A stretch of DNA of 64,000 nucleotides, taken from Candidatus Doudnabacteria bacterium. Its GTDB lineage: Bacteria > Patescibacteriota > Doudnabacteria > UBA920 > O2-02-FULL-48-8. Below the pieces are notes generated by a model. It had not been told where the DNA came from, did no database searches, and was given only the letters and a program-made list of their open reading frames with translations. Made by a program: the position numbers and the translations under genes. The stretch covers positions 10,349 to 74,348 of the forward strand of contig JBDTSL010000003.1 in the NCBI GenBank assembly GCA_039931165.1, written 5' to 3'. This document shows, piece by piece, positions 1 to 64,000 of the stretch; within the stretch, counting starts at the first letter, position 1; each line of letters opens with the position of its first letter.

Positions 1-764
<764 letters not shown>

Positions 765-803
765 AAAAGTATAACGGGGCAAGTATCAAGGGATAAGGAA
801 ACG

Positions 804-834
804 AAAAAGGCTGGCAATTCGCCAGCCTTTTATA
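804..834. terminator. Bidirectional rho-independent terminator between convergent rpoD and the response-regulator gene
   Basis: AAAAAGGCTGGC-aatt-GCCAGCCTTTTAT: perfect 7-bp GC-rich stem flanked by an A-run and a T-run. Confidence 0.7.
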
Positions 835-843
835 TTTGCCCCT

Positions 844-1248
844 TTATACTTTCTGCGCTTTCTTCGCCAGAATTTCTTTGACTTTGGAAAATATTTCTTC
901 GGTTGTGTAGTAGGCCTTGACCATGTACTCGTCGATTTTTAGGTCTTTTGCCCGTTGGATCTCGGACTGGCTGTAAAGATTGCTTAATACTATCACCGAT
1001 GCGTTGGCGACCACAGGATCTGGGTCTTTGCGGATGGTCTCCAGAACCTGGAAGCCGTCCATTTCCGGCAGGCTCAGGTCCAGCAGGACGATGTCGGGTT
1101 TTTCCTTTTTCCAGACTTCCAAAGCTTCCTTGCCGTCAGAGGCCTCTATCACGGTAAAGCCGGGCGTAGCCGACAGTTTGTGGACCATGATCTCCCGCAT
1201 GGTCACGTCGTCTTCGACTGTCAGGATTTTGGTTAGTTTTTCAGCCAT
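844..1248 (-). CDS. Stand-alone response regulator receiver (CheY-like) protein
   Basis: The minus-strand ORF 844..1269 begins with TTG. The internal ATG gives 'MAEKLTKILTVEDD...IVLLDLSLPEMDGFQVL...KAYY', a typical REC-domain N-terminus with the acidic pocket. No output domain and no adjacent kinase. Confidence 0.8.
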   Translation of the reverse strand: MAEKLTKILTVEDDVTMREIMVHKLSATPGFTVIEASDGKEALEVWKKEKPDIVLLDLSLPEMDGFQVLETIRKDPDPVVANASVIVLSNLYSQSEIQRAKDLKIDEYMVKAYYTTEEIFSKVKEILAKKAQKV

Positions 1249-1317
1249 TGGTAGGTTTCTGAAGCTCAATATTGAATATAATAACTTTAACAGAAGTTGA
1301 TTTTTTTGGCAATATTC

Positions 1318-2097
1318 TCACCTTTTGATTTTTTTATCTAACCTTTTAGCTTCTTCCCAGGCCAGGTCGAAGCTATTTTTAAGCATGTCCGCAATTTCTT
1401 GGCTTTCGATAATGATCCCAAAATTATCTTTTGGCGAAACTATAGCAATTTTATCTCCAAATATTCCCATATCGGAAGAAAAATTATATTTGTCTTTTGG
1501 GATCAACACTTGTTCATAAGGCTTATTTGGTTTAACATATTTAACTAGTTCTAGCATTTCTTTTGTTGCAGGACTTATTGCGAACATTTTTATTCCTTTT
1601 TTAGCTCTCTCACTATCTTGGGTCTGAAAATCAGGAACATGTTTGAAAATCTCAGCAGGATTTGCAAAAACTCTGAGTTCTTTCGTTTTTGTTTCCAAAA
1701 GACTCCAATATACTTCTCTGGCGCCATCCTTGCCTTCAAATATTTTTACAATCGGTCTTCGTTTTGTGGCCTTATGTAAAGCCTTGAGCTCAGGTAGGAT
1801 TGATTCTACCTTGGCTTTTATATCTTCCTGTTTTTTAGCGGCTGTTTTGACTGTTTGAAGTAAAATCTCCGGGGAAGCCGCCACGTATCGGCGGACATTT
1901 TTGTCGTCAGAAATTCCTGCTAAACCTTTCTTTTTCAGGGCTTCCAGGACCACATAAGCTGAGCTTCGGTTAATGCCGGAGTGTTCAGCGACCTCAAAAA
2001 CAGTAGCCAATTCAAGCTCCAGAAGGCTTAGATAGATCTTAGCCTCTTTATCCGATAGGCCGGAACCAATGAGTTGTTTAAGCAGGGGAGTGTTCAT
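1318..2097 (-). CDS. TrmB-family transcriptional regulator (N-terminal wHTH plus C-terminal effector domain)
   Basis: 'LSDKEAKIYLSLLELELATVFEVAEHSGINRSSAYVVLEALKKKGL' is a TrmB-type HTH. 259 aa. Confidence 0.75.
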   Translation of the reverse strand: MNTPLLKQLIGSGLSDKEAKIYLSLLELELATVFEVAEHSGINRSSAYVVLEALKKKGLAGISDDKNVRRYVAASPEILLQTVKTAAKKQEDIKAKVESILPELKALHKATKRRPIVKIFEGKDGAREVYWSLLETKTKELRVFANPAEIFKHVPDFQTQDSERAKKGIKMFAISPATKEMLELVKYVKPNKPYEQVLIPKDKYNFSSDMGIFGDKIAIVSPKDNFGIIIESQEIADMLKNSFDLAWEEAKRLDKKIKR

Positions 2098-2190
2098 ATT
2101 TACTGTTAGAGTATAACAACAAGTTGACTTAAACGCAAGCCAGGGCTCAATATTATGCTGTCAGGCATTGACAACAATCATATTCGGACT
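2098..2190. promoter_or_regulatory. Repeated promoter/operator module, copy R1, between divergent trmB-like gene and membrane-protein gene
   Basis: Contains the palindrome TACTGTTAGAGTA (2101-2113, TACT-N5-AGTA, the site type reported for archaeal TrmB). Also the conserved block AACGCAAGCCAGGGCTCAATAT and the palindrome TGTCAGGCATTGACA (2159-2173), which includes TTGACA. Near-identical copies lie at 2800-2898 and 12795-12886. Confidence 0.6.
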
Positions 2191-2293
2191 AATACTTAAA
2201 TGATGTTTGAGGCCCCTTACCCACCCAAAAAAGAAGATTTGCTAAAAACTTGTGTTTTCTGCTAGAGTTAAGTCATAATATAACTTATATTAA

Positions 2294-2695
2294 ATGAAAA
2301 AATCTAAATTGGGTTTTGCGTCAAAACTTATTTTAATTTTTATTGCCGAATTGCTCATCGCCGGGTTTGTGGTTACTCCTTTAACAAAGTTGTTGCTTCC
2401 TAATATTACCGTCGCAGTTAAATCCTGGGTAGCCATTCTGCAGTTGGCTGTGGCCTTGAGCTTAAGTTTAGGTTTGGTTAAATACTTTGTGGAATTCGAC
2501 CCAAAGGAAGGATACAAAATCGGCAAAGTTTTAGTGGTGCTTAATATAGCTCTCGTTTTGGCACAGTTTTTTATTTTAAATCCGCTACCATTAAGATTCA
2601 CTGCCGCTATTTTAATTTTTGATATTGTAAGGTTAATTCTTAGTAGTGCAATTACTTACTATGCTTGCGTGTTTATACTGTCAGAATCTCGTTAA
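2294..2695 (+). CDS. Hypothetical integral membrane protein (4 predicted TM segments)
   Basis: ORF of 133 aa, hydrophobic throughout. No recognisable motif. Confidence 0.45.
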   Translation: MKKSKLGFASKLILIFIAELLIAGFVVTPLTKLLLPNITVAVKSWVAILQLAVALSLSLGLVKYFVEFDPKEGYKIGKVLVVLNIALVLAQFFILNPLPLRFTAAILIFDIVRLILSSAITYYACVFILSESR

Positions 2696-2799
2696 TTTTC
2701 CAGATACCAAAAAAAAATTAAGATTAAAGCGGCATAAAAAAAATGATTGAAAAAATCGTAGTCAGTTATTTAGCATAAGATAGGTTTGATCAAAGGACC

Positions 2800-2898
2800 A
2801 TTCATATTTACTGTTAGAGTATACCAACAAATAGATCGAAACGCAAGCCAGGGCTCAATATTACGCCGTCAAGGATTGACAACAATCGACCTAATGAT
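2800..2898. promoter_or_regulatory. Repeated promoter/operator module, copy R2
   Basis: Carries TACTGTTAGAGTA (2809-2821), the conserved AACGCAAGCCAGGGCTCAATAT block and the palindrome CGTCAAGGATTGACA. It also copies the first ~7 codons of the trmB-like gene on the minus strand (MNGPLIK... then stop), so it arose by duplication of the trmB 5' region. Confidence 0.6.
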
Positions 2899-2903
2899 AA
2901 AAT
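2876..2903 (+). promoter_or_regulatory. Sigma70-like promoter inside R2 driving the GC-rich cassette
   Basis: TTGACA, then 16 nt, then TAAAAT. Confidence 0.5.
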
Positions 2904-3118
2904 CAATTGAAGATATAGTCTCATTCAGATGGCTATGTTTTGTTTATATTTTGTTGATCATCGCAGGAGGATCTTTGGAAGCAATGATGTGGGTGATCTG
3001 AGGCTGGGTTAGGTAAGGACATGGACCCAATCCTGGTCAACTCACGGTCGAACGCGGACACACGCGCTGGTCAATCAGTTGCGTCAGTTGCGCTCACGTC
3101 GGTGTCGAGAGGACAGCA

Positions 3119-3610
3119 ATGCTAAGTCTCAAAGAAACGCTGGGCTATACGAACGACCAAGTACTCAACAAGTTTCGTACGCTGTACGAATTCTCACGGC
3201 CAGACGCCGAAGAGATCGCTCGAGAGACAAACCGATGGCTTTGGCTGAACGCTCGCCTTAAGGCAGACAGAAAAGAAGGACGCCAGAATATCCCGCGCGT
3301 TCTTGTAGTGCATGAAGGGATGGTGGTGCTGGACGAATACTGGCACACTTTCATTCTTCACACGCGCGATTACAGAGAGTTCTGCGATAGCCATCTGGGG
3401 TTTTTCATCCACCACTCCCCATCCTTTCCAGGGTTTCAGCCACCTTCTCAAGAGGAGGCAGAGGAGCAGCTGAATTACATCTGCGACAGAGTCGGCGACG
3501 AAACACTCATCAAGTGGTACGAAGAGTACCCCGTCAGATACTCGGCTGATGTACTGACGAAACTTCAGAGGCCGAAACAGTTCGGCCGGCCCTGTGAGGC
3601 GATTACATGA
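3119..3610 (+). CDS. DUF1399 / glycine-rich-domain-protein (GRDP)-like protein, paralogue 1
   Basis: 'RWLWLNARL...VVLDEYWHTFILHTRDYREFCDSHLGFFIHH' aligns with the paralogue at 12962-13441 ('RFLLLNATHPHIVPTREIDQFWHMHILDTYKYTQDCEDLFGHYLHH'). The W-H-x-H ... Y..DC pattern matches my recollection of Pfam DUF1399. Confidence 0.55.
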   Translation: MLSLKETLGYTNDQVLNKFRTLYEFSRPDAEEIARETNRWLWLNARLKADRKEGRQNIPRVLVVHEGMVVLDEYWHTFILHTRDYREFCDSHLGFFIHHSPSFPGFQPPSQEEAEEQLNYICDRVGDETLIKWYEEYPVRYSADVLTKLQRPKQFGRPCEAIT

Positions 3611-4281
3611 TGAAACAACCCGCAGCGTCACCAGAGCTCTGCGCGTCGCAAGTTCGAGAGCAAATTGATTTGGTGGGGTTCTCGATTGCGGAAGTCGGCG
3701 ATAGGGAAAACTATCTGACAATTTGCGGCATGTTAGGCTGCATTACCGGGACAAGAGATCTCAGTATACAGCCTGACAAGGTCGAGCGGTTTACTGGGTA
3801 TTCGTACAAGCCTGACGAAGTGCCGTTCCACACAGATAACCCGCTTGTCAATATCGTTGGGCTGTTCTGTGTGACGCCTGACGCGATTGGGGGTGAAAAC
3901 CTCCTCATTGATTCTCGGGACATCCTGAAAGAACTGACGGAGCAGGAGCGTGAGTGCCTGAAGCAGGTGCGTGTGCCCCTGCCCAAGAAAGAAGAGTGTC
4001 TCCCAGTTCTAACCGAGATCGATGGTCGGCCTCCGCATGTTTATTGGCTACCGGCGTTCACGTTAGCGATGACGGCGAAACTCGAGAAGGAGTACTCAGA
4101 AGCTGTTAATCGCTTCGACGAAGTGCTTCAAAATCATCGTGCTGCCAAGAGATGTCGTTCGATTCGGCTGAACACTGGTGAGGCGCTTTGGTTTGACAAT
4201 TTCGTCATGTTGCACGGGCGAGACCGACTCGAGGCATCCAGCAAACGGGCCCAAGTGCGGGTTTTCATCAAGTACGTTTGA
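3607..4281 (+). CDS. Fe(II)/2-oxoglutarate-dependent dioxygenase, TauD/TfdA (clavaminate-synthase-like) family
   Basis: 'PFHTDNP' is the HxD iron-binding motif. The C-terminal 'WFDNFVMLHGRDR' is the distal His plus Arg, as in the WDNR...H family motif. ATGA overlap with the upstream gene. Confidence 0.65.
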   Translation: MMKQPAASPELCASQVREQIDLVGFSIAEVGDRENYLTICGMLGCITGTRDLSIQPDKVERFTGYSYKPDEVPFHTDNPLVNIVGLFCVTPDAIGGENLLIDSRDILKELTEQERECLKQVRVPLPKKEECLPVLTEIDGRPPHVYWLPAFTLAMTAKLEKEYSEAVNRFDEVLQNHRAAKRCRSIRLNTGEALWFDNFVMLHGRDRLEASSKRAQVRVFIKYV

Positions 4282-4313
4282 CTGGAAATTTAAAATGGGA
4301 GGAGGTGATTTGC

Positions 4314-4397
4314 GTGACCCGTAAGGAGCGAATCAAGCGCATCGTGAAGAAGCTCAGCGCTAGCGACTGCTCTGCCTGCCAAGGCTGCACTAGCTAG
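4314..4397 (+). CDS. Unlisted 27-aa Cys-rich peptide (VTRKERIKRIVKKLSASDCSACQGCTS), candidate modified-peptide precursor
   Basis: Strong Shine-Dalgarno GGGAGGAGGTGA (4297-4308) lies 8 nt before a GTG start. Basic N-terminal half and a C-terminal core with three Cys and several Ser/Thr. A strong terminator follows immediately. Confidence 0.4.
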   Translation: MTRKERIKRIVKKLSASDCSACQGCTS

Positions 4398-4412
4398 CAT
4401 CGGCGTCGACGG

Positions 4413-4455
4413 TGTATCATGTATGTGAGTATACATGATACACTGTCATTTTTTT
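4413..4455 (+). terminator. Rho-independent terminator ending the GC-rich cassette
   Basis: GTGTATCATGTAT-gtgagt-ATACATGATACAC: perfect 13-bp stem followed by TGTCATTTTTTT. Confidence 0.8.
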
Positions 4456-4475
4456 GCATATTATTTTTTTAATAT

Positions 4476-5063
4476 ATGATCAGTAAGCTAAAAAAAGATT
4501 GGACGGAATATTTTGAGAATACAAAAGAGTACCCACCCTCAAAACTTCTTATTGAGGCTCTTTGCTATGTAAACAATAAACACAAGGCTATAGATATCGG
4601 TGGCGGGGCTCTGAAAGATACCCGTTATTTACTGTCACAAGGTTTTGATACTACAGTAATTGACAAAGAGGATCAAATGGCTACTTTTGCTCGAAAGTTA
4701 AAATCTGATAGATTGCATTATTTTATAACCACTTTTGCCAACTTTGATTTTCCAGAAAATGAGTATGATATTGCCTCGGCTATATATTCATTACCATTTA
4801 ATCTACCTGAAGATTTTGATTATGTTTTAATGAAAGTAAAAAATTCTTTGGTTAAAGGTGGTATTTTTTGTGGGCAATTCTTCGGAGAGCGCGATGATTG
4901 GCATATTAATCCGACAATGACTTTCCACTCAGGGGAAAAAGTTAAGACTTTACTCGCTGATATGAATATTCTTTTATTTGAGGAAAAAGAGTTTAAAGGT
5001 AAAACTGCGAATAATTCTCCTAAATATTGGCATGTGTTTAATGTCATAGCTAGAAAAAAATAG
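4476..5063 (+). CDS. Class I SAM-dependent methyltransferase (TehB/TPMT-like small-molecule methyltransferase)
   Basis: Motif I 'AIDIGGGALKDTRYLLSQGF' and an acidic motif II 'VIDKED'. 195 aa, AT-rich coding. Confidence 0.65.
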   Translation: MISKLKKDWTEYFENTKEYPPSKLLIEALCYVNNKHKAIDIGGGALKDTRYLLSQGFDTTVIDKEDQMATFARKLKSDRLHYFITTFANFDFPENEYDIASAIYSLPFNLPEDFDYVLMKVKNSLVKGGIFCGQFFGERDDWHINPTMTFHSGEKVKTLLADMNILLFEEKEFKGKTANNSPKYWHVFNVIARKK

Positions 5064-5170
5064 AAATATCCTGATTCCTCTTTTTAGACCCTTTTTTTAT
5101 TTGCTTGATTTTTTTGGCAAGATTCAGTAGAATAAATGGGTAAACTAAGAAAATAAGGAAACCAATATAA

Positions 5171-6721
5171 ATGAAAACTATCAATATTGACGGAAAAAGT
5201 TTGGACCTGGATTCAATCCTGTCGGTTTTAAACGATCCCGGTACAAAAGTAAATATCAGCGCCTCGACTCTCAAAAAGATCCAAAAGTCTGCTGATTTTT
5301 TAGGTAAAGAGATAATCAACTCAAAAGTTATTTACGGCATCAATACGGGATTTGGCCCCATGGCCTCTCATCTGATGGCCAGAGATCAGATAGTACAACT
5401 ACAGGAGAACCTGATCAGAAGCCATGCGGTGGGGGTAGGAGACCCTATGCCGGAAAAATTTGTTTTAGCAGCGATGATAATCCGGCTCAACACTTTGGCA
5501 GAAGGATATTCCGGAGCCTCGCAGGAATTGATCCAACAGCTCAAAATTTTCATCAATAAAAGAATAATCCCTGTGATTTTAGAACATGGGGGAGTGGGTG
5601 CCAGCGGCGATTTGGTCCAGCTGGCCCATATTGCTTTGGCTCTGATCGGTGAAGGCAAGGTTAATTATCAGGGAAAGACCCGGCCGACGTCCGATGTTCT
5701 GAAACAGTTGAAGATCAAGCCTTATCAGCTGAGACCGAAGGAAGGACTATCTCTGATTAACGGAACGTCTTTTATGTCCGGTATCGGGTCAGTGATATGC
5801 CATGACAGCGACATGCTTTTGAACTTAGCTATTAAAACCGGCGCGTGGTCTCTGGAACTGGTGAATGGTTATACCGACGGCTTTTCGGAAAAACTACATT
5901 CGTTGCGCCCGCATAAAGGCCAGGTGGCTGTCGCCCGGAAATTGAGGGAACTTTTGGCTAGCTCAAAGTTGCTGAAATCCCGCGAGTTGATAAACAAGCA
6001 GGTTAATCTTGGTTCTGATGTGAAAGAGATCCCGGAGTTTGTCCAGGAAGTTTATTCCATCCGCTGTATCCCGCAAATTTTGGGCCCAATTTACGATACG
6101 CTCCAGAAAACCAAACAGGTCATCGAAACCGAGATTAATTCCGTCACGGACAACCCGATCGTCTATGTGGATAAAAAGACATTCCTGCATGGAGGCAATT
6201 TCCACGGTGATTATATTTCATCCTCATTGGATCAGCTGAAGATGACATTGGTCAGGTTGACCATGCTGTCGGAGAGACGAGTCAACTTTTTTTTAAATCA
6301 CAATGTTAATAGATTTTTGCCCCCATTTATCAATTTAAACAAAATTGGATTAAACTTGGGCTTGCAAGCTCTGCAGTTTCCTGCAACTTCGACTACCGCG
6401 AAAAGCCAAACATTAGCATACCCCCAATATGTCCACTCCATCCCCACGAACGCGGACAACCAGGACATTGTCAGCATGGGCACAGACTCCGCACTTATCA
6501 CTACCCAAGTGGTGGATAATGCTTTTGTGGTTTTGGCTATAGAGTTGGTAACCTTGGCCCAGGCAGTGGATTATCTCAAATATCAAAACAAACTTTCTAA
6601 ATCCTCAAATGAACTTTATAAAGCAGTACGCCGGATCTTGCCCAAGGTTGTGGAAGACCGGATGATCGGATATGACCTAACAATGCTGGTATCAGAAGTA
6701 AAGAAAGGCGTTATAAAATAA
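5171..6721 (+). CDS. MIO-dependent aromatic amino acid ammonia-lyase / aminomutase (HAL/PAL/TAL family)
   Basis: 'HGGVGASGDLVQLAHIALALIGEG' carries the Ala-Ser-Gly triad that forms the MIO cofactor. 'YGINTGFGPMASHL' is also present. 516 aa. Confidence 0.85.
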   Translation: MKTINIDGKSLDLDSILSVLNDPGTKVNISASTLKKIQKSADFLGKEIINSKVIYGINTGFGPMASHLMARDQIVQLQENLIRSHAVGVGDPMPEKFVLAAMIIRLNTLAEGYSGASQELIQQLKIFINKRIIPVILEHGGVGASGDLVQLAHIALALIGEGKVNYQGKTRPTSDVLKQLKIKPYQLRPKEGLSLINGTSFMSGIGSVICHDSDMLLNLAIKTGAWSLELVNGYTDGFSEKLHSLRPHKGQVAVARKLRELLASSKLLKSRELINKQVNLGSDVKEIPEFVQEVYSIRCIPQILGPIYDTLQKTKQVIETEINSVTDNPIVYVDKKTFLHGGNFHGDYISSSLDQLKMTLVRLTMLSERRVNFFLNHNVNRFLPPFINLNKIGLNLGLQALQFPATSTTAKSQTLAYPQYVHSIPTNADNQDIVSMGTDSALITTQVVDNAFVVLAIELVTLAQAVDYLKYQNKLSKSSNELYKAVRRILPKVVEDRMIGYDLTMLVSEVKKGVIK

Positions 6722-6722
6722 A

Positions 6723-7826
6723 ATGTTGGAGCCACCGAGAATATTTAAGGACAAAAAAGATGCTCCGGCGAATGCCAAGGTCATAGACGCATTTTCGTCT
6801 TCACTGACAGAGCTTTTTTTTATTGCTCATCCTCATTTGAAGAAAGGAATGCCGGAGGTGGATGCTGAACTGCAAAAATATCTGGAAGCAAATACGATCC
6901 CGGATATTTGGATTTATTACCCCGAAACAAATACCCTAGTGCGTACCTTGCCGGAAGAGGAATATTTCAGGCTTCGGACGGCAAGAAATAGAGATTTAAT
7001 TTCAGAGCAGGAACAAAACAATTTTCGCAGCATTACCGTGGGCATCGCCGGATTATCGGTTGGGTCGTCGGTGTTAAATATCCTTGTTCTGAGCGGGGGC
7101 CCGAAAGTTCTGAAGATAGCCGATTTTGATACTTTAGAAGTCTCCAATTTAAACCGCATCAGAGCGGGCCTGGCCGATGTTGGCACAAACAAAACCGAGA
7201 TAGCGGCGAGGGAAGTTTGGGAGCTGGACCCTTTTGCACAGCTTAAGCTGTACCACGACGGACTGAACAAGGAAAATATTGAGGAATTTATCTTGGGAGA
7301 ACCTCGACTCGGGGTCTTCGTAGATGCCATGGACAGCATTGATCTTAAAATTTTAGCCAGATTGATATGCAAAAAAAATAAAATTCCCGTGCTTTCTGCT
7401 ACGGATAACGGCGACAGCGTAATTCTGGACATAGAAAGATTTGATCTGGAGCCCGGCCGGGAGATTTTTCACGGGCTGGTTAAAGATATAGAACAATTAG
7501 ACCTGGACCATCTTGATTATAAGTCTTGGCTTAATTTGGCTGCCCAGATAGTTGGCCCGGAATATTTAACCGAGTCAATGCAGGATTCAGTTCTTAAAAT
7601 CGGCAAATCATTGGCCAGCGTCCCGCAGTTAGGCGCCTCTGCGGCAATCGGGGGATCTGCTTGCAGTTTTGCTATCAGAAGGATTGCTAACAAGCAAGCT
7701 CTAAATTCAGGCCGCTCTATCATCAGTCTGGAAGAAAAATTAATCCCAGGGTTCGGCGACCCGGAGAGTGTTTTGTCGAGAAGCACAAAAACAGAACAAT
7801 TTGTCCGATCTTTCGGGCAAAAATAA
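6723..7826 (+). CDS. E1-like / ThiF-MoeB family adenylyltransferase with ~75-aa N-terminal extension
   Basis: 'RTARNRDLI...ITVGIAGLSVGS' is the Rossmann motif. 'KIADFDTLEVSNLNRI' is the canonical DxDxVExSNLNRQ motif. Confidence 0.8.
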   Translation: MLEPPRIFKDKKDAPANAKVIDAFSSSLTELFFIAHPHLKKGMPEVDAELQKYLEANTIPDIWIYYPETNTLVRTLPEEEYFRLRTARNRDLISEQEQNNFRSITVGIAGLSVGSSVLNILVLSGGPKVLKIADFDTLEVSNLNRIRAGLADVGTNKTEIAAREVWELDPFAQLKLYHDGLNKENIEEFILGEPRLGVFVDAMDSIDLKILARLICKKNKIPVLSATDNGDSVILDIERFDLEPGREIFHGLVKDIEQLDLDHLDYKSWLNLAAQIVGPEYLTESMQDSVLKIGKSLASVPQLGASAAIGGSACSFAIRRIANKQALNSGRSIISLEEKLIPGFGDPESVLSRSTKTEQFVRSFGQK

Positions 7827-7827
7827 T

Positions 7828-9267
7828 ATGACGCAAGAAATAAAAAATATACTGAATATTTTTCACACTGCCGCCAGGGAAGTGCCTGCTTACAGAAGTT
7901 TTTTGAAGGCCAATAAGATAGATCCGAAAAAAATAAAAATGTTCGAGGATTTTGAACGCCTGCCGATAATGGATAAACATAATTTTATTCATAAATATCC
8001 GTTTGAGCAGTCGTTCAGCAGAAAAAAAATTCCCGCCATGATCTCCGCTTCATCGGGCTCATCCGGCAAGCCCACATTTTGGCCGCGGGATGATTTACAG
8101 GAGCAGCACGGAGGCGAGATCCACCTGCGGATCTTCAGGGATATTTTCGGCATCAAGCCAGACCAGCCGACCCTGGTAATTGACTGTTTTGCTACCGGCA
8201 TCTGGGTAGCGGGTAATTTTACCCTGTCATCCTGCCGTTACGTCTCGCGCCAGGGGTATAATTTGACCTCCGTAACGCCGGGCATTGAAATAGAGGATAT
8301 CCTCAGCTGTATTAAAATTTTAGGGCCCCATTTTAAAAACGTGATCATAGCCGGATATCCGCCGTTTATGATGGACGTCTTCGTGGAAGCGATCAAAAGG
8401 GGAATTAAAATTCCAAAAAATCTCAAGGTTATGACTTCCGGAGATAAGTTTTCCGAAGAATGGAGAGATGCCGTGTTAAAATTGCTTCATCTGGACGGCT
8501 TGAGTTCTGTCATAAGCGTCTACGGCTGCGCCGACGCGTCATTGCTGGGATTTGAAACTGCCGCGAGCATTTTTTTACGAAGAAAATCCCTTGAGGTTCC
8601 TCAACTTTACCATCGCCTATTCGGTTCCGAAAAATCACTGCCGACTATTTTGCAATACGATCCCAAATACGTATTTTTTGAAGAAAATGGCCAGGAATTG
8701 ATTTTTACCGCCAACACCAGCATCCCTTTGATCCGCTACAATATTCATGATGTGGGAAACGTACTTACTCATCAGGAAGCTGCTGCGATCTTATCCGAAT
8801 ATAAGCTTTTGGAAGAAGCAAATCGTCACGGATTTAAGGATTGGCAGCTGCCGTTTGTGGTAAAAAAGGGACGAACCGATGTCGCGGTAACTTTTTACGC
8901 ATTAAATATTTATCCCGAGGACATCCTAGCCGGAATTGAGGATCGCAGAGTAAAAAAGTTTTTAACTGGAGACTTTTTTTCATACAACCAAGATATCAAG
9001 AACCACAAACAGCAAAAATTGTTCATTAAGCTGCAGCTTTCGCCAAAGACAAAACTTTCCGCAAAAATAAAAGAACTGATAGGCAACAGCATTGTTGAGA
9101 ATTTGAAAAAGACCAGCACCGAGTACCGCAAATTATTTGCAGCTATCGGCAATAGAGCATTGCCAGAAATTTTATTTACCAAAAGCAAGGATTTTAAGAT
9201 CGATCATCACCGAGGCCTGATTGATATTCAAGGGAAAAAACCGAAAGTCACATTGGGGGAAAAATAA
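7828..9267 (+). CDS. PaaK-like adenylate-forming enzyme (phenylacetate-CoA ligase / coenzyme F390 synthetase family)
   Basis: 'ISASSGSSGKPTFWP' is the ANL P-loop, placed near residue 80 as in PaaK. The ORF-track start at 7768 overlaps the upstream gene. The internal ATG at 7828 ('MTQEIKN') abuts the upstream stop. Confidence 0.65.
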   Translation: MTQEIKNILNIFHTAAREVPAYRSFLKANKIDPKKIKMFEDFERLPIMDKHNFIHKYPFEQSFSRKKIPAMISASSGSSGKPTFWPRDDLQEQHGGEIHLRIFRDIFGIKPDQPTLVIDCFATGIWVAGNFTLSSCRYVSRQGYNLTSVTPGIEIEDILSCIKILGPHFKNVIIAGYPPFMMDVFVEAIKRGIKIPKNLKVMTSGDKFSEEWRDAVLKLLHLDGLSSVISVYGCADASLLGFETAASIFLRRKSLEVPQLYHRLFGSEKSLPTILQYDPKYVFFEENGQELIFTANTSIPLIRYNIHDVGNVLTHQEAAAILSEYKLLEEANRHGFKDWQLPFVVKKGRTDVAVTFYALNIYPEDILAGIEDRRVKKFLTGDFFSYNQDIKNHKQQKLFIKLQLSPKTKLSAKIKELIGNSIVENLKKTSTEYRKLFAAIGNRALPEILFTKSKDFKIDHHRGLIDIQGKKPKVTLGEK

Positions 9268-9277
9268 TTAGAACTTT

Positions 9278-10333
9278 ATGGAAACAAACATTAAAAAAAT
9301 TTTGGAAATAGCGGTTCTTGCTCCTTCTGGGGACAATTCCCAACCTTGGAAATTTTCTATCAAAGACGATACATTGTATGTGATTCTTGTTCGAAATGCT
9401 GATGATTCAGCTTATAATTTTATGGAGCGAGGATCTTTGATCGGCCATGGGGCAGTATTAGAAAATATTAATATTATTTCGCGGCATCTAGGCCTCAATG
9501 CCAATATACAACTTTTCCCGGAAGGCAAAAATTCAGACCTGGTTGCTAAAATTTCATTTCTGCCTACCGCAAACCAAGACACTGGTCTGTTTGAAGCTAT
9601 AGAAAAGCGTTGCACTAATAGGAAGCAGTATAAAGCACTGAATATTTCAGCAAATCATGAAAAGGAAATTCTTTCAATACCATTAGAAAAACCACTACTT
9701 AACTTTTCTTTATTGAAAGATAGGGCGAAAATTACAGATTTGGCCAACACCATAAATCTCAACGAAAGAATGTTTCTGGAAAATTATTATGTACATAAAG
9801 GATTATTTGGTTTTATCAGATGGACAAAGGAAGAGGAGCTGAAATATAAAACAGGTATGTATATAAAAACCTTGGAGCTCCAACCTCCTCAGGAATTTGC
9901 GATGAAGATATTTAGAAGGTGGCCGATAATTAATTTTTTTAACAAATTTAACATTGCGGCTATGGTAGCGAAAGACAGCGCTAAACTTTACACCACTTCG
10001 GCTGCGTTTGGTTTAATTACGGCTCCAGATTTATCCGAAGAAAGTTTAATCGCTACGGGCAGAATGATGCAGAGGATTTGGCTCACCGCTACAAAATTAG
10101 GTGTGAGTATGCAGCCTACTGCAGGCTTGCTTTATTTGGCTCAAAGAGTAAACGAGGAGGGAACCAAAATATTTTCGGCCAAACACGTTGAAATGCTAAA
10201 GACTGCAGAACAAAAAATAAAAGGAATATTTAAATTGTCAAACGAAGTTCCAACTTTGCTTTTTCGTTTGGGATATGCCGATCCTCCTTCCGCCACATCA
10301 ATAAAACATCCTTATTTATTAAAAAATATATGA
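9278..10333 (+). CDS. Nitroreductase-family flavoprotein, tandem-domain (~350 aa) type
   Basis: The N-terminal 'VLAPSGDNSQPWKF' matches the nitroreductase signature. The length is roughly twice a canonical NfsB fold. Confidence 0.7.
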   Translation: METNIKKILEIAVLAPSGDNSQPWKFSIKDDTLYVILVRNADDSAYNFMERGSLIGHGAVLENINIISRHLGLNANIQLFPEGKNSDLVAKISFLPTANQDTGLFEAIEKRCTNRKQYKALNISANHEKEILSIPLEKPLLNFSLLKDRAKITDLANTINLNERMFLENYYVHKGLFGFIRWTKEEELKYKTGMYIKTLELQPPQEFAMKIFRRWPIINFFNKFNIAAMVAKDSAKLYTTSAAFGLITAPDLSEESLIATGRMMQRIWLTATKLGVSMQPTAGLLYLAQRVNEEGTKIFSAKHVEMLKTAEQKIKGIFKLSNEVPTLLFRLGYADPPSATSIKHPYLLKNI

Positions 10334-11058
10334 AAAACAAATTGTTTTTTCCAAAAAGGATTCCCGAACCTACCGCTATGGGAAAAATTGAATCAGAGGT
10401 CTTCGAAAAAATGTCCAAAGAAAATTATCAAAGATGGATCCTGCCTCTTGTGGATGATCTGGAACGATTTATGGATAATAAAAACCGTACTATCCTTGAT
10501 ATTGGCTCAGGACCGGGGCTTTTGGTCAAAGAGATAGCAATACGCTTCAAGCAGTCGAAAGTAATTGGGCTGGATAATTCTGCAGTTGCAGTAAAATTAG
10601 CTAGAAAGAATTGCATAAAACAAAGAAATGTCAGCTTTGTTGTCGGGGACGCTACCAAATTACAATTCAAGAGCCAATCTTTCGATCTTGTCGTATGTAA
10701 AGATACCCTGCACCATTTTCCGAAAGTTAAGACTTGTATCAAAGAGATGCTTCGGGTCCTGAAAGATGGAGGAACTCTATATATCCAAGACTTAAGAAGA
10801 GATTTACCTCATTATTTGCTGAAGCAGGCGATGCCGCCGGACACGGTTATGAAAAAGCTCCAATATTATTCCGCACGCGCTGCTTATACTAAAGATGAGT
10901 TGAAAAAAATACTGAAGGAATTAGGTGTGCGCAAACTGAATATTCAAACAAAAAAAGTCACACCTCAAATGGCTAAAAAGTACAGGAAATTGAACGTGGA
11001 CCTGACCAGACTTAAGCAAAGTTTTATTACCCGGTACGTGGCAACAATAAAAAAATAG
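10330..11058 (+). CDS. Class I SAM-dependent methyltransferase
   Basis: Motif I 'ILDIGSGPGLL', motif II 'VIGLDNS' and 'LRVLKDGGTLYI' are present. ATGA overlap with the nitroreductase gene. Confidence 0.8.
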   Translation: MKNKLFFPKRIPEPTAMGKIESEVFEKMSKENYQRWILPLVDDLERFMDNKNRTILDIGSGPGLLVKEIAIRFKQSKVIGLDNSAVAVKLARKNCIKQRNVSFVVGDATKLQFKSQSFDLVVCKDTLHHFPKVKTCIKEMLRVLKDGGTLYIQDLRRDLPHYLLKQAMPPDTVMKKLQYYSARAAYTKDELKKILKELGVRKLNIQTKKVTPQMAKKYRKLNVDLTRLKQSFITRYVATIKK

Positions 11059-12738
11059 ATGAATCCAAGCATTTTTCAGAACATACGGAACATTGACCTC
11101 TTGTCGGTCGGAATTGCCACTGCTTCTATTGGGATAATGGGTTTTATCATTTATTTTAATGATAAAAAGAACAGCATCAATCAGACTTTTCTGGCCCTGT
11201 CCGTGATGGGCATTTTTTGGAGTGCTTTTAATTATTTAAGTTATCAATTTTACGACCCGGTTGTGGTAATTTGGCTGATCCGAATTGCCGTCTTTTTTGC
11301 AGTGTGGTTTTCTTTTTCTATTTTTAGGTTATTTTATATTTTTCCAAATAAAAGCCCAGAATTTGTAAAGGCATATTATTACTTATTTATTCCGATAACA
11401 GTTGTTTCGTCACTGCTAAACTTAACCCCATTGGTGTTTACCCGAGTGACTGCATTTACTGAGGGGCGGGTGTCGGAAGTGGCCAACGGACCTGCTATTG
11501 CTTTGTTTGGAATCGTTGTATTCGGGTTGGTCGGATGTGGCATATATTTGTTAGTTAAAAAAATCAGGCGGACTAAAGGAGTTGAAAGAAAGCAACTCGA
11601 CTTAATATTTTTCGGAATAACCATTACTTGTTTATTGCTGATAATTTTCAATTTTATTTTACCGGCCTTTTTAAACAATGCCGCTTATATTTCTTTTGGC
11701 GCGGTATTTTTGTTTCCTTTCATAGCTCTTACCGCTTACTCTATAATTAAACTGCATTTGTTTGATGTAAAAGTGTTTGCGACCGAAGTATTAACTTTTG
11801 TGCTCTCAATAGTTAATTTAATTGAGATTGTGACCGCAAAAGATACCCTGACGTTTGTTTTTCGTCTATCTATGTTCGCATTAGTATTAGGTTTTGGAAT
11901 TTTGCTGATAAGGAGCGTGCAAAAGGAAGTAGAGCTTAGGCGTCAACTGCAAATCTTAGACAAAGAACTTGAGGCCGCGAATGCGCAGCTGAAGATTTTG
12001 GACCAGGCCAGGGCCGAGTTTATCACTATCGCGTCCCATCAGCTTCGCACGCCGCCGGCCACTATCAAGTGGTATTTGGCCTCCATTCTGGACGGGGATT
12101 ATGGCAAGATGGACGCGGCAGTGCATGAACAGCTTCGTAAAACCGCTTCAACCAATGGTTCAATGATCTCGCTGATCGACGATCTGCTGAATGTTTCTAG
12201 GATTGAGCGGGGCAAGATGGAATTTATTTTCCAGCCCACGGATATGGCGGAGATCACCCAGATCACGGTTGACCAGCTCCTGCCGCAGGCGGAAATGAGA
12301 AAACTGCAGTTGATCTACGAAAAGCCGAAAGTACCCCTGCCGATAATCAACGCCGATAAAGAAAAACTGCGCCAGGTTATCAATAATTTGATTGATAATG
12401 CTATTAAATATACCCCGAAAGGTTCGATCACGGTCCAGCTCAGCCAGACCAAGGATGACATCATGGTGAAAGTCACCGATACGGGCAAAGGAGTAGATAA
12501 GGAACATCTCAAAAACGTATTTATAAAATTCGAACGCGGTAAAATTCCCGCTAAAAACTCCACCGGTCTGGGACTGGGGCTGTATGTGGCCAAAGTCATA
12601 GTCGAACAGCATAAAGGCAAGATCTGGGTCGAGTCGCCGGGCGTGGGTAAAGGCTCGAGCTTTATTTTCACCGTGCCGATCAAAGGCGAGGTCAACACCA
12701 CGGAATTCGACCTGACCAAGACCCAAACACCGGCTTGA
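11059..12738 (+). CDS. Sensor histidine kinase with polytopic (~7 TM) N-terminal sensor domain
   Basis: H-box 'ITIASHQLRTPPATIKWY', N-box 'NNLIDNAIKYT' and G-boxes 'DTGKGV' and 'GLGLYVAKVIVEQHKG'. Starts 1 nt after the methyltransferase stop. Confidence 0.85.
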   Translation: MNPSIFQNIRNIDLLSVGIATASIGIMGFIIYFNDKKNSINQTFLALSVMGIFWSAFNYLSYQFYDPVVVIWLIRIAVFFAVWFSFSIFRLFYIFPNKSPEFVKAYYYLFIPITVVSSLLNLTPLVFTRVTAFTEGRVSEVANGPAIALFGIVVFGLVGCGIYLLVKKIRRTKGVERKQLDLIFFGITITCLLLIIFNFILPAFLNNAAYISFGAVFLFPFIALTAYSIIKLHLFDVKVFATEVLTFVLSIVNLIEIVTAKDTLTFVFRLSMFALVLGFGILLIRSVQKEVELRRQLQILDKELEAANAQLKILDQARAEFITIASHQLRTPPATIKWYLASILDGDYGKMDAAVHEQLRKTASTNGSMISLIDDLLNVSRIERGKMEFIFQPTDMAEITQITVDQLLPQAEMRKLQLIYEKPKVPLPIINADKEKLRQVINNLIDNAIKYTPKGSITVQLSQTKDDIMVKVTDTGKGVDKEHLKNVFIKFERGKIPAKNSTGLGLGLYVAKVIVEQHKGKIWVESPGVGKGSSFIFTVPIKGEVNTTEFDLTKTQTPA

Positions 12739-12794
12739 AACGTATCTAGAGATAACAAAAAAACCTCGACATTAGTCGGGATTTTTTTAAATAT

Positions 12795-12886
12795 CCATAC
12801 TGTCAGTATATTCCAACTACTTGCATAAAACGCAAGCCAGGGCTCAATATAACGCTGTCAAGTATTGACAACAATCGACCCAATGC
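12795..12886. promoter_or_regulatory. Repeated promoter/operator module, copy R3
   Basis: TACTGTCAGTA (12798-12808, TACT-N3-AGTA), the conserved AACGCAAGCCAGGGCTCAATAT block and the palindrome TGTCAAGTATTGACA (12856-12870). Confidence 0.6.
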
Positions 12887-12961
12887 TTACACTTCATAAT
12901 GATTTGGTCGGCAATTCCGCAGGCCGCAATCACTCGTAAGCAACAATCGAAAAGAGGAATC

Positions 12962-13441
12962 ATGGAAATTCCGTCGACATTGGAAAACAAGTTGGCGAAT
13001 CTCGATCTCGAGCCGATCAAGGTCAAGCTCATGGATGCCGAAGAAGGGCCGGGTTGGTCGCTCAAGATGTGCGACTCGGTGGAGGTGCTTTACAAGCGCT
13101 TCCTGCTGCTCAACGCAACACATCCGCACATCGTTCCGACGCGAGAGATTGACCAGTTCTGGCACATGCACATTCTCGACACTTACAAGTACACCCAGGA
13201 CTGCGAAGACCTGTTCGGCCACTACTTACATCACTTCCCGTACTTTGGTATGCGGGGTGCCAGTGATGCCAGCGATTTGAAGCTGGCATTTGCCAATACG
13301 CTGGCTCTGTACGCTGCCAAGTACGGCGAACCGCTTGAAACGGCAGCGGCGATGTGCAACTGCTGTGACGATGGCGGCGGAGTGACACAGGGTGATCTCA
13401 AGGCCATTCGACCGACAATCGACCGATCACTCGCGATGTGA
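12962..13441 (+). CDS. DUF1399 / GRDP-like protein, paralogue 2 (GC-rich)
   Basis: 'YKRFLLLNATHPHIVPTREIDQFWHMHILDTYKYTQDC'. The RBS AAGAGGA precedes the ATG at 12962, so the longer 12899 start is unlikely. Confidence 0.55.
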   Translation: MEIPSTLENKLANLDLEPIKVKLMDAEEGPGWSLKMCDSVEVLYKRFLLLNATHPHIVPTREIDQFWHMHILDTYKYTQDCEDLFGHYLHHFPYFGMRGASDASDLKLAFANTLALYAAKYGEPLETAAAMCNCCDDGGGVTQGDLKAIRPTIDRSLAM

Positions 13442-13452
13442 AGGCTCATACA

Positions 13453-13487
13453 GGGGGATAAGTTGCTTTCCCCCTCTTTTTTTAAAT
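13453..13487 (+). terminator. Rho-independent terminator
   Basis: GGGGGA-taagttgctt-TCCCCC followed by TCTTTTTTTT. Confidence 0.6.
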
Positions 13488-13496
13488 CTATTAGAT

Positions 13497-14168
13497 ATGA
13501 TCACATTCTATACTAAATTAGCGAATTTATATGATAAAACCTATCTGAAAAAAGATTATCAGAAAGAAGTTTTATATTTGAAAAAATTTATTAAAGGTTC
13601 AGTTTTGGATGTTGGTTGTGGAACAGGTCGACATTTACAATATTTGAAAGATCACATACGAATTGGATTAGATAAAAGTTTGCAATTAATTAAACTTGCG
13701 AAACAAAATAATCCAGGGATTAAGTTTTTGCAAGGGGACATTGTTAATTTTAAAATTAATCAGAAATTTGATACGATTATCAGTTTGTTTACAGTGATTG
13801 CTTACCTAAATTCTAAGCAACTTGAGGAAGCTATTAATAATTTAGTCAGTCATTTGAACTCTAAAGGAATTTTAATTTTAGAACCTTTCGCTGAACCAAA
13901 AACCTTGTCATTGAAACCTTGGTTTAATTCCTATAATTCACCAACTTTAAAATTTACTCGATATGTGACTCTCAAAAAAATTAGAAATATAGCTAAACTA
14001 AATATTCAATGGTGGGTTAATGGAAATACTATTAAAGAAGTTCAACATTTATCATTATTTAAGCATAAACATATCATCAAATTATTAAATAAATATTGTG
14101 TTAAAGTCGAGTATTTGCCACCAACGCATTTATTTAGATACGGACTATTTGTGGCTAGAATTTCTTGA
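13497..14168 (+). CDS. Class I SAM-dependent methyltransferase (AT-rich)
   Basis: Motif I 'VLDVGCGTGRH' and motif II 'RIGLDKS'. The internal start 'MITFYTKL' was chosen because the longer ORF overlaps the upstream gene in a different frame. Confidence 0.7.
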   Translation: MITFYTKLANLYDKTYLKKDYQKEVLYLKKFIKGSVLDVGCGTGRHLQYLKDHIRIGLDKSLQLIKLAKQNNPGIKFLQGDIVNFKINQKFDTIISLFTVIAYLNSKQLEEAINNLVSHLNSKGILILEPFAEPKTLSLKPWFNSYNSPTLKFTRYVTLKKIRNIAKLNIQWWVNGNTIKEVQHLSLFKHKHIIKLLNKYCVKVEYLPPTHLFRYGLFVARIS

Positions 14169-14239
14169 ATATAAAAATAGTTAAGGGAACTATATACCTA
14201 AATCGGCTGGATCGCTTCACAAAAATATCTTTTCTTGAA

Positions 14240-14345
14240 TCGAACAGCGTAAAGGCAAGATCTGGGTCGAGTCGAAAGGGGAGGTAAAGGCGAGGTCAAC
14301 ACCACGGAATTCGACCTGACCAAGACCCAAACACCGGCTTGAAAT
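14240..14345 (+). pseudogene. Truncated duplicate of the 3' end of the histidine-kinase gene (direct repeat of 12602-12740 with a 35-bp internal deletion)
   Basis: 'CGAACAGCGTAAAGGCAAGATCTGGGTCGAGTCG' and 'AAAGGCGAGGTCAACACCACGGAATTCGACCTGACCAAGACCCAAACACCGGCTTGAAA' recur at 12602-12740. Confidence 0.8.
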
Positions 14346-14411
14346 ATATCGCCCGATTTGTTAGAATTGGTTAGCGTTCGGGCGTAGCTCAGCGGTAGAG
14401 CAGCTGACTGT

Positions 14412-14981
14412 GAACAAGTTCTTAAAGGCGGCATAAAGGTCTTATTTTATGCCAAAAGAGAAGAGAACATATTCCGACCGTTCTCAATACATTATCCAGG
14501 CGGTTACCAAGAGACGTAAAAAGCTCAGGGAAATGGCTAGGGTGTATAAAGGCGGTAAATGTATGATCTGTGGTTACGATCGCTGTCTAGGAGCGCTTGA
14601 TTTTCACCACATTGATCCTTCCAAGAAAAAGTTTGGAATATCCATGAACGGATTAACCAAATCTTGGGATAAGATCAAAGGCGAACTGGATAAGTGCATC
14701 TTAATTTGCGCGAATTGCCACAGAGAAATCCATGCAGGAATTACGCAGCTTCCTGGGGAAACCCAGGTTGAAAAACGAGGTGAACTCGGGGAAGCCCTGC
14801 ACCAGTAATCGGTACAGGGTAATCCCGAGCCAAGCTCCGACTTTTCAGTCGGAGAAGGTGTAGAGACTATCCCGCAAGGGAGTACTCCCAGCCCTTTCTT
14901 CGAAAGTGCTGGGCGGAAGCGCCTCGGACCCCTAATAGGGTTATGATATAGTCCATACTAAAGGCGACTTTAGATTAAATG
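14412..14981 (+). ncRNA. Group I self-splicing intron (570 nt) carrying an HNH endonuclease ORF
   Basis: Conserved core elements: R-like 'GAGACTA' (14863-14869) and S-like 'GATATAGTCC' (14944-14953), which form P7 (GACTA/TAGTC). Terminal G (omegaG) at 14981. Confidence 0.65.
14449..14808 (+). CDS. HNH homing endonuclease encoded within the group I intron
   Basis: 'CMICGYDRCLGALDFHHIDP...CILICANCHREIH' gives CxxC ... HH ... CxxCH, the HNH zinc-finger and catalytic motif. Confidence 0.8.
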   Translation: MPKEKRTYSDRSQYIIQAVTKRRKKLREMARVYKGGKCMICGYDRCLGALDFHHIDPSKKKFGISMNGLTKSWDKIKGELDKCILICANCHREIHAGITQLPGETQVEKRGELGEALHQ

Positions 14982-15025
14982 TAATCAGCGGGTCGCTGGT
15001 TCGAATCCAGCCGCCCGAGCCAAAT

Positions 15026-15056
15026 AAAAAAACCTGACTTCTGTCGGGTTTTTTTA
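15026..15056. terminator. Bidirectional terminator after the tRNA
   Basis: AAAAAAACCTGAC-ttct-GTCGGGTTTTTTT (one G-U pair in the stem). Confidence 0.7.
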
Positions 15057-15182
15057 TTTGTTTGACAGGCTGGATTCGAAGGGCAGAAGTGAGGCAAGAC
15101 CCCAGTCGCAGCCGAACGTCGACGGAAGCGAGGGCTCGCAGCTTCCGTCGCTGCCCCGGACATGAGCGCATCAGCGCGAATC

Positions 15183-15240
15183 CGAATCCAGCCGCCCGAG
15201 CCAAAAGAAAGAAACTGACTTCTGTCAGTTTCTTTCTTTT
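15183..15240 (+). repeat. Second copy of the tRNA 3' end (CGAATCCAGCCGCCCGAGCCAAA) plus a second terminator (AAAGAAAGAAACTGAC-ttct-GTCAGTTTCTTTCTTT): att-like scar
   Basis: A 21-nt exact repeat of 15002-15022. Both terminators share the core CTGACTTCTGTC. Inverted T-arm fragments GGCTGGATTCGAAGGG (15068-15082) and GGCGGATTCGAAGGG (15262-15273) follow each unit. Confidence 0.6.
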
Positions 15241-15284
15241 CGATTCCCGGCGGCGGATTCGAAGGGTTGAAGTCATACAATTAA

Positions 15285-16256
15285 TCAGACGCCAACTGAA
15301 TGTCGTACATGCTGTATCATTTTTACAATCGCTGCGACCACAGCTTCAGGCTGTTCAATTTGAATGCGGTGACCACTTTGATCTGCAAAGAACTGTTGGC
15401 TGTCAGTCGATAACTCTAAGAGGCTGGCCTGCGCGGCGGTGTGTTTGGCATCCTTATCTTTGCCGCGCGATAGAACGATTAAAGGCAATGCTCCCAGCGT
15501 GGTCACAGCCCTGGCTTGGGCTCCTCCTTCGGACATCCCCATGCCTTCGTCTAGGAAGGTTTGGACGGAACGGGGAGCCACGGAAAAAGCTGTAAAAGCT
15601 TGCTTATTCTCTGACGGTAGGTTTTCAATCGCGCCGAGCGGGCCTGCCAGCAAACGCACCAAACCGATGCGAGCCATCAAAGACGGCAAGGAATTTTTAC
15701 CAGGTTGCGGAGCTGGCTTAGGATTGGCACCGGAAGCGGGCAGGTCTTGGGCATCAATCAGCACCAACCCGGAGACTTCGGCCGGATAGTCATGAGTATA
15801 CACCCGCACGGTATATCCTCCGAGCGAATGGCCAACTAGTACATACGGTCCGTGTTCGTTGTCCTTAGCCAGTAAGGTATGTAATTCTTCAGCGAATTTA
15901 CGGGCGGTTCGCGGCTCGGGACTGGTCTCGCTCCATCCCATTCCTGCTCGATCATAACTGCAAACACGAGTGGTCTTAGCAACTTCGGGCTGCACCCAAC
16001 CCCAGACGGCGGACGAATCCCCCCATCCAGATTCGATTATCACAGTAGGGCTGCCAGTACCGGTGCAATTGATATGCAGGCGGTATCCGCCGACGTCAAC
16101 CATACGACCTGGAGGCGGGTAGGTACGCGCATCAGCCGCTTCAGATTTATTCTCGTAAATAGTGCCTGTTATTATTAAAAATAATAGAACCAGCACCGCT
16201 CTTGCGAGCCAAACTAACAGTTTTTGACCTCTACGGGCTAGAGTGAGTTTATTCAT
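15285..16256 (-). CDS. Alpha/beta-hydrolase fold protein (esterase/lipase-like), N-terminal membrane anchor, GC-rich
   Basis: Nucleophile elbow 'GHSLGG' and N-terminal TM 'LLVWLARAVLVLLFLIITG'. GC content is clearly above the surrounding sequence. Confidence 0.75.
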   Translation of the reverse strand: MNKLTLARRGQKLLVWLARAVLVLLFLIITGTIYENKSEAADARTYPPPGRMVDVGGYRLHINCTGTGSPTVIIESGWGDSSAVWGWVQPEVAKTTRVCSYDRAGMGWSETSPEPRTARKFAEELHTLLAKDNEHGPYVLVGHSLGGYTVRVYTHDYPAEVSGLVLIDAQDLPASGANPKPAPQPGKNSLPSLMARIGLVRLLAGPLGAIENLPSENKQAFTAFSVAPRSVQTFLDEGMGMSEGGAQARAVTTLGALPLIVLSRGKDKDAKHTAAQASLLELSTDSQQFFADQSGHRIQIEQPEAVVAAIVKMIQHVRHSVGV

Positions 16257-16453
16257 TTCTTTACAATAGCATTGTTTATGATAATACCATAACGCATCTT
16301 CGAATTTTTTACCCCTTTGTTTTAGTGCGTATTAGCGGTTCTGCGAATCAGAACAGCTCGAGCCATGAAAAAATCATTAACACGTTTGATGATTTTTTTG
16401 TTGTTTGAAATGCATGCTATACTTAAGAGCATCATTAAATACCAGAATAAACA

Positions 16454-17140
16454 ATGGCAATCGAATCAACGAGAAAAATATCTTTACTTGCAGGCGTGTT
16501 CTACGTACTAACTTTTATCTCGATCCCGACACTCGCGCTTTATGGTCCGATACATGATCCAAACTACATCGTGGGCTTGGGTCCCGATACTAAAGCACTT
16601 ATCGGTGCCGTTCTGGAGGTGATCGTGGCCCTGGCCGGCATCGGCACTGCCATTGCACTTTATCCGATGGTAAAGAAGCAGAATGAGGGAATGGCTTTGG
16701 GTTTTGTCATTACCCGGACATTGGAAGGCGCCACTATTTTCGCTGGCGTAGCTTGTCTTTTGTCGGTGGTGAGCCTCAGGCAAGCTGGAGCCGGAGCTGG
16801 TGCGTTGGTCACGGGGCATGCGCTGATGGCTCTATATGACCGCCTGTTCCTCCTCGGACAAAGCCTCATGCCAGGGATAAATGCCGTGTTACTCGGTACA
16901 TTATTATATCGATCGCGCCTGGTCCCTCGGTTTCTTCCTGTGCTCGGATTGATCGGAGCGCCATTGCTCCTCGCAGCCGACCTCGCCGTATTGTTTGGCC
17001 TCATCGACCGGGTATCTACGTTGGCACTGGTCACCGCACTGCCGATCGCACTGTGGGAGTTCTCGTTGGGCATCTGGCTGATTATAAAAGGGTTCAATCA
17101 ATCCGCAATAAATTCTTTAGAGGCAAAGACAGGCAATTAG
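16454..17140 (+). CDS. Integral membrane protein (DUF4386-like), GC-rich
   Basis: 228 aa with ~6 TM segments and 'LYRSRLVPRFLPVLGLIGAPL'. The family assignment is from memory. Confidence 0.45.
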   Translation: MAIESTRKISLLAGVFYVLTFISIPTLALYGPIHDPNYIVGLGPDTKALIGAVLEVIVALAGIGTAIALYPMVKKQNEGMALGFVITRTLEGATIFAGVACLLSVVSLRQAGAGAGALVTGHALMALYDRLFLLGQSLMPGINAVLLGTLLYRSRLVPRFLPVLGLIGAPLLLAADLAVLFGLIDRVSTLALVTALPIALWEFSLGIWLIIKGFNQSAINSLEAKTGN

Positions 17141-17273
17141 ATATTCTCAGTGTTTTTTGTTATTATGTAAATATGAAAACTAACTCAAGCCAAAAACTGA
17201 AAGACGGCGCCAAATGCAAGGTCATCGCCGCGCTTCTGTCTTACGCCAGTTTTCAGCTGGCTTATAAATCGCG

Positions 17274-17603
17274 ATGAGTCTGGTTTTCCGGAATATTCTG
17301 AAAACAAAGGGAGAAGGAAAGCCGCCTCTGCCGGCGCCGGGCTGGATCAAGAAACTTTTTCTTGACGATATGGCGTATGTGATCGGGGTCCTCTCCGCAG
17401 TTTTTAATATTCCCCAGTTGGTTGAGATCTGGGTAAATAAAAACGCCACCGGCGTATCATCATTGTCATGGACCGGATTTAGTTTGGTTTCGGTTTTCTG
17501 GCTTTATTATTCCATCGTCCATAAAGAAAAAGCCCTGATCCTGACTTTTTCCTTGACCCTGATCTTGCAGGCAGCCATCGCCTTGGGGAGTTTTATTTAT
17601 TGA
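17274..17603 (+). CDS. PQ-loop / SemiSWEET-like small transporter
   Basis: 'FNIPQLVEIW' PQ motif and three TM helices. Possible shorter start at 'MAYVIG'. Confidence 0.65.
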   Translation: MSLVFRNILKTKGEGKPPLPAPGWIKKLFLDDMAYVIGVLSAVFNIPQLVEIWVNKNATGVSSLSWTGFSLVSVFWLYYSIVHKEKALILTFSLTLILQAAIALGSFIY

Positions 17604-17800
17604 AATACCAATCCTCGCTTGCGGTGACGATGCCGAAGTCAATCATGATTCATCTGAAGTGGAAAGAGCATCAGAAAGTAGTGGTAAAAAAAATCCGTGG
17701 AGGGGTGCAGGTTAAGTATTGGAAGAAAAAACACTAGCCTAAGCTCGTGTTTTTTGTTATGATTATAATATTAAGGGTCAGCTGTCTGAAATAAAAATCC

Positions 17801-18223
17801 ATGCTAATAAAATTTTTCGACAAACTTGAGGATAAGGTGCGACGACGGCTAAGCCATTACCCGATTTGGTACGGCATTGCCGGCGGCATCGGCGTAGTGC
17901 TGTTTTGGCGCGGTGTCTGGCATACCACCGACTATATTATGCTCAGATTCGTTTACGCGAGGTTTTACGACTCCAGCACCAACCTTTCGGAATTGATATG
18001 GTGGGATGGGCCGCTTTCAATAGTATTGGGGTCGGGATTGCTGTTGATGATCGGTTTGTTTGTCTCCAACTTTGTCGGCAACGAAATAATAATCTCCGGC
18101 CTTAAAGGCGAACAAAAACTTTCGGAAAAAACCGTAAAGCAGCTTAAATCTGAAAGTGAGGCGACCAGAGAAATGAGAAGGGATATCAAGAAAATATCAG
18201 CCAAGCTCGACAGCCTAAAATAA
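17801..18223 (+). CDS. Hypothetical membrane protein with C-terminal coiled-coil
   Basis: ORF of 140 aa with two TM segments and a charged C-terminus. Confidence 0.45.
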   Translation: MLIKFFDKLEDKVRRRLSHYPIWYGIAGGIGVVLFWRGVWHTTDYIMLRFVYARFYDSSTNLSELIWWDGPLSIVLGSGLLLMIGLFVSNFVGNEIIISGLKGEQKLSEKTVKQLKSESEATREMRRDIKKISAKLDSLK

Positions 18224-18260
18224 GGCGCGCGTTTATGGGAACGGTAAGTATTATAAATAC

Positions 18261-18692
18261 ATGAACATGTTTAAAAAAGTTAAAGCGAATAGTGTTGGAA
18301 GCTACCTTAAGGCCGTACCAAAGGACCGCCAGGAAGCTGTTCTTTTCCTGCATAATTTTATAAAAAAGACTGTACCGAAACTCAAACCGCACTTTGCCTA
18401 CAATATGCTTGGCTACGGATCGTTTAAGGTCCGCAACTACAAAAAGAACTTGGTTGATTGGCCCACTATCGCTTTGGCCAACCAGAAAAATTATATCAGC
18501 CTGTATATTTGCGCTGTGGACCACGGCCAATATATCGCCGAAAAGAATAAAAAGGAATTAGGGAAGGTCAGTGTCGGCAAAAGTTGTATCCGTTTTAAAA
18601 AGGCAGAAGATCTGAATTTGCCGGGGTTACAAAAAGTCCTGCTGTTTGCCCAAAGATCACCGGGGCTTGCCGGCGTCGGAGCCAGAAAATGA
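18261..18692 (+). CDS. DUF1801 (YdhG-like) domain protein
   Basis: Resembles DUF1801: 'YLKAVPKDRQEAVLFLHNFIKKTVPKLKPHFAYNMLGYG'. Confidence 0.55.
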   Translation: MNMFKKVKANSVGSYLKAVPKDRQEAVLFLHNFIKKTVPKLKPHFAYNMLGYGSFKVRNYKKNLVDWPTIALANQKNYISLYICAVDHGQYIAEKNKKELGKVSVGKSCIRFKKAEDLNLPGLQKVLLFAQRSPGLAGVGARK

Positions 18693-19066
18693 ATTTTAAT
18701 AAGGCTCTCGCGGCCAACCGCAAAGCCAAGGCCCAATGGAAAGATCTAACCCCGCTCGCGCGGATGGACTTTGTGTATTGGATAGAGTCAGCCAAGAAGG
18801 GGGAAACACATGACCGCCGCATTACCAAAGCCTGCTCGATCCTGGCCGAGGGCAAGCGCCGGCCATGCTGCTATTCCATAGTGCCGATGAATCTTTATAA
18901 AAAACTTACAGCTACGCCTAAGGCTAAAGCTGCTTGGAAAAATCTTACGCCGATAGAACGTAGGGAATTTGTTTATAGGATAGATTCTGCTAAGGATTCG
19001 GAAGCCCGCGAGGTTCGGATTGAGAAAACCTGTACGATGCTTGCGGCAGGAAAGCGGCGGCCGTGA
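18689..19066 (+). CDS. YdeI/OmpD-associated (OmdA) family protein with two tandem copies of the domain
   Basis: Internal duplication: 'KAKAQWKDLTPLARMDFVYWIESAKKGETHDRRITKACSILAEGKRRP' and 'KAKAAWKNLTPIERREFVYRIDSAKDSEAREVRIEKTCTMLAAGKRRP'. Confidence 0.6.
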   Translation: MNFNKALAANRKAKAQWKDLTPLARMDFVYWIESAKKGETHDRRITKACSILAEGKRRPCCYSIVPMNLYKKLTATPKAKAAWKNLTPIERREFVYRIDSAKDSEAREVRIEKTCTMLAAGKRRP

Positions 19067-19075
19067 TCAGGATAC

Positions 19076-19951
19076 TTAGGGACCGGCAAGCGCCACGTCT
19101 ATTTTTGGACTTACCAGGCCGGCCAAATATTTGGTATCGTCAAAGGCCGAATACATATGCGGTTCGCCAAGCAGGACCACAACCAGCTGATGGCCGTTGT
19201 TATATTTTAGGACGGAAGCGAAATTATACATTGACTCGTTCAGGTAACCGGTTTTGGCCCCCAGCATCTGCAGGCCTTCGCTGTCCAGAAGTTTGTCTGA
19301 ATTTTTGATGGTCTGAGTATATTTTGAATTATTGGCTGCCACCAGAACGTAGCTGGTTTGCTGGGCGATAGTTCGCAAATATTGATTGGCAAAAGCGGCT
19401 GATACGATTTTCGCGTAGTCGGACGCCGTGATGACGTTGCGCGGATCCATGCCGGTCGGTTCGTTAAAATTGCTGTTGCTGGCGCCCAGAGATCTGGCCT
19501 TGGCGTTCATTTTTTTTGCGAACTGTTTGGGCGTGAGGCCGGTTGACCTGGCCAAAGCGTTGGCCGCGTTATTGGCCGAAGGCATAAGGGCGGCATGGAA
19601 CAAGCCGTCTACGGTAAATTTGACCCCTGGTACCGCCTTGACGCAGGAGCCGCCATGGCCGCAGCCGCCGGCAATCTGGTCCGCTTTTGTGATCGCGACA
19701 GATTTTGTAAGTTTGGTTTTGGCATCGAGCACCACCAACGCGGTGACAAGTTTGGTTAAAGACGCCGGAGTCCAGGCCAGATCGCTGTTTGCCGCGGCCA
19801 CGACTTGCTTGGTCTCGGCATCCATTATTACATAAGCCTTGGCGCTGACTTGGGCCGAGGCCAGTCCCGGTAAAAACGCGAATCCCGCGATTATGAGGCC
19901 GATGATTTTTTGTTTCAGAAGAAATTTTATCATGAATTTAGTATAACACAA
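19076..19951 (-). CDS. Serine-type D-Ala-D-Ala carboxypeptidase / penicillin-binding protein (S11-like)
   Basis: SxxK 'ASLTK', SxN 'PSANN', KTG 'AKTGY' and a signal peptide. Confidence 0.75.
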   Translation of the reverse strand: MCYTKFMIKFLLKQKIIGLIIAGFAFLPGLASAQVSAKAYVIMDAETKQVVAAANSDLAWTPASLTKLVTALVVLDAKTKLTKSVAITKADQIAGGCGHGGSCVKAVPGVKFTVDGLFHAALMPSANNAANALARSTGLTPKQFAKKMNAKARSLGASNSNFNEPTGMDPRNVITASDYAKIVSAAFANQYLRTIAQQTSYVLVAANNSKYTQTIKNSDKLLDSEGLQMLGAKTGYLNESMYNFASVLKYNNGHQLVVVLLGEPHMYSAFDDTKYLAGLVSPKIDVALAGP

Positions 19952-19967
19952 TAACTATTTCGCCCTT

Positions 19968-21716
19968 TTACCAGCCACCCCCGCCACCGCCACCCCCGCC
20001 ACCGCCGGAGAAACCTCCACCGGAAAATCCGGAGCTTGAGCCGGGAGGAGTGGAACTGGACGCCACAACGCCGGTAAAAGAATGGCCTAAGGACGAGGCG
20101 AAGTCATCCGGAGCAAAGTGCGCGAACGAACCATAGTACCAGACAGGGGAGTAAACAACGCCCTGTTTTTCCAGCTTCGCAAAGACATCGGCAAATTGCT
20201 GGGCCCATTCGTGTTCCACTCCCAAAGCCAGAGCATAGGGCAGCATCCGCTCGAACAGTTCAGGCGTCTTGTCCGGCGGGTTATGAAAAGCCAGCCGGTC
20301 TTTCTCTGTCACCGACAAAAACAGTTTAAAGCCTTCAATTTCATCGGTGAGCCGGCGTCCTTCCTCCGTATAAGCCCGGAGCAGCCTGGCAAAAATAATA
20401 TTGAGCGACAAGAATGCCAGAACCAGAACCGGCAAAAAAAGCATCTGAAGAGCCGAGCCGACGGAGTATCGCGTAATTACAGAAGCGGAAATTACACCGA
20501 CCACAGTGACTATGGACAGAAAAATACCCAAGGCCAAAGCAAGGACGTTTTTCGAAAAATATTTTTTGCCCGCCTGCAGTGTAAGGTGGTTGGCGAAATC
20601 TTGTCGGACCTTGGAAATAACCGTGGCATTTTCTGTTTCCAGCTGGAAAATATTAACTAGCGCGAAAAATCCGTCCTCAAGCAATTTTTCTTCCTGGGGC
20701 AAGTTTGCCTGTTTTTCGGCTGTTTTGGTTAAAGTGTAGCTTGTTTTTCCGAGAAACCCCTTTTCTTCCGTGATCTTGAGCCGGCCTTTTACGCCCAAAT
20801 CTATGATAGCCGATGCAAAATTCCGGCTATCAGTTCCCATGCGCTGTATATACCTTAGAAATGCCGGCGAAAATCCCTGCGGCGGCTCGTATTGCGCAAT
20901 AATTGTGTTTTTTTTCGGATCGCGGCCGAATTTATTCCAAACAAAAAGAAAATAACCAAGAATGATGATAAATCCCAAAATCCCGATGATATAATCAAGG
21001 TTGGAGGAAATCGCATTCCGGAAATTTTCCGCTTTTGAGGGCGGGGTGACAATGCCTTTCGGCCAGCCGACCACGATGGTCAGGCCTTCGTATGAGCCCA
21101 AAGAAGCTGTAGAAGAGAATTCCGCACCGCCGTCTGTAATTTGCGCAGTGCCTTCTTGGGCAGTCGATCCTTGGGCTCCGGTATACAGCGCTGCTGTGAT
21201 CTGTTCTTTGGGCACCGGTTTGGGCAGCGTAACTTTAGCGGTAACTTTATCAATCGGAAAAACCCAGCCATTACCCGTGACGTTCCAATACAATTCATCG
21301 TGATCGCCAAAAAAACCCAATTGCCTGTCGGTCTTGTAGCTGATGGTATAATCATATTCTCCGGGGGGAATAGAGACATCTTGCGAGCCGATGTAGATGC
21401 GGATCCCGTTGCCGGCGCGCTGGGTATGATAAGGTTCCGGCGATCCATTTTTGCTGACGCCGAGCAGATGAAAACCCACCATATATCGGTGGCCCAAGCG
21501 GTCGCTGTAAGCGATGGGGAAGTCCCGGTATATCCCGTGCTGGATCTGATCGCCGCTGCTTATCACATGGATAGTTTCCGTCACCTCCATGGACGCGTCT
21601 TGGGATATTTTTATGGCGCTGTCAAAAGATACGATCCGTTCCTGGGTTTGGGCCAAAGCCAGCAAAGGGAGGGCCAGAATCCCCAAAAATATTGATATTC
21701 CCAAAATCTTTTTCAT
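19968..21716 (-). CDS. DUF2207 family membrane protein with C-terminal poly-Gly tail
   Basis: Signal peptide '[22 protein letters not shown]', '[12 protein letters not shown]', internal TM segments and the tail '[17 protein letters not shown]'. Confidence 0.65.
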
Positions 21717-21948
21717 ACCCAGTATATCAACTTCGATAATGGTTTTTGAGTTCGCTTTTGCGAACCAGAAAAACTTTATCATTAATAGTATCTAAAATCA
21801 TTGATTTCAGTTTAATTATTCAAAAACCATTAAAAGCAAAAGCATCGAAGTTGTATTACTGGGATACCCGTATTATAGACTGCATATTGTTTTTTTGCTA
21901 TGATATATTCGTTATTATTAAAGCAATATTAAAGAAACAAATAAAAAT

Positions 21949-22260
21949 ATGCCCAATGCGGGTCAAAAAAATACCGGTATGGCGGTATTAGCCTATCTAT
22001 ATATTTTGGTCATTATTCCTCTGATCAGCGACGCCAAAAACGATCCTTTCGTGAAATTTCATGCCAAGCAGGGGCTGGTTCTTTTGATTTGCGAAATCGT
22101 TGCCTCTTTCATATGGACGTTCCATGTCATATGGATATTCGGTTCTTTATTACAACTTTTTTTTCTGATCTTGATAATTATGGGCATCATGAACGCGGTC
22201 AACGGGAAAACGCAAGAGCTTCCGGTCATCGGCCAGTTCGCCTCTAAATTCAATTTTTAA
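21949..22260 (+). CDS. Small membrane protein (DUF4870-like)
   Basis: 'NDPFVKFHAKQGLVLL' and two TM helices. Confidence 0.45.
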   Translation: MPNAGQKNTGMAVLAYLYILVIIPLISDAKNDPFVKFHAKQGLVLLICEIVASFIWTFHVIWIFGSLLQLFFLILIIMGIMNAVNGKTQELPVIGQFASKFNF

Positions 22261-22279
22261 TCCGAAGATTTAGAAAAAA

Positions 22280-22317
22280 ACACAAAAAAACCTCCGTTAA
22301 AACGGAAGGTTTTTTTA
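22280..22317. terminator. Bidirectional terminator between convergent genes
   Basis: AAAAAAACCTCCGTT-aaa-ACGGAAGGTTTTTTT (one bulge). Confidence 0.65.
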
Positions 22318-22328
22318 ATTTTTGACTA

Positions 22329-22577
22329 TTAGCGGCGCAGAGCTTTGACGATGGTGATAAGCACGACCGCGCCGATGAGCGCCACTATGAAACTGTAGAG
22401 ATTGAAACCGCTTATTCCGCCCTGACCTAAGAGGCTCATGATAAAGCCTCCGAGAAGTGCTCCGATAATGCCGACAACTATGTTGGCCAGCAAGCCCATT
22501 TGGGCATTCGTGCCCATGAACATCGAAGCCACCCATCCGACCAATGCGCCGAAAATGATCCAGAGAATTAATCCCAT
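22329..22577 (-). CDS. GlsB/YeaQ/YmgE family transglycosylase-associated membrane protein
   Basis: 'GLILWIIFGALVGWVASMFMG...IVVGIIGALLGGFI' is the typical family sequence. 82 aa. Confidence 0.8.
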   Translation of the reverse strand: MGLILWIIFGALVGWVASMFMGTNAQMGLLANIVVGIIGALLGGFIMSLLGQGGISGFNLYSFIVALIGAVVLITIVKALRR

Positions 22578-22601
22578 AGATTTTGGTTTTTAATAATAAC
22601 T

Positions 22602-22958
22602 TTACCTGTCCTGCCGGTCGAGTTTGGCCGCGGCCTCCGGAGTGGAGACCGTCTTGCCCATCACAAACAGCCGGATTATGCCCCAGGCCACCAGCCAATA
22701 GACCAGCATGGCCAGAAGTGTGGTCCATTCGAGGATGTTGCCTTCTACCTGAGATATTTTGAAGACACTCAGAAACGGCGCCGCGAAAGGAGCGGTAATG
22801 GCATAAATAAAGCTGCTGAAGCCGGCCTGCGGGTTGGCAGCCAGGAGTTTGAGCACGAAGCGGAAAAGCAGCAGCGCCTCGAGAATAGCCAGGATATACC
22901 AGACGACTTGCGTGCCCCGGTAAAGGGGTTTGGTTGAGGGAGAATTCGATGCTTCCAT
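22602..22958 (-). CDS. YggT/Ycf19 family membrane protein
   Basis: Two YGGT-type repeats: 'WYILAILEALLLFRFVLKLL' and 'YWLVAWGIIRLFV'. Confidence 0.55.
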   Translation of the reverse strand: MEASNSPSTKPLYRGTQVVWYILAILEALLLFRFVLKLLAANPQAGFSSFIYAITAPFAAPFLSVFKISQVEGNILEWTTLLAMLVYWLVAWGIIRLFVMGKTVSTPEAAAKLDRQDR

Positions 22959-23032
22959 ATAATTTATATTATAAATGGTGGATAAAATAAGTCAAGTTTA
23001 ACCGGTTTAGTATTGCTTTTCGGCCGGGTTTT

Positions 23033-23425
23033 TTGTATGATTTAATTATGCCAGAAATATTATCAAAGGAATCAAATACTGAACGACCGGAACAGCCAAT
23101 GGCAGATGGTGAGAAATTATTTGTTTTTTCCAAGGAATTTTCGGTCAAATATCCTGAAAAAGCCGGATTGTCGGCAATTATTTATGATTATAACTCAAGC
23201 GAACCGGATGAAGTAATATCAAGGTATGAACGAATAGTTAAATTTGCCAAGGGACATCCGGAATATCGTAATTATATTTTGTTCCATTTACTGATCGGGA
23301 GTGGGCTCAGTCGAGGACAAATCGTCAAAATGGAATTGGACACCGGGGATCATGCTATAGAGAATTTTATTCTTGGTTTAAAATCTTCCGTTTCGGAGAC
23401 CCTTCCCCCTGCTAAGGCGGCATGA
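23033..23425 (+). CDS. Hypothetical protein, tandem paralogue A
   Basis: Shares 'HPEYRNYILFHLLIGS' with 'HPDYEKYVLYHVLIGS' in the next gene. Confidence 0.45.
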   Translation: MYDLIMPEILSKESNTERPEQPMADGEKLFVFSKEFSVKYPEKAGLSAIIYDYNSSEPDEVISRYERIVKFAKGHPEYRNYILFHLLIGSGLSRGQIVKMELDTGDHAIENFILGLKSSVSETLPPAKAA

Positions 23426-23468
23426 CCGCGGGTATAGAGTATTTCCTAATCGTGATTTTTAATATGAT

Positions 23469-23849
23469 TTGATCATGTCAGAAAAATTATCAGATGACCC
23501 GGGTGAAGGCATGCGAAAAGAGTCCGCTCCAAATACTGACGCGCCCGAACTTGGTCCAAACGAACAAATTAAAGCTAAAGAAGCGCAAATAGCCGAACTG
23601 AAAGCAATTGTGCTGCGTTTTATTCTCCCGGAATCCGATGACGAATTAGAAAAAAATAATGATCAAATAATTAATTTCACTAAAAAGTTTCAGCACGAGC
23701 ACCCCGATTATGAAAAATATGTTCTATACCATGTATTGATCGGCAGCACTCCCAGAGCATCGGCAACATTTATGGACACCGATGATCTCGAACTAGAGAA
23801 TTATATCCGTTCTCTAATAACCTCCGGCCCTGACACCCCTCACCTCTAA
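23469..23849 (+). CDS. Hypothetical protein, tandem paralogue B
   Basis: See paralogue A: same domain and an acidic N-terminus. Confidence 0.45.
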   Translation: MIMSEKLSDDPGEGMRKESAPNTDAPELGPNEQIKAKEAQIAELKAIVLRFILPESDDELEKNNDQIINFTKKFQHEHPDYEKYVLYHVLIGSTPRASATFMDTDDLELENYIRSLITSGPDTPHL

Positions 23850-23892
23850 TTGCGCGTTATCCACTTTTCGAAGTAATTTTCTAGAGTAACAA

Positions 23893-23926
23893 GAAACCGC
23901 CCATAAAAATTGCGGGCGGGTTTTTT
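23893..23926. terminator. Terminator
   Basis: AAACCGCCC-ataaaaattgc-GGGCGGGTTTTTT. Confidence 0.65.
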
Positions 23927-23958
23927 AAAGACAGATTAAATCCTGTTTCGAAGAGAAT

Positions 23959-25086
23959 TTAAATTTCAGCGCCGATTGCCTGCGATATGTTGTGATAGCC
24001 GTCTTTGCGCATTAAATCCACCAGGCCGGCGTTTATGGACGAAACCGCCTGAGGCCCTTCGAAAATCAACCCTGTGATCATCTGAACCAATGTCGCGCCT
24101 TTTTTAATTTTCTTGTAGGCATCTTCAGCCGTAAAGATGCCGCCGCAGCCTATCATGATAAATTCTCGGCCGTATTTTTTGTAAATATGGCTAATGAGAT
24201 TGTCCGACAGTTTCTGAACTACTTTGCCGCTCATTCCGCCGACGTCCGGCACAAATGAATCCTTGATCATCGGATTTGAGCGGTTCTTGGCCAGGTTGGT
24301 GCAGATAAAACCGGTTATATCATATTTTTTTGATACTTCAACTATCCTGTCCACTGTTTCAAAAGTCAGTTCTGCCGGCATTTTAAGAAAAATCGGCTTG
24401 CCCGGATGCGGGTCTTGCGCCCGGATTGCTTTCAGCAGGCGGTCAAGTTTCTCCGGATCAGTGAACGGTTCGCCGCCGAAAGTATTGGGGCAGCTGATGT
24501 TAATGGTAAAGTAGTCTCCGACGCCAATCTTGCGAAATGTCGCATAGGCTTTTACATAATCTTGGATGCCTTCGGCTTCGGTCACCGTATCCTTGCTGTT
24601 GGTTTTGGCAATACTTATTCCGATAGGGAATTCGAATTTCAGCTTATTCATCCGTTCCGCTATGGCCTCACAGCCGTCGTTTTTCAGGCCATAATAAACC
24701 ACCAAGCTCTGAGAGTCTTTCAGCCGCCACAGGCGCTGGCCGGTATTTCCTTCGCATGGTTCGCCGGTAATTGATCCAACTTCCTCAAACCCAAATCCCA
24801 CCTCAGGCAGGATTCGGGTCAGCCGGGCGTTTTTGTCGAATCCCGCGGCCAGCCCGACCGGGTTTTTAAAATGAATTCCCGCCACAGACTGTTCGAGGCT
24901 TGGGTGGCTAAAGCCAAGCAGAGCCCTGGTCATTCCTCTTCCGGGTCCAAATTTCCCAAGAATGACGCCAATATTCGTCACCGAATCATGGACATACTCC
25001 GGGTCAAACTTGAAGAACAATTGTTTCAGAATATTTTTATATAAGAACCGTTCGATAGAATTGCGGATTTTTATTATTTTGTTCAT
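23959..25086 (-). CDS. pyrD: Dihydroorotate dehydrogenase (quinone-type, class 2)
   Basis: 'FKNPVGLAAGFDKNA...GFGFEEVGSIT', 'NISCPNT' and 'IGCGGIFTAEDAYKKIKKGATLVQ'. Confidence 0.85.
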   Translation of the reverse strand: MNKIIKIRNSIERFLYKNILKQLFFKFDPEYVHDSVTNIGVILGKFGPGRGMTRALLGFSHPSLEQSVAGIHFKNPVGLAAGFDKNARLTRILPEVGFGFEEVGSITGEPCEGNTGQRLWRLKDSQSLVVYYGLKNDGCEAIAERMNKLKFEFPIGISIAKTNSKDTVTEAEGIQDYVKAYATFRKIGVGDYFTINISCPNTFGGEPFTDPEKLDRLLKAIRAQDPHPGKPIFLKMPAELTFETVDRIVEVSKKYDITGFICTNLAKNRSNPMIKDSFVPDVGGMSGKVVQKLSDNLISHIYKKYGREFIMIGCGGIFTAEDAYKKIKKGATLVQMITGLIFEGPQAVSSINAGLVDLMRKDGYHNISQAIGAEI

Positions 25087-25294
25087 AGCTAAATTAAGAC
25101 ATATTTATATCAAATTGCAAGGCGCGGAAGAAATTGGGATAATTAAGTCTTGACTTAATAATTAAGCTGCTTTAATATCCGGAAGGGTTGCTGGAAGGCC
25201 CGATGAAGGGCATGGAAGGACAGCGATTCATGGCTAATGAAGAAAATTATCATCAAGGATTTGCAAGAAGCTTAAGGCAAAGAAAGGAAAATCT

Positions 25295-25783
25295 ATGTCA
25301 AAGAATAAAACCAAGATCACGGCCGAGCCGGGCAAACAAGAAACCATTATTGAACGGGAATTTGACGCGCCCCGGGACCTGGTATTTAAAGTAACAACAG
25401 ATCCGCAATATTTGCCTCAGTGGTGGGGGCCAAGAGAGCTGACTTTAGAAATTGATAAAGCCGAGATCAGAACCAATGGTTACTGGAGGTACGTTCACAC
25501 GGATAAGCTCGGCAATAAGTCTGGATTTCACGGTGTGTATCATGAAGTACTCGCGCCCGAAAGAGTGATTGGTACTTTTGAATGGGAAGGATTGCCGGAG
25601 AAAGGCCATGTAATTTTGGAAACCACAAAATTTCAGGAGCTGCCCGGCAACCGGACGAAAATGACGATCCAGCAGGTTTTCCAGTCCGTGGCGGACCGCG
25701 ATGGCATGCTTGCCAGCGGAATGGAAAAAGGCATGGATGAATCACACGAGCGCCTGGATGAACTTCTGGAAAAAAGTAAATAA
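25295..25783 (+). CDS. SRPBCC-superfamily (AHSA1/START-like) protein
   Basis: '[28 protein letters not shown]' is typical of AHSA1-type SRPBCC domains. Confidence 0.65.
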
Positions 25784-25791
25784 CAATATTG

Positions 25792-26247
25792 CTATTTCTT
25801 ATACCATCCCAGAATCCTGGCGATTATCCGCTCGATGGCGCTCAGCGCCAGAAATAAGGCGACGATCAGAGTTTGGGCCGGCCAAAAGATATAAAAATAA
25901 ACCAGGGCCGCGGCCAGCCAGACTCCGGTACAGGACGGGCAATAGATCAGAGTGCCAAAGAATCCGGTAAAGCCGGATTTTTTCGGTTTTTCTACGACCT
26001 TGCCGTGAACTTTCGTTTCATCCACAAAAGGTGTGCGCAACGGCTTGGTCACGGGTTCATTTGAAAGTATATTGGCGGCTCGGTAGGCGGCCAATCCGAG
26101 GATGAATAGTTTGAGAAAGCTGAGGTCGCTTAGCGCAGACACGCGGCTAGATCCAATAATTTTTGCGATCAAGACAGCATTGAGCGCCAGGAACACGATC
26201 ATGTCCAACGTCAGCCAGCCGAAGAATTTGTGAGTTCTTGCGCGCAT
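25792..26247 (-). CDS. Hypothetical membrane protein (possibly DUF1360)
   Basis: Four TM segments and a 'YCPSCTGVW' CxxC motif. Confidence 0.4.
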   Translation of the reverse strand: MRARTHKFFGWLTLDMIVFLALNAVLIAKIIGSSRVSALSDLSFLKLFILGLAAYRAANILSNEPVTKPLRTPFVDETKVHGKVVEKPKKSGFTGFFGTLIYCPSCTGVWLAAALVYFYIFWPAQTLIVALFLALSAIERIIARILGWYKK

Positions 26248-26321
26248 ATGTTTATCAATTAATTATAACATAAGATGAAGATGACAAGAGCTGGTGTTTT
26301 TTGTTAGTATGTTATTAGAAA

Positions 26322-26684
26322 GTGAGAAATAAAATGAGGAAAATTGCCGCCGATAAAAAGAAAAACGGTCTTGTAAAAACTTACTATAACAATGGCGTGC
26401 TGGCAAGCGAGACACATTTCAAAAACGGCAAAAAACATGGGCTTTGCAAGATTTATTTGCGCAACGGGCAGCTGCGGGCAGTGGGGAAATGCCTGGGCGG
26501 CGAAATGACCGGAGAGTGGAAGTGGTACCGCGAGAACGGCAAGCTGTGGCAAGTGGGAAGTTTTATAGGAAACATAAAAGACGGAAAATGGACAAGATAT
26601 AATCCGAACGGAACACTTTATGACGTCGGTTCGTTTTCGAAAGGCAAACTTATAAAAATGAAAAAAAATAACCTCAAACGTTGA
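26322..26684 (+). CDS. MORN-repeat / YwqK-family protein
   Basis: Repeated 'YYNNGVLASETHFKNGKKHG', 'YLRNGQLRAVG', 'WYRENGKLWQVG' and 'YNPNGTLYDVG'. Confidence 0.6.
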   Translation: MRNKMRKIAADKKKNGLVKTYYNNGVLASETHFKNGKKHGLCKIYLRNGQLRAVGKCLGGEMTGEWKWYRENGKLWQVGSFIGNIKDGKWTRYNPNGTLYDVGSFSKGKLIKMKKNNLKR

Positions 26685-26703
26685 GTACTTAATCAGAATA
26701 AAT

Positions 26704-27450
26704 ATGCCAATAGCCAATTTATACGCGATTTTAAGCGTCTTGGTAGTCAGCCTGATCTCTTTGGTCGGGGTATTTACGATCTCCATCCATTCCCGTTGGG
26801 GAGAAAAATTTTTGCACCTCATGGTCAGCTTCGCTGCTGGCGCGCTTCTGGGAGACGTATTTATTCACCTCTTACCGGAGCTTTCGGCAGGGGGCAAGCT
26901 TAACCTTCAGGTTTCTTTGATCATCCTGGCTTCAATAATCGCATTTTTTACCACCGAAAGATTTTTACACTGGCATCATCATCACCATGAAACCGCCGAA
27001 AATGAACAGCGCAATCATCCGGTGGTGCTTCTGAATCTCGTGGGGGACGGGATGCACAATATTATAGACGGGTTGATCATAGGCGGGGCGTACCTGATCG
27101 ATATTAAACTCGGGTTCGCCACTACCCTAGCCGTCATCCTCCATGAAATACCGCAGGAGATCGGTGATTTCGGGGTTTTAATTTACGGTGGGTTAAGCCG
27201 GAACAGGGCCTTGCTTTATAATTTCCTTTCAGCCATAACTTCCATAATCGGTGTAATTATCGCATTGACGGTGGGTAATGTGGAAAATTTCGCGTACATT
27301 CTCGTGGCGATCGGCATCGGATCGTTCATATATATCTCGGTCGCGGATCTGATACCGGAGATCCACAAATCAAAAACCAATATATTGCCCCAATCCCTAG
27401 CCATGTTGTTTGGGATCGGGATTATGTTTGCTCTTCTGCTGCTGGAGTAA
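26704..27450 (+). CDS. ZIP-family divalent metal transporter (ZupT-like)
   Basis: 'HWHHHHHE' His-rich loop and the 'HEIPQEIGDFGVLI' signature. Confidence 0.85.
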   Translation: MPIANLYAILSVLVVSLISLVGVFTISIHSRWGEKFLHLMVSFAAGALLGDVFIHLLPELSAGGKLNLQVSLIILASIIAFFTTERFLHWHHHHHETAENEQRNHPVVLLNLVGDGMHNIIDGLIIGGAYLIDIKLGFATTLAVILHEIPQEIGDFGVLIYGGLSRNRALLYNFLSAITSIIGVIIALTVGNVENFAYILVAIGIGSFIYISVADLIPEIHKSKTNILPQSLAMLFGIGIMFALLLLE

Positions 27451-27469
27451 ATTAAGTATAATGTGAAGT

Positions 27470-28348
27470 ATGAAAAAGCTATTCGTCATTGTTGTTGCCG
27501 CAGTCATTCTCGGCGGGCTTTACTTCGCTTATAAGCATGATCCCAGCCCAAATAAAGCTTCGGACACCATGGCCGGTATGAATATGGCCGGAATGATGAT
27601 GGGCGGGGATGCCAGCAGAAGATATACCGTAAGCTTCGCTACCAATCCGGCAAACCCGAAGCCAAATCAGGACACCCAGCTAAAGTTTAAAATATACGAC
27701 GCGGCCAGCGGTAATGAAGTCACGGATTACAGCGCGGTTATGACCAAACTGATGCATTTGGTCATCGTTAATTCAAACCTGGATTATTTCGAACACATTC
27801 ATCCGGCACAGAACGGTTCCGAGTTTACCGTCACCACCAGTTTTCCAAAAGCGGACAACTACCATCTTTACATTAATTTTCAGCCCAACAGCGCGACCGA
27901 ACAGCAGATCGGGTTTTCTCTGCCCGTAGGTGTTCCGGCATCCCACACTTCTTCGCACATTCCTTTAGACAGCACTCTTACAAAAACCTTCGGCAATTAC
28001 AAGGTTACTTTAAGCAGCGCAAGTTCACAATTTAACGCCAATGACATGAACAATATGGCGGAAGTTTTGAATTTTCATATTGTTGATGCCAAAACCGGCC
28101 AGCCCGTATCCGATCTGCAGCCTTATTTGGGGGCTTTCGGCCATTTGGTGATGATCAATGAGCAAACCTATAAATATGTGCATATTCACCCCGTAGCTTC
28201 GGACAATACGATGGCAGGCGGACCTGACGTGAAATTCTTGCCGGCAGCGCTTTTCGATAAGATCGAGCCGGGAATTTACCGGGTGTTTGCTCAGTTCCAG
28301 CACAACGATATGGTTTTTGTGGCTGACTTTACGATTAAGATAAATTAA
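27470..28348 (+). CDS. Secreted/anchored protein with an internal duplication carrying an H-x-H-P motif (possible metal-binding)
   Basis: Repeat 1 'MHLVIVNSNLDYFEHIHP...YHLYINFQPN' and repeat 2 'GHLVMINEQTYKYVHIHP...YRVFAQFQHN'. N-terminal TM segment. Confidence 0.45.
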   Translation: MKKLFVIVVAAVILGGLYFAYKHDPSPNKASDTMAGMNMAGMMMGGDASRRYTVSFATNPANPKPNQDTQLKFKIYDAASGNEVTDYSAVMTKLMHLVIVNSNLDYFEHIHPAQNGSEFTVTTSFPKADNYHLYINFQPNSATEQQIGFSLPVGVPASHTSSHIPLDSTLTKTFGNYKVTLSSASSQFNANDMNNMAEVLNFHIVDAKTGQPVSDLQPYLGAFGHLVMINEQTYKYVHIHPVASDNTMAGGPDVKFLPAALFDKIEPGIYRVFAQFQHNDMVFVADFTIKIN

Positions 28349-28360
28349 TGAAGCGGATCT

Positions 28361-28430
28361 GTCGAATTTGCGAGGAGTCCCGACTTGTCGGGACGACGAA
28401 GCAATCTGCTCCTTAGAAATAGACTGCCAC
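28361..28430 (-). repeat. Family-A palindromic dispersed repeat, short intergenic copy (reverse orientation)
   Basis: Reverse complement: GTGGCAGTCTATTTC...AGATTGCTTCGTCGTCCCGACAAGTCGGGACTCCTCGCAAATTCG. Confidence 0.7.
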
Positions 28431-28486
28431 ACCCCGCCTTTGACTAATATTATTTTAATTTATGTTGGCGGGGCTCGCAGATTCGT

Positions 28487-29074
28487 GTGATGTTGAATAT
28501 TTATCATACTAGAATGAAGACATTAATAAAACGAATTGCAGTTTGTTCTTTCACGATCATCTTTGCTTTCGGCTTTATTCGGAGCGCTTCAGCGCATCTT
28601 TATGAGACGGACGGGTCGGTAACCGTGCTTTTGCACAGCAATCCGGATGACGATCCGATTGTGGGAGCGGCGGCAGCTTTGTTTTTTCAGATCGATGATA
28701 CTGCCAATCGTTTTGATCAGGCCCAATGCGACTGCAGCGTGGAGATCTCCAAACAAGGTAAAAAATTATTTTCAAGTTCATTACTGCGAATCGGGGGAGC
28801 GAGCATTTATGCCTACACCGTGCCGTTCACTTTCCCCGAAAAAGCGGTATACAGCATTGTCGTGACCGGCAAGCCGAAAGAATCCGAATTGTTTCAGGAT
28901 TTTCAGGTCAAATATGACCTGCGGGTCGACAGGGACCAAGGCCAAGAAGCAACCCCGGCCACCAACAGCACATCCGGCCGGTCCGCTAAACTTATCGCGA
29001 TAATTGCCGTTGGGTTTGTCGTCTTGGCTGGTTTAGTCATTTTCTTCAAAAGTAAAAGAAAATCGAAGCAATAG
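28487..29074 (+). CDS. Secreted protein with C-terminal TM anchor (possible periplasmic metal-binding)
   Basis: Signal peptide followed by 'AHLYETDGSVTVLLHSNPDDDP' (His directly after the predicted cleavage site). C-terminal TM plus a KRK stop-transfer. Confidence 0.4.
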   Translation: MMLNIYHTRMKTLIKRIAVCSFTIIFAFGFIRSASAHLYETDGSVTVLLHSNPDDDPIVGAAAALFFQIDDTANRFDQAQCDCSVEISKQGKKLFSSSLLRIGGASIYAYTVPFTFPEKAVYSIVVTGKPKESELFQDFQVKYDLRVDRDQGQEATPATNSTSGRSAKLIAIIAVGFVVLAGLVIFFKSKRKSKQ

Positions 29075-29075
29075 C

Positions 29076-29567
29076 ATGAGAAAGATATTTTATGCCATCC
29101 TCGGACTTTTCGCATACTTTCTGACCGCGGTCCCGGCGTCCGCCCACACAATACCCGCGGTCGATACGCCCGTTGCCGCACAAGGAAGCCTTGTGCCGTT
29201 TTTTTTAATGCTTTGGACGGTATATGTTGCGGCTATATTTTTATACTTCGTATATAAATCTCAACAGGCCAATAAATCGGAACGCGCGAACTCATATCGC
29301 CGATTCGGCAATGGTTTGATCGCAGTTTTCGCGGTTTTAGCTCTATTTTTGTATGCGACTCACCTGGGTTGTACATGCTTCGGCGACAACCAGTTCGGTT
29401 TAGAGAAACACACACAACATGAGTGCTGCCTTACTCCTGTTGTTATTTTAACCTCAACAGCCGAAATTCGCCCTGAAGTCGGTTTGTTCGCTGCCGTACC
29501 GTTTATACCGGCATATAAATCGCATCTATTTTCATTTTCAATAAACAACAAGTCACCACCCGCATAG
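29076..29567 (+). CDS. Hypothetical membrane protein
   Basis: Signal peptide then 'SAHTIP' and two TM segments. Confidence 0.4.
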   Translation: MRKIFYAILGLFAYFLTAVPASAHTIPAVDTPVAAQGSLVPFFLMLWTVYVAAIFLYFVYKSQQANKSERANSYRRFGNGLIAVFAVLALFLYATHLGCTCFGDNQFGLEKHTQHECCLTPVVILTSTAEIRPEVGLFAAVPFIPAYKSHLFSFSINNKSPPA

Positions 29568-29609
29568 GCCCGGTCCCGTGCTTGAGCAATAAAATTAAAG
29601 CATTAAATC

Positions 29610-30239
29610 ATGAGAAATTATAAGGTTCTTGGTTTTGGTTTGGCTGGCTTATTTCTGCTGATGGCACAAGTAGTATCGGCGCATGTAGTGGTAAAACCAA
29701 ACTCGGTTGGCATTGGCGCGTTCCAGGTATTCACAATGGGAGTGCCTTCGGAAAAATCGGTTGCCACGGTAAGCCTTCGGCTGCTGCTTCCAGAGGGTTT
29801 GAATTTCGTCACTCCGAACGTCAAGCCGGGTTGGAAGGTGGAAGTTAAGACCCAGGCCACGGGCAGGAAGATCACGGATGACGACGGTATGATGGTCGAC
29901 GAAATGAAGCCGGTGGAGATCGACTGGACCGGAGGTTCGGTGCCTGCCGGCCAAAGAGACGAGTTCTCGTTCCAGGCGCAAGTGCCAGCTGCAGCGACTA
30001 CCTTGGCATGGAAAGTTTATCAGACATACGCCGATGGCAGTGTGGTTGCCTGGGACCAAACACCCAGCAACGATGCCAAAAATCCATACTCGAAAACTCA
30101 AGTTATTGATGATCTATCCGCGCGAACAGAGGCACAAGAGTCCTGGTGGATAAAAAACGGGACTAAATTTACGGCTATCCTGAGCATCGTCGCAATAATT
30201 CTTGCCGGGTACGCGGTGATGAAAAACAAGACTGTTTAA
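29610..30239 (+). CDS. YcnI-like (DUF1775) copper-binding protein with C-terminal TM anchor
   Basis: The mature N-terminus 'AHVVVKPN' matches the YcnI His-brace start. Sec signal and C-terminal TM. Confidence 0.6.
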   Translation: MRNYKVLGFGLAGLFLLMAQVVSAHVVVKPNSVGIGAFQVFTMGVPSEKSVATVSLRLLLPEGLNFVTPNVKPGWKVEVKTQATGRKITDDDGMMVDEMKPVEIDWTGGSVPAGQRDEFSFQAQVPAAATTLAWKVYQTYADGSVVAWDQTPSNDAKNPYSKTQVIDDLSARTEAQESWWIKNGTKFTAILSIVAIILAGYAVMKNKTV

Positions 30240-30253
30240 CTCAAGTTAATTAA

Positions 30254-30288
30254 AACACCCTGCTTTGCGCAGGGTGTTTTTTTGATTT
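30254..30288. terminator. Bidirectional terminator
   Basis: AAAACACCCTGC-tttg-GCAGGGTGTTTTTTT: perfect 9-bp stem. Confidence 0.8.
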
Positions 30289-30291
30289 TTA

Positions 30292-30936
30292 TTACTGCTT
30301 TAGAGCGTCGTCGATTGCTTTTTTGAGGTCGTCGTAAGTGGAAGCGCTGGTTTTCTTGCCGTTCAAAAACAGAGTCGGCGTCGAGTTTACTCCCAGGGCG
30401 TTGCCGTCAGCCAGATCTTCGCCGGTGATCTTGTTGTCATACTGATTTTTCTGGACAGCGGCTGTAAACGCATTGACATCAAGCTCCAGACTCTGCGCGT
30501 AGCCGGTTAAGATATCCATCGGCTGGGCGGCACCCGTCCATTGGCTTTGGTTGTCAAAAATTAAATTATGCATTTCCCAATATTTGCCCTGAGCCCCGGC
30601 CGCTTCGGCGGCTTCGGCCGTAAGTTTGGCCCACTGGTGCTGAGGGAGCGGGAAGTTGCGGTAAACGAAATTAAAATCTTTGTTTCCCTTATAATTATCA
30701 ATTATTTTTTCGAGCGCCGGGTTTATTGAGCCGCAGAATGGGCATTGATAATCGCCGAATTCAACCAAAGTGACCTTGGCGGTTATAACGCCGGTCATAT
30801 TACTGGCGTCCCGCACCAGCTTGCCTGGGTCGGCTACTGTTGTGGTCTGGGGCGCGTTGCCTTTGAAAAATAGCAACACCGCGCCTGCGATGACCAGGAC
30901 CACGATCCCGCCCATGATTTTTAATTCTTTTGTCAT
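30292..30936 (-). CDS. DsbA/BdbD-family thiol:disulfide oxidoreductase
   Basis: 'EFGDYQCPFCGS' CxxC thioredoxin-fold active site and an N-terminal TM anchor. Confidence 0.8.
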   Translation of the reverse strand: MTKELKIMGGIVVLVIAGAVLLFFKGNAPQTTTVADPGKLVRDASNMTGVITAKVTLVEFGDYQCPFCGSINPALEKIIDNYKGNKDFNFVYRNFPLPQHQWAKLTAEAAEAAGAQGKYWEMHNLIFDNQSQWTGAAQPMDILTGYAQSLELDVNAFTAAVQKNQYDNKITGEDLADGNALGVNSTPTLFLNGKKTSASTYDDLKKAIDDALKQ

Positions 30937-31101
30937 CGGGTAGTAGAAATTTGATTAATAGTAATAAAATTTAGTTATCGAAGATTTTACCGAGCAGTGA
31001 AAAATAGTCTAAATTAGAGTATTTTTTAGTTCCAGCAAAGCTGGAACTATCAAATTTCACTACCCGACAGGTGTTCCTATTTTAGTATATCAATACATTT
31101 A

Positions 31102-31557
31102 ATGCAATATGTTATAATGTATGTGATGAAATTTCTCAAAAATAACTCATTATATCTGGCCTTTGCGACATCTCTGATCGCGACACTGGGAAGCTTTTAT
31201 TTCAGTAATGTCATAAATTTGCCGCCGTGCGTGCTTTGCTGGTATCAAAGAATCTTTATGGTTCCTTTGGCTTTTATTTTGGCTGTAGGGATTCTGAAGA
31301 AAGACAAGAATTTGCCTTATTATTTTTTTCCTTTAAGTTTGGCAGGACTTTTGATTTCCGTATACCATAATTTGTTGTATTTTAAGATTTTGCCGGAAGC
31401 TCTTTCTCCTTGCGTTGCCGGTGTGTCCTGTCTGACTAAATTTGTAAAAGTTTTTGGTTTTTTGGACATCCCGCAATTATCATTTTTTGGTTTTTTGACA
31501 ATAAACTTACTGATGCTTATATATCTGAAATCAAAAGATTCGGCTGAACAAAACTAA
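31102..31557 (+). CDS. DsbB/BdbC-family disulfide bond formation protein
   Basis: 'LPPCVLCWYQRIFM' first Cys pair and 'LSPCVAGVSCL' second Cys pair. Four TM segments. Confidence 0.7.
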   Translation: MQYVIMYVMKFLKNNSLYLAFATSLIATLGSFYFSNVINLPPCVLCWYQRIFMVPLAFILAVGILKKDKNLPYYFFPLSLAGLLISVYHNLLYFKILPEALSPCVAGVSCLTKFVKVFGFLDIPQLSFFGFLTINLLMLIYLKSKDSAEQN

Positions 31558-31564
31558 GAATCGC

Positions 31565-33211
31565 ATGGATCTTCTAAAACAAATAAAACAGGTTATAAAA
31601 GGCGACGCCAGCTCCGATGAAAAAACATTGGCCGATTTCAGCAAAGACGCCAGTTTATTTAAAGTTAAGCCGGCGCTGGTTGTTTTCCCGAAAAATACGG
31701 AGGATATTAAGAATTTGGTTAAGTTTGTGATCGAACGGAACAAGGCCGGCGACAAATTGTCTTTGACGCCGAGATCAGGCGGCACGGACATGACCGGGGG
31801 ACCGCTGACCGAGTCGATCGTCCTGTCTATGACCAAGTATTTCAATCATATAAATAAAATCGGCAAAGATTTTGCGATCACCGAACCCGGAGTATTTTAC
31901 CGGGATTTCGAAAAACAAACCCTGAAACAGGGCTTGCTTCTGCCGAGCTACCCGGCCAGCAGGGAGATCTGCACGGTAGGAGGCATGGCCGCGAATAATT
32001 CCGGAGGCGAGCTGAATTTGAATTACGGCAAAACCGAAAAATACGTGCTGGAGCTAAAAATGGTTTTGGCTGACGGCAATGAATATACTTTCAAGCCCCT
32101 GACCCTGGCTGAACTTGAAAAAAAGAAGCAGGAAAGGGGATTGGACGCGGAGATTTATAAAAAAATGTTCGAGCTGATCAACGTCAATTATGACGCTCTG
32201 GCCGAAGCCAAGCCGAATGTTTCGAAAAACTCCGCCGGCTATTATCTTTGGAACGTATTTGATAAGCAAAAAGGGATTTTTGATCTGACGAAAATGATCG
32301 TCGGATCGCAAGGGACATTCGGTATTATTACCGGGATAAAATTCAGGCTGATCAGGCCGAAAACCCATGAACATCTGCTGGTGGTTTTTCTGAATGACCT
32401 GAAAACTTTGCCCGAGATCACCAATCATCTGCTCAAATTCAAGCCGCAAAGCATTGAGTCTTATGACGACCAGACATTCAAAGTCGCGATGAAATTACTG
32501 CCGGATCTGATAGCCAAGCTTAAGGGCAACGCGATTAAATTATTTTTAAGCTTTATTCCCGAGGCTTGGATGGCGCTGACCGGCGGGATTCCTAAATTAG
32601 TGCTTTTGGCCGAATTTGCGTCAGATTCGGAAAAAGACGCTCTACGGCGGACGAAAGAAGCGCAAGAAAGCTTGAAGATATTTAAACTGAGCACCAAGCT
32701 GATCAGGACTGACGCGGCCGCCGCCAAGTATTGGGTCATACGCCGGGAAAGCTTCAATATGTTGCGTCATCATGTCCGGGGCATGCGTACAGCCCCTTTC
32801 ATCGACGATTTCGTGGTCAGGCCGGAAGCGCTGGGCGAATTTTTACCGAAGCTTTACGCGATTTTGGATAAATATAAATTACTGTACACGATCGCGGGTC
32901 ATGTCGGCGACGGCAATTTTCATATCATCCCTCTGATGAAACTCGGAGACGCGGAAGGAGCTAAAAAAATCATCATAGATTTGGGGAAGGAAGTTTACGA
33001 TCTGGTTTTCGAATATAAAGGTTCAATGACCGGCGAACACAACGACGGACTGGTGCGGAGCCCATACCTTGCGCAGATGTATGGGGAGAAAATCTACGGC
33101 AAGTTTGTCGAAGCCAAACGGATATTTGACCCGGAAAATTTGTTTAACCCCGGCAAAAAAGTCGATGCGTCGCTGGAATATGCCATGAAACATCTTGATT
33201 TTAAAGCTTAG
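31565..33211 (+). CDS. FAD-binding oxidoreductase (FAD-linked oxidase, GlcD/D-lactate dehydrogenase-like)
   Basis: 'PRSGGTDMTGGPL' FAD-binding PCMH-domain motif. 548 aa. Confidence 0.8.
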   Translation: MDLLKQIKQVIKGDASSDEKTLADFSKDASLFKVKPALVVFPKNTEDIKNLVKFVIERNKAGDKLSLTPRSGGTDMTGGPLTESIVLSMTKYFNHINKIGKDFAITEPGVFYRDFEKQTLKQGLLLPSYPASREICTVGGMAANNSGGELNLNYGKTEKYVLELKMVLADGNEYTFKPLTLAELEKKKQERGLDAEIYKKMFELINVNYDALAEAKPNVSKNSAGYYLWNVFDKQKGIFDLTKMIVGSQGTFGIITGIKFRLIRPKTHEHLLVVFLNDLKTLPEITNHLLKFKPQSIESYDDQTFKVAMKLLPDLIAKLKGNAIKLFLSFIPEAWMALTGGIPKLVLLAEFASDSEKDALRRTKEAQESLKIFKLSTKLIRTDAAAAKYWVIRRESFNMLRHHVRGMRTAPFIDDFVVRPEALGEFLPKLYAILDKYKLLYTIAGHVGDGNFHIIPLMKLGDAEGAKKIIIDLGKEVYDLVFEYKGSMTGEHNDGLVRSPYLAQMYGEKIYGKFVEAKRIFDPENLFNPGKKVDASLEYAMKHLDFKA

Positions 33212-33220
33212 GATTAGCGT

Positions 33221-33796
33221 ATGTGGTTTAACCTCAATGACATTATCCAATGGCTGATACACTATAAGTATTTGGTGATTTTTCCGTTTGCGGTCTTTGA
33301 AGGGCCGATTATTACGATCATTGCCGGTTTCTTAGCATCAATGGGCCAGCTTAATTTTTGGGTGGCTTTTATGGTTGTGGCAGCAGGAGATTTGTTTGCG
33401 GACAATCTTTATTATTTTATCGGCTACTACGGCCGCCTGAGGTTTATCTCCAAATTCGAGAAATATTTAGGCATGAGTCCGGCCAGGGTCGAACTGTTGG
33501 AAAAGCATTTCGAGAAACATCCCTGGAAAACCTTTATCTTCGGCAAAATTGCCCACGGGACCGGCTCACTCATCCTGGCCGCCGCGGGCTTAGGCCGGGT
33601 TCCGTATTGGGAGTTTATCGGCTATAATATACCTACCTCACTGGTCAATTCATTCATCCTGATAGTGATCGGGTTTTATTTTGGCCACGCATACGCTTAT
33701 ATAAATACTTTCTTCGGTTATTCCAGTCTTGTGTTTGTAGCCTTGCTTGCCGGCGCTTATATTTATTTTATTTACCGGTCTAAAAAATATCTGTAG
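33221..33796 (+). CDS. DedA-family (SNARE-associated) membrane protein
   Basis: 'VIFPFAVFEGPIITIIAGFLASMGQLNFWVAFMVVAAGDLFADNLYYFIGY'. Confidence 0.8.
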   Translation: MWFNLNDIIQWLIHYKYLVIFPFAVFEGPIITIIAGFLASMGQLNFWVAFMVVAAGDLFADNLYYFIGYYGRLRFISKFEKYLGMSPARVELLEKHFEKHPWKTFIFGKIAHGTGSLILAAAGLGRVPYWEFIGYNIPTSLVNSFILIVIGFYFGHAYAYINTFFGYSSLVFVALLAGAYIYFIYRSKKYL

Positions 33797-35014
33797 ATGA
33801 AAATACTGATTGTCGCGGACAATTATTATCCCAACGTCAACGGTTCGTCTTACTTTACCCAGAGGCTGGCTTATTATATGAAAAACCGCGGCCACGAGAT
33901 TTTGGTGATGTCCGCATCCAGAAGCATGCGCAACGAGCTGTTTTCGCACAATGGGATCGATGTTTTCGGCCTGCGTTCGTTTCCGCTCTCTTTTTTCTAC
34001 CGGGATTTTCGCTTTTCGCTCCCGATAGGAATTGCGGGGGATGTGGAAGCCGAGATAAAGCGGTTTGGGCCGGACGTCATCCATATCCAGGACCATTTTG
34101 TCATAAGCCCCATCGTCCAGAAGGTTGCCCAAGATCTGGGAATCCCAATGATCGGGACCAATCACTTTATGCCGGAAAATGTTCTGCATTATCTGCATCT
34201 GCCGAAAAAATTGGAGCAAATCGCCAAAAATTGGGCATGGGCCCAATTCCGTGTGATTTATGAACAGCTTCAGACCGTGACCACCCCGACCCGCACCGCG
34301 GCCCGGCTTTTGGAAGAGGTAAAATTGACCAAGCCTGTTCTGGCGGTCTCAAACGGCATTGATCTTCAGAAGTTCAAGCCGGACAACAACGGCGAATACC
34401 TGAAAAAACGCCTGAATCTTCCCGACAAGCCCATCCTTTTGTATGTCGGGCGCCTGGACAAAGAAAAAAATCTCGACTTGGTCATTAAATCTTTGCCCGA
34501 TGTGCTGGCGGAGGCTGAAATGCATTTTGTCATTGCCGGCAAGGGCGCTGAAACGGAAAGGTTGCAGAACCTGGTCCAAAGCTTGGGGTTGACCCGGGCC
34601 GTGACATTCGCCGGGTTCATCCCCGATGAAGATCTGCCGAATTTGTATCCGATCGCTGAATGTTTCGTCATCGCCGGCATCGCGGAGCTGCAAAGCCTGG
34701 TGACGATGGAAGCAATGGCCACAGGATTGCCGGTGGTTGCGGTCAATGCCATGGCCCTGCCGGAGCTTGTCCGGCACGGGGAGAATGGTTATTTGTTTGA
34801 TCTGAGCCGGACGGACTTGCTAACGCGTCATCTGATCGATGTATTTTCCGATGAGATGCTGCGCAAGAGAATGGGGGAGCGCAGTTTGGAGTTGATCCAG
34901 ACCCATGACATCAATAAAACCATGGCAATTTTTGAATCTATTTATAAAAATTCAATTGGCAACGAGAAACAAAAAACAGCCGAACCCGGCAGGCTTTATG
35001 AAATGGTTAATTGA
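33797..35014 (+). CDS. Glycosyltransferase family 4
   Basis: The C-terminal 'ELQSLVTMEAMATGLPVVAV' is the EX7E-type GT4 motif. Confidence 0.85.
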   Translation: MKILIVADNYYPNVNGSSYFTQRLAYYMKNRGHEILVMSASRSMRNELFSHNGIDVFGLRSFPLSFFYRDFRFSLPIGIAGDVEAEIKRFGPDVIHIQDHFVISPIVQKVAQDLGIPMIGTNHFMPENVLHYLHLPKKLEQIAKNWAWAQFRVIYEQLQTVTTPTRTAARLLEEVKLTKPVLAVSNGIDLQKFKPDNNGEYLKKRLNLPDKPILLYVGRLDKEKNLDLVIKSLPDVLAEAEMHFVIAGKGAETERLQNLVQSLGLTRAVTFAGFIPDEDLPNLYPIAECFVIAGIAELQSLVTMEAMATGLPVVAVNAMALPELVRHGENGYLFDLSRTDLLTRHLIDVFSDEMLRKRMGERSLELIQTHDINKTMAIFESIYKNSIGNEKQKTAEPGRLYEMVN

Positions 35015-35639
35015 TACCCACAAAAAAATCTGGTCCCAGGAATTTTTTTGGTCTGTCATCGCAGGCGTGATTTTATTTTTTTTAAGCCTGGTCGTCAATT
35101 ACTATGCGGCTTCCTATGCCTCAGAACGGGTCAGCTTGCCCGTAACTGATGTTATATTAAGCAATATCAGAGCCTATGACGTGGACTGGATAATATTGTA
35201 TGGCGCGTTGATCTTGATCGCTTTTACAGTTCTTGTTTTGATTTATCAGCCGAAAAGAATACCATTTGTCCTGAAATCTTTGGCGCTTTTTATCATAATT
35301 CGATCGACTTTTATAAGCCTGACCCATCTGGGGCCTTTCCCCACACAGATAACTTTTGATCCAAGCCGGCTCTTTAATATCCTTAGCCTTAACACTACGG
35401 CGGACCTGTTTTTCTCCGGGCATACGGGCATACCATTCCTGCTGGCTCTCATCTATTGGGACAGAATCGCATTGCGCTGGATTTTTTTGGCCACTTGCGT
35501 GGTTTTTGCGGTCAGTGTTTTGCTCGGCCACCTTCATTACTCAATTGACGTTTTTGCCGCTTTTTTTATCACCTACTCTATATTTGCGATTTCTCAAAAA
35601 ATATTCCGCGAGGACTGGAAGTTGTCACGAAGTAGATGA
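34998..35639 (+). CDS. Integral membrane protein with weak PAP2-like motifs
   Basis: 'FFSGHTG' and 'GHLHYSIDV'. The start at 'MKWLID' was chosen over the longer overlapping ORF. Confidence 0.35.
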   Translation: MKWLIDTHKKIWSQEFFWSVIAGVILFFLSLVVNYYAASYASERVSLPVTDVILSNIRAYDVDWIILYGALILIAFTVLVLIYQPKRIPFVLKSLALFIIIRSTFISLTHLGPFPTQITFDPSRLFNILSLNTTADLFFSGHTGIPFLLALIYWDRIALRWIFLATCVVFAVSVLLGHLHYSIDVFAAFFITYSIFAISQKIFREDWKLSRSR

Positions 35640-36649
35640 AAAATCTATATAGGATAATTTTGTTTTTTTTAGGACTTCTGCTGCCTTATGCCGTTTCCGC
35701 GCACGAAGCATATGTCCTGCCCCGTGCCCAATTTGAAGCGGGTCTTCGCCAAATCGGCCCGAATGTCTTTATATCCTTGCACGACCCGGGAAATTTGAGG
35801 GTATTTTTTTGGCTGAGCCTGGGAATCCTGGCGGTTTTAACAGCTAATTTTTTCTTTTCCAGAACCAAATTGGCGCTTAAGCTTTCCCGCGGATTGGAAC
35901 ACTTCAGCCACTTTGGGCCTTGGCTGATCCGCATCGCCATCAGCGCCGCGTTTTTCTTCTCCGCGGCAAGCAACACATTTCTTGGGCCGGAGATCCAGCT
36001 TGATTCCCTTCCGTCCGGCCCGCTGCTGCGAATTCTTCTTTTCCTGATCAGTTTTTTATTTCTGTTCGGGGTGCTTACGGAATTGGCGGCCATTTTGGCC
36101 TTGATAATATTTATCGCGGCAGCGGCTTCATATCACTGGTATATGCTGACCTATCTGAATTATTTGGGTAAATTGATCCTGCTGATATTGTTGGGGGCCA
36201 GGGAATGGTGGTCGGTAGACAATCGGTTTTTCGGAAATGCCATCCGTTTTCCCGCAATAAGAAAATACGAAATGGATATCGTTCGGATATTTTACGGCAT
36301 TGGCCTGGCCTACTCGGCGATCGATATCAAATTATTGCACTCAAGCCTTACGATAGATGTCGTTAACCAATATCATCTGACAAGATTTTATCTGCTGTTC
36401 CCTCATGATCCGATATTCGTGACCTTGGGCGCGGCATTCGCCGAATTTGTCATCGGTTTGTTCATTGCCCTGGGTTTTCAGCTGCGCCTGACCGTCCTGG
36501 TCAGTTTGTTTTATATCACATTGTCCCTGTTCTTTTTCCGGGAACTGGTTTGGCCGCACTTTTTGCTGTACGGTATTTCGCTGAGCCTGCTGATCACTCC
36601 TCAAAAATTATCTTTGGATAACTGGCTTATTAAAAAATTTAAACTGTAA
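35636..36649 (+). CDS. Hypothetical polytopic membrane protein
   Basis: 337 aa with ~9 TM segments. ATGA overlap with the upstream gene. Confidence 0.4.
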   Translation: MKNLYRIILFFLGLLLPYAVSAHEAYVLPRAQFEAGLRQIGPNVFISLHDPGNLRVFFWLSLGILAVLTANFFFSRTKLALKLSRGLEHFSHFGPWLIRIAISAAFFFSAASNTFLGPEIQLDSLPSGPLLRILLFLISFLFLFGVLTELAAILALIIFIAAAASYHWYMLTYLNYLGKLILLILLGAREWWSVDNRFFGNAIRFPAIRKYEMDIVRIFYGIGLAYSAIDIKLLHSSLTIDVVNQYHLTRFYLLFPHDPIFVTLGAAFAEFVIGLFIALGFQLRLTVLVSLFYITLSLFFFRELVWPHFLLYGISLSLLITPQKLSLDNWLIKKFKL

Positions 36650-36658
36650 TATTTATCT

Positions 36659-37186
36659 ATGAACATCCATCCGATTTTCGTCCATTTTCCGATTGCCCTT
36701 CTGTCGACCTATGCCGTCCTTGAGCTGATAAGATTTAAAATCGTTAAAAATCAGCTGTACTGGTTTTATGTCAAGTCAGTTTTAGTCATTTTGGGAACCT
36801 TGGGCGGATTAGCCAGCTTGCTGACAGGAGATATAGCCAAGGAACTGGTAACGGACAACAGCTATTTGCCGCTGATCAATACCCATGAATTTTGGGCCAA
36901 AACTTCCGTTGTTATTTTTTCGATCCTGGCCTCGGGGTATGCGGTGGCCTGGATCAGAAAGTATGATCGGGCTTTTATAAAAAATATTTCTATGTTCAGC
37001 GGAGTTTGGCAGGTAATCCTTAGAATTCAGGTTCTTATTACCGATACCCGGCTGGTTGTGGTTTTGGCTCTGGCTGGGATCGCGGCACTGTTCATCACCG
37101 GCGCCTTGGGCGGCTCGATCGTGTACGGGCACGAAGGAGATCCGGTGACGAACTGGATTTACCGTTTGTTTGTCCCGGGTTCTTGA
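36659..37186 (+). CDS. Membrane protein (DUF2231-like)
   Basis: N-terminal 'IHPIFVHFPIALL'. Confidence 0.4.
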   Translation: MNIHPIFVHFPIALLSTYAVLELIRFKIVKNQLYWFYVKSVLVILGTLGGLASLLTGDIAKELVTDNSYLPLINTHEFWAKTSVVIFSILASGYAVAWIRKYDRAFIKNISMFSGVWQVILRIQVLITDTRLVVVLALAGIAALFITGALGGSIVYGHEGDPVTNWIYRLFVPGS

Positions 37187-37235
37187 CTTTAGGCCGGATA
37201 TTTATTAAACTTACGAAACCTTAATATATGAATTT

Positions 37236-37634
37236 ATGAATTTTTCGGACGAAGAACTGAAGAAAAAACTGACCCCCGAGCAGTATAAGATCATGCGCGA
37301 AAAAGCGACCGAAGCTCCGTTCTCAGGTAAATATTACGATTCCCACGAAAAAGGGATGTATGTTTGCGCGGTATGCGGCAACCAGCTTTTCTCTTCCGAC
37401 ACGAAATTCGATTCGGGCACCGGCTGGCCGTCTTTTACCGATCCCGTCAATCTGAAAAACATCGAATTGCGGGATGACTCTGAACTCGGCATGCATCGCA
37501 CGGAAGTGGTTTGTAAGAATTGCGGCTCCCATTTGGGTCATTTATTTGACGACGGTCCTGTCGATAAAGGCGGTAAAAGATATTGTATCAACTCCGCCTG
37601 TCTGATGCTTAAAAAAGATACGGGGTTGACTTGA
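37236..37634 (+). CDS. msrB: Peptide-methionine (R)-S-oxide reductase
   Basis: 'CAVCGNQLF', 'GWPSF' and 'RTEVVCKNCGSHLGHLFDDGP'. Confidence 0.9.
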   Translation: MNFSDEELKKKLTPEQYKIMREKATEAPFSGKYYDSHEKGMYVCAVCGNQLFSSDTKFDSGTGWPSFTDPVNLKNIELRDDSELGMHRTEVVCKNCGSHLGHLFDDGPVDKGGKRYCINSACLMLKKDTGLT

Positions 37635-37693
37635 AGAACTTCAAAGTCTAAGATAAAAATATATTAAGGCGGCAAGAAAGCCGTCTTTTTATT

Positions 37694-37939
37694 ATGCTTG
37701 AACAAATCAATGAGCCAATCGATGTGATTGTCAGGTTTGCGGGAAACAAGGCAATTCCGGCGAAGTTTCTTTGGCATGACAGGGAAATTCTGATCCAAAA
37801 GATCAATTTGGTTTACAGCAGTTTTGTGGGTCGCACCAAATTCTACTACTTTGCGGTATCGGACAGCGTGAATTATTTTAAGCTCCAGTTTAATACTGAA
37901 ACGTTGGGTTGGACCTTGTTGGAAGTTTATAGTGAGTAG
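37694..37939 (+). CDS. Hypothetical small protein
   Basis: 81-aa ORF with an AGGCGG RBS-like sequence upstream. Confidence 0.3.
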   Translation: MLEQINEPIDVIVRFAGNKAIPAKFLWHDREILIQKINLVYSSFVGRTKFYYFAVSDSVNYFKLQFNTETLGWTLLEVYSE

Positions 37940-37954
37940 AAAATTTTAAAGCTT

Positions 37955-39172
37955 ATGAAAAAACTACAAACTCTTCCCCGAATCATGCTGGTGGACATGA
38001 ACTCGTTTTTCGCAAGCGTGGAACAGCAGGCTAATCCGGCCTTGCGAGGGAAACCCCTGGGCATATCCAACAGCCGCCTGGAGGCATCGTGTTTGATCGG
38101 CACCTCGAAAGAAGCCAAGGCGCTGGGCATTAAAAACGGCACTCCTCTTTATAAAGCCCGCCAACTCTGCCCGAAAATCCTGGTGGTGGAATCCGAACCC
38201 GAAAAATACCGGGAAGTTAACCGCCGGATCAACAGGATTTTTGGGGATTATACCGAGGTTTTGGAAGCTTACAGCGTTGACGAATCGTTTTTGGATCTGC
38301 GTATGTCGAAACTCAATCCATTGCTGATCGGCTCACAGATCAAAAAAAGGATCAGGCAGGAGGTCGGGGAGTGGCTGACTTGCTCGGTGGGCATCGCCGA
38401 AAATAAATTTATGGCCAAGCTGGCCGCTAGTATGGAAAAACCGGACGGCCTTTCGGTGCTTTGGCGCGAACATTTGCCCGAGGTTTATAAAAATAAAAAG
38501 CTGACCGATCTATGGGGGATCAGTCACGGCTGGAAGAACCGTCTGGAAAAACTGGGCATTACCAATCCCGGCCAATTGTTGGGCTATCCGGTTGCCAATC
38601 TGATCGCATTGTTCGGCAAGCCAGGATATTTTATTTGGCAGCGCGTGAATGGGTTAGAAACCGATTCCTTACATTCCTCATTGAGAACTTCCTGGGTAGC
38701 ATCCGAGGAACCCAAATCATTCGGTCATTCATGGGTTTTAAATTTCCGCACTACGGACAGGGAGCGGCTGAAAACGGCGGTCTTGAGGCTGGCTGAGAAA
38801 GCGTCCCGCAGAATGCGCGCCGCGGGATTTGTGGCAAACGGCATGTATTTGTCCGTGGCTTTGGTGGATGGCAATTATTTGCACCGGTCGAAAAAACTGA
38901 AATATAGGATCGAAACCGGCCTGGAGCTGTACCGGGAAGCTTTGGATATCTGGAAGCCGTGGCAGTTCGAACAGGATGTCATGCATATCGCCGTCGGGTT
39001 TACTTACTTATCGGTCAAAACCTGCCAGCTGGCATTATGGCCGGATAAATTTTCCACACTGACCGCAACTTTGGATCGGCTTAACGATAAATACGGGGAA
39101 TTCACGGTCCGCTCCGGCTTGCTGACGGATACCAGGAGCTTTGCTCCCGACGCGATCGCGTTCGGCAAGTGA
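37955..39172 (+). CDS. dinB: DNA polymerase IV (Y-family)
   Basis: 'MLVDMNSFFASVEQ' and 'SVDESFLDL'. 405 aa. Confidence 0.9.
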   Translation: MKKLQTLPRIMLVDMNSFFASVEQQANPALRGKPLGISNSRLEASCLIGTSKEAKALGIKNGTPLYKARQLCPKILVVESEPEKYREVNRRINRIFGDYTEVLEAYSVDESFLDLRMSKLNPLLIGSQIKKRIRQEVGEWLTCSVGIAENKFMAKLAASMEKPDGLSVLWREHLPEVYKNKKLTDLWGISHGWKNRLEKLGITNPGQLLGYPVANLIALFGKPGYFIWQRVNGLETDSLHSSLRTSWVASEEPKSFGHSWVLNFRTTDRERLKTAVLRLAEKASRRMRAAGFVANGMYLSVALVDGNYLHRSKKLKYRIETGLELYREALDIWKPWQFEQDVMHIAVGFTYLSVKTCQLALWPDKFSTLTATLDRLNDKYGEFTVRSGLLTDTRSFAPDAIAFGK

Positions 39173-39181
39173 GGCTAACTA

Positions 39182-39210
39182 TTGACAAAATTACCAAAAA
39201 GGAGTACAAT
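39182..39210 (+). promoter_or_regulatory. Consensus sigma70 promoter for the GC-rich orphan gene
   Basis: TTGACA, then 17 nt, then TACAAT. RBS AGGAGG 7 nt before the ATG at 39291. Confidence 0.6.
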
Positions 39211-39290
39211 TACTTGTTAATATTGGCATAGCTTAAAATTTTGCAATCCCGCAGGATATAAAGCAAAGCCACTGGCAAGGAGGATAGATA

Positions 39291-39857
39291 ATGGCTACTT
39301 CAGCGGCAGTTCAGGGAGCAGGGCTACTGACGGCGGTATGGAAGAAGATCGAAAAAGCCGTATACGCGGCTGGCGGTACGGATGAGCACATCGCTCGTCT
39401 GGACAAGTCCGAAGCGATCGCGGTCATCGAAAGGTTCGCGGCCGATCTCGTGGCCACGATCCACGTAGCGATCGACTCATTGTTCCGCGAAATTATAAGC
39501 GACGGCAAATACGATTACCTCTACGGCTTCGCGGAGAAGCCAGGCGAGATCGAGGGGCAAACGTTCCACACGGTGACGAGAGAAACTATCCTCGAGCACC
39601 CGGCCGTTATTCTCACCACTACAGAGGTGTATGAGAAGTGCGGCGACAAAATGGCCGACCTCTCGGAACTTCTGGATTATGGGAAAAAAAACCCCGAAAC
39701 CCAGCGTAAGTTCCCGATCGCGATAGTATGGAAAGTCGGCGATCAGAGCTGGTTTGCGATCCTCGACGGTAACGAATTGTACCGCGAGCTGGTCATCAGC
39801 CGGGATCGTCCCGATTTCCAATGGAGCGTCCGCTATCGCTTCCTCGTGCGTAAGTAG
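39291..39857 (+). CDS. Hypothetical protein, GC-rich orphan
   Basis: 188 aa with no recognisable motif. GC content well above the neighbours, followed by ~560 bp non-coding sequence. Confidence 0.5.
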   Translation: MATSAAVQGAGLLTAVWKKIEKAVYAAGGTDEHIARLDKSEAIAVIERFAADLVATIHVAIDSLFREIISDGKYDYLYGFAEKPGEIEGQTFHTVTRETILEHPAVILTTTEVYEKCGDKMADLSELLDYGKKNPETQRKFPIAIVWKVGDQSWFAILDGNELYRELVISRDRPDFQWSVRYRFLVRK

Positions 39858-40416
39858 CATTTGGGACCTTGGATTCTTGAACCTTTTTGGTTCTCGATCC
39901 TTGGTCCCTTTTGATTTGTGTTAATGTGGGAAGGATAGTACACGAACCAAGCCAGAATGGCCGTCGATGCATTTCGGCGAACGTACCGATGTAAAGCTTA
40001 ATATACGTCCGGCCAGCCCGACATGAACATTGTCGTTCTGGCGGGTACGGGCGGGGAACCTGGTAAATCTAAAATAAAAAGATTAGGCGAGAGAACCTAA
40101 TCTTTTTATATGTGTCGAAAGCCAGACTTGGAAAATTACGATTTTGGCAACTCCATGTCAGAGCTTTCAATTTGGTATTCCCTGTCCAGAACAAATCTTC
40201 GGTGGTTAAGCCTAATGATTGTGTTCCAGGCCGGAAATAAGCGAATGTAAAGAAGCGGTCTTTGTGTTTCAGTTGGTCGGGAGCAGAACTTGGCAGAAAT
40301 CAAAACCATCCTTCATATGTTAGGATCGTTTTGTTTATCTGACTTGATGCCCTTTTGCCATGTTGTCTTTTTTGTTTCTGCTGGAGTACTTACTCTATAG
40401 ACATTATAGCAGAAAA

Positions 40417-41133
40417 TTATGAGCTTGTAAAGGGGATTATCATACTTTTAAAGTTTTTGGGTATTTTTGAAAAGATTTTGGATTTGGTGCCAACCAAAAT
40501 CATGTCTTCGATCCGCACGCCGAATTTGTCCGGCAGGTAAATTCCGGGTTCCACGGTCACGATATCATTTCTTGCCAGAACGTCGCCAGAGTTGGGCTTG
40601 AAGTTCGGAGCTTCGTGGATTTTGTTGCCGACGCCGTGGCCGGTGCCGTGAACGTAAAATTTTCCGTAGCCTGCCCGGTTGATAATGTGCCGGGCGGTGA
40701 AATCAATCGTGTCTCCGGACTTGCCCGCGGCAATTTGCCTGATCGCCGAAAGCTGTGCTTTTAAAACAATGTTATAGATCTTTTCTTGAAATTTATTCGG
40801 TTTGCCCAAAAATATAGTTCGCGTGAAGTCGGAACAAAAGCCCCGGACCTTGACGCCATAGTCGAGCATCAGAAAATTATTTTTGCCGATGGTTCTGTTC
40901 GAAGGGGAGTGGTGGATCTCCACGGCATTTTTTCCAAACGAAACAATCGGCGGAAAGGCCATGCTCTTTGCTCCCAATTTTTTTGCTGTTCGTTTTATGA
41001 AATCGGCGATCTTAATTTCGGTCAAGCGAGTCGATTTGCTTTTCAACAGTTCGACTATCTCTAAGAAAATTTGATCGATAATTAAAGAGCCACGTTTAAT
41101 GGCTCTTATTTTTTGTGAAATGGAATTACTCAT
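40417..41133 (-). CDS. M24-family metallopeptidase (aminopeptidase P / Map-like catalytic domain only)
   Basis: 'SFGKNAVEIHHSP', 'LMLDYGVKVRGFCSDFTRT', 'HGTGHGVGNKIHEAP' and 'VTVEPGIY'. Confidence 0.7.
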   Translation of the reverse strand: MSNSISQKIRAIKRGSLIIDQIFLEIVELLKSKSTRLTEIKIADFIKRTAKKLGAKSMAFPPIVSFGKNAVEIHHSPSNRTIGKNNFLMLDYGVKVRGFCSDFTRTIFLGKPNKFQEKIYNIVLKAQLSAIRQIAAGKSGDTIDFTARHIINRAGYGKFYVHGTGHGVGNKIHEAPNFKPNSGDVLARNDIVTVEPGIYLPDKFGVRIEDMILVGTKSKIFSKIPKNFKSMIIPFTSS

Positions 41134-41138
41134 GGATT

Positions 41139-41253
41139 AGATTGCTTCGTCGCCGCCAAGATTAAGCCTAGGTTATTAAAGCGGCTCCTCGCAAATGCGC
41201 CTCTGCGAGTGACTGCCATATTAGAAGGGATTATTCTGGGCAGTCGCGTGGCA
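41139..41253 (+). repeat. Family-A repeat, long intergenic copy with extra inverted repeats
   Basis: AGATTGCTTCGTCGCCGCCAAGATTAAG...AAAGCGGCTCCTCGCAAATGCG, then CTCTGCGAG...GACTGCC...GGCAGTCGCGTGGCAGTCTATTTC. Confidence 0.7.
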
Positions 41254-41255
41254 GT

Positions 41256-41600
41256 CTATTTCATTGACGTTACTACCGCCTCAAAGGCTTTGGGATTGCG
41301 CACCGCCAGTTCCGCCAACATTTTTTTATTCAGGCCGACATTGTTTTTATGCAGCAATGCCTGCAGTCTGCTGTAGCTTAATCCTTGCTCGCGTGAAGCG
41401 GCATTGATGCGGATGGTCCAAAGTTTTTTCATGTCGCGCTTGCGCAGCCTGCGGTGGCCGTAAGCATAGGAGTCGGCGTGCAGCAGGGCTTCTTTGGCCG
41501 CGATCGCATTTGTGCGCCGGCGGTTGGTAAACCCTTTTGTTCTTTTTAAAACATATTTTCGGCGTTTGTGCGCGGCAACTCCGCGTTTAACTCTTGTCAT
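41256..41600 (-). CDS. rplT: 50S ribosomal protein L20
   Basis: 'MTRVKRGVAAHKRRKYVLKRTKGF...SYAYGHRRLRKRDMKKLWI'. Confidence 0.95.
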   Translation of the reverse strand: MTRVKRGVAAHKRRKYVLKRTKGFTNRRRTNAIAAKEALLHADSYAYGHRRLRKRDMKKLWTIRINAASREQGLSYSRLQALLHKNNVGLNKKMLAELAVRNPKAFEAVVTSMK

Positions 41601-41663
41601 AGTCGTGTAGCGTGTAGCGTGTAGCGTGCAACGTTATACGTTACAAATCACACGTTACACGAT

Positions 41664-41855
41664 TTATCCTCTCATTAATAATGCTAGTTTAAGATTCGTT
41701 TTGTGCACAGTCAGGTCCCGGCGCTTGTTTTTCGTGGTTTTGCCCGATTCGCGGGAATTAAAATGCGCCTGGCCTGATTTTCGGCTCATTAGTTTTCCGG
41801 ATCCGGTTTTCCAGAAAGTCTTCGCTACTCTCTTGTTGGTCTTCTGTTTGGGCAT
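41664..41855 (-). CDS. rpmI: 50S ribosomal protein L35
   Basis: 'MPKQKTNKRVAKTFWKTGSGKL'. Confidence 0.9.
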   Translation of the reverse strand: MPKQKTNKRVAKTFWKTGSGKLMSRKSGQAHFNSRESGKTTKNKRRDLTVHKTNLKLALLMRG

Positions 41856-41872
41856 ATCTTCGTAATCAGTAG

Positions 41873-42460
41873 TTAATTCTTTGTTATTGGTCCAATTATT
41901 ATAGATACCGTATTGCCCATTCTGGTGGGGCCTGCTTCTTTATTGAAGGGGATTGTGACTAAAGTTTGGAATTTTCTGATAAGATCGAAAGCCAATTCCG
42001 GATGAGCTTGTTCTCTGCCGCGCATGACCACGTCTACCTTTACTTTGTTCCCCGCGGTCAAGAATTCTCCTGTCCGCTTGGCTTTGAAATCTAGGTCATG
42101 CACCCCGATGCGGACTGAGAGACGAATGCCTTTCATTGTCACCTTCTTTACCTTTTTTTTGGCTTCCTGGGCGGCTTTTTCCTGCTGGTAGCGGTATTTG
42201 TCGTAGTTGAGGAGTTTAACCACGGGTGGACGGGCTTGCGGAGAGATTTCGACAAGATCAACTTCCTGTTCCCGCGCCAAAGCCAGCGCATCTTCGATTT
42301 TCATAATGCCGACCATTTTGCCGGCCGCATCGATGACCCGGACTTCCGGGCCCCGTATTTGGTTGTTGATCCGTGTTCTGAGTGCTATTTGTGTATTTTT
42401 AATTAAATCAAGTAAATTATAGGGATTTTCACTCTTACGGTCAATATGGCCACGAACCAC
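41873..42460 (-). CDS. infC: Translation initiation factor IF-3 (start codon uncertain: GTG at 42460, or an internal AUU as in other bacteria)
   Basis: 'RINNQIRGPEVRVID...EVDLVEISPQARPPVVKLLNYDKYRY'. Confidence 0.85.
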   Translation of the reverse strand: MVRGHIDRKSENPYNLLDLIKNTQIALRTRINNQIRGPEVRVIDAAGKMVGIMKIEDALALAREQEVDLVEISPQARPPVVKLLNYDKYRYQQEKAAQEAKKKVKKVTMKGIRLSVRIGVHDLDFKAKRTGEFLTAGNKVKVDVVMRGREQAHPELAFDLIRKFQTLVTIPFNKEAGPTRMGNTVSIIIGPITKN

Positions 42461-42548
42461 TCACTAATCGTTCGGGTTCATGGCATAAACTATTCGCAAG
42501 TTTTGGCTGTGCCATAAACTTGAGCGAACGAAGTTCGCGAATAGTTTA

Positions 42549-42932
42549 TGGTGGAGCTGGGGAGAATTGCACTCCCGTCCAAGAGATTTCAATAAATATT
42601 TCTACAAGTTTAGACCGCTTGAATTGTTACCCAAAACCATAGAAGCGGACTAAAGCGGTTTTGGCTAAGCCCTTAGTGTCCTTTGTCAGTCGGGCGTCAG
42701 ACAAAGTGAGTCCGAATAATATAACACCCGTATTCCACGCACAGACTTTGCGGAGCGGATGGGTTATCGCTTATTAAGCAACAGCCATAGCCGGAGAGAA
42801 CGCAAAAGCATTCTTTACGGTTTTTACCAATGAATTGGCATTTATGATTTGCCTTATCTTTTTAACCGAGAGATTAGGCTAATCGGACTTGCAATATTTA
42901 TCAAAGAACTCTTGTCGAATCTGAGCAGCCCC
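42549..42932 (-). ncRNA. ssrA: tmRNA (ssrA), 384 nt, immediately downstream of smpB
   Basis: 5' end GGGGCUGCUCAGAUUCGACAAG. 3' end GGACGGGAGUGCAAUUCUCCCCAGCUCCACCA. The acceptor stem has the G3-U70 Ala identity pair. An internal tag-like ORF reads ...AFAFSPAMAVA followed by TAA TAA. Confidence 0.85.
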
Positions 42933-42993
42933 ACATTTCCCTTGTTTTTAGGGTCAGTTTAGTTTATCAAAAAAAGAGTTGTTTAGCAAGCCC

Positions 42994-43443
42994 TTATACC
43001 CTGGTTCGAATCGTCCTGTCGACATTGCGTTTCATCTCTTTTTTCTTGATCGATTCCCGTTTATCGTATTGTTTTTTGCCTTTTGCCAGGCCGATTTTGA
43101 GCTTGATCAATCCTTTTTTGGTATAAAGCTCCAGAGGGACCAGGGTCAGGCCTTTTTCTTTGGTTCTTATCTGCAGGCGTTCGATCTCTTTTCTGTGGAG
43201 CAAGAGTTTTCGTTCCCGGCTTTCGTCGTGACTCTCCAGATTGGACGCTTGTTTGTACTTGCCGATATAGGCATTGCGCAAGAATCCTTCTCCGGCACGG
43301 ATCGTGACATAAGCTCCGGCCAACGACGCCTGGCCGGTTTTGGCGCTTTTGACTTCATGTCCGGCCAAGACCAAACCCGCCTCTACCGTGGATTCAATAG
43401 AGTAATCGTGAAAAGCTTTTCGGTTGTTAGCAAGCGTTGTCAT
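42994..43443 (-). CDS. smpB: SsrA-binding protein
   Basis: 'AFHDYSIESTVEAGLVLAGHEVKS...KLLLHRKEI' and a basic C-terminal tail. Confidence 0.9.
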   Translation of the reverse strand: MTTLANNRKAFHDYSIESTVEAGLVLAGHEVKSAKTGQASLAGAYVTIRAGEGFLRNAYIGKYKQASNLESHDESRERKLLLHRKEIERLQIRTKEKGLTLVPLELYTKKGLIKLKIGLAKGKKQYDKRESIKKKEMKRNVDRTIRTRV

Positions 43444-43466
43444 ATCCTTAGTTTATCAGATATAAT

Positions 43467-45110
43467 GTGCTTATGTTAATGAGAGAAAAGATAGCCCAAC
43501 AAGTGCTTGCCGCAGTCGGGAGTTTAGGCATAAAACCAACTGATGAGCAGAAAGCAAAAATCACAGTCACATATCCGGATTTCAAGCTTGGAGATTATTC
43601 GTCCAACGCCGCTTTGATTTTGTCCAGAGAAGCCAAGCTGAAGCCCTTGGATTTAGCCAATAAAATAGTCGGGAAATTGGATAAGGGCATGTTCGAAAAA
43701 GCTGACGCAGTGGCACCCGGCTTTATTAATTTTAAACTTATACTACCCGAACTACAATCTACAACCTATAACCTACAACCTAAAACCGAGGGCAAGATAC
43801 TGCTCGAATATTTTCAGCCGAACATCGCCAAGCCGCTTCATATCGGCCACCTGGAAACCGCCATAATCGGCGACACGATAAAAAGACAGCTTCTGTATAT
43901 GGGCAAAACAGTTGAATCCGACACCCACATGGGTGATTGGGGCACGCAGTTTGGTTATTTGATCTTGGCGTATAAAAAATTCGGGGAAGTGAATGATAAA
44001 TTATACGCTCAGCTCAATGCCGATGATTCGCAAAAAGAAGCGGCTAAGCATGAGTTTGTCAAACTCGAACAAGGTGATGTTGAAAATCGGAAGATTTGGC
44101 AGCAACTGGTTGAAGCCAGCATGAAAGAATTCCTCAAGATCAACGATCTGATGGATATCTTGCGGTTTGAGCATCATTGGCCTGAAAGTTTTTATGAAGA
44201 CAAGATGCCGGTTGTTTTGGAGGACCTTAAGCAAAAGAAATTATTGGTGGAATCGCAAGGCGCGCAGATTGTGGATCTTGAACAAGAAAAACTAGGGGTC
44301 GCGATTATCGTTAAGTCTGACGGCGGCACAACTTATCTGCTTCGGGATCTGGCAACATTTTTGTTTGTTAAAAAAGAGGGATTTACGAAACATTTGTATG
44401 TCGTTGATAACCGGCAGAGCTTGCACTATAAACAACTTTTTTCGATTTTGAAATCTATGGGCAAGTTCGAAGAGAATGAAGGGATACATATTGATTATGG
44501 ATTTATCAGCTTTAAGGGTCAGGCTCTGTCTACGCGAAAGGGCAACATGGTTTTGGCCCAGGATGTGATCGCCCAGGCAGAAGAAAAAGTGTCGAAGATA
44601 ATCGCGGAAAAAAATCCGGATCTGAAAAACAAACAAGAAGTGATCAAGGCCGTGACTAAAGGAGCCTTGAAATATTTTATTCTCAAGCATAACCGCCACA
44701 GCGACATTGAATTTGACTGGAACGAGGTCCTGGATTTTGAAGGAGACAGCGGTCCGTACCTCCAGTATGCCTACGCGAGAATGGCCAGTATTTTGCGCAA
44801 GGCTGGGAATCTGGAATCTGGAATCTGGAATTTAGAATCAATCACTCCCACTGAAAGGCAAATACTTTTCCAGTCATCAATTTTGTCAGAGATTGTTTCC
44901 GACGCCACCAAAGATTATCTGCCGAATATCCTGGCCAATTATTTGTACGGTTTTGCAAAACTTCTGAATAAGTTTTACCACGAAAGTCCGGTGACCCAGG
45001 AAAAGGACGAAAAAGTCCGAAATTTCCGGTTGGCCTTGGTTTCAAACGCCAAAGCCACGCTGGGAAAAGGCTTGGATCTTTTGGGAATTAAAGCTTTGGA
45101 AGAAATGTAA
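43467..45110 (+). CDS. argS: Arginine--tRNA ligase
   Basis: 'KPLHIGHLETAIIGD' HIGH motif and a DALR-type C-terminus. Contains an in-frame heptamer-repeat segment 'TTYNLQP' (43751-43787). Confidence 0.9.
   Translation: MLMLMREKIAQQVLAAVGSLGIKPTDEQKAKITVTYPDFKLGDYSSNAALILSREAKLKPLDLANKIVGKLDKGMFEKADAVAPGFINFKLILPELQSTTYNLQPKTEGKILLEYFQPNIAKPLHIGHLETAIIGDTIKRQLLYMGKTVESDTHMGDWGTQFGYLILAYKKFGEVNDKLYAQLNADDSQKEAAKHEFVKLEQGDVENRKIWQQLVEASMKEFLKINDLMDILRFEHHWPESFYEDKMPVVLEDLKQKKLLVESQGAQIVDLEQEKLGVAIIVKSDGGTTYLLRDLATFLFVKKEGFTKHLYVVDNRQSLHYKQLFSILKSMGKFEENEGIHIDYGFISFKGQALSTRKGNMVLAQDVIAQAEEKVSKIIAEKNPDLKNKQEVIKAVTKGALKYFILKHNRHSDIEFDWNEVLDFEGDSGPYLQYAYARMASILRKAGNLESGIWNLESITPTERQILFQSSILSEIVSDATKDYLPNILANYLYGFAKLLNKFYHESPVTQEKDEKVRNFRLALVSNAKATLGKGLDLLGIKALEEM
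43751..43787. repeat. (ACAACCT)n heptamer repeat, family B, coding copy inside argS
   Basis: ACTACAATCTACAACCTATAACCTACAACCTAAAACC is the reverse complement of the intergenic copies at 52696-52777 and 63152-63196. Confidence 0.7.
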
Positions 45111-45129
45111 CTAAATCGTATCGACAAAT

Positions 45130-48100
45130 ATGGATAAAAAATTATTTAAGCCAATAGACGCGAAACCGGACTTCCCCAAACTTGAGGAAGAGGTCTTGAA
45201 GTTTTGGGAAGAGAATCAGATTTTTGAAAAATCTTTGGAACAGACGCAAGAAGGGAAGCCGTATACTTTTTATGATGGTCCGCCTTTTGCCACCGGCTTG
45301 CCGCACTATGGCCATATTCTCGCGTCAGTGGTAAAAGATCTGTTCCCGCGCTACCAGACCATGAAAGGCAGATTTGTCCGCCGCAGATGGGGCTGGGATA
45401 CCCACGGTTTGCCGATCGAAGAATTGGTGGAACGCAAGCTTGGGATATCGGGCAAAAAAGACATAGAGCGAATCGGAATAAAAAAATTCAACGAAACCTG
45501 CCGCTCCATGGTCCTGGAGTATGTGGCAGAATGGCGTAAAATGGTCCGTAGAGTCGCGCGCTGGGTCGATTTTGATAATTCCTACAAGACCATGGACCGG
45601 GATTATATGGAATCGGTCTGGTGGGCTTTCAAGAAAACCTATGATAAAGGATTGATTTACGAAGGACGGAGAGTGCTTCTTTACTGCCCGAGGTGCGAGA
45701 CGCCTATTTCCAACTTTGAAGTGGCCATGGACAATAGTTATAAAGAAGTCACGGAAGAAGCGGTGACGGTGAAGTTTAAAGTGAAAGGACAGGAGAATAC
45801 ATATTTGTTGGCTTGGACGACCACGCCGTGGACTTTGCCCGGTAATGTGGCTTTGGCAGTGGGGGAGGATATTGAATATGTAAAAGTAGAAAAGGGTGGG
45901 GAGTTTTATATTGTGGCCAAAGAAAGAGTAAACTCTGTCTTTGCGAGCGAAGCGAAGCAATCTCAAAACAAGAAAGAGATTGCTTCGTCGCCGCCCAAGA
46001 TAGTCCTTGAGAATAAAGCGGCTCCTCGCAAAGACGTAGAGGCAGAATTCAAAGGCTCGGAACTTGTCGGCCTCGAATACGAGCCCTTGTTTGACGTGCC
46101 GTCTGTGGAATCCGATAAATCCTTTAAAGTTTATGCTGCGGATTTTGTAAATACCGAAGACGGCACCGGCATCGTCCATACAGCCGTGGTTTACGGCGAG
46201 GATGACTATAATCTCGGCATGAAAGTGGGTTTGCCAGTAGTTCCGCTACTTGATGAAAAAGGAATTTTTAACGACAAATCGCCAGAATTAGTTCGGGGAA
46301 AATATTTCAAAGACTCGGAAAAATTCATTAAGAAAGACCTGGAAAGCAGGGGATTGCTGTTCGCAAGAAAAATGCATCAGCATTCGTACCCGCACTGCTG
46401 GCGATGCGGGACCACGCTTTTTTACAATGCCATTCCCGCCTGGTTTATAAATATCCAAAAGATAAAGAAAGGCTTGCTTAAAACCAATGAAAAGGAGATC
46501 AATTGGTTTCCCGACCATCTGAAGCATGGCCGCTATCAGAAATCCGTGGAAGCTGCTCCGGATTGGAACATTTCCCGTAACAGGTATTGGGGCAATCCGA
46601 TTCCGGTCTGGAAGTGCGAAGCGGGACACAATACAGTCGTCGGAAGCATCAAGGATTTGGGTTTGTCAAAAAATACTTTTTATTTCATGAGGCACGGGCG
46701 CGCGGAAAACAATCTTTTGGGGTTGGTTGATTCTTGGCCGGATATTAAACATTATCCTCTAGTTCCTGAAGGAATCGAACAAGCCGAAACAAGCGCCAAA
46801 AAAATTAAGGAACTAGGCGGACTGGATTTAATATTTTCTTCGGATATTACCAGAACCAAACAAACCGCAGAAGTTGTTGGAGAAATATTTAATGTCAAAG
46901 TAAATTTTGATGAAAGAATAAGAGAGGCAAATAGCGGTGATTATAACGGGAGGACTTACGAGGACGTTAATCGAGATTTTCCATTTGAGTCCAGATGGGC
47001 TAAAGCTCAAAATGGCGGAGAGACAAATATCGAAATTCAGAAACGAATGCTCGATTTTGTCAAAGAAATTAATGCTAAATACCGGGGCAAGAAGATTTTA
47101 ATCGTCGGTCATGGCGACCCTTTGTTTATTTTGCAAAAATATTTCGGTTCAGAACGAAGTTATCCAAAATACGGCCAGGTTTACGAAATGGAGGTCAGTA
47201 TTGTTGATCTTCATCGCCCTTATATCGACGATGTCGTTCTCAAATGCGAGAAATGCGGCCAAGACGCGCGCAGAACGCCGGAAATATTCGATTCCTGGGT
47301 TGAGGCAGGCTCCATGCCTTTTTCCGAATATCATTATCCCTTCGATCAAAAAGAAACTTTCGAATCCCGGTTCCCGGGCCAATTCGTAGTCGAGTACATC
47401 GCCCAAACCCGGGCTTGGTTTTATGTCATGCACGTCATCTCATATATTTTGTTTGGCAAGGCTCCATTTGAAAATGTCGTGACCACGGGCACGATCCAGG
47501 CCGAGGATGGATCAAAAATGAGCAAATCCAAAAATAATTTTCCGGACCCGTGGATCGTCATTGAAAAATACGGAGTTGATGCCTTGCGGTTCTATCTGAT
47601 GAATTCACCCGTAATGCTGGCGGAAAATTTGGATTTCAGCGAGCGTGAGCTGGCCGTGGTTTACCGCAAGAATATCCTGATTCTTTGGAATGTTTATAAT
47701 TATTTCGTCACTTACGCCAATGAAGCGGGCTGGGAGCCGAAGCCCCCGGGATATAAGCCGGTGCTGGATAATGTATTGGACAAATGGATCGTGGCGAAAA
47801 CCCAGGAGTTGATTCTAGAGGTTACTCTGGAGTTGGATAATTACAATACTGTTAAAGCAACCCGCGCCATTGAGGCTTATATCAACGAGCTTTCAACTTG
47901 GTACCTGCGCAGGAGCAGGGGACGGAAAGATTCTCACTTTTTCGGCACCTTGCGCCACGCGCTGACGGTCCTGGCCAAAGTTTCCGCGCCGGTCATGCCC
48001 TATATGTCCGAATTGGTTTATTCGAATTTGAATAAAAATCCCGAAACCATATCCGTGCATTTGGCCAAGTGGCCGGAAAAGAAGGAATTGGACCAAGAAC

Positions 48101-48570
48101 AAAAGAAAATATTGGAGCAGATGCAGCAGGTAAGAGATCTGGTAGAGCAGGGACATGCGCTTCGCAAAGCTTCCAATATCCGCTTGAGGCAGCCATTGGA
48201 GTCATTTACTTATGATAAACAGCTATTGGCAAAGGATTTCGAAGAGATTTTGGCGGATGAATTGAATGTAAAATCGGTTAAATTCGGAAGCATTCTAGAA
48301 TTTGATCTCAAAATTACGCCTAAACTGAAAAATGAAGGCTTGGCCCGGGAGCTTGAACGGACAGTGCAGGAAATGCGGAAAAAGTCGGGCTTTAAGGTTG
48401 GCGAAAAGGCCAATTTATCGTATGATACAGAGGACAAGGAATTAAAAGCCGCTTTTGAGCTGTTTGACACAAAAAAGACATATATAGGGAAGATATCTCA
48501 AGGAAAAGGCGGGGAAGATGCGGAAATTGACGGAAAAAAAGTGTTTCTGTCTTTGCGAGGAGGCCAGTAG
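45130..48570 (+). CDS. ileS: Isoleucine--tRNA ligase (type 2, HYGH variant of HIGH)
   Basis: 'PPFATGLPHYGH' and 'KMSKSKNN'. 1146 aa. Carries an in-frame family-A repeat insertion (45976-46035). The last 6 codons and the stop lie within another family-A copy (48551-48605). Confidence 0.9.
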   Translation: MDKKLFKPIDAKPDFPKLEEEVLKFWEENQIFEKSLEQTQEGKPYTFYDGPPFATGLPHYGHILASVVKDLFPRYQTMKGRFVRRRWGWDTHGLPIEELVERKLGISGKKDIERIGIKKFNETCRSMVLEYVAEWRKMVRRVARWVDFDNSYKTMDRDYMESVWWAFKKTYDKGLIYEGRRVLLYCPRCETPISNFEVAMDNSYKEVTEEAVTVKFKVKGQENTYLLAWTTTPWTLPGNVALAVGEDIEYVKVEKGGEFYIVAKERVNSVFASEAKQSQNKKEIASSPPKIVLENKAAPRKDVEAEFKGSELVGLEYEPLFDVPSVESDKSFKVYAADFVNTEDGTGIVHTAVVYGEDDYNLGMKVGLPVVPLLDEKGIFNDKSPELVRGKYFKDSEKFIKKDLESRGLLFARKMHQHSYPHCWRCGTTLFYNAIPAWFINIQKIKKGLLKTNEKEINWFPDHLKHGRYQKSVEAAPDWNISRNRYWGNPIPVWKCEAGHNTVVGSIKDLGLSKNTFYFMRHGRAENNLLGLVDSWPDIKHYPLVPEGIEQAETSAKKIKELGGLDLIFSSDITRTKQTAEVVGEIFNVKVNFDERIREANSGDYNGRTYEDVNRDFPFESRWAKAQNGGETNIEIQKRMLDFVKEINAKYRGKKILIVGHGDPLFILQKYFGSERSYPKYGQVYEMEVSIVDLHRPYIDDVVLKCEKCGQDARRTPEIFDSWVEAGSMPFSEYHYPFDQKETFESRFPGQFVVEYIAQTRAWFYVMHVISYILFGKAPFENVVTTGTIQAEDGSKMSKSKNNFPDPWIVIEKYGVDALRFYLMNSPVMLAENLDFSERELAVVYRKNILILWNVYNYFVTYANEAGWEPKPPGYKPVLDNVLDKWIVAKTQELILEVTLELDNYNTVKATRAIEAYINELSTWYLRRSRGRKDSHFFGTLRHALTVLAKVSAPVMPYMSELVYSNLNKNPETISVHLAKWPEKKELDQEQKKILEQMQQVRDLVEQGHALRKASNIRLRQPLESFTYDKQLLAKDFEEILADELNVKSVKFGSILEFDLKITPKLKNEGLARELERTVQEMRKKSGFKVGEKANLSYDTEDKELKAAFELFDTKKTYIGKISQGKGGEDAEIDGKKVFLSLRGGQ
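45976..46035 (+). repeat. Family-A repeat inserted in frame in ileS (encodes EIASSPPKIVLENKAAPRKD)
   Basis: GAGATTGCTTCGTCGCCGCCCAAGATAGTCCTTGAGAATAAAGCGGCTCCTCGCAAAGAC. Only this frame of the element is open. Confidence 0.75.
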
Positions 48571-48682
48571 AATTGGGTCAAATTGTCTGGCCGACGAAGC
48601 AATCTTTTTACTCAAAAAACGAGATTGCTTCGCGACCGCCCAAGATTAAGTCTCATCGATAAAGCGGTCGCTCGCAAAGACA
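48551..48682. repeat. Two family-A repeat copies in opposite orientation: 48551-48605 (reverse, overlapping the ileS stop) and 48621-48682 (forward), between ileS and recO
   Basis: CTTTGCGAGGAGGCC...CGACGAAGCAATCT, then GAGATTGCTTCGCGACCGCCCAAGATTAAG...AAAGCGGTCGCTCGCAAAGAC. Confidence 0.7.
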
Positions 48683-48700
48683 GTAAGCAGTCCAAAAATT

Positions 48701-49243
48701 ATGCGATACAAAAAACTCACGGGCATAATCCTAAAGAAACAAAATTACAGGGAAGCCGATCAAATAGTCAGCGTCTGGACCAGAGAGGCCGGGAAAGTCA
48801 GAGTTTTGGCCAAGTCCCTGCGCAAACCGGCAAGTAAGCTCAGTTATGCCATGCAGGATCTGTCGGAAGCGGAAATCCACTGCGCCGGAAACCACTTGCC
48901 GACCTTGATCGGAGCCAAACCGATACGGCAGTTCAAAAGCCTGACCCAGGACCTGAAAAAAACCGCGATCGCATTCTATGCCGCGGAACTGATGCTGAAT
49001 ATGACGGCAGACGAGCATCCACACCGGCAAGCTTATGATTTGTTGAGCGATTTTTTATGTCAGCTCGACGAACAAACAGTGGGAGGGCACTATGCTTTCA
49101 TTGACGGGTTTGCCTTGGCTCTGGCGCAGGTTTTGGGATTTGGCGTTCCGAAAAACGCCCATTCCCACCGCGACGTCAACCAATTCATGGAGCACATTTT
49201 GGAACGCAGTGTTAAATCCGAATTATTTTTAATGCAGATATAA
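48701..49243 (+). CDS. recO: DNA repair protein RecO (short form)
   Basis: RecO N-terminal OB fold 'LTGIILKKQNYREADQIVSVWTREAGKVRVLAKSLRKPASKL'. 180 aa. Confidence 0.75.
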   Translation: MRYKKLTGIILKKQNYREADQIVSVWTREAGKVRVLAKSLRKPASKLSYAMQDLSEAEIHCAGNHLPTLIGAKPIRQFKSLTQDLKKTAIAFYAAELMLNMTADEHPHRQAYDLLSDFLCQLDEQTVGGHYAFIDGFALALAQVLGFGVPKNAHSHRDVNQFMEHILERSVKSELFLMQI

Positions 49244-49303
49244 GATTGAAGATATAAGTCTAAAATCTTTAATCTATTATTTTTTAATCTTTAATCTATC
49301 TTT

Positions 49304-51094
49304 ATGGAAGATCAAATTTTAGACGCACAAACCAGAGAAGAACTTCCGGTGGATATTGCCGCCCCGGCCAATGCCCCGGGCTCTGAGTCCGGATGGAAAA
49401 GGTTTTTCAAAAACAAGAAAATAATCATTCCTTCTGCCGTGGCTATCGTTTTGCTGGCCGGCATAGCCGGATATTTTTTGACCCATAAAGCCGCAGCTCC
49501 GAATCCGACCTCGACCAACGTACTGCTTACTGTAAAAGGGCCTGACCAGCTGACGAGCGGCAATGAAGCCGAATACCACATTGTTTACCTCAACGGCGAA
49601 AATGCGGATCTGGTCGGGATCTCCATGGAAGTTTTTTATCCGACCGGCTTCCAGTTTAAATCTTCAACGCCTACTGCCACCACATCTTCGGGCCAGACGT
49701 TTAATTTACCCGTGCTTAAGCAGGGGCAGAGGTTTGAAGTAGTTATCCGCGGAAAACTTTCGGGTTCTACCGGAGAAGATAAGGAGATAAAAGCCAGGCT
49801 TCATTACCGGCTGTCCAATTTTAATTCCGAATTTTTAGTGGAACAAAGCGTCCACACCGGCATTCTTCCGCCGAACCTGACCATGGACATCAATGGCCCG
49901 GTGGATGTGGTCAATGGACAGGATACGACTTTTACCGTCAATTTTACCAACGTTTCGCCCCAGGATTTTGACAATTTGGCTATTCAGCTGACATATCCCG
50001 AGGGTTTTACGTTTACTTCATCCAGTCCGCTGCCCGCGAAAAACAAGAATTACTGGACCATTCCCAAAGTTGCCAGCGCAAGCTCGTCCAGCATCAGTAT
50101 TACCGGGAATTTTTCCGGAGATCCGACCGCGGATAAACTGGTCAGAGCGGATCTTGGTCAGATCATAAACAATAATTTCGCTCTCCAGATCAGCTCGACC
50201 GCCACTTTTAAAATTATCCCGTCGTCACTGGCCCTGGCCGTTTCCGCCCAGCCGGATAATTTCGTCAAACTGGGCGATACTGTCAACTATAAGCTGAAAT
50301 ATACCAATCAGGGATCAATCGGCCTGAGCAACCTCGTGGTTGTACTGACCCTCGACGGCCCGGCTCTGGATTTTGTCAGGCTGAATACCCAAAACGGGAT
50401 AGTAACCGGCAATACGCTGACCTGGAAAGCGGCAACCACTTCAGCTCTTGCGGCACTGTCCCCGAACGAAACCGGAGAAATTGTTGTTTCGGTCCCGGTT
50501 AAGGATAATTTGACGACTAATCTGAAAAATCAAACCATTACCGCAAAAGCCATCATCTCTTCCGATGAAATTACCCAGCCGACCAAAGCCGACCCAATCG
50601 TGCTGAAGCTGATCTCGGGGATGGACCTGACAGTGGACGGAAGCTATTCTTCCGGTGCCTTACCTATGACGGTCGGCCAGTCAACTTTGTTTGATATCAC
50701 GTTTACGCTTTCCAATTTAAGCAATGACCTGTCCGGCACTATTGTCACGGCCTCTCTGCCCCTGCCGCCAACTGCCTGGAAAAATGTGGTCTTGCCGGAT
50801 TCGGAAAAGCAGCGCCTGACCTATGACCCGAATTCCGGAAAGATCACCTGGCGCATCGAAACCCTGCCTGCGTTCACCGGCCGATTTATTCCGGCGCTGA
50901 GGGTCACCTTCCAGATCGAAGTCACCCCAACCGAATCCAATCGCGGCAATACCGTAAACCTGCTTTCCGATGTGCAGGCCACAGGCACCGATAGCTTCGT
51001 CAATCAGCCGATCCAAACCCAAAACATCAGCACAATATCGACCTCGACTATCAATGATGATGTTTTGAACGCAAAAGGAACGACAGTGCAGTAG
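49304..51094 (+). CDS. Cell-surface protein with N-terminal TM anchor and repeated DUF11-like beta-sandwich domains
   Basis: The TM 'IIIPSAVAIVLLAGIAGYFL' is followed by repeats of the pattern 'GD/QxxxYxLxYxNxG' with Thr/Ser-rich beta strands. Confidence 0.5.
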   Translation: MEDQILDAQTREELPVDIAAPANAPGSESGWKRFFKNKKIIIPSAVAIVLLAGIAGYFLTHKAAAPNPTSTNVLLTVKGPDQLTSGNEAEYHIVYLNGENADLVGISMEVFYPTGFQFKSSTPTATTSSGQTFNLPVLKQGQRFEVVIRGKLSGSTGEDKEIKARLHYRLSNFNSEFLVEQSVHTGILPPNLTMDINGPVDVVNGQDTTFTVNFTNVSPQDFDNLAIQLTYPEGFTFTSSSPLPAKNKNYWTIPKVASASSSSISITGNFSGDPTADKLVRADLGQIINNNFALQISSTATFKIIPSSLALAVSAQPDNFVKLGDTVNYKLKYTNQGSIGLSNLVVVLTLDGPALDFVRLNTQNGIVTGNTLTWKAATTSALAALSPNETGEIVVSVPVKDNLTTNLKNQTITAKAIISSDEITQPTKADPIVLKLISGMDLTVDGSYSSGALPMTVGQSTLFDITFTLSNLSNDLSGTIVTASLPLPPTAWKNVVLPDSEKQRLTYDPNSGKITWRIETLPAFTGRFIPALRVTFQIEVTPTESNRGNTVNLLSDVQATGTDSFVNQPIQTQNISTISTSTINDDVLNAKGTTVQ

Positions 51095-51095
51095 A

Positions 51096-51200
51096 AGAGT
51101 ATAAAGGGGAAAGTATAAAGTATAAAGGCCGAGCTCTAATGCTTGGCCTTTAAAATTTCCTATATACTTTATACTTGTCCCTTTATATTTTTTATGGCTT
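51096..51200. terminator. Extended palindromic bidirectional terminator
   Basis: Central hairpin AAAGGCC-gagctctaatgctt-GGCCTTT. It is flanked by inverted GTATAAAG-type repeats: GTATAAAGGGGAAAGTATAAAGTATAAAGG ... CCTATATACTTTATACTTGTCCCTTTATAT. Confidence 0.55.
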
Positions 51201-52340
51201 CACATATGCCAGGGGGTTTTGATGCACACCATTTTTTATGACCTCAAAGTGCAGATGAATGCCGGTGGTGCCGCGGACGCGGCCGGTGTGGCCTTGTTTC
51301 GCGATCTGCTGGCCCTTCTTCACATAATCACCGGCAGAGACGTATAGCGTCGAGGCATGCCCGTAGCGGGTTTTAAAGCCGCTGCCATGATTGATGACAA
51401 TTGTGTTGCCGTAGCCGTTGGACTGAAAACCGGAAATTTCCACGAATCCGTCGGCAGCCGCATAAATCGGCTCTTCTTTGCTGTCCGATATATCAATTCC
51501 CGAATGGCGGCTCGAGAAACCCTGGGTAATCTTTCGCACTGTCGTCGGCCATACAAAGCTTATTGGACCTGCCGTAAAATCCGCCGGTGTCTGAGCTGTC
51601 TTCAAGGCAATTTTATTGCTTTCGTCTTTGACGAAAGTTGAAGGCGGTTTGGGCTTGGTTGGAAGAGTGACATTGTGCAAGGGGATAACGACAGTGGCTC
51701 CCACATCCAAATCGTCAAATGATTCAATGTTGTTTGCATCCAAAAAATCTTCTTCCAAAACTTTATATTTGCTCAAGATCGAATCCAAGGTATCGCCGGC
51801 TTTGAGGGTATAGGTAATTCCTGTGGTCGGCAAGATGGTCAATTCCTGCCCCGGCTTGATAATGCTGGTAGTGTCCAATTTATTTTCCATCATTATCGTC
51901 TGCGGCGAGATGCCGAAGCTTGAGGCAACGCTGATCAGCGTGTCGCCGGATTGGACATTGTATTTGGTCAGCCCCAGGCGGGATGTGTTCTGAGTATCCG
52001 CCGGGTTGGTTTTCATGATCACGTCAGCCTGAATGGTGGTCGGATCGGAGATCGGAGTTTTGGCCGGAGCCGCGGAGGCCAGAACAATGCCGAATACCGA
52101 CTGGGCCGAAACTTTGGAAACCTGCCGGTCGCTTTTTGCCAAAATGGTGGTGGTGTCACTGGAAGACAGAAGCCGGGGATTCATGTTTGGGTTGGCCTTA
52201 AGAAACGAAAAAATCACGCTTTGGTCCGATGATGAAATCAGGTTGGCGTGATTGCTTAGTGAAAAATTTACGAAAACCGCAAGGCAGCCGATCGTTAAAA
52301 CGACCAACTCCAGGCTGAAACGGGCAACATAGTCCGGCAC
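51192..52340 (-). CDS. LysM-domain M23-family peptidoglycan endopeptidase
   Basis: Two LysM repeats ('YNVQSGDTLISVASSFGISPQTI' and 'YTLKAGDTLDSILSKY') and the M23 motifs 'HSGIDI...' and 'GHTGRVRGTTGIHLHFEV'. Confidence 0.85.
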   Translation of the reverse strand: MPDYVARFSLELVVLTIGCLAVFVNFSLSNHANLISSSDQSVIFSFLKANPNMNPRLLSSSDTTTILAKSDRQVSKVSAQSVFGIVLASAAPAKTPISDPTTIQADVIMKTNPADTQNTSRLGLTKYNVQSGDTLISVASSFGISPQTIMMENKLDTTSIIKPGQELTILPTTGITYTLKAGDTLDSILSKYKVLEEDFLDANNIESFDDLDVGATVVIPLHNVTLPTKPKPPSTFVKDESNKIALKTAQTPADFTAGPISFVWPTTVRKITQGFSSRHSGIDISDSKEEPIYAAADGFVEISGFQSNGYGNTIVINHGSGFKTRYGHASTLYVSAGDYVKKGQQIAKQGHTGRVRGTTGIHLHFEVIKNGVHQNPLAYVKP

Positions 52341-52695
52341 GGAAAGGGGGAGCAGGGTCCGCGAGTGGAGGGATTTGAAGGGATGAATTGTGAACTTGCT
52401 ATTCGATTTCCAGGATTCAGTGAACTTTTTGAGTGAGGAAATGAGAAGTAAAATAAGAACTCCTTATAAACACCAATCATGGCTTGCTTTATCAACTCAA
52501 CCACAGAAATGGAAATTTATTCCGTAAAAGCAAGCTAATCTTGGGCTAACTGTTCTTCATAAAGCAACAATAATCACAGCCCAAATCTTATCAAAATCAG
52601 CTTAATCGGTCAATACTTTTTGTGCTGTTTTCGGTGTATAAGTCGGAATAAAGCCTGTTTTAAAGGTTATTATTCATAGGCAATATCCACAGAAG

Positions 52696-52777
52696 ATAGG
52701 TTATAGGTGGTAGGTGATAGGTTATAGTAAAAAAAGCCATATTTTTCTACAACCTACAACCTAAAACCTATAACCTG
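52696..52777. repeat. Family-B heptamer repeats arranged as an inverted pair upstream of pcrA
   Basis: ATAGGTTATAGGTGGTAGGTGATAGGTTATAG, then a 20-nt spacer, then CTACAACCTACAACCTAAAACCTATAACCT. This can fold into a long imperfect hairpin. Confidence 0.65.
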
Positions 52778-52792
52778 TATACTGCTTAAGCT

Positions 52793-54802
52793 ATGAAAGA
52801 TAATTTGGGCCTGAATCAGGCGCAACTTGAAGCCGTAACCGCTCCCATGGGGCCGGTGTTGATCTTGGCCGGCGCCGGCAGCGGAAAAACCCGTGCTTTG
52901 ACCATGCGCATAGTTTATCTGATAAAAAAGATCGGATTGAACCCGCGGAACATTTTGGCCGTGACTTTCACGAATAAAGCCGCAGGCGAAATGAAAGCAA
53001 GGATCAATAAATTGCTTGGGAAAAATTTAACAGGCCTGCCGACAATGGGAACTTTTCACTCCATCGGGGTCAAGATTTTGAGGATCGAAGGAAAGTTGGT
53101 GGGATTGGATCCCAATTTTTTGATCAATGACAATCAGGATCAGGAAAGCCTGCTGAAGGATATTCTGATCCGTCTGCGGGTGGACCCGACCAAATACAAG
53201 CCTTCGGTATTCGCCAATATCATCGACCGGGCAAAAAATAATCTGGAAGAACCGGAAGACCTGCCCGATGATGATAAGACATTCTCAAGAACGGCAAAAA
53301 AAGTTTACGCGGAGTACCAGGAACAATTGCGTAAAAATAACGCCGTGGACTTCGGCGATCTTTTGGTGCTGCCGGTCCGGATCTTCCAGAAGCACCCGGA
53401 GGTTTTGAAAAAATATCAGCAGCTCTGGCAATATATTTTGGTCGATGAGTATCAGGACACCAACTATGCCCAATATATTTTTACCAGGCTTTTGGCCGCG
53501 GCCCATGAAAATATTTTTGTGGTCGGGGATGACGCCCAGGCGATTTACGGTTTTCGGGGGGCCAACCTCCAAAACATCCTTGATTTCGAAAAAGATTATC
53601 CCAAATCCCGTGTCATCAGATTGGAACAGAATTACCGCTCCACGGCTCCGATCCTGGCGGTTGCTGAGAAGATCATTGAATTAAGCCCGCGGCAGCACAA
53701 AAAAAAGCTCTGGACAGAAAACGAGCAGGGTAAAACCCCGACTTTATTCATTGCCGAGGATGAATTGTCTGAAGCCTACTTTGTGGCCGGCAAGATCATT
53801 GAACACCAAGACGGCAAGCCTGAAGGCATGACTTATGACTATGATAATGACGATGACCAGACAATATTGGGCAGGATTATGCGCAATGCCCGCTCCAAAG
53901 TCTTGCCCAAGCTTAAGAACCGGATCGGACTGAATAATATCGCTATTTTATACCGCACGCATGCCCAATCCCGTGTTTTGGAAGAGGTCATGATCGAAGC
54001 GTCTATTCCGTACCAGATCGTCGGCGGCCTGAAATTTTACGAGAGAAAGGAAATCAAGGATATTTTAAGTTACTTGCGGCTTTTGGTGAATCCGAATGAC
54101 CTGATCAGCCTGAAACGGGTGATCAACACCCCTCCGCGCGGCATCGGGCCCAAAAGTTTTGATCTGCTGAAGGAATCTTTGATCGAAAGAGACGAAAAAT
54201 TATTGAATGAGCTGATGGCTGCCAAGCCCGCTGTCAAGAATTTTTTTGAGATGCAGGACCTGCTGAATAGGCTCGACGAGTCGGGAAATCTGCTCGATCT
54301 ACTGCGAAGTGTCCTGAAGCTGACCGGCTACGAAAGTTTTTTGCGCGACGGGTCGGAAGAAGGTGAAGGACGGTGGGAGAACGTCCAGGAATTGTTTAAC
54401 GTTGCCGGAAGTTTTCGGGGATTGCCCTGGAAAGAAGGCTTGAATCAGTTTTTGGAGGAAGTGGCGCTGATGACGCAGGCGGATGAGGTCGATTTAAATT
54501 CACCGAAAGTAACTCTGATGACATTGCATCAGGCCAAGGGTCTGGAATTTGATCTGGTGTTTTTAGTCGGGCTTGAGGAAGGATTGCTGCCGCACGCCCG
54601 TTCGCTGCTCGAATCGAAAGACATTGCCGAAGAAGTGCGCCTGGCGTATGTCGGAGTGACGCGCGCGCGCAAGGTTCTGTACTTGGTGTATGCTCAATCC
54701 CGTAAGCAATACGGGTTACGCAATGTCAGCATCCCTTCAAGGATCCTGAAAGCGATCCCGGAAGAACTGCTTGATATTCAGCAGGGACTTTCATCGTGGT
54801 AA
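52793..54802 (+). CDS. pcrA: ATP-dependent DNA helicase PcrA/UvrD
   Basis: 'LILAGAGSGKTRALTMRIVYLI' Walker A, 'VDEYQDTN', 'VGDDAQAIYGFRGA' and 'VTLMTLHQAKGLEFD'. Confidence 0.9.
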   Translation: MKDNLGLNQAQLEAVTAPMGPVLILAGAGSGKTRALTMRIVYLIKKIGLNPRNILAVTFTNKAAGEMKARINKLLGKNLTGLPTMGTFHSIGVKILRIEGKLVGLDPNFLINDNQDQESLLKDILIRLRVDPTKYKPSVFANIIDRAKNNLEEPEDLPDDDKTFSRTAKKVYAEYQEQLRKNNAVDFGDLLVLPVRIFQKHPEVLKKYQQLWQYILVDEYQDTNYAQYIFTRLLAAAHENIFVVGDDAQAIYGFRGANLQNILDFEKDYPKSRVIRLEQNYRSTAPILAVAEKIIELSPRQHKKKLWTENEQGKTPTLFIAEDELSEAYFVAGKIIEHQDGKPEGMTYDYDNDDDQTILGRIMRNARSKVLPKLKNRIGLNNIAILYRTHAQSRVLEEVMIEASIPYQIVGGLKFYERKEIKDILSYLRLLVNPNDLISLKRVINTPPRGIGPKSFDLLKESLIERDEKLLNELMAAKPAVKNFFEMQDLLNRLDESGNLLDLLRSVLKLTGYESFLRDGSEEGEGRWENVQELFNVAGSFRGLPWKEGLNQFLEEVALMTQADEVDLNSPKVTLMTLHQAKGLEFDLVFLVGLEEGLLPHARSLLESKDIAEEVRLAYVGVTRARKVLYLVYAQSRKQYGLRNVSIPSRILKAIPEELLDIQQGLSSW

Positions 54803-54803
54803 T

Positions 54804-55751
54804 ATGACCAATGAAATTGAATTAAAAAATTATTTTCGCGCTCACGGACTTAAACCCAAAGATTATTTGGGACAGAATTTTTTGATTGACGAAGATGTGC
54901 TGAGAGAGATGATCGGGATCGCGGAATTAAAGCCGACCGATGTCGTGCTGGAGGTCGGTCCGGGTTTGGGTGTTTTGACAAAAGAACTCGCGGCCCGGTG
55001 CAGGGAAGTACTAGCGGTGGAAAAAGACAGCAAACTTTTCAAATTGCTTAAAGAAGAACTTATCGCATCTGCGAGCGGCCGATTAGTTGAGGATAAATCT
55101 CAGCGGCCGCGTGGCAGTCTAATCCTGGGTCAGATTGCTTCGTCGCCGCCAGAGATCACTCTTAGAGAAAAAAGCGGCTCCTCGCAAATTCGATTGTTCA
55201 ATGATGATATTTTAAAATTCCATGTTGCTGAAAATATCAAAGGCGAATACAAAGTCGTGGCCAATATCCCATATTATCTGACCTCAAAATTAATTCAGAA
55301 TTTTTTGGAAAATGTTCATCAACCGAAGTTACTCGTGATCATGATCCAGAAAGAAGTAGGGGAGCGGATAGTGGCTGGCCCGGGGAAACTTTCAATGCTC
55401 GGCATCTCCGTGCAGATTTACGCCGATGCGGAAATAGCGGCCCAGGTTCCCAGGCAAAGCTTCTGGCCGGTCCCGGAAGTTGATTCGGTGATCCTTAAAA
55501 TATTACCGCGAAATAAATATTCACAGATCACCGACCATAGATTATTCTTCCGCATCCTGAAAATGGCCTTTGCCGGAAAAAGAAAACAGATCGCCAATAG
55601 TTTAAGCAATGGATTGAATAAACCGAAGGAAGATATTACGAAGATGTTGCGCCTTGCAAGCATCGATCCTACCACAAGACCGCAAGATGTGAAAATAGAA
55701 CAGTGGATAGAGTTGTATAAGGTAGCTCAGATGGTTGTTGACGTAAAATAG
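54804..55751 (+). CDS. rsmA: 16S rRNA (adenine1518/1519-N6)-dimethyltransferase, with a ~45-aa repeat-derived insertion
   Basis: 'GQNFLIDEDVL...VLEVGPGLGVLTKEL' and 'VANIPYYLTS'. Confidence 0.9.
   Translation: MTNEIELKNYFRAHGLKPKDYLGQNFLIDEDVLREMIGIAELKPTDVVLEVGPGLGVLTKELAARCREVLAVEKDSKLFKLLKEELIASASGRLVEDKSQRPRGSLILGQIASSPPEITLREKSGSSQIRLFNDDILKFHVAENIKGEYKVVANIPYYLTSKLIQNFLENVHQPKLLVIMIQKEVGERIVAGPGKLSMLGISVQIYADAEIAAQVPRQSFWPVPEVDSVILKILPRNKYSQITDHRLFFRILKMAFAGKRKQIANSLSNGLNKPKEDITKMLRLASIDPTTRPQDVKIEQWIELYKVAQMVVDVK
55066..55192 (+). repeat. Family-A repeat inserted in frame in rsmA/ksgA (encodes ...GQIASSPPEITLREKSGSSQI...)
   Basis: TCTGCGAGCGGCC...GCGGCCGCGTGGCAGTCTAATCCTGGGTCAGATTGCTTCGTCGCCGCCAGAGATCACTCTTAGAGAAAAAAGCGGCTCCTCGCAAATTCG. 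Confidence 0.7.
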
Positions 55752-55966
55752 CTGTTTTTCTTAAACCAACAGCACATAATCAGGAATCTTTCTTTTGGGA
55801 CTAGACAAGTCTCTTTTTTTGTGCTATAATATATATATAGTCAGTTGAGTATTCGAAACAAAAATACAAAAAATAAACGCTATTAAGGCCATATTTAATC
55901 AAATTTGGCGGCAGGAAGGCAACTTATTTTTTAGGTTGCTTATGGTAAATTTGAGAGGATTGCTAA

Positions 55967-56341
55967 ATGCAAAGAAATAGAAACAAACTGGTGGTTAGTC
56001 TTATTGCTTTAGCTATTTTTTTTATCGGCGTTTTATCTATATCCGCGCGTGAGGCAAAAGCCCAGGCAACCGGCCTGCCATTCGGCGGCCGGCTATTATT
56101 TTTTTCTCCGGTGATTATAACTACCTTTGTTAATTGTCCGGCTTTAGCTCATGTTATTAATTTTGGCCCAGGCCCGAAATATCTGAACCTCCTTCTTCCA
56201 CCATACCAGCCAAGGTTATTTTATAATTACTATACTTCCGGGGTAGCTGTCCTGGGCTCCTACTATCCGACACCGATCCCGTTTAATTGTCCTTTTCAGC
56301 CGATTTTTCCGTCGTTTTATTTTGGAACCAGCGCCAGATAA
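55967..56341 (+). CDS. Small secreted Pro/Tyr-rich protein with two 'NCP' motifs
   Basis: Signal peptide, 'FVNCPALAHV' and 'FNCPFQP'. An RBS GAGAGG lies upstream. Confidence 0.4.
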   Translation: MQRNRNKLVVSLIALAIFFIGVLSISAREAKAQATGLPFGGRLLFFSPVIITTFVNCPALAHVINFGPGPKYLNLLLPPYQPRLFYNYYTSGVAVLGSYYPTPIPFNCPFQPIFPSFYFGTSAR

Positions 56342-56352
56342 TAAATAAAAAA

Positions 56353-57285
56353 ATGTTCAGAAATAAAAAGCAAAATAAAAACCAATACGGGACGTTCAAT
56401 ACCAAGCCGGAAAACAAGAAAAATGTCCGCGTTTTGATGACGGCCTTTGCGGCCGTGATTTTTGTTTTGGGAGTCGGGATTGTTTTGTATAAAAATCATA
56501 ATCAACCAAAAATCCAAAGCGCGGTTGTTGAAACCGCTGCCGAACCGATACCCGGCTGGTGGTACAAGCATTTTTTTAACTCAAGTGTTTGCGATCAGGA
56601 TAGCTGCAAACCCGAATCCGATCCTGATAATGACAAGCTTTCAAATTTGCAGGAATATTATTATGGGACCGAACCTCTAAACCCGCGCACAGTCGGCGAT
56701 AAGCTTTCGGACGGAGAATTAGTATCTCAGGGATTTGATCCTTCTAAAACCGGTCATCAAACTTTTGACGAAACTCTGAACCCGGATAATATTATGGGAG
56801 AGAGCCTGGTTTTTAACACAGACGTAAAACAGATCATCGGAAGCTTGACTGATATCACAAAAGTTAAATTGCCGGAGATTAAAACCCAGGATGTCATTGT
56901 CTCGGGGGATAATTCAAAGCAAGCCGTCGCTGACTATTTAAACAGAGTTAATCTCGCGGCTTTTAAATATTTTAACTTTAATGTCGAGCAGTCCCTTAAA
57001 ACAGCCCAAATAACCGGGAGCAGCGATGAGATTGATAATATAAAATTCAGAGCGGCCCGGTTGCTCATTGATCTAAAAACCATCTCTGTTCCCAAAGACG
57101 CCGTGCAGCTGCACAAATACTACATAGGTTTAATGAGCCTTGTCCCGAGCGTTATTTCTTTGCCGCAAAGCGACCCGGACAATACGGCAAATACTTCTTT
57201 AGCTGACGATATTTGGTACGATAACGCGCAGGCTTATCTGGTGCTGATCCAAAAAATTGCCATAGAAAAACAAAAACTCAAATAG
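56353..57285 (+). CDS. Hypothetical single-pass membrane protein
   Basis: 'MFRNKKQ...' then the TM 'VLMTAFAAVIFVLGVGIVL'. Starts just after the upstream stop. Confidence 0.4.
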   Translation: MFRNKKQNKNQYGTFNTKPENKKNVRVLMTAFAAVIFVLGVGIVLYKNHNQPKIQSAVVETAAEPIPGWWYKHFFNSSVCDQDSCKPESDPDNDKLSNLQEYYYGTEPLNPRTVGDKLSDGELVSQGFDPSKTGHQTFDETLNPDNIMGESLVFNTDVKQIIGSLTDITKVKLPEIKTQDVIVSGDNSKQAVADYLNRVNLAAFKYFNFNVEQSLKTAQITGSSDEIDNIKFRAARLLIDLKTISVPKDAVQLHKYYIGLMSLVPSVISLPQSDPDNTANTSLADDIWYDNAQAYLVLIQKIAIEKQKLK

Positions 57286-57286
57286 C

Positions 57287-58903
57287 ATGAAAAGTTTCCG
57301 CAAAAAATCTTTTGCTTCGGCCGCGCTTGGCGTATTCCTGCTAAGTCAGTTGTTTTTTGTCGCGTCGGTGACGCTCATTCCGAATCCACAGCCTGCCCAG
57401 GCCCAAGCCGCAGCCGCGGCCTTGGCCACTGTCCCTACCGCGGACTTGCCTACGGTTTATGAAAGGATAGCCATAGGGATTGCCAGAGCGTTCCTGCAAA
57501 AATTCACCGAGAAATTCCTGACCAAATTTACGAATCTGCTGGTGAATAAATATAAGATCAGAAATTTTCTTTATTACGATCAGGTTTTAACCGACTATTA
57601 CCTGAATAATTATATATACGACAAAATTCAAGACCCCGATCTGCGGAATATTTATACTTTATTGGAGCGGGCATATGTGAGCGGGGCTTCAACAGGAACT
57701 ACGAATGCCCCTGATCCGAACAAGGCCTTGATCCCGCAGCTAAACAAAGCAGTCAGCGATTATTATAAAAAAATTGGCGGGATTGACCCGAATAAAGTTT
57801 ATTATCCCGCCCGCAATGTCAGTGATAGGGAATACTTTGCCACCGCTCAGGCATATTTTGCCAATCCACCCAGCTTTACCGAACAAAACTTGCGCGGGCA
57901 ATTCGGCGCGTTCCAAACTTCGGCGACCACAGCGGCGCAACTGGAAATTATCGTAGGCAATAGCCTGAAAGCCGGCCGCATCATCGGCGGCACCTGCGAT
58001 TTTTCTGGCCCTATTCCAGCCGGCCAGGTCGACCCGAAAACTTCGCCGGCGGCCTGTCAGTCATTGGGAGGAAGTTGGACGCCTTCACTTTTGGATAAAG
58101 CCCGTTCTTTCATAGACAACCCTTCTGGTTTCGTCCAAAATACCTTAGATGCTTTTATCAGCCAGCACATCGGCAATCTTTATAATCCGAGCACCGATTT
58201 TTGGACCCAAGTCGGCGGGGCATTCGGCTCCTTCATTTGGAATCAGCTCGGACTGAATAAGTCCTCCCAGGATATATTAATCGAAGACCCGAGGGGTTAT
58301 GTGGGCGAGGACTTTGGCGCAGCAACTCAAACAGACAATACATTGTCGCTGGAGAAAGGCCAGATTGATATAGACACAGATGGCATCTCGGACGGAGTTG
58401 ACTACGACGGTGACGGCAGAATTGATATTTGTTCTTACGGCGGCAATCCTCCGGATGCTTGCGTGGGATCCAGAACGCTCATTACTGCCGGATCGGGGGG
58501 CGGAGGGTTGACTTGCACCGATGTTCCTACTGCCATGGCATGTCAAGCGCCAAACCACACTGATTTAGTGGCTCGGGTAAAAACTTACCTTGTTTCGCGA
58601 GGCCAGCAATTTAATACCTTGTGCGACGCTTTCGAAATTGTGAAGCGCGTGGCTTGGGCTCTGCGAGGGGAGGGCGCGGGATTAATGACCACCTTCCACT
58701 CAACCCAATGTAATGGGCTTTCGGCTGATATTGTCGCTTATACTGACGGTTCGGGCGTTGATGTGCTTGGTAGCGCCGGACCACCGCCATCAGATGGAAG
58801 CGCGTATGATATTCCGGTATGGCTGCCCGGTCCTGATAACCCGGAAGCCGGAGTTGATTATGCCCCGCCCGCCGATCCGGGCGATCCGCCGGGAAGTTAT
58901 TAG
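57287..58903 (+). CDS. Large secreted protein with Asp/Gly-rich (calcium-binding-like) segment
   Basis: Signal peptide and 'DTDGISDGVDYDGDGRIDICSYGG'. Contains multiple Cys. Confidence 0.45.
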   Translation: MKSFRKKSFASAALGVFLLSQLFFVASVTLIPNPQPAQAQAAAAALATVPTADLPTVYERIAIGIARAFLQKFTEKFLTKFTNLLVNKYKIRNFLYYDQVLTDYYLNNYIYDKIQDPDLRNIYTLLERAYVSGASTGTTNAPDPNKALIPQLNKAVSDYYKKIGGIDPNKVYYPARNVSDREYFATAQAYFANPPSFTEQNLRGQFGAFQTSATTAAQLEIIVGNSLKAGRIIGGTCDFSGPIPAGQVDPKTSPAACQSLGGSWTPSLLDKARSFIDNPSGFVQNTLDAFISQHIGNLYNPSTDFWTQVGGAFGSFIWNQLGLNKSSQDILIEDPRGYVGEDFGAATQTDNTLSLEKGQIDIDTDGISDGVDYDGDGRIDICSYGGNPPDACVGSRTLITAGSGGGGLTCTDVPTAMACQAPNHTDLVARVKTYLVSRGQQFNTLCDAFEIVKRVAWALRGEGAGLMTTFHSTQCNGLSADIVAYTDGSGVDVLGSAGPPPSDGSAYDIPVWLPGPDNPEAGVDYAPPADPGDPPGSY

Positions 58904-58913
58904 GAATATTTAA

Positions 58914-61490
58914 ATGGGAAACCTAAAGCACAAAGCAATAGTTATAGCGATGCTCGCGATCACGGCAAATATTTTATTTGCCAATTTTGCTTTGGGGCAG
59001 GCACCGGCTACAAGTACTCCCGCTACCACATCAACGATAACAAAACAAATGCTGCTTGATGCTTTGCAGAGCCAATCAGCCTGTGCTTCCTTGAGCACAG
59101 CTATATCCAATTTGACTCCGGCAAGAGGAATTGGAAGTTATATTACTTTTTGGGATCCTTCTGCAGCGCAGAAATGCAGTTTTCAACGTATATATCGTTT
59201 TCGAGCTGATGGCAGTCCAGATACACGCTCCGATGCTTCTACTGTTGCTGCATGGGAAGCTTATATGAAGCAAGATGAATCTCTTATAAACAGTTTTGTT
59301 ACAACGACTCAAAAAAATGATGCAACAGTAGCAAAACTTAATGCTCAAGAAACCCAAGCCAATCCTTTAAGCATCTTTATTGCTTGGGTGCTTATCCCTA
59401 TCTTTGGCGTCGTGAACGCGTTTTTAGCCGGTATTGCAGTTATGGCTGGGGCAATTTTTAACCAAGCAATTATTCCAGTTATCAGTATAACTACGATGCC
59501 GACGATTGTTAATACCGGTTGGATGATAGTGCGTGATGTCTGTAATATGTTTTTTATTCTGGCTTTGATCGTGATTGCTTTAGGAATGATTTTAAGATTA
59601 AAAGAATACCAAGAATACGGGACTCTTTTGCGGAACCTGATTATAGCAGCGATTTTGGTAAACTTTAGCCAAGTCATAGCGGTAACTATAATGAATGCGG
59701 TTAATTTTTTGGCTTCGGTATTCTGGGGTGATGGTACAGGAATAGTTCATGTTTTTGCGACTTTTATGCGAATTGCCAACCCTGTTGGTGATTTTAGCCT
59801 TACTATACAGGGAGGAGCTCCTGCGGAGCTGGCTTTAGGCTTGGGTAGACTTACTTTTATGTTAGTGGCTACTGTGGTCTTCATTGCTTTGGCTGGCATG
59901 TTTGTAATTCGTCTTGTAGGATTATATGTCTTGATTATTTTTTCGCCTGTTGCTTTTGTCGCAAATATATTGCCTGTTTCGAAGAAATTTGCAGAACAGT
60001 GGTGGAGCAGTTTTTTTAAATATTTGATCTGGGCGCCAGTGGCATTATTTATGCTTAGATTAGTTATACTTGTGGTAGATAATGATTCTCAATTTAATTT
60101 TATAGGCGGCGGGGGCCATGATTCTGTTTTCATTTATTTTATTCTGACAGCTTTTATTGGCGCCGCGCTTTTGTTGGCCCAGAAGGCGGGGATGGTGGGG
60201 AGCGACATGGTGGTTAATGCGGCCAAAGCAACCGGGAAATTTGGTTTGCATGCCGCTGACCGTAAATTGGCCTCATGGTCAGATTCTTCAAGTAGAGTTA
60301 AGAAGGGATTGTCCTATTTAAGCTTTGGGGCTGCGAAAAAAGGTTATGAACTGCGTCAGCACCACAAAGAAGAAGAATCCTATACTGTTGCCGCGGGTAA
60401 AAGAGCAAATACTTTTGCTGCTGTTATGAGTGGAGGTAGAGAAAAAGGCGACTTCGAAAGATTAGCCCGATACCAGAGAGTAGCGCAGGAAAAAAAGCGG
60501 TTTGAAAATATCACAGATAAAGACGAATTAACGGCAATCGCAACTCATGCTTATGAAAATAAGGAATACGATAAGTTTATGGGCGCTTGGTCCAAACTTG
60601 CGGCTCAGGGCGATATGAATGAAGTTGCTTTAGCAATGGTGGACAAGGAAGCCAGTGCCGAGAACGTGCAAAAAATTGTTCAAAAAATGGTAGATGAGAC
60701 CGGAAATAAAGAATGGTCCCGATTAGCGGCGGATACTACTAAAATAGCGGAAGGCCAAGGAGATTATATTTTTGCCGGAGCATTTGAGCGGGACGGAAAG
60801 ACAGGAGATTACGGTGCGAGAGGTGAAGACGAAAGAAGAAATTATGTGAATACCCAGAGAGCAAAGAACAGCGACCAATCGAATGTCAGAAATTTGGGCA
60901 GGCGAGGATTAGGGTTTATAGAAGCAAATGGAATCAATCCTAATACTGCCAAATCAGTGTGGTATGTTAAAAAGATCGAGGCCGACGGGACAGATTATGC
61001 GAGCCGATTGAAGGACATCAGCGGATGGAGAAATAACGGCAATAAAAATGCCAAAGCTAATGTGGCTATAAGTGGTTCTAAAGAATGGCTTGAAGCAAAT
61101 CCGGAAGCTTGGGCAGCTGCAGCTAGCGAATATGCGGAGCTTGACAAGGATAAAAGTACCGCAGGCCGAGAGCGTCTAGTTGAATTTAGAAAATCAGTTG
61201 CTGCTCCAAATATAGAAGAAAATTATAATACCCCTAGCACGGTAAGCCCTGCACAGGCAAAAATATTCTTTGAAAGTAAAGAAATAGGACGGCAAATTAA
61301 GGCCAAGATTGAAAGTGGCGATCAGAAAGATAAAGAAGCTACTCGGAAAGACTATGGTGTTTTGTATGACTATGCTTATGGGTCTTCTCCAACTCGCACA
61401 CCATCAACTACACCGTTTTCGACCCCGACCCCAACGATTTCTCCAAGTGGAGGCATAAGACCCCCAACTAGCTCTCCTCCTATAATGTAA
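58914..61490 (+). CDS. TrbL/VirB6-like polytopic membrane protein with a long hydrophilic C-terminal extension
   Basis: Signal peptide and an N-terminal soluble region, then a block of ~7 TM helices (about residues 150-400), then a ~450-aa charged tail ending in a Pro/Ser/Thr-rich segment. This layout is that of VirB6/TrbL. Confidence 0.45.
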   Translation: MGNLKHKAIVIAMLAITANILFANFALGQAPATSTPATTSTITKQMLLDALQSQSACASLSTAISNLTPARGIGSYITFWDPSAAQKCSFQRIYRFRADGSPDTRSDASTVAAWEAYMKQDESLINSFVTTTQKNDATVAKLNAQETQANPLSIFIAWVLIPIFGVVNAFLAGIAVMAGAIFNQAIIPVISITTMPTIVNTGWMIVRDVCNMFFILALIVIALGMILRLKEYQEYGTLLRNLIIAAILVNFSQVIAVTIMNAVNFLASVFWGDGTGIVHVFATFMRIANPVGDFSLTIQGGAPAELALGLGRLTFMLVATVVFIALAGMFVIRLVGLYVLIIFSPVAFVANILPVSKKFAEQWWSSFFKYLIWAPVALFMLRLVILVVDNDSQFNFIGGGGHDSVFIYFILTAFIGAALLLAQKAGMVGSDMVVNAAKATGKFGLHAADRKLASWSDSSSRVKKGLSYLSFGAAKKGYELRQHHKEEESYTVAAGKRANTFAAVMSGGREKGDFERLARYQRVAQEKKRFENITDKDELTAIATHAYENKEYDKFMGAWSKLAAQGDMNEVALAMVDKEASAENVQKIVQKMVDETGNKEWSRLAADTTKIAEGQGDYIFAGAFERDGKTGDYGARGEDERRNYVNTQRAKNSDQSNVRNLGRRGLGFIEANGINPNTAKSVWYVKKIEADGTDYASRLKDISGWRNNGNKNAKANVAISGSKEWLEANPEAWAAAASEYAELDKDKSTAGRERLVEFRKSVAAPNIEENYNTPSTVSPAQAKIFFESKEIGRQIKAKIESGDQKDKEATRKDYGVLYDYAYGSSPTRTPSTTPFSTPTPTISPSGGIRPPTSSPPIM

Positions 61491-61506
61491 CAATAAGTAT
61501 AGAGCT

Positions 61507-63150
61507 ATGAATAATAAATTTACACTAAATAAAACTGAGTTCAATGGCGATTTGGCCGATCCTAAAATCTTTGCTGAGATCGTTTTTCTTACTGATTTAG
61601 TTAAAGACAGTGAGTCAAAAGGGGATACATATAAAGTATTGCAAGAATTGGATCACTTGCTGAAAAAAAATACAGCCCAGCTCGGAGAATTGAAGCAAGG
61701 CTATGATAATTTGCTACTAGACCTGCGATTGACTTGTTTCCAACTGCTATCGGATGACGAAAAAGAGGTTATTTTGAAAAGCAAAATGTCTGTAGCTTAT
61801 AAAAATAACATTGATTTGACACGTTCCATCGCTTTAATGTTTATCCCGTATTTTACTCAGGATGATTTTGTAAAGTTAAACAGAATTACTCGATATTTGG
61901 AGGAAAATGACGAACTGATCGGGACGAATAATATTACAACATCGGATGGAAAGACAGTTGGTCCCTTAGTATCAAACTGGATTAAAGATTATAAATCAAA
62001 AGCTATAGAAGATAAAGGGACACTTAACATAGTTTCTTATTTTACCCAAAGCCCGAACTCCAAGGGATTAACCAAAGGACAACTCGATTTCCTAAAATAT
62101 ATATTGGATTTTTATGACTGGTTGAGATTCAAGGCTAGTAATACGTCGCTTATTCCTGAAGAAGAACCCGTAGCGCCGAGACCTTCTGCACCGCTGAGAA
62201 ATGTCACGCCAAACAGGACTACTATACCAGCCGTTTCTTCATCACCAGTTAGACCTCCGCAGCAGGCACAAGCAAAACCCGCCGCGCCTAGAGCTCTGCC
62301 AACCGAGTTTGAGAAGAAGCTGGCTCAAGTTTCGGCTCCTCCTCAAAGGCTCAACCCTGCTCCAAAGCCAGTTTTTCAGGAAGTTAAACCCGCCGCTCCA
62401 AAGCCACCGGCTACCGAATTTGAGAAAAAACTGGCCCAAGTTTCGGCTCCGTCTTCCCACGGCCAGGATTTGGAGATTATCCGCAAGCAAATGGAAAGTT
62501 CCAACCCGCCGGTTTCCGGCGTGCCTCGGTCGCTTACAAGGGGAGAAGGGCGAATTGAAAGCGCCAATTTGACGCCGGAAGAGATCAAGCGGGAAATCAA
62601 CACGCCGGAATTGCCACAATATAAAGAACCGGTGCGGCCTGTTGTTAAGCCAGTCTTGCCGCCAATTGTTGTGGCGCCGAAACCCGTGATATATAAACCT
62701 GTGGCGCCCAAGGCGGTTTCCGCGCCCGCACAAGTGGCGCCAATCCATAAAGAGATTGCTTCGTCGCCTCCAAAATTAACCCAAAGAACCGAGGCTCCTC
62801 GCAAAGACGGGTTAACTTCTTTAGATAAAATCAGCATTGTCGATGATTTAAAAAAGGTTGACCTGGAACTTTTCAGGCAAGCTCCGGTACAAAAACAGAT
62901 AGCGGATATAAAATACCAGGTATCAAGATTAGCTGCGGCCAATAAGCTTTTGCCTTACTATACGGTCAGCGCTTTTGAACAAAGCCCGCTATTCCAGGCC
63001 TACCTGCGGGTTGGTTTGGCGATAATCGAAGACAGCGCCACGGACCGGGCGGTGGCATTCAGAAACGCGGCCAACAAGGTAGGCAGCAATCTGACTTTGC
63101 AGGAGTTTGAAGCAATCGCGGATCTGCGGAAAGAAATAGAGCGGTTATAG
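61507..63150 (+). CDS. Hypothetical protein with Pro-rich tandem repeats (LPTEFEKKLAQVSAP, two copies)
   Basis: 547 aa. DNA direct repeat at 62298-62348 and 62410-62460. Also carries the family-A in-frame insert. Confidence 0.5.
   Translation: MNNKFTLNKTEFNGDLADPKIFAEIVFLTDLVKDSESKGDTYKVLQELDHLLKKNTAQLGELKQGYDNLLLDLRLTCFQLLSDDEKEVILKSKMSVAYKNNIDLTRSIALMFIPYFTQDDFVKLNRITRYLEENDELIGTNNITTSDGKTVGPLVSNWIKDYKSKAIEDKGTLNIVSYFTQSPNSKGLTKGQLDFLKYILDFYDWLRFKASNTSLIPEEEPVAPRPSAPLRNVTPNRTTIPAVSSSPVRPPQQAQAKPAAPRALPTEFEKKLAQVSAPPQRLNPAPKPVFQEVKPAAPKPPATEFEKKLAQVSAPSSHGQDLEIIRKQMESSNPPVSGVPRSLTRGEGRIESANLTPEEIKREINTPELPQYKEPVRPVVKPVLPPIVVAPKPVIYKPVAPKAVSAPAQVAPIHKEIASSPPKLTQRTEAPRKDGLTSLDKISIVDDLKKVDLELFRQAPVQKQIADIKYQVSRLAAANKLLPYYTVSAFEQSPLFQAYLRVGLAIIEDSATDRAVAFRNAANKVGSNLTLQEFEAIADLRKEIERL
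62752..62808 (+). repeat. Family-A repeat inserted in frame in the hypothetical gene 61507-63150 (encodes EIASSPPKLTQRTEAPRKD)
   Basis: GAGATTGCTTCGTCGCCTCCAAAATTAACCCAAAGAACCGAGGCTCCTCGCAAAGAC. Confidence 0.7.
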
Positions 63151-63151
63151 A

Positions 63152-63196
63152 GAGGTTGTAGGTTGTAGGTTGTAGGTGGTAGGTTATAGGTTGTAG
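63152..63196. repeat. Family-B heptamer repeat (AGGTTGT)n, intergenic
   Basis: GAGGTTGTAGGTTGTAGGTTGTAGGTGGTAGGTTATAGGTTGTAG. Confidence 0.7.
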
Positions 63197-63282
63197 AATA
63201 AAAGGACCAGATGGTTCTTTTTTGATATAATGGATATCCACCCCAGACTTGATCTGGGGTCCATTTCAATTATTAATATCAA

Positions 63283-63567
63283 ATGGTTTTTTGTGTTTAT
63301 ATTATGGCTAGCAAAAGGAGAGGGACTTTATATATTGGTATGACCTCAGATTTGCCCAAAAGAGTTTACGAGCATAAAGATGATTTAGTTGAAGGATTTA
63401 CGAAAAAGTACGGTTGTCATACCTTGGTTTATTTTGAACCTATTGAAGATTTTGATTCGGCACTCAAAAGAGAAAAACAAACGAAAGCCTGGAATCGAAA
63501 CTGGAAAATAGAATTGATCGAGAAAACCAATCCGGCGTGGGAAGACCTGTCAGGTAAATTAATGTAG
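63283..63567 (+). CDS. GIY-YIG nuclease-domain protein
   Basis: 'VYIMASKRRGTLYIGMTSDLPKRVYEH'. Confidence 0.85.
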   Translation: MVFCVYIMASKRRGTLYIGMTSDLPKRVYEHKDDLVEGFTKKYGCHTLVYFEPIEDFDSALKREKQTKAWNRNWKIELIEKTNPAWEDLSGKLM

Positions 63568-63634
63568 CGGATCCCAGCTTTCGCTGGGATGGGAACCCTT
63601 GATAAGCTTTCGAGAGTTACGGAAAGTTTAAACT

Positions 63635-64000
63635 ATGTACAAAGTAGTTATTGATACCAATCTTCTGATTGACGGTGCTTCTGATTTTTATAATTTCGGG
63701 AATCGGATCATTGATCTGGTGATTGGCGGACAGATTGAGGCTTATGCCAATGCCGGCACCCTGAGGGAAAATAAGTTTTTGGCCCATAAGAAAATTGAAG
63801 ACGAAGGTTATCTCAAGAAACTGGAATATTTTTTCGATGTCGTCCAAAAAGTTGAAGCAGGCGACAGACTGGATGTCGTGGAGGACAGCGAAGACAACAA
63901 AATTTTGGAATCAGCCGTTGCCGCCGGCGCGGATTATCTGATCACGTCGGACCATCATCTGCTGAAATTGGAAAAATTTCGAGGGATCCGCATGGTCCGT
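63635..64000 (+). CDS. PIN-domain (VapC-like, TIGR00305-type) protein, 3' end lies outside the window
   Basis: 'MYKVVIDTNLLIDG' and 'DNKILESAVAAGADYLITSDHHLL'. Open to the window end. Confidence 0.65.
   Translation, partial: MYKVVIDTNLLIDGASDFYNFGNRIIDLVIGGQIEAYANAGTLRENKFLAHKKIEDEGYLKKLEYFFDVVQKVEAGDRLDVVEDSEDNKILESAVAAGADYLITSDHHLLKLEKFRGIRMVR

What the first reader, a model, noticed from the sequence alone, without database searches (positions are those of the whole stretch)
45976..46035. Dispersed palindromic repeat (family A) inserted in frame into essential genes: an RPE-like element outside Rickettsia
A ~60-120-bp element (AGATTGCTTCGTCGCCGCC...AAAGCGGCTCCTCGCAAAGAC) occurs at least 8 times in this window. 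Longer copies start with GCGTGGCAGTCTA.

Three copies lie inside ORFs (ileS, rsmA/ksgA and the 61507-63150 gene). Each is in the same element frame and adds the peptide 'EIASSPP(K/E)..(A/G)..RKD'. In the forward orientation that is the only frame of the element without a stop codon, so the genic copies look selected to preserve the host reading frame.

Another copy (48551-48605, reverse) supplies the last six codons and the stop of ileS. The other copies are intergenic (28361-28430, 41139-41253, 48621-48682).

The best-documented precedent for a mobile palindromic element that adds peptide segments to housekeeping proteins is the Rickettsia palindromic element. Such behaviour is rarely described elsewhere.
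Basis: partly seen in the sequence, partly recalled or inferred. Interest (0 to 1): 0.85.

Follow-up and report, generated by a model that had tools for sequence, protein, structure and literature searches.

The report
Hairpin repeats translated inside essential genes

Summary
The repeat is real: 11 units at 6 loci, far above chance. Each unit is 5'-AGATTGCTTCG, a variable GC-rich hairpin, then CTCGCAA(A/T)GAC-3'. Five loci are inverted doublets that fold into cruciforms.

Three loci lie in frame inside ileS, ksgA and a hypothetical gene. A fourth supplies the last six codons and stop of ileS. Orthologues show empty sites, and the nucleotide boxes are better conserved than the host genes around them. 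The 'single frame' claims hold only in part.

Read on the other strand, the unit is (C/T)GTC-(A/T)TTGCGAG…CGAAGCAAT-CT. That places it in the CGTC-tagged REP superfamily (Di Nocera 2013), which includes Rickettsia RPE-4 and RPE-6. Such hairpins were later shown to be targets of Ssn, a ~95-aa GIY-YIG single-strand DNA nuclease (Chenal 2025).

I found the Ssn link independently. In other genomes, ssn-like genes sit inside doublets of this same box family. The window itself encodes one at 63277-63564, flanked by hairpins.

The boxes occur in many phyla and in viral contigs, yet the published SRM search pattern misses them. Verdict: a known kind, as a new variant in a new phylum (Patescibacteria), unusually often intragenic.

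The parts
45937..45963 (-). Short 27-nt unit (A3s), AGATTGCTTCG-CTTCG-CTCGCAAAGAC on the minus strand. It lies inside ileS and is translated as (S)VFASEAKQS. It is the left half of a head-to-head doublet.
   Evidence: An identical 27-mer sits at the orthologous site of L122.
45977..46035 (+). It lies inside ileS and is translated as EIASSPPKIVLENKAAPRKD. The inner stem is GCCGC/GCGGC, and a CGTC tag is read on the opposite strand at 46033-46036.
   Evidence: The doublet 45933-46039 folds at -48 kcal/mol.
48549..48605 (-). Unit A5 (stem GGCCAG/CTGGCC). It supplies the last six codons (SLRGGQ) and the stop codon of ileS.
48622..48681 (+). Unit A6 (stem CGACCGC/GCGGTCG), partner of A5. Together they fill the ileS-recO spacer.
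   Evidence: In relatives L121/L122/L123 the ileS stop and recO start abut or overlap.
55068..55120 (-). Unit B3 (diverged boxes AGACTGCCACG...CTCGCAGA on the minus strand; stem CGGCCG/CGGCCG). It lies inside ksgA and is translated as SASGRLVEDKSQRPRGS.
55132..55191 (+). Unit A7 inside ksgA, translated as QIASSPPEITLREKSGSSQI. Together with B3 it forms the whole ~40-aa KsgA insert.
   Evidence: The insert residues (about 91-125 of P0001) have pLDDT 46-66 in an otherwise confident model.
62753..62808 (+). Single unit A8 (stem GCCTC/GAGGC) in the proline-rich linker of hypothetical protein 61507-63150, translated as EIASSPPKLTQRTEAPRKD.
   Evidence: Orthologues P0242, P0248 and P0255 carry EIASS...APR(K/N)D in the same linker; others lack it.
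41139..41257 (.). Tail-to-tail doublet, A2 41139-41198(+) plus B2 41199-41257(-). It fills the spacer between rplT and map, and its end (TAGACTGC on the minus strand) supplies the rplT stop codon.
28364..28481 (.). Head-to-head doublet, A1 28364-28407(-) plus B1 28421-28481(+). It is intergenic and is the same B-A composite as in ksgA, in the opposite orientation.
63277..63564 (+). Gene for a ~95-aa single-domain GIY-YIG nuclease (Ssn-like), the candidate trans-acting partner of this repeat superfamily.
   Evidence: PF01541, E=4e-15. It is 35-57% identical to GIY-YIG genes that sit inside doublets of this box family in other genomes.
63240..63260 (+). Perfect hairpin ACCCCAGA-CTTGA-TCTGGGGT followed by CCA, 16 nt upstream of the GIY-YIG ORF. 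It resembles a CGTC-1/NTS hairpin, but its tag is degenerate.
63571..63590 (-). Perfect hairpin ATCCCAGC-TTTC-GCTGGGAT, 6 nt after the GIY-YIG stop codon and inverted relative to the upstream hairpin. The arrangement is hairpin-ssn-hairpin.
45130..48570 (+). Host gene ileS (IleRS, 1146 aa), carrying the internal doublet at about aa 270-302 in the CP1/editing region and a REP-derived C-terminus.
54804..55751 (+). Host gene ksgA/rsmA (315 aa, versus about 277 aa in the closest orthologues).

Best explanation
The element is a REP-type hairpin repeat of the CGTC-tagged superfamily. In the newer terminology it is an Ssn-related motif (SRM).

Anatomy. Each unit has an oriented pair of conserved boxes around a GC-rich hairpin of free sequence. 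Units mostly occur as inverted 'head-to-head' doublets of about 100-135 bp. As single strands these fold into a cruciform: the two 3' boxes pair with each other, the two 5' boxes pair with each other, and each unit contributes its own hairpin arm.

How it works. Such hairpins are the single-stranded-DNA binding and cleavage sites of small GIY-YIG nucleases of the Ssn family. ssn genes typically sit inside such a doublet, in an IS-like hairpin-ssn-hairpin module. The gene-less doublets are most simply read as non-autonomous relatives of that module.

Why it is in genes here. In this gene-dense Doudnabacteria (CPR) genome almost no neutral DNA is available. The copies that survive therefore fill operon spacers, gene ends, and tolerant loops or linkers of proteins. 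There they stay open in the host frame and are translated as extra peptide.

Shown here:
- repetition far above chance;
- box-hairpin-box anatomy with compensatory stem changes;
- filled versus empty orthologous sites;
- in-frame, stop-free state;
- placement of the KsgA insert in a low-confidence loop of an otherwise confident model;
- family features (tag, head-to-head dimers);
- physical linkage of this box family with GIY-YIG genes in other genomes, and presence of such a gene in the window.

Inferred:
- that an Ssn enzyme of this organism recognises the A/B units;
- that the units are or were mobile, and by what route;
- that the inserts are actually translated and are neutral.
For: Repeat and anatomy:
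- Searches give the copies and chance expectations.
- All units fold the same way. Doublets reach -42 to -65 kcal/mol on either strand.

Covariation, on 27 units whose loop centres I trimmed:
- 72% of cells are paired, against 57% in shuffles.
- The covariation score is 0.40, against 0.15 in shuffles (0 of 500 reach it) and 0.05-0.16 in slid controls.
- All 10 inner-stem pairs show changes on both sides.
- The outer pair is U-A in A units and C-G in B units.

Orthologous sites:
- ksgA is empty in L126. In L125 (60% aa identity) it holds the same B-A composite with nearly identical boxes but compensated stems (CGGCCG/CGGCCG versus CGACCGC/GCGGTCG).
- The ileS site is empty in L121. L122 has a doublet with an identical 27-mer. 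L123 has diverged boxes. L178 has a CGTC-like head-to-head dimer with a TGTC tag and CCA tail (TGTC-ATCCCCGA...ATCGGTGAT-CCA).
- The ileS/recO junction is filled only in the window.

Structure: KsgA model pLDDT is 84.8 overall, and the insert scores 46-66.

Spread: the exact boxes occur in at least 120 stretches of species-representative genomes across many phyla, where about 4-17 are expected by chance (my estimate), and in at least 120 viral contigs.
- 89% of units carry the YGTC tag.
- 72 of 153 units have a head-to-head partner, against 11 tail-to-tail.

GIY-YIG linkage: 12 GIY-YIG ORFs were found in 2.3 Mb of loci chosen by the element. Eight of them (seven with this box family, L079 with a related one) have units within about 55 nt, on both sides where the locus allows it. 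The window's own gene lies between two hairpins of a different type. Two loci chosen by the protein instead are also embedded in such units.

Literature:
- PMC3733652: definition of CGTC REPs, equivalence with RPE-4/-6, intragenic REPs, no transposase found.
- PMC3767692: ATGAC motif in RPE-4/6/7, and different RPE groups at the same site in orthologues.
- PMC11893778: Ssn cleaves ssDNA next to NTS/SRM hairpins; NTS-ssnA-NTS architecture.
Against: - The published degenerate SRM pattern finds 0 sites in the window and does not match this box family.
- The strict CGTC-family features are not met: an 8-9 bp uninterrupted stem, a 4-5 nt loop and a CCA tail.
- The window's own ssn-like gene is flanked by a different hairpin type (CCCAG stems), not by A/B units. 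Its cognate relationship to the A/B units is therefore unproven.
- Copies within the genome differ strongly in their loops, so there is no sign of a recent burst.
- No target-site duplication or clean insertion boundary could be defined.
- Occupancy of the same sites in distant orthologues could mean ancient insertion plus constraint rather than ongoing mobility.
- Nothing here shows transcription, translation or cleavage.
Confidence: 0.72

Rival explanations
1. The hairpins are kept mainly because they serve the host as RNA or DNA structure, for example as mRNA stabilisers, processing sites or terminators between cistrons, or as marks that modulate uptake and recombination of single-stranded DNA. 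On this view they are not selfish or mobile DNA, and the intragenic copies are tolerated by-products.
For: - Three doublets lie exactly in spacers between co-directional genes (ileS-recO, rplT-map, 27470-28348 / 28487).
- Boxes and stems are conserved over deep divergence while loops drift, as expected under purifying selection.
- PMC3733652 argues that many REPs act as RNA elements.
- PMC11893778 shows that NTS/Ssn modulates transformation in Neisseria.
Against: - Ssn acts on ssDNA only, not on RNA (PMC11893778).
- Doublets fold about equally well on both strands, and G-U pairs are rare. This gives no sign of a transcript-specific structure.
- Presence or absence is patchy among equally close relatives.
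- Copies inside protein-coding loops have no obvious RNA role.
- The two views are not mutually exclusive.
Confidence: 0.18
2. The GIY-YIG gene is a free-standing homing-type endonuclease gene that targets pre-existing doublets as landing sites. The repeats would then spread by an unrelated route, such as another enzyme, recombination or gene conversion.
For: - The gene always occupies the spacer of a doublet.
- IS elements that target REPs are known (PMC1525189, title and abstract only).
- Most doublets carry no gene.
- The window's ssn-like gene is flanked by a different hairpin type from the dispersed A/B units.
Against: - Biochemistry shows that Ssn recognises the hairpin itself and cuts beside it (PMC11893778). 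This fits an enzyme-plus-ends relationship.
- Enzyme and flanking-motif variants co-vary between genomes (PMC11893778).
Confidence: 0.07
3. The segments are ordinary lineage-specific protein sequence or low-complexity linkers, the nucleotide similarity is convergent, or they are assembly artefacts.
For: - CPR proteins often carry lineage-specific insertions.
- One host region (61507-63150) is a low-complexity proline-rich linker.
Against: - Boxes of 11 nt are identical between genic and intergenic copies, at odds far beyond chance.
- The same boxes occur in many phyla.
- An identical KsgA protein with the insert is encoded on a separately assembled contig, L124.
- Orthologous inserts occur in other assemblies.
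Confidence: 0.02
4. The intragenic copies are removed from the mRNA or bypassed by the ribosome (intron-like or hop-like), so they add no peptide.
For: - They form very stable local structures.
- Translational bypass of inserted hairpin elements is known in other systems (my own knowledge).
Against: - About 94 inserted codons across three genes are stop-free in the host frame, and each insert keeps the downstream host reading frame open. By my rough estimate the chance of this is about 0.005 if there were no constraint.
- Intergenic copies do carry stops in most frames.
- No known ribozyme or intron family matches.
Confidence: 0.03

Closest known systems
CGTC-tagged REP superfamily (Di Nocera, De Gregorio and Rocco 2013, PMC3733652)
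   Same: - Unpaired terminal CGTC/TGTC tag.
- In the canonical form of the family, a stem that starts with A-T pairs.
- Predominance of head-to-head dimers with the tags outside.
- Location at gene ends and between co-directional genes.
- Occasional in-frame intragenic copies, including in tRNA synthetase genes.
- No adjacent transposase.
   Different: - The outer stem is only 4-5 bp. It is followed by conserved unpaired bases and then a second stem of free sequence with a loop of up to about 30 nt. The described families have an 8-9 bp stem and a 4-5 nt loop.
- The tail is CT(C), not CCA.
- The host phylum (Patescibacteria) is not among the five surveyed.
- The sequence was not found in that paper's supplementary files.
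Ssn-related motifs (NTS/SRM) and Ssn GIY-YIG ssDNA endonucleases (Chenal et al. 2025, PMC11893778)
   Same: - Oriented hairpin repeat with a YGTC upstream flank.
- Hundreds of dispersed copies in some genomes.
- A ~95-aa single-domain GIY-YIG gene flanked on both sides by the motif. I saw this for the present box family in L071, L028, L132, L172, L159 and L108, and in the window with another hairpin type.
   Different: - The published degenerate SRM pattern does not match these units.
- NTS are rarely intragenic (2% in N. meningitidis), whereas 6 of 11 units here lie fully inside coding sequence.
- No biochemistry exists for this variant.
- CPR bacteria are not mentioned in the paper.
[quoted passage not shown]
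   Same: - In-frame insertion into housekeeping genes, IleRS among them.
- Solvent-exposed positions.
- Orthologues carry different subfamilies at the same site.
- The ATGAC/GTCAT motif is characteristic.
- RPE-4 and RPE-6 are classed as CGTC REPs.
- The exact boxes of this family also occur in a Rickettsiaceae genome (Candidatus Tisiphia, L080).
   Different: - Different host phylum.
- The window variant has AAGAC instead of ATGAC.
- I could not compare the units directly with RPE consensus sequences.
- RPE-1/2/3, the classic protein-coding RPEs, are a different and longer kind.
REPIN-RAYT systems and E. coli BIMEs
   Same: Inverted REP doublets that fold into long hairpins or cruciforms, understood as non-autonomous partners of a single-copy nuclease or transposase gene that the same repeats flank.
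   Different: - Those carry the GTAG tag and use an HUH tyrosine transposase (RAYT).
- A RAYT search here found one unlinked hit in 2.3 Mb and none in the window.
- The linked gene here is a GIY-YIG nuclease.

Membership tests
CGTC-tagged REP superfamily | Unpaired terminal CGTC motif (TGTC or CCTC variants allowed) at one end of the palindrome | tested here: met
   - CGTC at A4 and A8; TGTC at A3s, A5 and A6.
- Across 153 units from other genomes, the base after GAC is A or G in 136 (89%), giving TGTC or CGTC.
- A1, A2 and A7, the A units paired with a B unit, have (C)GAATTTGCGAG or GCATTTGCGAG instead.
CGTC-tagged REP superfamily | Stem of 8-9 bp with complementary A-T residues at positions 1 and 2, and a loop of 4-5 nt | tested here: not met
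   - The canonical family has ATTGC/GCAAT (5 bp). The window variant has TTGC/GCAA (4 bp).
- This is followed by unpaired TTCG / CTC and then a second stem of variable sequence with loops of up to about 30 nt.
- L178, at the same ileS site, does have the classical form.
CGTC-tagged REP superfamily | Short unpaired tail (consensus CCA) at the end opposite the tag | tested here: not met
   The tail is CT(C/N) in the A family. CCA is seen only in L178 and next to the window's ssn-flanking hairpin.
CGTC-tagged REP superfamily | Mostly head-to-head dimers (tags outside), with tail-to-tail dimers rare | tested here: met
   In the window, 4 of 5 doublets are head-to-head and 1 is tail-to-tail. In other genomes, 72 units have a head-to-head partner against 11 tail-to-tail.
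Ssn-related motif (SRM) / Ssn system | Match to the published degenerate SRM sequence HGTCWYN(0-2)YYVSBRHN(0-5)WNVSBRGN(0-2)RNCYNB | tested here: not met
   0 matches in the window on both strands. No match to the 27-nt and 33-nt canonical forms, although the pattern does match the NTS control.
Ssn-related motif (SRM) / Ssn system | A single-domain GIY-YIG (cd10448-like, ~95 aa) gene flanked by the motif on both sides | tested here: met
   - L172, L159, L071, L028, L132 and L108 have units of this box family on both sides of the gene.
- L079 has a related box family on both sides. In L038 only the upstream side is visible.
- The window gene 63277-63564 lies between two perfect hairpins of another subtype.
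- Assignment to cd10448 itself was not testable.
Ssn-related motif (SRM) / Ssn system | Strand-specific binding and cleavage of the hairpin as ssDNA by the cognate Ssn | not testable with these tools
   This needs biochemistry. It has been shown only for Neisseria and Wolbachia enzymes (PMC11893778).
Rickettsia palindromic elements (RPE) | Palindromic repeat inserted in frame in ORFs at surface-exposed positions | tested here: met
   - Three genes carry stop-free in-frame copies.
- The KsgA insert is a low-pLDDT excursion between helix 76-89 and strand 128-132.
- The IleRS insert lies in a variable stretch that is gapped in most orthologues.
Rickettsia palindromic elements (RPE) | Sequence membership in one of the RPE families of the genus Rickettsia | not tested
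- Indirect links only: RPE-4 and RPE-6 are CGTC REPs (PMC3733652); the ATGAC motif (PMC3767692); and the boxes occur in Candidatus Tisiphia (L080).
REPIN-RAYT | GTAG-type REP doublets associated with a REP-flanked HUH tyrosine transposase gene | tested here: not met
   - There is no GTAG tag.
- A jackhmmer search with E. coli RayT against all ORFs of at least 80 aa in the window and the loci held at that point gave one hit. It lies 2.5 kb from an element and is not flanked by it.
MITE | Terminal inverted repeats plus a target-site duplication, derived from an IS with matching ends | tested here: inconclusive
   - The doublets have inverted ends, and gene-carrying versions exist.
- No direct target duplication could be recognised at filled versus empty sites, because the flanks have diverged too far.
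Rfam structured RNA families | Match to a curated covariance model | tested here: not met
   At gathering score there is no hit in the window apart from tmRNA, and none in four element-rich loci. At E<=1 there is no hit on the element regions.

The most novel reading that the evidence does not exclude
The gene-less head-to-head doublets are non-autonomous derivatives of a minimal mobile element that consists only of a ~95-aa Ssn-type GIY-YIG ssDNA nuclease gene between two hairpin ends.

On this reading Ssn is the long-missing mobilising enzyme of CGTC REPs, and hence of RPE-4/6/7-type protein-coding palindromes. The ATTGCGAG...CGAAGCAAT box family is a pan-bacterial, phage-borne lineage of it that published SRM searches miss. 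In CPR genomes it has been inserting into essential genes.
Probability: 0.25. Interest if true: 0.75.

Novelty: new variant of a known kind. Interest (0 to 1): 0.45.

Why it matters
- It links three literatures that are usually kept apart: the protein-coding palindromes of Rickettsia, the CGTC-tagged REPs, and the recently discovered Ssn single-strand DNA nucleases. It extends them to the Candidate Phyla Radiation.
- Gene density in these tiny genomes seems to push the repeats into essential proteins such as IleRS and KsgA.
- One box family, conserved almost to the base across many phyla and in viral contigs, escapes the published SRM search pattern. Current censuses of Ssn targets are therefore likely incomplete.
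- Annotators should know that peptides such as EIASS...APRKD, SLRG...DEAIS and VFASEAKQS in CPR proteins are repeat-derived.
- Contigs may also break at these sites. This is a guess based on a single contig (L124) that starts 81 nt upstream of ksgA.

Tried and rejected
- **Literature string searches.** Searches for the box sequences and for the derived peptides found nothing relevant.
- **Rfam.** Gathering and E<=1 thresholds gave nothing but tmRNA.
- **Extending the window.** Looking up window proteins failed for IleRS and two other ORFs. KsgA returned only a 3.3-kb contig. No whole-genome census was therefore possible.
- **RAYT/HUH transposase hypothesis.** Rejected: one unlinked hit in 2.3 Mb and none in the window. 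Pfam on 20 ORFs, 10 of them next to element loci, shows no transposase.
- **Integron attC, IS200/IS605 ends, group II intron domains, CRISPR repeats.** Considered from memory and dropped, because the box sequences and the doublet organisation do not fit.
- **Target-site duplication.** None could be recognised.
- **Published SRM pattern.** No match.
- **Strand preference from folding energies.** Single units fold better on the YGTC-first strand, but doublets fold equally well on both. This does not decide between RNA and DNA.
- **Heptamer run inside argS (43737-43787).** I checked whether it is a similar insertion. The orthologue L122 has the same peptide and there is no length difference, so I left it aside.
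- **Metagenome contigs carrying the long-form unit.** None is syntenic with the window.


Full report

Yes. The sequence at 45976-46035 reads as quoted. The 19-nt left end occurs 6 times at up to 3 mismatches, against 0.01 expected. The 21-nt right end occurs 5 times, against 0.00 expected.

I then scanned for the two ends as a pair. This gives eight 'A' units: AGATTGCTTCG, a centre, then CTCGCAA(A/T)...
- 28364-28407(-)
- 41139-41198(+)
- 45937-45963(-)
- 45977-46035(+)
- 48549-48605(-)
- 48622-48681(+)
- 55132-55191(+)
- 62753-62808(+)

Read on the opposite strand, B is TAGACTGCCACG, a hairpin, then CTCGCAGA. That makes it a diverged A-type unit in inverse orientation. B units lie at 28421-28481, 41199-41257 and 55068-55120.

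In total there are 11 units at 6 loci. Five loci are inverted doublets and one (62753) is a single unit.

**2. Anatomy**

Every unit folds the same way:
- a 4-bp outer stem, TTGC/GCAA;
- conserved unpaired bases, TTCG on one side and CTC on the other;
- an inner GC-rich stem of 5-8 bp whose sequence differs from copy to copy (GCCGC/GCGGC, GTCCCGAC/GTCGGGAC, GGCCAG/CTGGCC, CGACCGC/GCGGTCG, CCCCGCC/GGCGGGG, GACTGCC/GGCAGTC, CGGCCG/CGGCCG, GCCTC/GAGGC);
- a loop of up to about 30 nt.

I tested covariation on 27 units, 10 from the window, 3 from orthologous sites and 14 from other genomes. I trimmed each unit to its boxes plus 10 nt on either side of the centre.
- 72% of cells pair, against 57% in shuffles.
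- The covariation score is 0.40, against 0.15 in shuffles (0 of 500 shuffles reach it) and 0.05-0.16 when partners are slid.
- All ten inner-stem pairs show changes on both sides.
- The outermost pair is U-A in A units and C-G in B units.

In doublets the two 3' boxes pair with each other and the two 5' boxes pair with each other. The result is a cruciform or cloverleaf of -42 to -65 kcal/mol on either strand.

**3. The genic copies**

The organism is a Candidatus Doudnabacteria (Patescibacteria/CPR) bacterium.

*KsgA.* The protein is 315 aa, while the closest orthologues have about 277 aa and lack the segment.
- The whole ~40-aa insert is one B-A doublet.
- The syntenic contig L126 shows the empty site.
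- L125, whose KsgA is only 60% identical, carries the same B-A composite at the same place. Its boxes are nearly identical but its stems are compensated.
- An AlphaFold model of KsgA is confident overall (pLDDT 84.8). The insert (pLDDT 46-66) appears as an excursion between a helix and the next strand.

*IleRS.* A short reverse unit and a long forward unit (45937-46035) together add about 33 residues in the CP1/editing region.
- Many orthologues have a gap there.
- L121 shows the short allele.
- L122 (71% identity) has a doublet with an identical 27-mer and a forward unit with only a 10-nt centre.
- L123 has a doublet with diverged, mutually matching boxes.
- L178 has a CGTC-like dimer with a TGTC tag and CCA tail.

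*The ileS 3' end.* Three relatives have an abutting or overlapping ileS stop and recO start. The window has a 130-nt spacer that is the doublet 48549-48681, and it supplies SLRGGQ plus the stop codon.

*The third host.* This is a Doudnabacteria-specific hypothetical protein. The unit lies in its variable proline-rich linker. Three orthologues of 30-43% identity carry EIASS...APR(K/N)D in the same linker, and others do not.

*Independent assembly.* A separately assembled contig (L124) encodes the identical KsgA with the insert.

**4. The frame claims**

All three forward genic units read the 5' box as (E/Q)IASSPP. The ksgA unit, however, is 60 nt long, so its 3' half is in another frame (SGSSQIR). 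The statement that only one forward frame is open holds for the ileS copy alone.

I also looked at 53 long-form units from metagenomes. Twelve lie in stop-free frames of at least 150 codons, in at least five different orientation/frame combinations. I did not verify these frames as real genes.

The pattern is best read as survivorship. An insertion in an essential gene is seen only if it is open in the host frame. About 94 inserted codons without a stop, and host reading frames that stay open downstream of every insert, argue that the inserts are translated.

**5. What family is it?**

It returned 120 stretches with 153 units, where I estimate about 4-17 by chance. The hits span many phyla, including cultured Pedobacter, Chryseobacterium, Hymenobacter, Microvirga and Sporomusa, and a Rickettsiaceae symbiont. 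A scan of viral contigs also hit its limit.
- The commonest form is a 27-mer, AGATTGCTTCG-CTTCG-CTCGCAATGAC.
- Longer forms have small perfect hairpins in the centre.

Rfam has no matching family.

Read on the opposite strand, the unit is (C/T)GTC-(A/T)TTGCGAG...CGAAGCAAT-CT. Di Nocera et al. (PMC3733652) defined a CGTC-tagged REP superfamily with these features:
- a CGTC or TGTC tag;
- a stem starting with A-T pairs;
- mostly head-to-head dimers;
- equivalence of CGTC-1 and CGTC-4 with RPE-6 and RPE-4 in Rickettsia conorii;
- intragenic copies in several species, tRNA synthetase genes included;
- no associated transposase.

The tag is met here: 89% YGTC over 153 units. So is the dimer rule: 4 of 5 doublets in the window, and 72 versus 11 units elsewhere. 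The 8-9 bp stem, the 4-5 nt loop and the CCA tail are not met.

The Rickettsia japonica genome paper (PMC3767692) reports two further parallels. ATGAC is the hallmark of RPE-4/6/7. Orthologues carry different RPE groups at the same site, which is the pattern I see in the Doudnabacteria IleRS.

**6. The enzyme**

A search with E. coli RayT found one unlinked hit in 2.3 Mb and none in the window.

I then clustered all ORFs lying within 2 kb of the units in 291 loci. This brought out a family of ~95-aa GIY-YIG proteins.
- Eight of 12 such genes have units beside them, within about 55 nt: a YGTC-first unit upstream and an inverted unit directly after the stop codon. Where both sides can be read, the gene sits inside a doublet.
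- Six of these have this box family on both sides (L172, L159, L071 Bacillota, L028 Planctomycetota, L132 with Doudnabacteria-like long loops, L108). L038 (Pedobacter) shows only the upstream side.
- The eighth (L079, Omnitrophota) has a related box family.
- Two loci chosen by the protein rather than by the repeat are also embedded in such units.

This association turned out to be published. Chenal et al. 2025 (PMC11893778) showed the following:
- Ssn, a single-domain GIY-YIG family, binds the oriented hairpin repeat NTS (CGTCATTCCCGCGMAVGCGGGAATCYRG) as single-stranded DNA, on one strand only.
- It cuts a few nucleotides upstream.
- 'Ssn-related motifs' flank most ssn genes in an IS-like arrangement.
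- In Neisseria the system modulates transformation.

The window itself encodes such a protein at 63277-63564 (PF01541, E=4e-15). It lies between two perfect hairpins, 63240-63260 and 63571-63590. Those hairpins are of a different subtype from the A/B units.

The published degenerate SRM pattern finds nothing in the window and does not match this box family.

**7. Conclusion**

Its interpretation, an RPE-like palindromic element translated inside housekeeping genes, is supported, and the relationship to some RPEs is probably one of homology.

The kind of element, its dimer organisation, its occasional in-frame location and its cognate nuclease family are all already described.

What is new here:
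- the host phylum;
- the split-box architecture with a free inner hairpin;
- the very broad distribution of one box family that current SRM searches miss;
- the high share of intragenic copies (6 of 11 units fully inside coding sequence, plus one gene end).

What remains open:
- whether and how the units move;
- whether this organism's Ssn recognises them;
- whether the peptides are made.

Noticed in passing
window 46678-47211 (IleRS aa 517-694): The IleRS carries a complete histidine-phosphatase domain (His_Phos_1, E=7e-33) inserted in the synthetase. About 100 of the 120 best Patescibacteria IleRS hits (Doudna-, Lipton- and Saccharibacteria, Minisyncoccia) have the same fusion. A minority of Doudnabacteria IleRS proteins (about 907-1019 aa) lack it.
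   Followed up: partly
window 52690-52784, 63152-63204, 51095-51192, 43737-43787: A second repeat class is built from tandem heptamers (GGTTGTA/GGTTATA, and AGTATAA). These form long palindromes at gene ends. A related heptamer run lies inside argS and encodes LQSTTYNLQPKT. The L122 orthologue has the same peptide, so it is not a recent insertion.
   Followed up: partly
window 12602-12746 and 14240-14350: The 3' end of the histidine-kinase gene (11059-12738) is duplicated at 97% identity 1.6 kb downstream. The copies bracket an unknown ORF and a SAM methyltransferase (13392-14168), and a weak-scoring HNH-like ORF (14449-14808) follows. It looks like a small cassette inserted with duplication of its target.
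   Followed up: no
window 15002-15059 and 15183-15240: Two copies of a tRNA 3'-end-like fragment (TTCGAATCCAGCCGCCCGAGCCA), each followed by a terminator-like hairpin. No tRNA gene is called in the window. They may be att-site remnants.
   Followed up: no
window 39860-40416: A 550-nt stretch without a long ORF in an otherwise dense genome. Positions 40048-40254 are 80% identical to an unrelated metagenome contig (L177 1657-1859). There is no Rfam match at E<=1.
   Followed up: partly
window 2076-2179, 2784-2887, 12773-12876: A 104-nt direct repeat in three copies (84% and 68% identical to the first), unrelated to the finding.
   Followed up: no
L280 2328-3800 and other viral loci L180-L299: Many IMG/VR contigs that carry the boxes belong to one group of related phages that share sets of homologous large ORFs, which I did not identify. 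One 491-residue ORF in L280, of unidentified function, contains a repeat-derived peptide in frame (…SLRGAQRRSNL…), so in-frame copies may also occur in phage genes.
   Followed up: no
L005, L078, L089 (Chloroflexus); L067 (Caldatribacterium): In these genomes the same box family forms tandem arrays with a period of about 50-90 nt, instead of inverted doublets.
   Followed up: no
L125 (P0004) and alignment A1: Other Doudnabacteria KsgA proteins carry further inserts at other positions, such as SAKGGSASGGK and SASDRPVSPGASQGGPSRDGEAARP. Some of these recur between orthologues, which suggests additional repeat families that are translated in CPR proteins.
   Followed up: no

What the first reader, a model, noticed from the sequence alone, without database searches (positions are those of the whole stretch)
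55066..55192. KsgA/RsmA carries a ~45-aa insertion derived from the same repeat
rsmA is 326 aa, versus ~260-290 aa typical. The extra segment 'ASASGRLVEDKSQRPRGSLILGQIASSPPEITLREKSGSSQIRLF' coincides exactly with a long family-A repeat copy. The nucleotide sequence is near-identical to the intergenic copy at 41139-41253, including the GCGTGGCAGTCTA head. This is an independent insertion event, not a duplication of the ileS segment.
Basis: seen in the sequence. Interest (0 to 1): 0.6.

Follow-up and report, generated by a model that had tools for sequence, protein, structure and literature searches.

The report
Palindromic repeat translated inside rsmA
A 133-base hairpin-forming repeat that is normally found between genes sits in frame inside the rRNA methyltransferase gene rsmA of a Candidatus Doudnabacteria genome, adding a floppy 44-residue loop; this is a new example of a known kind of selfish DNA in coding genes, not a new kind of system.

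Summary
rsmA (54804-55751, 315 aa from the ATG) carries a 133-nt element at 55062-55194 encoding residues 87-130. Solved KsgA structures and most homologues have only about 7-10 residues there. The element is an inverted doublet. Its right arm is AGATTGCTTCG-hairpin-CTCGCAAA. Its left arm is a diverged reverse complement, CTGCGAG-hairpin-CGTGGCAGTCTA. The window holds 8 right-arm units against 0.8 expected. These include in-frame copies in ileS and ORF 61507-63150, and one that supplies the ileS stop codon. The copy at 41139-41258 is not near-identical: it has the same modules in the opposite order, and the shared arm is about 76% identical. Only one of six frames of the rsmA element is open, and it is the one used. 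AlphaFold2 places the insert as a low-confidence loop between helix aB and strand b3. Another Doudnabacteria RsmA has the same doublet at the same site. 22 of 120 homologues have long loops there, falling into at least four unrelated peptide classes; the five checked at DNA level are palindromic. The unit occurs in at least 10 phyla, in plasmids of cultured bacteria and in viral contigs. Its format fits the published CGTC-tagged REP superfamily, which includes Rickettsia RPE-4/6 and is known to sit in frame inside genes. Verdict: new member of a known kind, of moderate interest.

The parts
54804..55751 (+). rsmA/ksgA coding sequence (315 aa from the ATG; the mechanical ORF from TTG 54771 gives 326 aa and overlaps uvrD)
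   Evidence: Pfam RrnaAD 180.8 bits against a cutoff of 24. Identical to NCBI protein P0001. Foldseek to B. subtilis KsgA 6ift gives TM 0.84. Motifs GPGLG, E73, D135 and NIPY154-157 fall in invariant columns.
55062..55194 (+). Whole inserted palindromic doublet (133 nt), encoding residues 87-130: IASASGRLVEDKSQRPRGSLILGQIASSPPEITLREKSGSSQIR
   Evidence: Absent from the nearest homologues and from PDB KsgA. GC is 0.534 against 0.426 for the rest of the gene. Only 1 of 6 frames is open. RNA fold of 55060-55200 gives -54.7 kcal/mol, z=-3.8. pLDDT is 40-65.
55062..55121 (+). Left arm (module B). Outer box ATCGCATCTGCGAG at 55062-55075. Stem CGGCCG at 55076-55081 pairs with 55104-55109, enclosing a 22-nt loop. 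Inner box CGTGGCAGTCTA at 55110-55121. This arm is a diverged reverse complement of the right arm.
   Evidence: Read from the sequence. The stem covaries in L001 (CGACCGC/GCGGTCG) and across 16 doublets.
55122..55131 (+). 10-nt spacer that forms the loop of the inner stem
55132..55194 (+). Right arm (module A). Head box AGATTGCTTCG at 55132-55142. Stem GCCGCC at 55145-55150 pairs with GCGGC at 55174-55178. Tail box CTCGCAAA at 55181-55188, followed by TTCGAT, which pairs with the outer left box.
   Evidence: 88% identical to ileS copy 45977-46032.
41136..41258 (+). Intergenic copy with the modules in the opposite order (A then B, tail to tail). It fills the whole rplT-map spacer, and the rplT stop codon (41256-41258, minus strand) lies in the B box.
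   Evidence: Fold -46.7 kcal/mol, z=-3.0.
45938..46037 (+). In-frame doublet in ileS (a short reverse-complement arm plus an A arm), encoding VFASEAKQSQNKKEIASSPPKIVLENKAAPRKD
   Evidence: Absent from L002 IleS; present at the same site in L124 IleS.
48550..48683 (+). Doublet at the ileS/recO junction. The left arm encodes the last residues (FLSLRGGQ) and the stop codon of IleS.
28362..28478 (-). Intergenic B-A doublet with the same architecture as the rsmA copy but different stems (CCCCGCC/GGCGGGG and TCCCGAC/GTCGGGA)
62753..62810 (+). Single A unit in frame in ORF 61507-63150, encoding KEIASSPPKLTQRTEAPRKD

Best explanation
The segment is a non-autonomous, hairpin-forming repeat of the REP / Rickettsia-palindromic-element kind. 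It is an inverted doublet of a roughly 60-nt unit that landed in, or was retained in, the loop between helix aB and strand b3 of the Rossmann domain of RsmA.

Shown. It is repeat DNA. It is in frame, in its only open frame. The rest of RsmA keeps its fold and its catalytic motifs. The same and other palindromic repeats occupy the same loop in related genomes.

Inferred. The element is transcribed and translated through as a disordered, polar surface loop. This loop lies on the edge of the sheet away from the SAM and RNA sites, so the enzyme still works. Only insertions that keep the frame, avoid stops and fall in tolerant loops survive in housekeeping genes. That filter would explain why this loop collects such inserts. 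The element's conserved boxes are kept by the element's own biology (propagation, or DNA/RNA hairpin recognition), not by RsmA function. How it moves is unknown. No transposase is linked and no target duplication is made, as reported for CGTC-tagged REPs.
For: Repeat origin: 8 units in the window against 0.8 expected, shared boxes with intergenic copies, and GC of 53% against 43%.

Insertion relative to the family: the Pfam break, 44 residues against 7 in PDB KsgA, and 98 of 120 homologues with a loop of 14 residues or fewer.

Translation through: the used frame is the only open one of six. All 11 genic copies that I checked are in frame. They are window rsmA, ileS, the ileS C-terminus and ORF 61507; L001 rsmA; L123 rsmA; L124 ileS, uvrD, rsmA and ORF 17088; and the L068 ORF. 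By contrast, nearly all of 42 metagenomic doublets have stops in every frame.

Tolerated loop: the AlphaFold2 core is confident, while residues about 90-125 have pLDDT 40-65 and lie between H76-89 and E128-132. The KsgA fold gives TM 0.84-0.90. Catalytic motifs are invariant.

Hot spot: 22 of 120 homologues carry loops of 15 aa or more here, falling into at least 4 unrelated peptide classes. Five were checked at DNA level. Window-type doublets are in L001, L123 and L124. Other palindromes are in L288 (-30.5), L289 (-45.6) and L125 (-71.8 kcal/mol).

Hairpin selection: stems covary between copies.

Precedent: in-frame REP and RPE insertions in housekeeping genes (PMC3733652; PMC10969869).
Against: There is no direct evidence that the peptide is made, since I have no proteome or transcriptome. 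Between the window and L001, the four boxes (60 nt) are 100% identical. The flanking coding DNA is only 60-68% identical, and the rest of the element 48%. A dead, merely tolerated insert should not keep its boxes, so the element has some ongoing function, is homogenised, or re-inserts. The claim that the loop is far from the 30S contact surface rests on Rossmann topology and was not measured. The frame test has some ascertainment bias, because broken genes would not be found by protein search.
Confidence: 0.75

Rival explanations
1. The element is still active or functional at the DNA or RNA level inside rsmA. Possible roles are a substrate for excision and re-insertion, for gene conversion from other copies, or a structured RNA that modulates rsmA expression. 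On this view the peptide is a by-product.
For: The boxes are 100% conserved between window and L001 although the flanks are 60-68% identical. P0001 and P0003 each have insert-free nearest neighbours. This fits repeated site-specific gain, or gain followed by repeated loss. The fold is strong (z=-3.8). Stems covary. The unit is conserved across phyla and in viral contigs.
Against: No linked enzyme was found within about 4 kb of 119 loci. There is no orientation bias relative to genes in bacterial genomes, which argues against a sense-RNA role. The invariance of the inner boxes in the metagenome set is partly imposed by my search pattern. This rival is compatible with translation-through rather than exclusive of it.
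Confidence: 0.3
2. The insert is an adaptive, lineage-specific extension of RsmA, for example a new contact with the unusual CPR ribosome or with a partner protein.
For: The insert persists at the same loop in several Doudnabacteria lineages. The A arm is usually read in the same polar frame, EIASS...PRKD.
Against: The peptides at this loop fall into at least 4 unrelated classes, and 82% of homologues have none. The same DNA sits in intergenic spacers and in unrelated proteins. The non-box part is only 48% identical between the two orthologous inserts. The segment is predicted to be disordered.
Confidence: 0.07
3. The segment is removed before or during translation, acting like an intron or intervening sequence, or through translational bypassing. 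It would then never appear in the protein.
For: It is a very stable hairpin with conserved ends. Hairpin intervening sequences are excised from rRNA in many bacteria (background knowledge).
Against: It always keeps the frame and avoids stops, which removal would not require. Rfam finds no intron or ribozyme, at gathering threshold or at E<=10. There is no in-frame stop or take-off/landing codon pair as in T4 gene 60. At 44 aa it is far too short for an intein.
Confidence: 0.04
4. The segment is an assembly or binning artefact, with a repeat collapsed or chimerically joined into rsmA in a metagenome-assembled genome.
For: The source is a MAG, and repeats are known to confuse assemblers.
Against: The same architecture appears at the same codon in independent samples and assemblies: JGI 3300052992 (L001), NCBI GCA_001777655.1 (L124) and JGI 3300072492 (L123). 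The reading frame is intact. The unit also occurs in cultured isolates.
Confidence: 0.02

Closest known systems
CGTC-tagged REPs (Di Nocera et al. 2013, BMC Genomics 14:522, PMC3733652), which include Rickettsia RPE-4/RPE-6 and Neisseria dRS3
   Same: These are short palindromic units with a terminal CGTC/TGTC tag, A-T pairs at the first stem positions and a 3-nt tail. Read on the reverse strand, our unit is (C/T)GTC-ATTGC...GCAAT-CTC. Inverted dimers predominate. No dedicated transposase is known. They are spread over several phyla. Copies sit in frame in housekeeping genes, including uvrA/B/C, UvrD and DNA polymerase I.
   Different: The stem is only about 5 bp (ATTGC/GCAAT). It is followed by conserved unpaired boxes and a variable apical hairpin of 10-40 nt, instead of an 8-9 bp stem with a 4-5 nt loop. 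The encoded peptides (VIARSEATKQS, EIASS..PRKD) are not those listed for CGTC-1 to CGTC-4 (VIPAKAGIQ, LDSRLRGND, VIPGLDPGIH, VIPVLDTGI). The long doublets in this genome have CGCAT/CGAAT instead of the CGTCA tag. The consensus figures of the paper were not readable, so identity with a listed family could not be excluded by sequence.
Rickettsia palindromic elements, RPE-1 type (Ogata et al. 2000, Science 290:347; cited in PMC10969869)
   Same: A selfish palindromic repeat of about 100-150 nt inserted in frame in many unrelated essential genes, at positions compatible with the protein fold. This is the same phenomenon in another reduced genome with a host-associated lifestyle.
   Different: There is no sequence relation that I could test. 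The host is a CPR bacterium. The element family is not confined to one genus but occurs in at least 10 phyla and in viral contigs.
REPIN/RAYT systems (Bertels and Rainey 2011, PMC3116915)
   Same: Two short palindromic units in inverted orientation, separated by a short spacer, form the repeated unit and fold into one long hairpin.
   Different: There is no GTAG tag. No RAYT was found near any copy. REPINs are extragenic and inherited vertically within a lineage, whereas this unit is cross-phylum.
MITEs
   Same: Small, non-coding, multi-copy elements with inverted ends that can fuse in frame with host ORFs (PMC10969869).
   Different: No target-site duplication was found in 289 units. No parent insertion sequence with the same ends was identified.

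Membership tests
KsgA/RsmA 16S rRNA dimethyladenosine transferase (Pfam PF00398) | Profile match above the curated cutoff | tested here: met
   180.8 bits against a cutoff of 24, in two stretches split by the insert.
KsgA/RsmA 16S rRNA dimethyladenosine transferase (Pfam PF00398) | SAM-binding GxGxG motif, acidic residues after b2 and b3, and the catalytic N-[IL]-P-Y motif | tested here: met
   G52 P53 G54 G56, E73, D135 and N154 I155 P156 Y157 are invariant columns in alignment A1.
KsgA/RsmA 16S rRNA dimethyladenosine transferase (Pfam PF00398) | Two-domain fold: a Rossmann domain plus a helical C-terminal domain | tested here: met
   AlphaFold2 pTM 0.80. Foldseek gives 6ift TM 0.84 and 3tqs TM 0.90.
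KsgA/RsmA 16S rRNA dimethyladenosine transferase (Pfam PF00398) | Dimethylation of A1518/A1519 with the insert present | not testable with these tools
   Needs complementation of a ksgA mutant, or primer extension.
CGTC-tagged REP superfamily (PMC3733652) | Terminal CGTC (or TGTC) tag next to the stem | tested here: met
   In 289 units, downstream positions +1 to +4 are G 0.90, A 0.92, C 0.94 and A/G 0.88, which reads (T/C)GTC on the other strand. The G and A at +1/+2 were fixed by the search pattern in the viral subset only. The long doublets in this window, including the rsmA copy, have CGCAT/CGAAT instead.
CGTC-tagged REP superfamily (PMC3733652) | Stem of 8-9 bp starting with complementary A-T pairs, loop of 4-5 nt, and a 3-nt tail | tested here: inconclusive
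   The stem starts AT (ATTGC/GCAAT) and has a CTC/CTA tail. However, it is only about 5 bp, with conserved unpaired boxes and a variable region of 10-40 nt.
CGTC-tagged REP superfamily (PMC3733652) | Inverted dimers predominate; the opposite arrangement is rare | tested here: met
   13 partners with tags outward and 0 of the opposite type at score >=30. The window has 4 doublets with tags outward and 1 of the opposite type. I could not check how this maps onto the paper's HH/TT naming.
CGTC-tagged REP superfamily (PMC3733652) | No dedicated transposase flanked by the repeats | tested here: met
   No recurrent neighbouring protein family was found in 119 loci. Only about 4 kb on each side was examined.
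CGTC-tagged REP superfamily (PMC3733652) | Sequence identity with one of the families CGTC-1 to CGTC-4 | tested here: not met
   The peptides listed for intragenic CGTC-1 to CGTC-4 differ from ours, and none of our motifs occurs in the supplements. The consensus figure itself was not readable.
Rickettsia palindromic elements (in-frame selfish repeats) | Multi-copy palindromic repeat inserted in frame in several unrelated housekeeping genes | tested here: met
   rsmA, ileS, uvrD and further ORFs.
Rickettsia palindromic elements (in-frame selfish repeats) | Insertion at positions compatible with the fold (surface loops) | tested here: met
   Low-pLDDT loop between aB and b3, with the core unchanged. 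The distance to the ribosome interface was not measured.
Rickettsia palindromic elements (in-frame selfish repeats) | Sequence homology to RPE families | not tested
REPIN/RAYT | GTAG tag and an associated RAYT (Y1 transposase) flanked by the repeats | tested here: not met
   No GTAG at either end. No shared neighbouring protein. A whole-genome search for RAYT was not possible.
MITE | Target-site duplication flanking terminal inverted repeats | tested here: not met
   No k-mer of 2-8 nt is shared between the flanks above chance in 289 units.
Intron / intein / bypass element | Recognisable ribozyme or intein motifs, and independence from the host reading frame | tested here: not met
   Rfam finds none. 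The insert is 44 aa with no intein blocks. It is always in frame and free of stops.

The most novel reading that the evidence does not exclude
The unit GAGATTGCTTCG-[variable hairpin]-CTCGCAA(A/T)GAC may be an undescribed, still-active pan-bacterial element. It is found in at least 10 phyla, in plasmids of cultured Methylosinus, Calothrix, Halomonas and Legionella, and in more than 120 viral contigs, where neighbouring copies are co-oriented 33:4. Its boxes would be held invariant by a conserved but unidentified recognition machinery. In CPR bacteria it would repeatedly home to the same loops of essential genes (RsmA aB-b3, IleS, UvrD). The identical doublets in P0001 and P0003 would then be independent site-specific insertions rather than shared ancestry.
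Probability: 0.25. Interest if true: 0.7.

Novelty: new member of a known kind. Interest (0 to 1): 0.4.

Why it matters
This extends the phenomenon of selfish palindromic DNA inside essential genes, known from Rickettsia and from Opitutus and other REP-rich bacteria, to the Candidate Phyla Radiation. CPR genomes are tiny and densely coded, which leaves few neutral landing sites.

There is a practical consequence. Many length anomalies and low-complexity loops in CPR proteins may be repeat insertions rather than adaptations. The odd peptides they create (EIASS..PRKD, VIARSEATKQS, SLRGA..RRSNL, CHCEE..DEAIS) can mislead annotation and alignment.

The cross-phylum conservation of the boxes, with no linked enzyme, restates the open question raised for CGTC REPs: what moves or maintains them? 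The rsmA loop, occupied by different repeat families in related genomes, is a natural system for studying gain and loss.

Tried and rejected
1. Link to 23S-rRNA-IVS / bAvd-like four-helix-bundle genes. This was a lead from memory, prompted by such a gene lying next to rsmA in L002. phmmer against all ORFs of 119 loci hit only L064, so I rejected it. That gene is flanked by a different palindrome.

2. Any linked transposase. All-against-all clustering of ORFs of 90 aa or more around 119 copies gave no shared family. The 'transposase' next to the Calothrix copy is an IS1595 zinc-ribbon fragment, not a Y1 enzyme.

3. Known RNA family. Rfam found only a tmRNA elsewhere at gathering threshold. At E<=10 over 54950-55300 it found only chance snoRNA matches outside the element.

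4. Target-site duplications: none found.

5. Sense-strand RNA function. There is no orientation bias relative to neighbouring genes in bacterial genomes. A roughly 2:1 antisense bias appears in viral contigs, but the ORF calls there are unreliable.

6. A conserved protein motif encoded by the unit. All six frames are used in viral contigs.

7. Literature search by nucleotide strings and by encoded peptides returned only unrelated primer matches or nothing. CPR plus MITE/REPIN terms returned nothing relevant.

8. Protein search with the 44-aa insert alone returned nothing, because no candidate shared three 5-residue words with the query. That search was wasted.

9. Circular permutation of a ribozyme-like four-way junction. 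The two module orders in rsmA and at 41139 suggested this. It is explained more simply: one module is the diverged reverse complement of the other.
Full report
WHAT IS THERE

The window comes from a Candidatus Doudnabacteria (CPR/Patescibacteria) metagenome-assembled genome. The RsmA protein is identical to an NCBI entry on a 102,960-bp contig. The mechanical ORF 54771-55751 starts at a TTG and gives 326 aa. The ATG at 54804 lies two bases after the uvrD stop and gives the annotated 315-aa protein.

Pfam RrnaAD matches at 180.8 bits, but in two stretches that break at about profile position 72/73. phmmer against PDB aligns residues 5-87 and 132-304 to B. subtilis KsgA residues 9-91 and 99-283. 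So 44 residues face 7. The closest homologues (58-64% identity, 276-278 aa) have a five-residue loop, KGEKN or similar, at this place.

ANATOMY OF THE INSERT

I place the element at 55062-55194 (133 nt). It starts exactly at codon 87 and encodes IASASGRLVEDKSQRPRGSLILGQIASSPPEITLREKSGSSQIR.

- Right arm (55132-55194): AGATTGCTTCG, then a GCCGCC/GCGGC stem-loop, then CTCGCAAA plus TTCGAT.
- Left arm (55062-55121): ATCGCATCTGCGAG, then a CGGCCG/CGGCCG stem-loop, then CGTGGCAGTCTA.

The left arm is a diverged reverse complement of the right arm. Compare the reverse complement of A, GTCTTTGCGAG..CGAAGCAATCT, with B, CTGCGAG..CGTGGCAGTCTA. The two arms therefore pair with each other, giving an outer stem, two side hairpins and an inner stem-loop. 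The fold energy is -54.7 kcal/mol with z=-3.8. The element has 53% GC against 43% for the rest of rsmA, and only one of its six frames is free of stops, the one in use.

THE FAMILY IN THE WINDOW

With two substitutions allowed per box, there are 8 right-arm units against 0.8 expected, with a maximum of 3 in 50 shuffles. There are also three left-arm modules. They form six loci.

- 28362-28478: minus strand, same architecture, intergenic.
- 41136-41258: the modules are in the opposite order. The locus fills the rplT-map spacer and contains the rplT stop codon.
- 45938-46037: in frame in ileS.
- 48550-48683: the first arm encodes the last eight residues and the stop codon of IleS.
- 55062-55194: the rsmA copy.
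- 62753-62810: in frame in ORF 61507-63150.

These are documented. The stems differ between copies but stay complementary: GCCGC/GCGGC, GGCCAG/CTGGCC, GACCGC/GCGGTC, GCCTC/GAGGC and TCCCGA/TCGGGA.

The two share exact blocks of 20, 19 and 14 nt. The 14-nt block lies on the other side of the A arm, and by my hand count the A arms are about 76% identical. The best colinear relative is the ileS arm, at 88% over 57 nt. The ileS doublet has a different left arm, so the rsmA insert is not a copy of it.

RELATED GENOMES

Synteny (ileS-recO-...-uvrD-rsmA) is kept in four other Doudnabacteria contigs.

- L002, the closest relative, has none of the elements by strict motif.
- L001 (P0003, 60% identical) has the same B-A doublet at the same codon, with a compensatory change in the B stem (CGACCGC/GCGGTCG).
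- L124 and L123 have variant doublets there, in which the base stem has changed from ATTGC/GCAAT to ATCGC/GCGAT.
- L124 also has doublets in frame in ileS (at the same site as the window), in uvrD, and in another ORF.

Among 120 RsmA homologues, 22 have loops of 15 residues or more at this site. They fall into at least four unrelated peptide classes. Those checked at DNA level are all strong palindromes: L288 at -30.5, L289 at -45.6 and L125 at -71.8 kcal/mol. P0001 and P0003 each have insert-free nearest neighbours. The loop is therefore a hot spot. I could not decide between one old gain with many losses and repeated gains.

One result does not fit a dead insert. Between the window and L001, the four boxes (60 nt) are 100% identical. 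The flanking coding DNA is only 60-68% identical, and the rest of the element 48%.

STRUCTURE

AlphaFold2 on a 19-sequence alignment gives a confident KsgA fold: pTM 0.80, and TM 0.84-0.90 to solved KsgA structures. Residues about 90-125 have pLDDT 40-65. They lie between helix 76-89 (aB) and strand 128-132 (b3, QIRLF). The start of b3 is encoded by the end of the element. The motifs GPGLG, E73, D135 and NIPY are intact.

By Rossmann topology, the loop that enters b3 lies on the edge opposite the cofactor site. That is an inference, not a measurement.

THE ELEMENT OUTSIDE THIS LINEAGE

- Genomes. These include the cultured Pedobacter and Gracilimonas. I estimated about 135 chance hits for this pattern, so the raw count proves little. 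However, unspecified flanking positions are conserved (G before the unit and GAC after it). The variable region also folds better than shuffled versions (p=1.6e-7).
- Plasmids. The AATGAC variant, which I recalled from memory, matches plasmids of Methylosinus, Methylocystis, Calothrix, Trichormus, Halomonas, Novosphingobium and Legionella. All these matches are unannotated.
- Viral contigs. More than 120 IMG/VR contigs carry it, and neighbouring copies are co-oriented 33:4.
- Context in genomes. 82% of copies are intergenic, with no orientation bias relative to genes. No target duplication is made. No protein family is linked. Partners, where present, face with the tagged ends outward (13:0).
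- The B-A junction. It occurs in 40 metagenome loci in a long form and a short form. Almost all have stops in every frame. RNAalifold supports the outer stem and the covarying B hairpin.

COMPARISON WITH WHAT IS KNOWN

Di Nocera et al. 2013 (PMC3733652) sorted REPs into GTAG-tagged and CGTC-tagged superfamilies. They describe CGTC REPs as follows:

- a terminal CGTC or TGTC tag;
- A-T pairs at the first two stem positions;
- a 3-nt tail;
- mostly inverted dimers;
- no dedicated transposase;
- presence in five phyla;
- copies in frame in housekeeping genes, including uvrA/B/C, UvrD and DNA polymerase I.

They also report that Rickettsia RPE-4 and RPE-6 are CGTC REPs. Read on the other strand, our unit is (C/T)GTC-ATTGC...GCAAT-CTC, which fits this format. 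It differs in having a short stem, conserved unpaired boxes and a variable apical hairpin. Its encoded peptides are not those listed for CGTC-1 to CGTC-4. A review of prokaryotic MITEs (PMC10969869) treats RPEs as the extreme case of in-frame fusion. I found no paper that describes this in CPR bacteria or gives this sequence.

VERDICT

The insert is real and repeat-derived, it arose independently of the ileS copy, and it is most likely translated as a tolerated disordered loop. It is a new member of a known kind, namely intragenic REP/RPE-type palindromes. Two points stand out as modestly interesting. One is the hot-spot behaviour of the RsmA loop across Doudnabacteria. The other is the unexplained invariance and cross-phylum spread of the boxes. 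How the element moves, and whether it still does, remains open.

Noticed in passing
window 45130-48570 (IleS residues 517-694): IleS carries a complete histidine-phosphatase (His_Phos_1, PF00300) domain inserted inside the catalytic domain (E=6.8e-33). The same architecture is present in the IleS of all four syntenic Doudnabacteria contigs (L002, L123, L124, L125).
   Followed up: partly
window 48550-48605 and 41246-41258: Repeat arms supply gene ends. The last eight residues and the stop codon of IleS (FLSLRGGQ*) are encoded by a repeat arm, where L002 has a different C-terminus. The rplT stop codon lies inside the CGTGGCAGTCTA box of the copy that fills the whole rplT-map spacer.
   Followed up: partly
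window 43737-43787, 52690-52784, 63148-63204; L002 10842-11230: A second palindrome family (GGTTATAGG / CCTATAACC arms) is present. In L002 and L003 such arms flank a 23S-rRNA-IVS / bAvd-like four-helix-bundle gene inserted right after rsmA. The window has 'empty' palindromes of this type and no such gene after rsmA.
   Followed up: partly
L123 1843-2241; L124 9678-9962: Small genes (PDDEXK_3, and a 94-aa GIY-YIG) are wedged between conserved syntenic genes, and each is bracketed by inverted repeats. The GIY-YIG flank reads CGTC-ATTCCGGA-CTTGA-TCCGGAAT-CTA, a textbook CGTC-type REP. This suggests hairpin-bounded mini-gene cassettes.
   Followed up: no
L124 8582-8660 (uvrD); L125 uvrD: UvrD of a related Doudnabacteria carries an in-frame doublet of the same family (SVFARSPDSSGRRSNLIQRSPRLAGGEARDD). 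L125 has a different insert nearby. The window's UvrD has neither.
   Followed up: partly
RsmA homologues P0003, P0081, P0087, P0095 (alignment A1); L288 about 2600-2750: Three further loops of RsmA carry inserts in some Doudnabacteria: after ENVHQ, after EIAAQ, and before KYPE. The one checked at DNA level (L288) is again a strong palindrome (-55 kcal/mol).
   Followed up: partly
viral loci L128-L247, e.g. L143 2696-2819, L138, L165, L174: The unit is frequent in IMG/VR contigs, with up to four copies per contig. Neighbouring copies are co-oriented 33:4, and L143 has tandem arrays. The unit is mostly antisense to the neighbouring ORFs. I did not check whether these contigs are truly viral.
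   Followed up: partly
metagenome loci L254, L269, L275, L285, L286: In low-GC contigs the short doublet is followed by tandem copies, about 23 nt apart, of the tail box alone (..TTCCTCGCAATGACGGGGAAA..).
   Followed up: no
window 42549-42932 (-): tmRNA gene (Rfam RF00023, 125 bits).
   Followed up: no
window 12602-12746 vs 14240-14350; 15002-15059 vs 15183-15240; 62270-62339 vs 62381-62450: Other direct repeats are unrelated to the finding. There is a 97%-identical pair about 1.6 kb apart. There is a pair beginning CGAATCCAGCCGCCCGAGCCA followed by hairpin-T runs, which looks like tRNA 3' ends with terminators. There is also a 111-nt-spaced internal repeat in ORF 61507-63150.
   Followed up: no
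window 56287-63150; L123/L124 11000-21000: Downstream of rsmA the syntenic contigs encode type-IV-secretion-like proteins (TrbL, PrgI, TraC-like, PIN). The corresponding window ORFs had no Pfam hit where tested (61507-63150).
   Followed up: no

What the first reader, a model, noticed from the sequence alone, without database searches (positions are those of the whole stretch)
55967..63150. Cluster of secreted/membrane proteins with a TrbL/VirB6-like polytopic protein
Five consecutive same-strand genes encode:
- a small secreted Pro/Tyr-rich protein;
- a single-pass membrane protein;
- a 538-aa secreted protein with a D/G-rich calcium-binding-like stretch;
- an 858-aa protein whose layout matches VirB6/TrbL (soluble N-domain, block of ~7 TM helices, long charged tail);
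- a 547-aa Pro-rich repeat protein.

Type-IV-secretion-like membrane assemblies are a recurring but poorly characterised feature of small-genome episymbiotic bacteria. No VirB4 or VirD4 ATPase lies within the window, so the assignment is tentative.
Basis: inference. Interest (0 to 1): 0.55.

Follow-up and report, generated by a model that had tools for sequence, protein, structure and literature searches.

The report
Front half of a CPR type-IV secretion locus
These five genes are the membrane and surface half of the chromosomal type IV secretion system that ultra-small Patescibacteria (here a Doudnabacteria) are thought to need for living on host bacteria; the system is already published, but three of its conserved genes have no known function.

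Summary
Five tightly spaced + strand genes (55967-63150) match NCBI's gene calls `ABI643_02005`-`02025` of a Candidatus Doudnabacteria MAG, all annotated "hypothetical".

The 858-aa protein belongs to the VirB6/TrbL family:
- Pfam TrbL is hit by 39 of 80 family members (best E = 5.7e-11), although the window protein itself is below threshold.
- A TM-only profile finds only TrwI/VirB6 among all PDB sequences.
- The AlphaFold model's top four PDB hits are TrwI.

In 62 of 65 related loci with enough downstream DNA, the gene is followed on the same strand by PrgI/VirB3, a TrsD-like gene and a VirB4 ATPase. The window ends inside a PIN gene that directly precedes that trio in close relatives, so the "missing" ATPase is almost certainly just beyond base 64000.

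There is no relaxase, coupling protein, integrase or tRNA nearby. Flanking housekeeping genes (ksgA, uvrD, recO) are conserved, so this is not a conjugative element.

This is the Patescibacteria T4SS already described (Wang 2023; Quiñonero-Coronel 2025). The residual novelty is three collinear, uncharacterised accessory families: a TSP3-repeat bitopic protein, a secreted protein with no detected fold relative, and a cytoplasmic Pro-rich protein fused to VirB6 in one lineage.

The parts
55802..55830 (+). Promoter-like site TAGACA-17-TATAAT with an extended -10 TG, in the 215-bp AT-rich gap after ksgA and about 137 bp upstream of W1
   Evidence: This is the best-scoring site in the region, with 11 of 12 matches, and the sequence was read. 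It is a consensus match only. The total number of sites in the region is not above the shuffled expectation.
55967..56341 (+). W1: a 124-aa small secreted protein rich in Pro, Tyr and Phe (ABI643_02005). It is a lineage-restricted accessory gene.
   Evidence: The ORF is and the signal-like TM segment at residues 8-26 is. It has no Pfam or NCBIfam family. It is found in only 8 of 81 loci, always upstream on the same strand. It does not match the T4SS_pilin family HMM.
56353..57285 (+). W2: a 310-aa bitopic membrane protein (ABI643_02010). It has a short cytoplasmic N-terminus, one TM segment, a TSP3-type Ca-binding repeat region, and a C-terminal domain that looks helical from the sequence (not modelled).
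   Evidence: The TM segment at residues 27-45 is. TSP3_bac is hit in 14 of 43 family members, best E = 4.7e-16. There is a weak Amuc_1099 pilus-like match, E = 3e-4. It is present in 47 of 81 loci and in 37 of 53 complete loci, always upstream and collinear.
57287..58903 (+). W3: a 538-aa secreted protein (ABI643_02015). It has an all-helical N-domain (about residues 54-321), a conserved double DxDxDG loop flanked by Cys (359-392), and a compact alpha/beta C-domain (about 410-538).
   Evidence: The AlphaFold2 model has pLDDT 75.5 overall and 88-97 in the C-domain. No Pfam core family was found, and homologs carry variable adhesin-type C-terminal domains such as SdrD_B, InlB B-repeat, PKD and FG-GAP. 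No PDB or viral fold match reached E <= 1e-3. It is present in 34 of 81 loci and 27 of 53 complete loci.
58914..61490 (+). W4: an 858-aa 'extended' VirB6/TrbL-family polytopic membrane protein (ABI643_02020). It has a signal peptide, an extracytoplasmic N-domain with a conserved Cys pair (C57, C88), a TM block at residues 151-430, and a 428-aa charged tail ending in a Pro/Ser/Thr-rich segment.
   Evidence: Pfam TrbL scores 16.6-19.1 bits for this protein, below the gathering threshold of 25.9, over profile positions 28-208 of 215. TrbL is hit in 16 of 33 and 39 of 80 relatives, best E = 5.7e-11. The only PDB sequence hit of the TM profile is TrwI, E = 0.017. The AlphaFold2 model has pLDDT 80.7, and its Foldseek top four hits are TrwI/VirB6 with probability 0.98-1.0.
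61507..63150 (+). W5: a 547-aa protein with no signal peptide or TM segment (ABI643_02025). It has a conserved N-domain (about 1-215, with an NW motif), a Pro-rich linker with a duplicated TEFEKKLAQVSAP unit, and a C-domain ending in a conserved amphipathic ...EFEAIADLRKEIERL.
   Evidence: No TM segment was found. There are no Pfam or PDB relatives. It is present in 59 of 81 loci and 43 of 53 complete loci, always directly downstream of VirB6. It is fused to VirB6 in L056. An exhaustive search found 458 representative clusters.
63153..63196 (+). Heptamer array (AGGTTGT) x 6.3 immediately after the W5 stop codon. It is a possible operon-end or regulatory element.
   Evidence: The same kind of array sits immediately after the W5 homolog in L004 (with the W5 end coordinate). 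Its function is unknown.
63283..63567 (+). GIY-YIG nuclease gene. It is an interposed small selfish-type gene and not a T4SS part.
   Evidence: Pfam GIY-YIG, E = 4e-15. The equivalent position in relatives holds 23S-IVP/Avd, PD-(D/E)XK_3 or PIN genes.
63635..64000 (+). The 5' part (122 codons) of a PIN_3 gene that runs off the window. It is the synteny anchor showing that the locus continues.
   Evidence: Pfam PIN_3, E = 1.5e-15. It is 69% identical to L001 14648-15091. In L001 and in the P0002 contig that gene directly precedes PrgI, the TraC-like gene and VirB4.
51192..52340 (-). LysM-LysM-Peptidase_M23 peptidoglycan hydrolase. It is a conserved divergent neighbour and only a candidate functional stand-in for VirB1 (speculative).
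   Evidence: The Pfam hits are. A LysM plus CHAP or M23 hydrolase recurs on the opposite strand about 8 kb upstream in 30 of 81 loci. PMC12102498 notes VirB1 homologs with M23 and LysM domains in Patescibacteria. No direct link has been shown.

Best explanation
The five genes form the promoter-proximal, envelope-facing half of the chromosomal Patescibacteria-type type IV secretion system. That system derives from the monoderm MPF-FATA conjugation machinery.

Proposed roles:
- W4 is the VirB6/TrbL-family subunit that lines the cytoplasmic-membrane channel. Its long charged tail most likely faces the cytoplasm.
- W5, a signal-less Pro-rich protein, most likely works with that tail on the cytoplasmic side.
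- W2 (bitopic, with a Ca-binding TSP3 repeat), W3 (secreted, with a Ca-binding loop and a variable C-terminal domain) and W1 (small, secreted) are lineage-specific extracytoplasmic parts. They most likely build or decorate the cell-wall-spanning, host-contacting portion.

The energising module is PrgI/VirB3, a TrsD-like protein, the VirB4 ATPase and a wall hydrolase. By synteny it lies immediately beyond base 64000.

The machine is not a conjugation apparatus. It most likely mediates contact-dependent transfer of macromolecules between the epibiont and its host bacterium. The direction of transfer and the substrate are unknown.

Shown: gene structure, family membership of W4, and the conserved gene order with VirB3 and VirB4 in relatives. 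Inferred: presence of VirB4 in this genome, membrane topology, the roles of W1, W2, W3 and W5, and the physiological function.
For: - W4 as VirB6. Pfam TrbL is the only recurrent family: 16 of 33 full-length relatives and 39 of 80 TM domains, best E = 5.7e-11. The TM-only profile hits only TrwI/VirB6 among 177,635 PDB sequences. Foldseek ranks four TrwI chains first, with probability 0.98-1.0.
- Synteny. PrgI-like, TraC/TrsD-like and VirB4 genes follow on the same strand in 62 of 81 loci. That is 62 of the 65 loci with at least 10 kb after the W4 start. In L001, VirB4 passes the Pfam thresholds for P-loop_TraG, AAA_10, DUF87 and CagE_TrbE_VirB, and PrgI scores 32.6 bits against a threshold of 27.
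- The two closest long contigs share the window's whole context: RecO, DUF11, LysM-M23, UvrD, KsgA, W2, W3, W4, W5 and PIN_3. They continue with PrgI, the TraC-like gene and VirB4. The window ends inside that PIN_3 gene.
- The order (W1)-W2-W3-W4-W5 is strictly collinear in 53 complete loci, with W5 in 81%, W2 in 70% and W3 in 51%.
- One ORF in L056 fuses VirB6 and W5.
- No relaxase, T4CP, integrase or tRNA is present in the window, and none recurs in the neighbourhoods.
- Literature. The Patescibacteria T4SS has VirB4, TrsD, PrgI, VirB6 and pilins, usually lacks a relaxase, and lies near ksgA and recG (PMC12102498). The T4SS locus is essential for epibiotic growth of S. epibionticum, with a TrbL/VirB6-like gene upstream of the PrgI, hypothetical and VirB4 genes (PMC10633639 text and supplement).
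Against: - The window protein's own TrbL score is below Pfam's gathering threshold. The PDB profile hit (E = 0.017) and the Foldseek hits (E about 1e-2, TM-score 0.34-0.40) are individually weak.
- VirB4 was not seen in this genome, because the contig beyond 64000 could not be fetched.
- The TraC/TrsD-like label rests on a precomputed annotation. My own hmmscan found no family for that gene.
- W1, W2, W3 and W5 have no demonstrated link to secretion other than conserved position. W3 and W2 are missing from 30-50% of loci.
- The fusion is a single case and could be an assembly or sequencing error.
- No VirB8-like gene was found in these loci, and no VirB2-type pilin in the Doudnabacteria-type ones.
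- Essentiality data exist only for a distant Saccharibacterium.
Confidence: 0.82

Rival explanations
1. Only W4, and perhaps W5, belongs to the T4SS. W1, W2 and W3 are ordinary cell-surface or adhesion proteins that share a promoter or a conserved chromosomal position with it, and have no role in the secretion machine.
For: W2, W3 and W1 are absent from 30%, 49% and 89% of complete loci. W3 homologs carry variable adhesin-type domains. None matches a known T4SS component. The whole region, including ksgA and uvrD, is syntenic, so co-location alone is weak evidence.
Against: When present, they always sit directly upstream of VirB6 on the same strand in a fixed order, with gaps of 1-16 bp in the window. 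They are found across several Patescibacteria classes. Surface adhesins are themselves normal accessory parts of monoderm T4SSs (stated in PMC12102498).
Confidence: 0.2
2. The locus is a DNA-uptake T4SS of the ComB type. It would import host DNA as a nucleotide source rather than export proteins.
For: Like Helicobacter ComB, it lacks a relaxase and a coupling protein nearby. Patescibacteria cannot make nucleotides, and the authors of PMC12102498 favour import of DNA or other macromolecules. recG and recO flank the locus.
Against: In S. epibionticum, loss of comEC abolishes competence but not growth, while the T4SS is essential. Import through ComEC therefore cannot be the essential role (PMC10633639, as summarised in PMC12857230). 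No DNA-binding component is detectable in W1-W5.
Confidence: 0.15
3. The cluster is part of an integrated conjugative or mobilisable element that transfers DNA between cells.
For: The VirB4 clade derives from monoderm conjugation systems, and NCBI names relatives 'VirB4-like conjugal transfer ATPase, CD1110 family' (PMC12102498). Small nuclease genes (GIY-YIG, PIN) lie next to it.
Against: The same housekeeping neighbours (KsgA in 46 loci, UvrD in 35) flank the locus across many genera. No relaxase, T4CP, integrase, tRNA or flanking direct repeats typical of an ICE were found. GC content matches the rest of the window. PMC12102498 finds relaxases near virB4 in only 15 genomes.
Confidence: 0.04
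4. The 858-aa protein is an unrelated polytopic transporter or permease, and the TrbL resemblance is a hydrophobic-composition artefact.
For: The window protein's own TrbL hit is sub-threshold. Structural E-values are about 1e-2, and AdiC and GPCR chains appear lower in the hit list. A source tool labelled the S. epibionticum homolog 'ABC transporter permease' at low confidence.
Against: No other Pfam family recurs in the family. There is a single MMPL hit in 80 members against 39 TrbL hits. The TrwI hits cover the whole target at probability of about 1.0, whereas the transporter hits have probability below 0.4. The gene is adjacent to VirB3 and VirB4 in 62 of 65 loci.
Confidence: 0.03

Closest known systems
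Patescibacteria (CPR) chromosomal T4SS, e.g. Southlakia epibionticum SEML1_0006-0019 (Wang et al. 2023, PMC10633639; survey by Quiñonero-Coronel et al. 2025, PMC12102498)
   Same: The backbone and gene order match: a large TrbL/VirB6-like protein lies upstream on the same strand as PrgI/VirB3, a TrsD-like gene and VirB4. The location is chromosomal, near ksgA and recG. No relaxase or T4CP is adjacent. The host phylum is the same.
   Different: The Doudnabacteria-type locus shows no VirB2-type pilin array within 10 kb, and no NTF2/VirB8-like gene of the kind at SEML1_0012. It carries the W2, W3 and W5 families and an M15-like and propeller pair after VirB4. The papers I read did not describe W2, W3 or W5. 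The window contains only the front half of the locus.
VirB6/TrbL family (Pfam PF04610), e.g. TrwI of plasmid R388 (PDB 7O3V, 8RT9) and A. tumefaciens VirB6
   Same: It is a polytopic helical membrane protein. The profile-to-sequence alignment covers the conserved helices (TrwI 111-228), and TrwI gives the top structural matches. It is genetically associated with VirB3 and VirB4.
   Different: It is 858 aa against roughly 300-350 aa. It adds a cleavable signal peptide, a Cys-containing N-domain of about 120 aa and a 428-aa charged tail. Identity is very low (12-15%). There are no VirB5, VirB7, VirB9 or VirB10 partners, because the host has a monoderm envelope.
'Extended' VirB6 proteins (category defined in the review PMC12857230; examples in Rickettsiales/Anaplasma, PMC7648143; F-plasmid TraG and pCW3 TcpH recalled from my own knowledge)
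   Same: The layout is five or more hydrophobic helices plus large hydrophilic domains, matching the definition quoted from PMC12857230.
   Different: No sequence similarity of the tail to any of these was detected, since there is no Pfam or PDB match for residues 431-858. The tail is conserved only among close Doudnabacteria relatives, in 12 ORFs.
Monoderm conjugative MPF-FATA T4SSs (pCF10 Prg, pGO1 Trs, pIP501 Tra, C. difficile CTn CD1110 type)
   Same: It shares PrgI-type VirB3, a TrsD-like protein, a CD1110-type VirB4 and a VirB6-like channel protein, and it lacks outer-membrane core components (PMC12102498).
   Different: No relaxase, coupling protein, PrgB-type adhesin or recognisable VirB8 was found. 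It is not on a mobile element. The closest studied Patescibacteria system is essential for growth rather than for gene transfer (PMC10633639).

Membership tests
VirB6/TrbL (PF04610) | Significant match of the protein to the TrbL/VirB6 profile | tested here: inconclusive
   The window protein scores 16.6 bits (E = 0.0072) full length and 19.1 bits (E = 0.0012) for the TM domain, against a gathering threshold of 25.9 bits. The match covers profile positions 28-208 of 215. At family level, 39 of 80 TM domains hit TrbL at E <= 0.01, best 5.7e-11.
VirB6/TrbL (PF04610) | Polytopic membrane protein with at least 5 hydrophobic helices | tested here: met
   There are six hydrophobic stretches between residues 151 and 430 in the family-mean profile, long enough for 6-8 helices. 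The AlphaFold2 helices in this block have pLDDT 85-97.
VirB6/TrbL (PF04610) | Fold similarity to a solved VirB6 | tested here: inconclusive
VirB6/TrbL (PF04610) | Encoded next to virB4 and virB3 | tested here: met
   This is met in relatives: 62 of 65 loci with sufficient downstream sequence, same strand, fixed order. For the window itself it is inferred from synteny up to the last base. It was not directly observed.
Patescibacteria-type T4SS locus (PMC12102498) | VirB4 of the Patescibacteria/MPF-FATA-related clade with adjacent TrsD-like and PrgI/VirB3 genes | not testable with these tools
   These genes are not within the window, and the source contig beyond 64000 was not retrievable. They are present in the syntenic relatives L001 and the P0002 contig. 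No VirB4 phylogeny was built.
Patescibacteria-type T4SS locus (PMC12102498) | Chromosomal location among housekeeping genes (ksgA, recG), with no adjacent relaxase or T4CP | tested here: met
   KsgA, UvrD and RecO lie upstream in the window. KsgA is present in 46 related loci and UvrD in 35. RecG lies downstream in L001. No relaxase or T4CP family is found among the window ORFs or the recurrent neighbour clusters.
Patescibacteria-type T4SS locus (PMC12102498) | VirB2-like pilin genes near virB4 (frequent, not universal) | tested here: not met
   T4SS_pilin (PF18895) genes occur in 14 of 81 loci. None is in the window or in the Doudnabacteria-type loci within 10 kb. W1 does not match the pilin HMM.
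Conjugative MPF-FATA T4SS / ICE | Relaxase, coupling protein (VirD4/TcpA) and mobile-element boundaries (integrase, tRNA, direct repeats) | tested here: not met
   None was found in the window or among the recurrent neighbours. GC content is uniform.
VirB8-like (NTF2 fold, bitopic) as an identity for W2 | N-terminal TM segment plus an NTF2-like extracytoplasmic domain | tested here: inconclusive
   The bitopic topology is met. Sequence profiles find only TSP3 repeats and no VirB8, PrgL or NTF2 family.
VirB5-like or adhesin tip protein as an identity for W3 | Fold similarity to VirB5/TraC or to known adhesin domains | tested here: not met
   The Foldseek PDB search returned no VirB5 and nothing at E <= 1e-3, and the viral library gave nothing either. 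Only the variable C-terminal domains of some homologs match adhesin-type Pfam families.

The most novel reading that the evidence does not exclude
W2, W3 and W5 are unrecognised structural subunits of the Patescibacteria T4SS that replace the 'missing' canonical parts. W5 would be a cytoplasmic adaptor docking on the VirB6 tail, standing in for the absent coupling protein, as hinted by the VirB6-W5 fusion and its conserved C-terminal helix. W2 and W3 would be a Ca2+-stabilised wall-spanning and host-contacting module, standing in for VirB8 or for VirB5 and pilus adhesins in lineages such as Doudnabacteria that lack a pilin array.
Probability: 0.3. Interest if true: 0.6.

Novelty: new member of a known kind. 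Interest (0 to 1): 0.35.

Why it matters
The Patescibacteria T4SS is the only T4SS known to be essential for its bearer's growth, and its substrate and direction of transport are unknown.

It also shows that the VirB6 gene travels with three conserved, completely unannotated families. These are a TSP3-repeat bitopic protein, a secreted protein with no detected fold relative, and a cytoplasmic Pro-rich protein once fused to VirB6. They are concrete candidates for the missing VirB8, adhesin and coupling functions, and could be tested in the genetically tractable Saccharibacteria.

The finding does not reveal a new kind of system.

Tried and rejected
- **Fetching the source contig beyond 64000.** An exact-protein look-up of W4/P0001 was not on record. 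The genome-contig scan did not contain the source genome, with the best hit at 39% identity. An exact 50-mer scan of metagenome contigs gave 0 hits. The Logan contig carrying W2 is only 3.3 kb.
- **Finding the source genome's VirB4 by homolog search with L001's VirB4.** The family is too abundant and too conserved (75-89% identity). No hit from the 102,960-bp contig was among the 120 listed.
- **Full-length W4 profile against the PDB.** The charged tail dominated the hits (designed helical repeats and similar), so the result was uninformative. Repeating the search with a TM-only profile worked.
- **W3.** The PDB profile search, Pfam, Foldseek against the PDB and Foldseek against viral structures gave no significant relative. 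The idea that its helical N-domain is VirB5-like is not supported.
- **W2 as VirB8.** No sequence support was found. The fold is untested.
- **W1 as a VirB2 pilin.** It has no Pfam hit and no match to the pilin HMM built from the loci.
- **Terminator after W5.** The terminator scan did not call the hairpin plus T-run that I saw by eye after W5.

Full report
**Observation.** All are on the + strand and are separated by 11, 1, 10 and 16 bp. A 215-bp AT-rich gap after ksgA holds the best promoter-like site of the region: TAGACA-17-TATAAT with a TG extension at 55802-55830. The exact protein sequences are NCBI entries MEO8065611.1-MEO8065615.1 (`ABI643_02005`-`02025`). All are annotated "hypothetical protein" and come from a Candidatus Doudnabacteria MAG contig of 102,960 bp. 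The rest of the window is ordinary chromosome: ArgRS, IleRS, IF-3, a tmRNA, RecO, UvrD/PcrA and KsgA. GC content is even across it. No VirB4, TrsD, PrgI or pilin relative is present in any of the six frames.

**The 858-aa protein.** On its own it gives only a sub-threshold Pfam TrbL/VirB6 match: 16.6 bits full length and 19.1 bits for the TM domain, against a gathering score of 25.9. The match does span profile positions 28-208 of 215. The signal holds across the family. TrbL is the only family that recurs, in 16 of 33 full-length homologs and in 39 of 80 TM domains drawn from diverse Patescibacteria, with a best E of 5.7e-11. A profile of the TM block alone (alignment A6, 80 sequences) matched a single sequence among 177,635 distinct PDB sequences. 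That sequence was TrwI, the VirB6 of plasmid R388 (E = 0.017). An AlphaFold2 model of residues 1-479 has mean pLDDT 80.7, with 85-97 across the TM block. Its first four Foldseek hits in the PDB are TrwI/VirB6 chains, with probability 0.98-1.0 and full target coverage, but E is only about 1e-2 and the TM-score is 0.34-0.40. Each line is weak on its own. Together with the genomic context they are convincing.

The layout of W4 is:
- a signal peptide;
- an N-domain of about 120 aa with a nearly invariant Cys pair, C57 and C88;
- six hydrophobic stretches between residues 151 and 430, enough for 6-8 helices;
- a 428-aa charged tail.

This matches the "extended VirB6" category described in PMC12857230. 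I infer that the tail is cytoplasmic, for two reasons. The sequence just after the last helix is rich in Lys and Arg. The signal-less W5 is fused after the tail in one genome.

**Context, which settles the missing-ATPase caveat as far as these tools allow.** The two closest homologs on long contigs (L001 from GCA_034680565.1 and the JGI contig of P0002) share the window's entire neighbourhood. It runs RecO, DUF11, LysM-M23 (opposite strand), UvrD, KsgA, W2 homolog, W3 homolog, VirB6-like, W5 homolog and PIN_3. They then continue with PrgI (VirB3-like), a "TraC-like" gene (PF26593, precomputed annotation), a VirB4 ATPase, two more membrane or secreted proteins, and RecG. In L001 the ATPase passes Pfam's thresholds for P-loop_TraG, AAA_10, DUF87 and CagE_TrbE_VirB. 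PrgI scores 32.6 bits against a threshold of 27. My own scan found no family for the TraC-like gene, so that label rests on the precomputed hit. The last 366 bases of the window (63635-64000) encode the first 122 residues of a PIN_3 protein that is 69% identical to L001's. Synteny therefore holds up to the final base, and the VirB3/TrsD/VirB4 module is expected within the next few hundred bases.

Across 81 loci fetched with the VirB6-like family, the PrgI-like, TraC-like and VirB4 trio follows on the same strand in 62. Sixteen of the 19 exceptions are contigs that end too soon. That leaves 62 of the 65 loci with at least 10 kb of DNA after the gene's start.

I could not obtain the source contig beyond the window, and I could not pick out its VirB4 among very many near-identical relatives.

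**The other four genes.**

W2 is a bitopic membrane protein whose family carries bacterial thrombospondin-type-3 calcium-binding repeats, in 14 of 43 members with a best E of 4.7e-16. There is a weak match to the Amuc_1099 pilus-like family over the same region.

W3 is secreted. Its model shows an all-helical N-domain, a conserved double DxDxDG loop bracketed by invariant cysteines, and a confidently folded C-terminal alpha/beta domain. Neither sequence profiles nor Foldseek found any relative in the PDB or among viral structures. Some homologs append adhesin-type domains such as SdrD_B, InlB B-repeat, PKD and FG-GAP, which suggests a surface-exposed role.

W5 has no signal peptide or TM segment. 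It has a conserved N-domain, a Pro-rich linker with a recent 70-nt duplication, and a C-terminal amphipathic motif that is identical in several genera. It has no known relatives. An exhaustive search found 458 representative clusters among 1.84 billion proteins. In L056 (Uhrbacteria) one 1509-aa ORF contains both the VirB6 TM domain and the W5 N-domain. This is a single Rosetta-stone hint of physical coupling.

W1 is a small secreted protein found in only 8 loci. It is not a VirB2-type pilin by the tests I ran.

In the 53 loci with complete context, W5 occurs in 81%, W2 in 70%, W3 in 51% and W1 in 11%. The order is always (W1)-W2-W3-VirB6-W5-PrgI-TrsD-VirB4.

**What it is not.** It is not a conjugative element:
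- Housekeeping neighbours are conserved across many genera (KsgA in 46 loci, UvrD in 35).
- No relaxase, coupling protein, integrase, tRNA or ICE-type boundary repeats were found.
- Composition is uniform.

It is not another transporter family either, since no alternative family recurs.

**Comparison with the literature.** The system is published. Wang et al. 2023 (PMC10633639) showed that the T4SS cluster SEML1_0006-0019 of the saccharibacterium Southlakia epibionticum is essential for epibiotic growth and lacks recognisable coupling and relaxase proteins. Their supplement lists a TrbL/VirB6-like protein (0013) upstream of PrgI (0010), a hypothetical gene (0009) and VirB4 (0008). Quiñonero-Coronel et al. 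2025 (PMC12102498) surveyed the phylum. They found a distinct VirB4 clade related to MPF-FATA, together with TrsD, PrgI/VirB3, VirB6 (480 homologs, 304 near virB4) and VirB2-like pilins. VirB8 was rarely detected, relaxases were very rare, and ksgA and recG were common neighbours. The 2025 review PMC12857230 summarises the same picture. The window's cluster is thus a new member of a known kind.

The following do not appear in the papers I read. I did not see their supplementary family tables, so they may be listed there:
- the collinear W2, W3 and W5 families;
- the VirB6-W5 fusion;
- the lack of a pilin array in the Doudnabacteria-type locus within 10 kb.

**Mechanism (inferred).** A VirB4 hexamer anchored by PrgI/VirB3 powers a channel lined by the VirB6-like W4. 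W5 acts at the cytoplasmic face with the W4 tail. W2 and W3, both with Ca-binding motifs, together with W1, form or decorate the wall-spanning and host-contacting part. A hydrolase opens the wall. Candidates are the M15-like protein after VirB4 in relatives or the conserved LysM-M23/CHAP neighbour. The function is most likely contact-dependent macromolecule exchange with the host bacterium rather than conjugation. Export and import cannot be distinguished here.

**Scores.** Novelty is low (new member of a known kind) and interest is moderate to low, at 0.35. The most novel reading not excluded is that W2, W3 and W5 are the missing structural and adaptor subunits (probability about 0.3).

Noticed in passing
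window 43757-43788 (-), 52698-52722 (+), 52752-52776 (-), 63153-63196 (+); L004 13986-14010; L053 3495-3519: Short tandem arrays of the heptamer AGGTNNT give 11 pattern matches in the window, against 0.01 expected by chance. One array directly follows the W5 stop codon, and the same happens after the W5 homolog in L004. An inverted pair sits in the gap upstream of uvrD. One array lies inside the ArgRS ORF. Their function is unknown; they could be a terminator, a protein-binding array or a dispersed repeat.
   Followed up: partly
window 63283-63567 and 63635-64000; L001 14234-15091; clusters: The gap between W5 and PrgI is a hot spot for small selfish or defence-type genes. It holds GIY-YIG plus PIN_3 here, 23S-rRNA-IVP/Avd plus PIN_3 in L001, and 23S_rRNA_IVP in 12 loci. 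PD-(D/E)XK_3 genes also recur in 12 loci, at varying positions within them.
   Followed up: partly
L056 946-5475: A single 1509-aa ORF in a Uhrbacteria MAG fuses the VirB6-like TM domain (residues 57-361) with the W5 N-domain (residues 1039-1248). It may be a true gene fusion or a lost stop codon in the assembly.
   Followed up: partly
window 55132-55166 and 62753-62787: A 35-nt direct repeat at 77% identity is shared by ksgA and W5, and both copies encode ...IASSPP.... The KsgA here (326 aa) carries an insertion of about 48 aa compared with L001's 278-aa KsgA in this region.
   Followed up: no
window 45130-48570: The 1146-aa class I tRNA synthetase (IleRS-like; Pfam tRNA-synt_1 plus Anticodon_1) has a histidine-phosphatase (His_Phos_1) domain at residues 517-694, between the two halves of the catalytic domain.
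   Followed up: no
window 5171-11058: Five consecutive + strand genes encode an aromatic amino-acid lyase, a ThiF-family protein, a 499-aa protein with no family, a nitroreductase-family protein and a SAM methyltransferase, followed by a 7TM histidine kinase. This may be a small biosynthetic or modification cluster, which would be unusual for a reduced CPR genome.
   Followed up: no
L001 18166-20120, and equivalents in L002, L004, L006, L047: After VirB4, Doudnabacteria-type loci encode a membrane protein with a weak Peptidase_M15_4 (D-Ala-D-Ala carboxypeptidase-like) signature and a TM-anchored protein with a weak beta-propeller match. The first is a candidate wall hydrolase of the system.
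   Followed up: partly
loci L015, L021, L022, L027, L037, L041, L044, L053, L061, L063, L069, L071, L072, L076: VirB2-type T4SS_pilin (PF18895) genes lie about 7 kb downstream of the VirB6-like gene in 14 loci from other Patescibacteria classes. They are absent within 10 kb in the Doudnabacteria-type loci.
   Followed up: partly
window 42549-42932 (-): A tmRNA gene with tag peptide ANSLVKTVKNAFAFSPAMAVA.
   Followed up: no
12 loci, e.g. L065 1015-9186: A giant protein of about 2700 aa with a carbohydrate-binding CBM_4_9 domain recurs on the same strand upstream of the VirB6-like gene in 12 loci. It could be a surface adhesin associated with the system.
   Followed up: no
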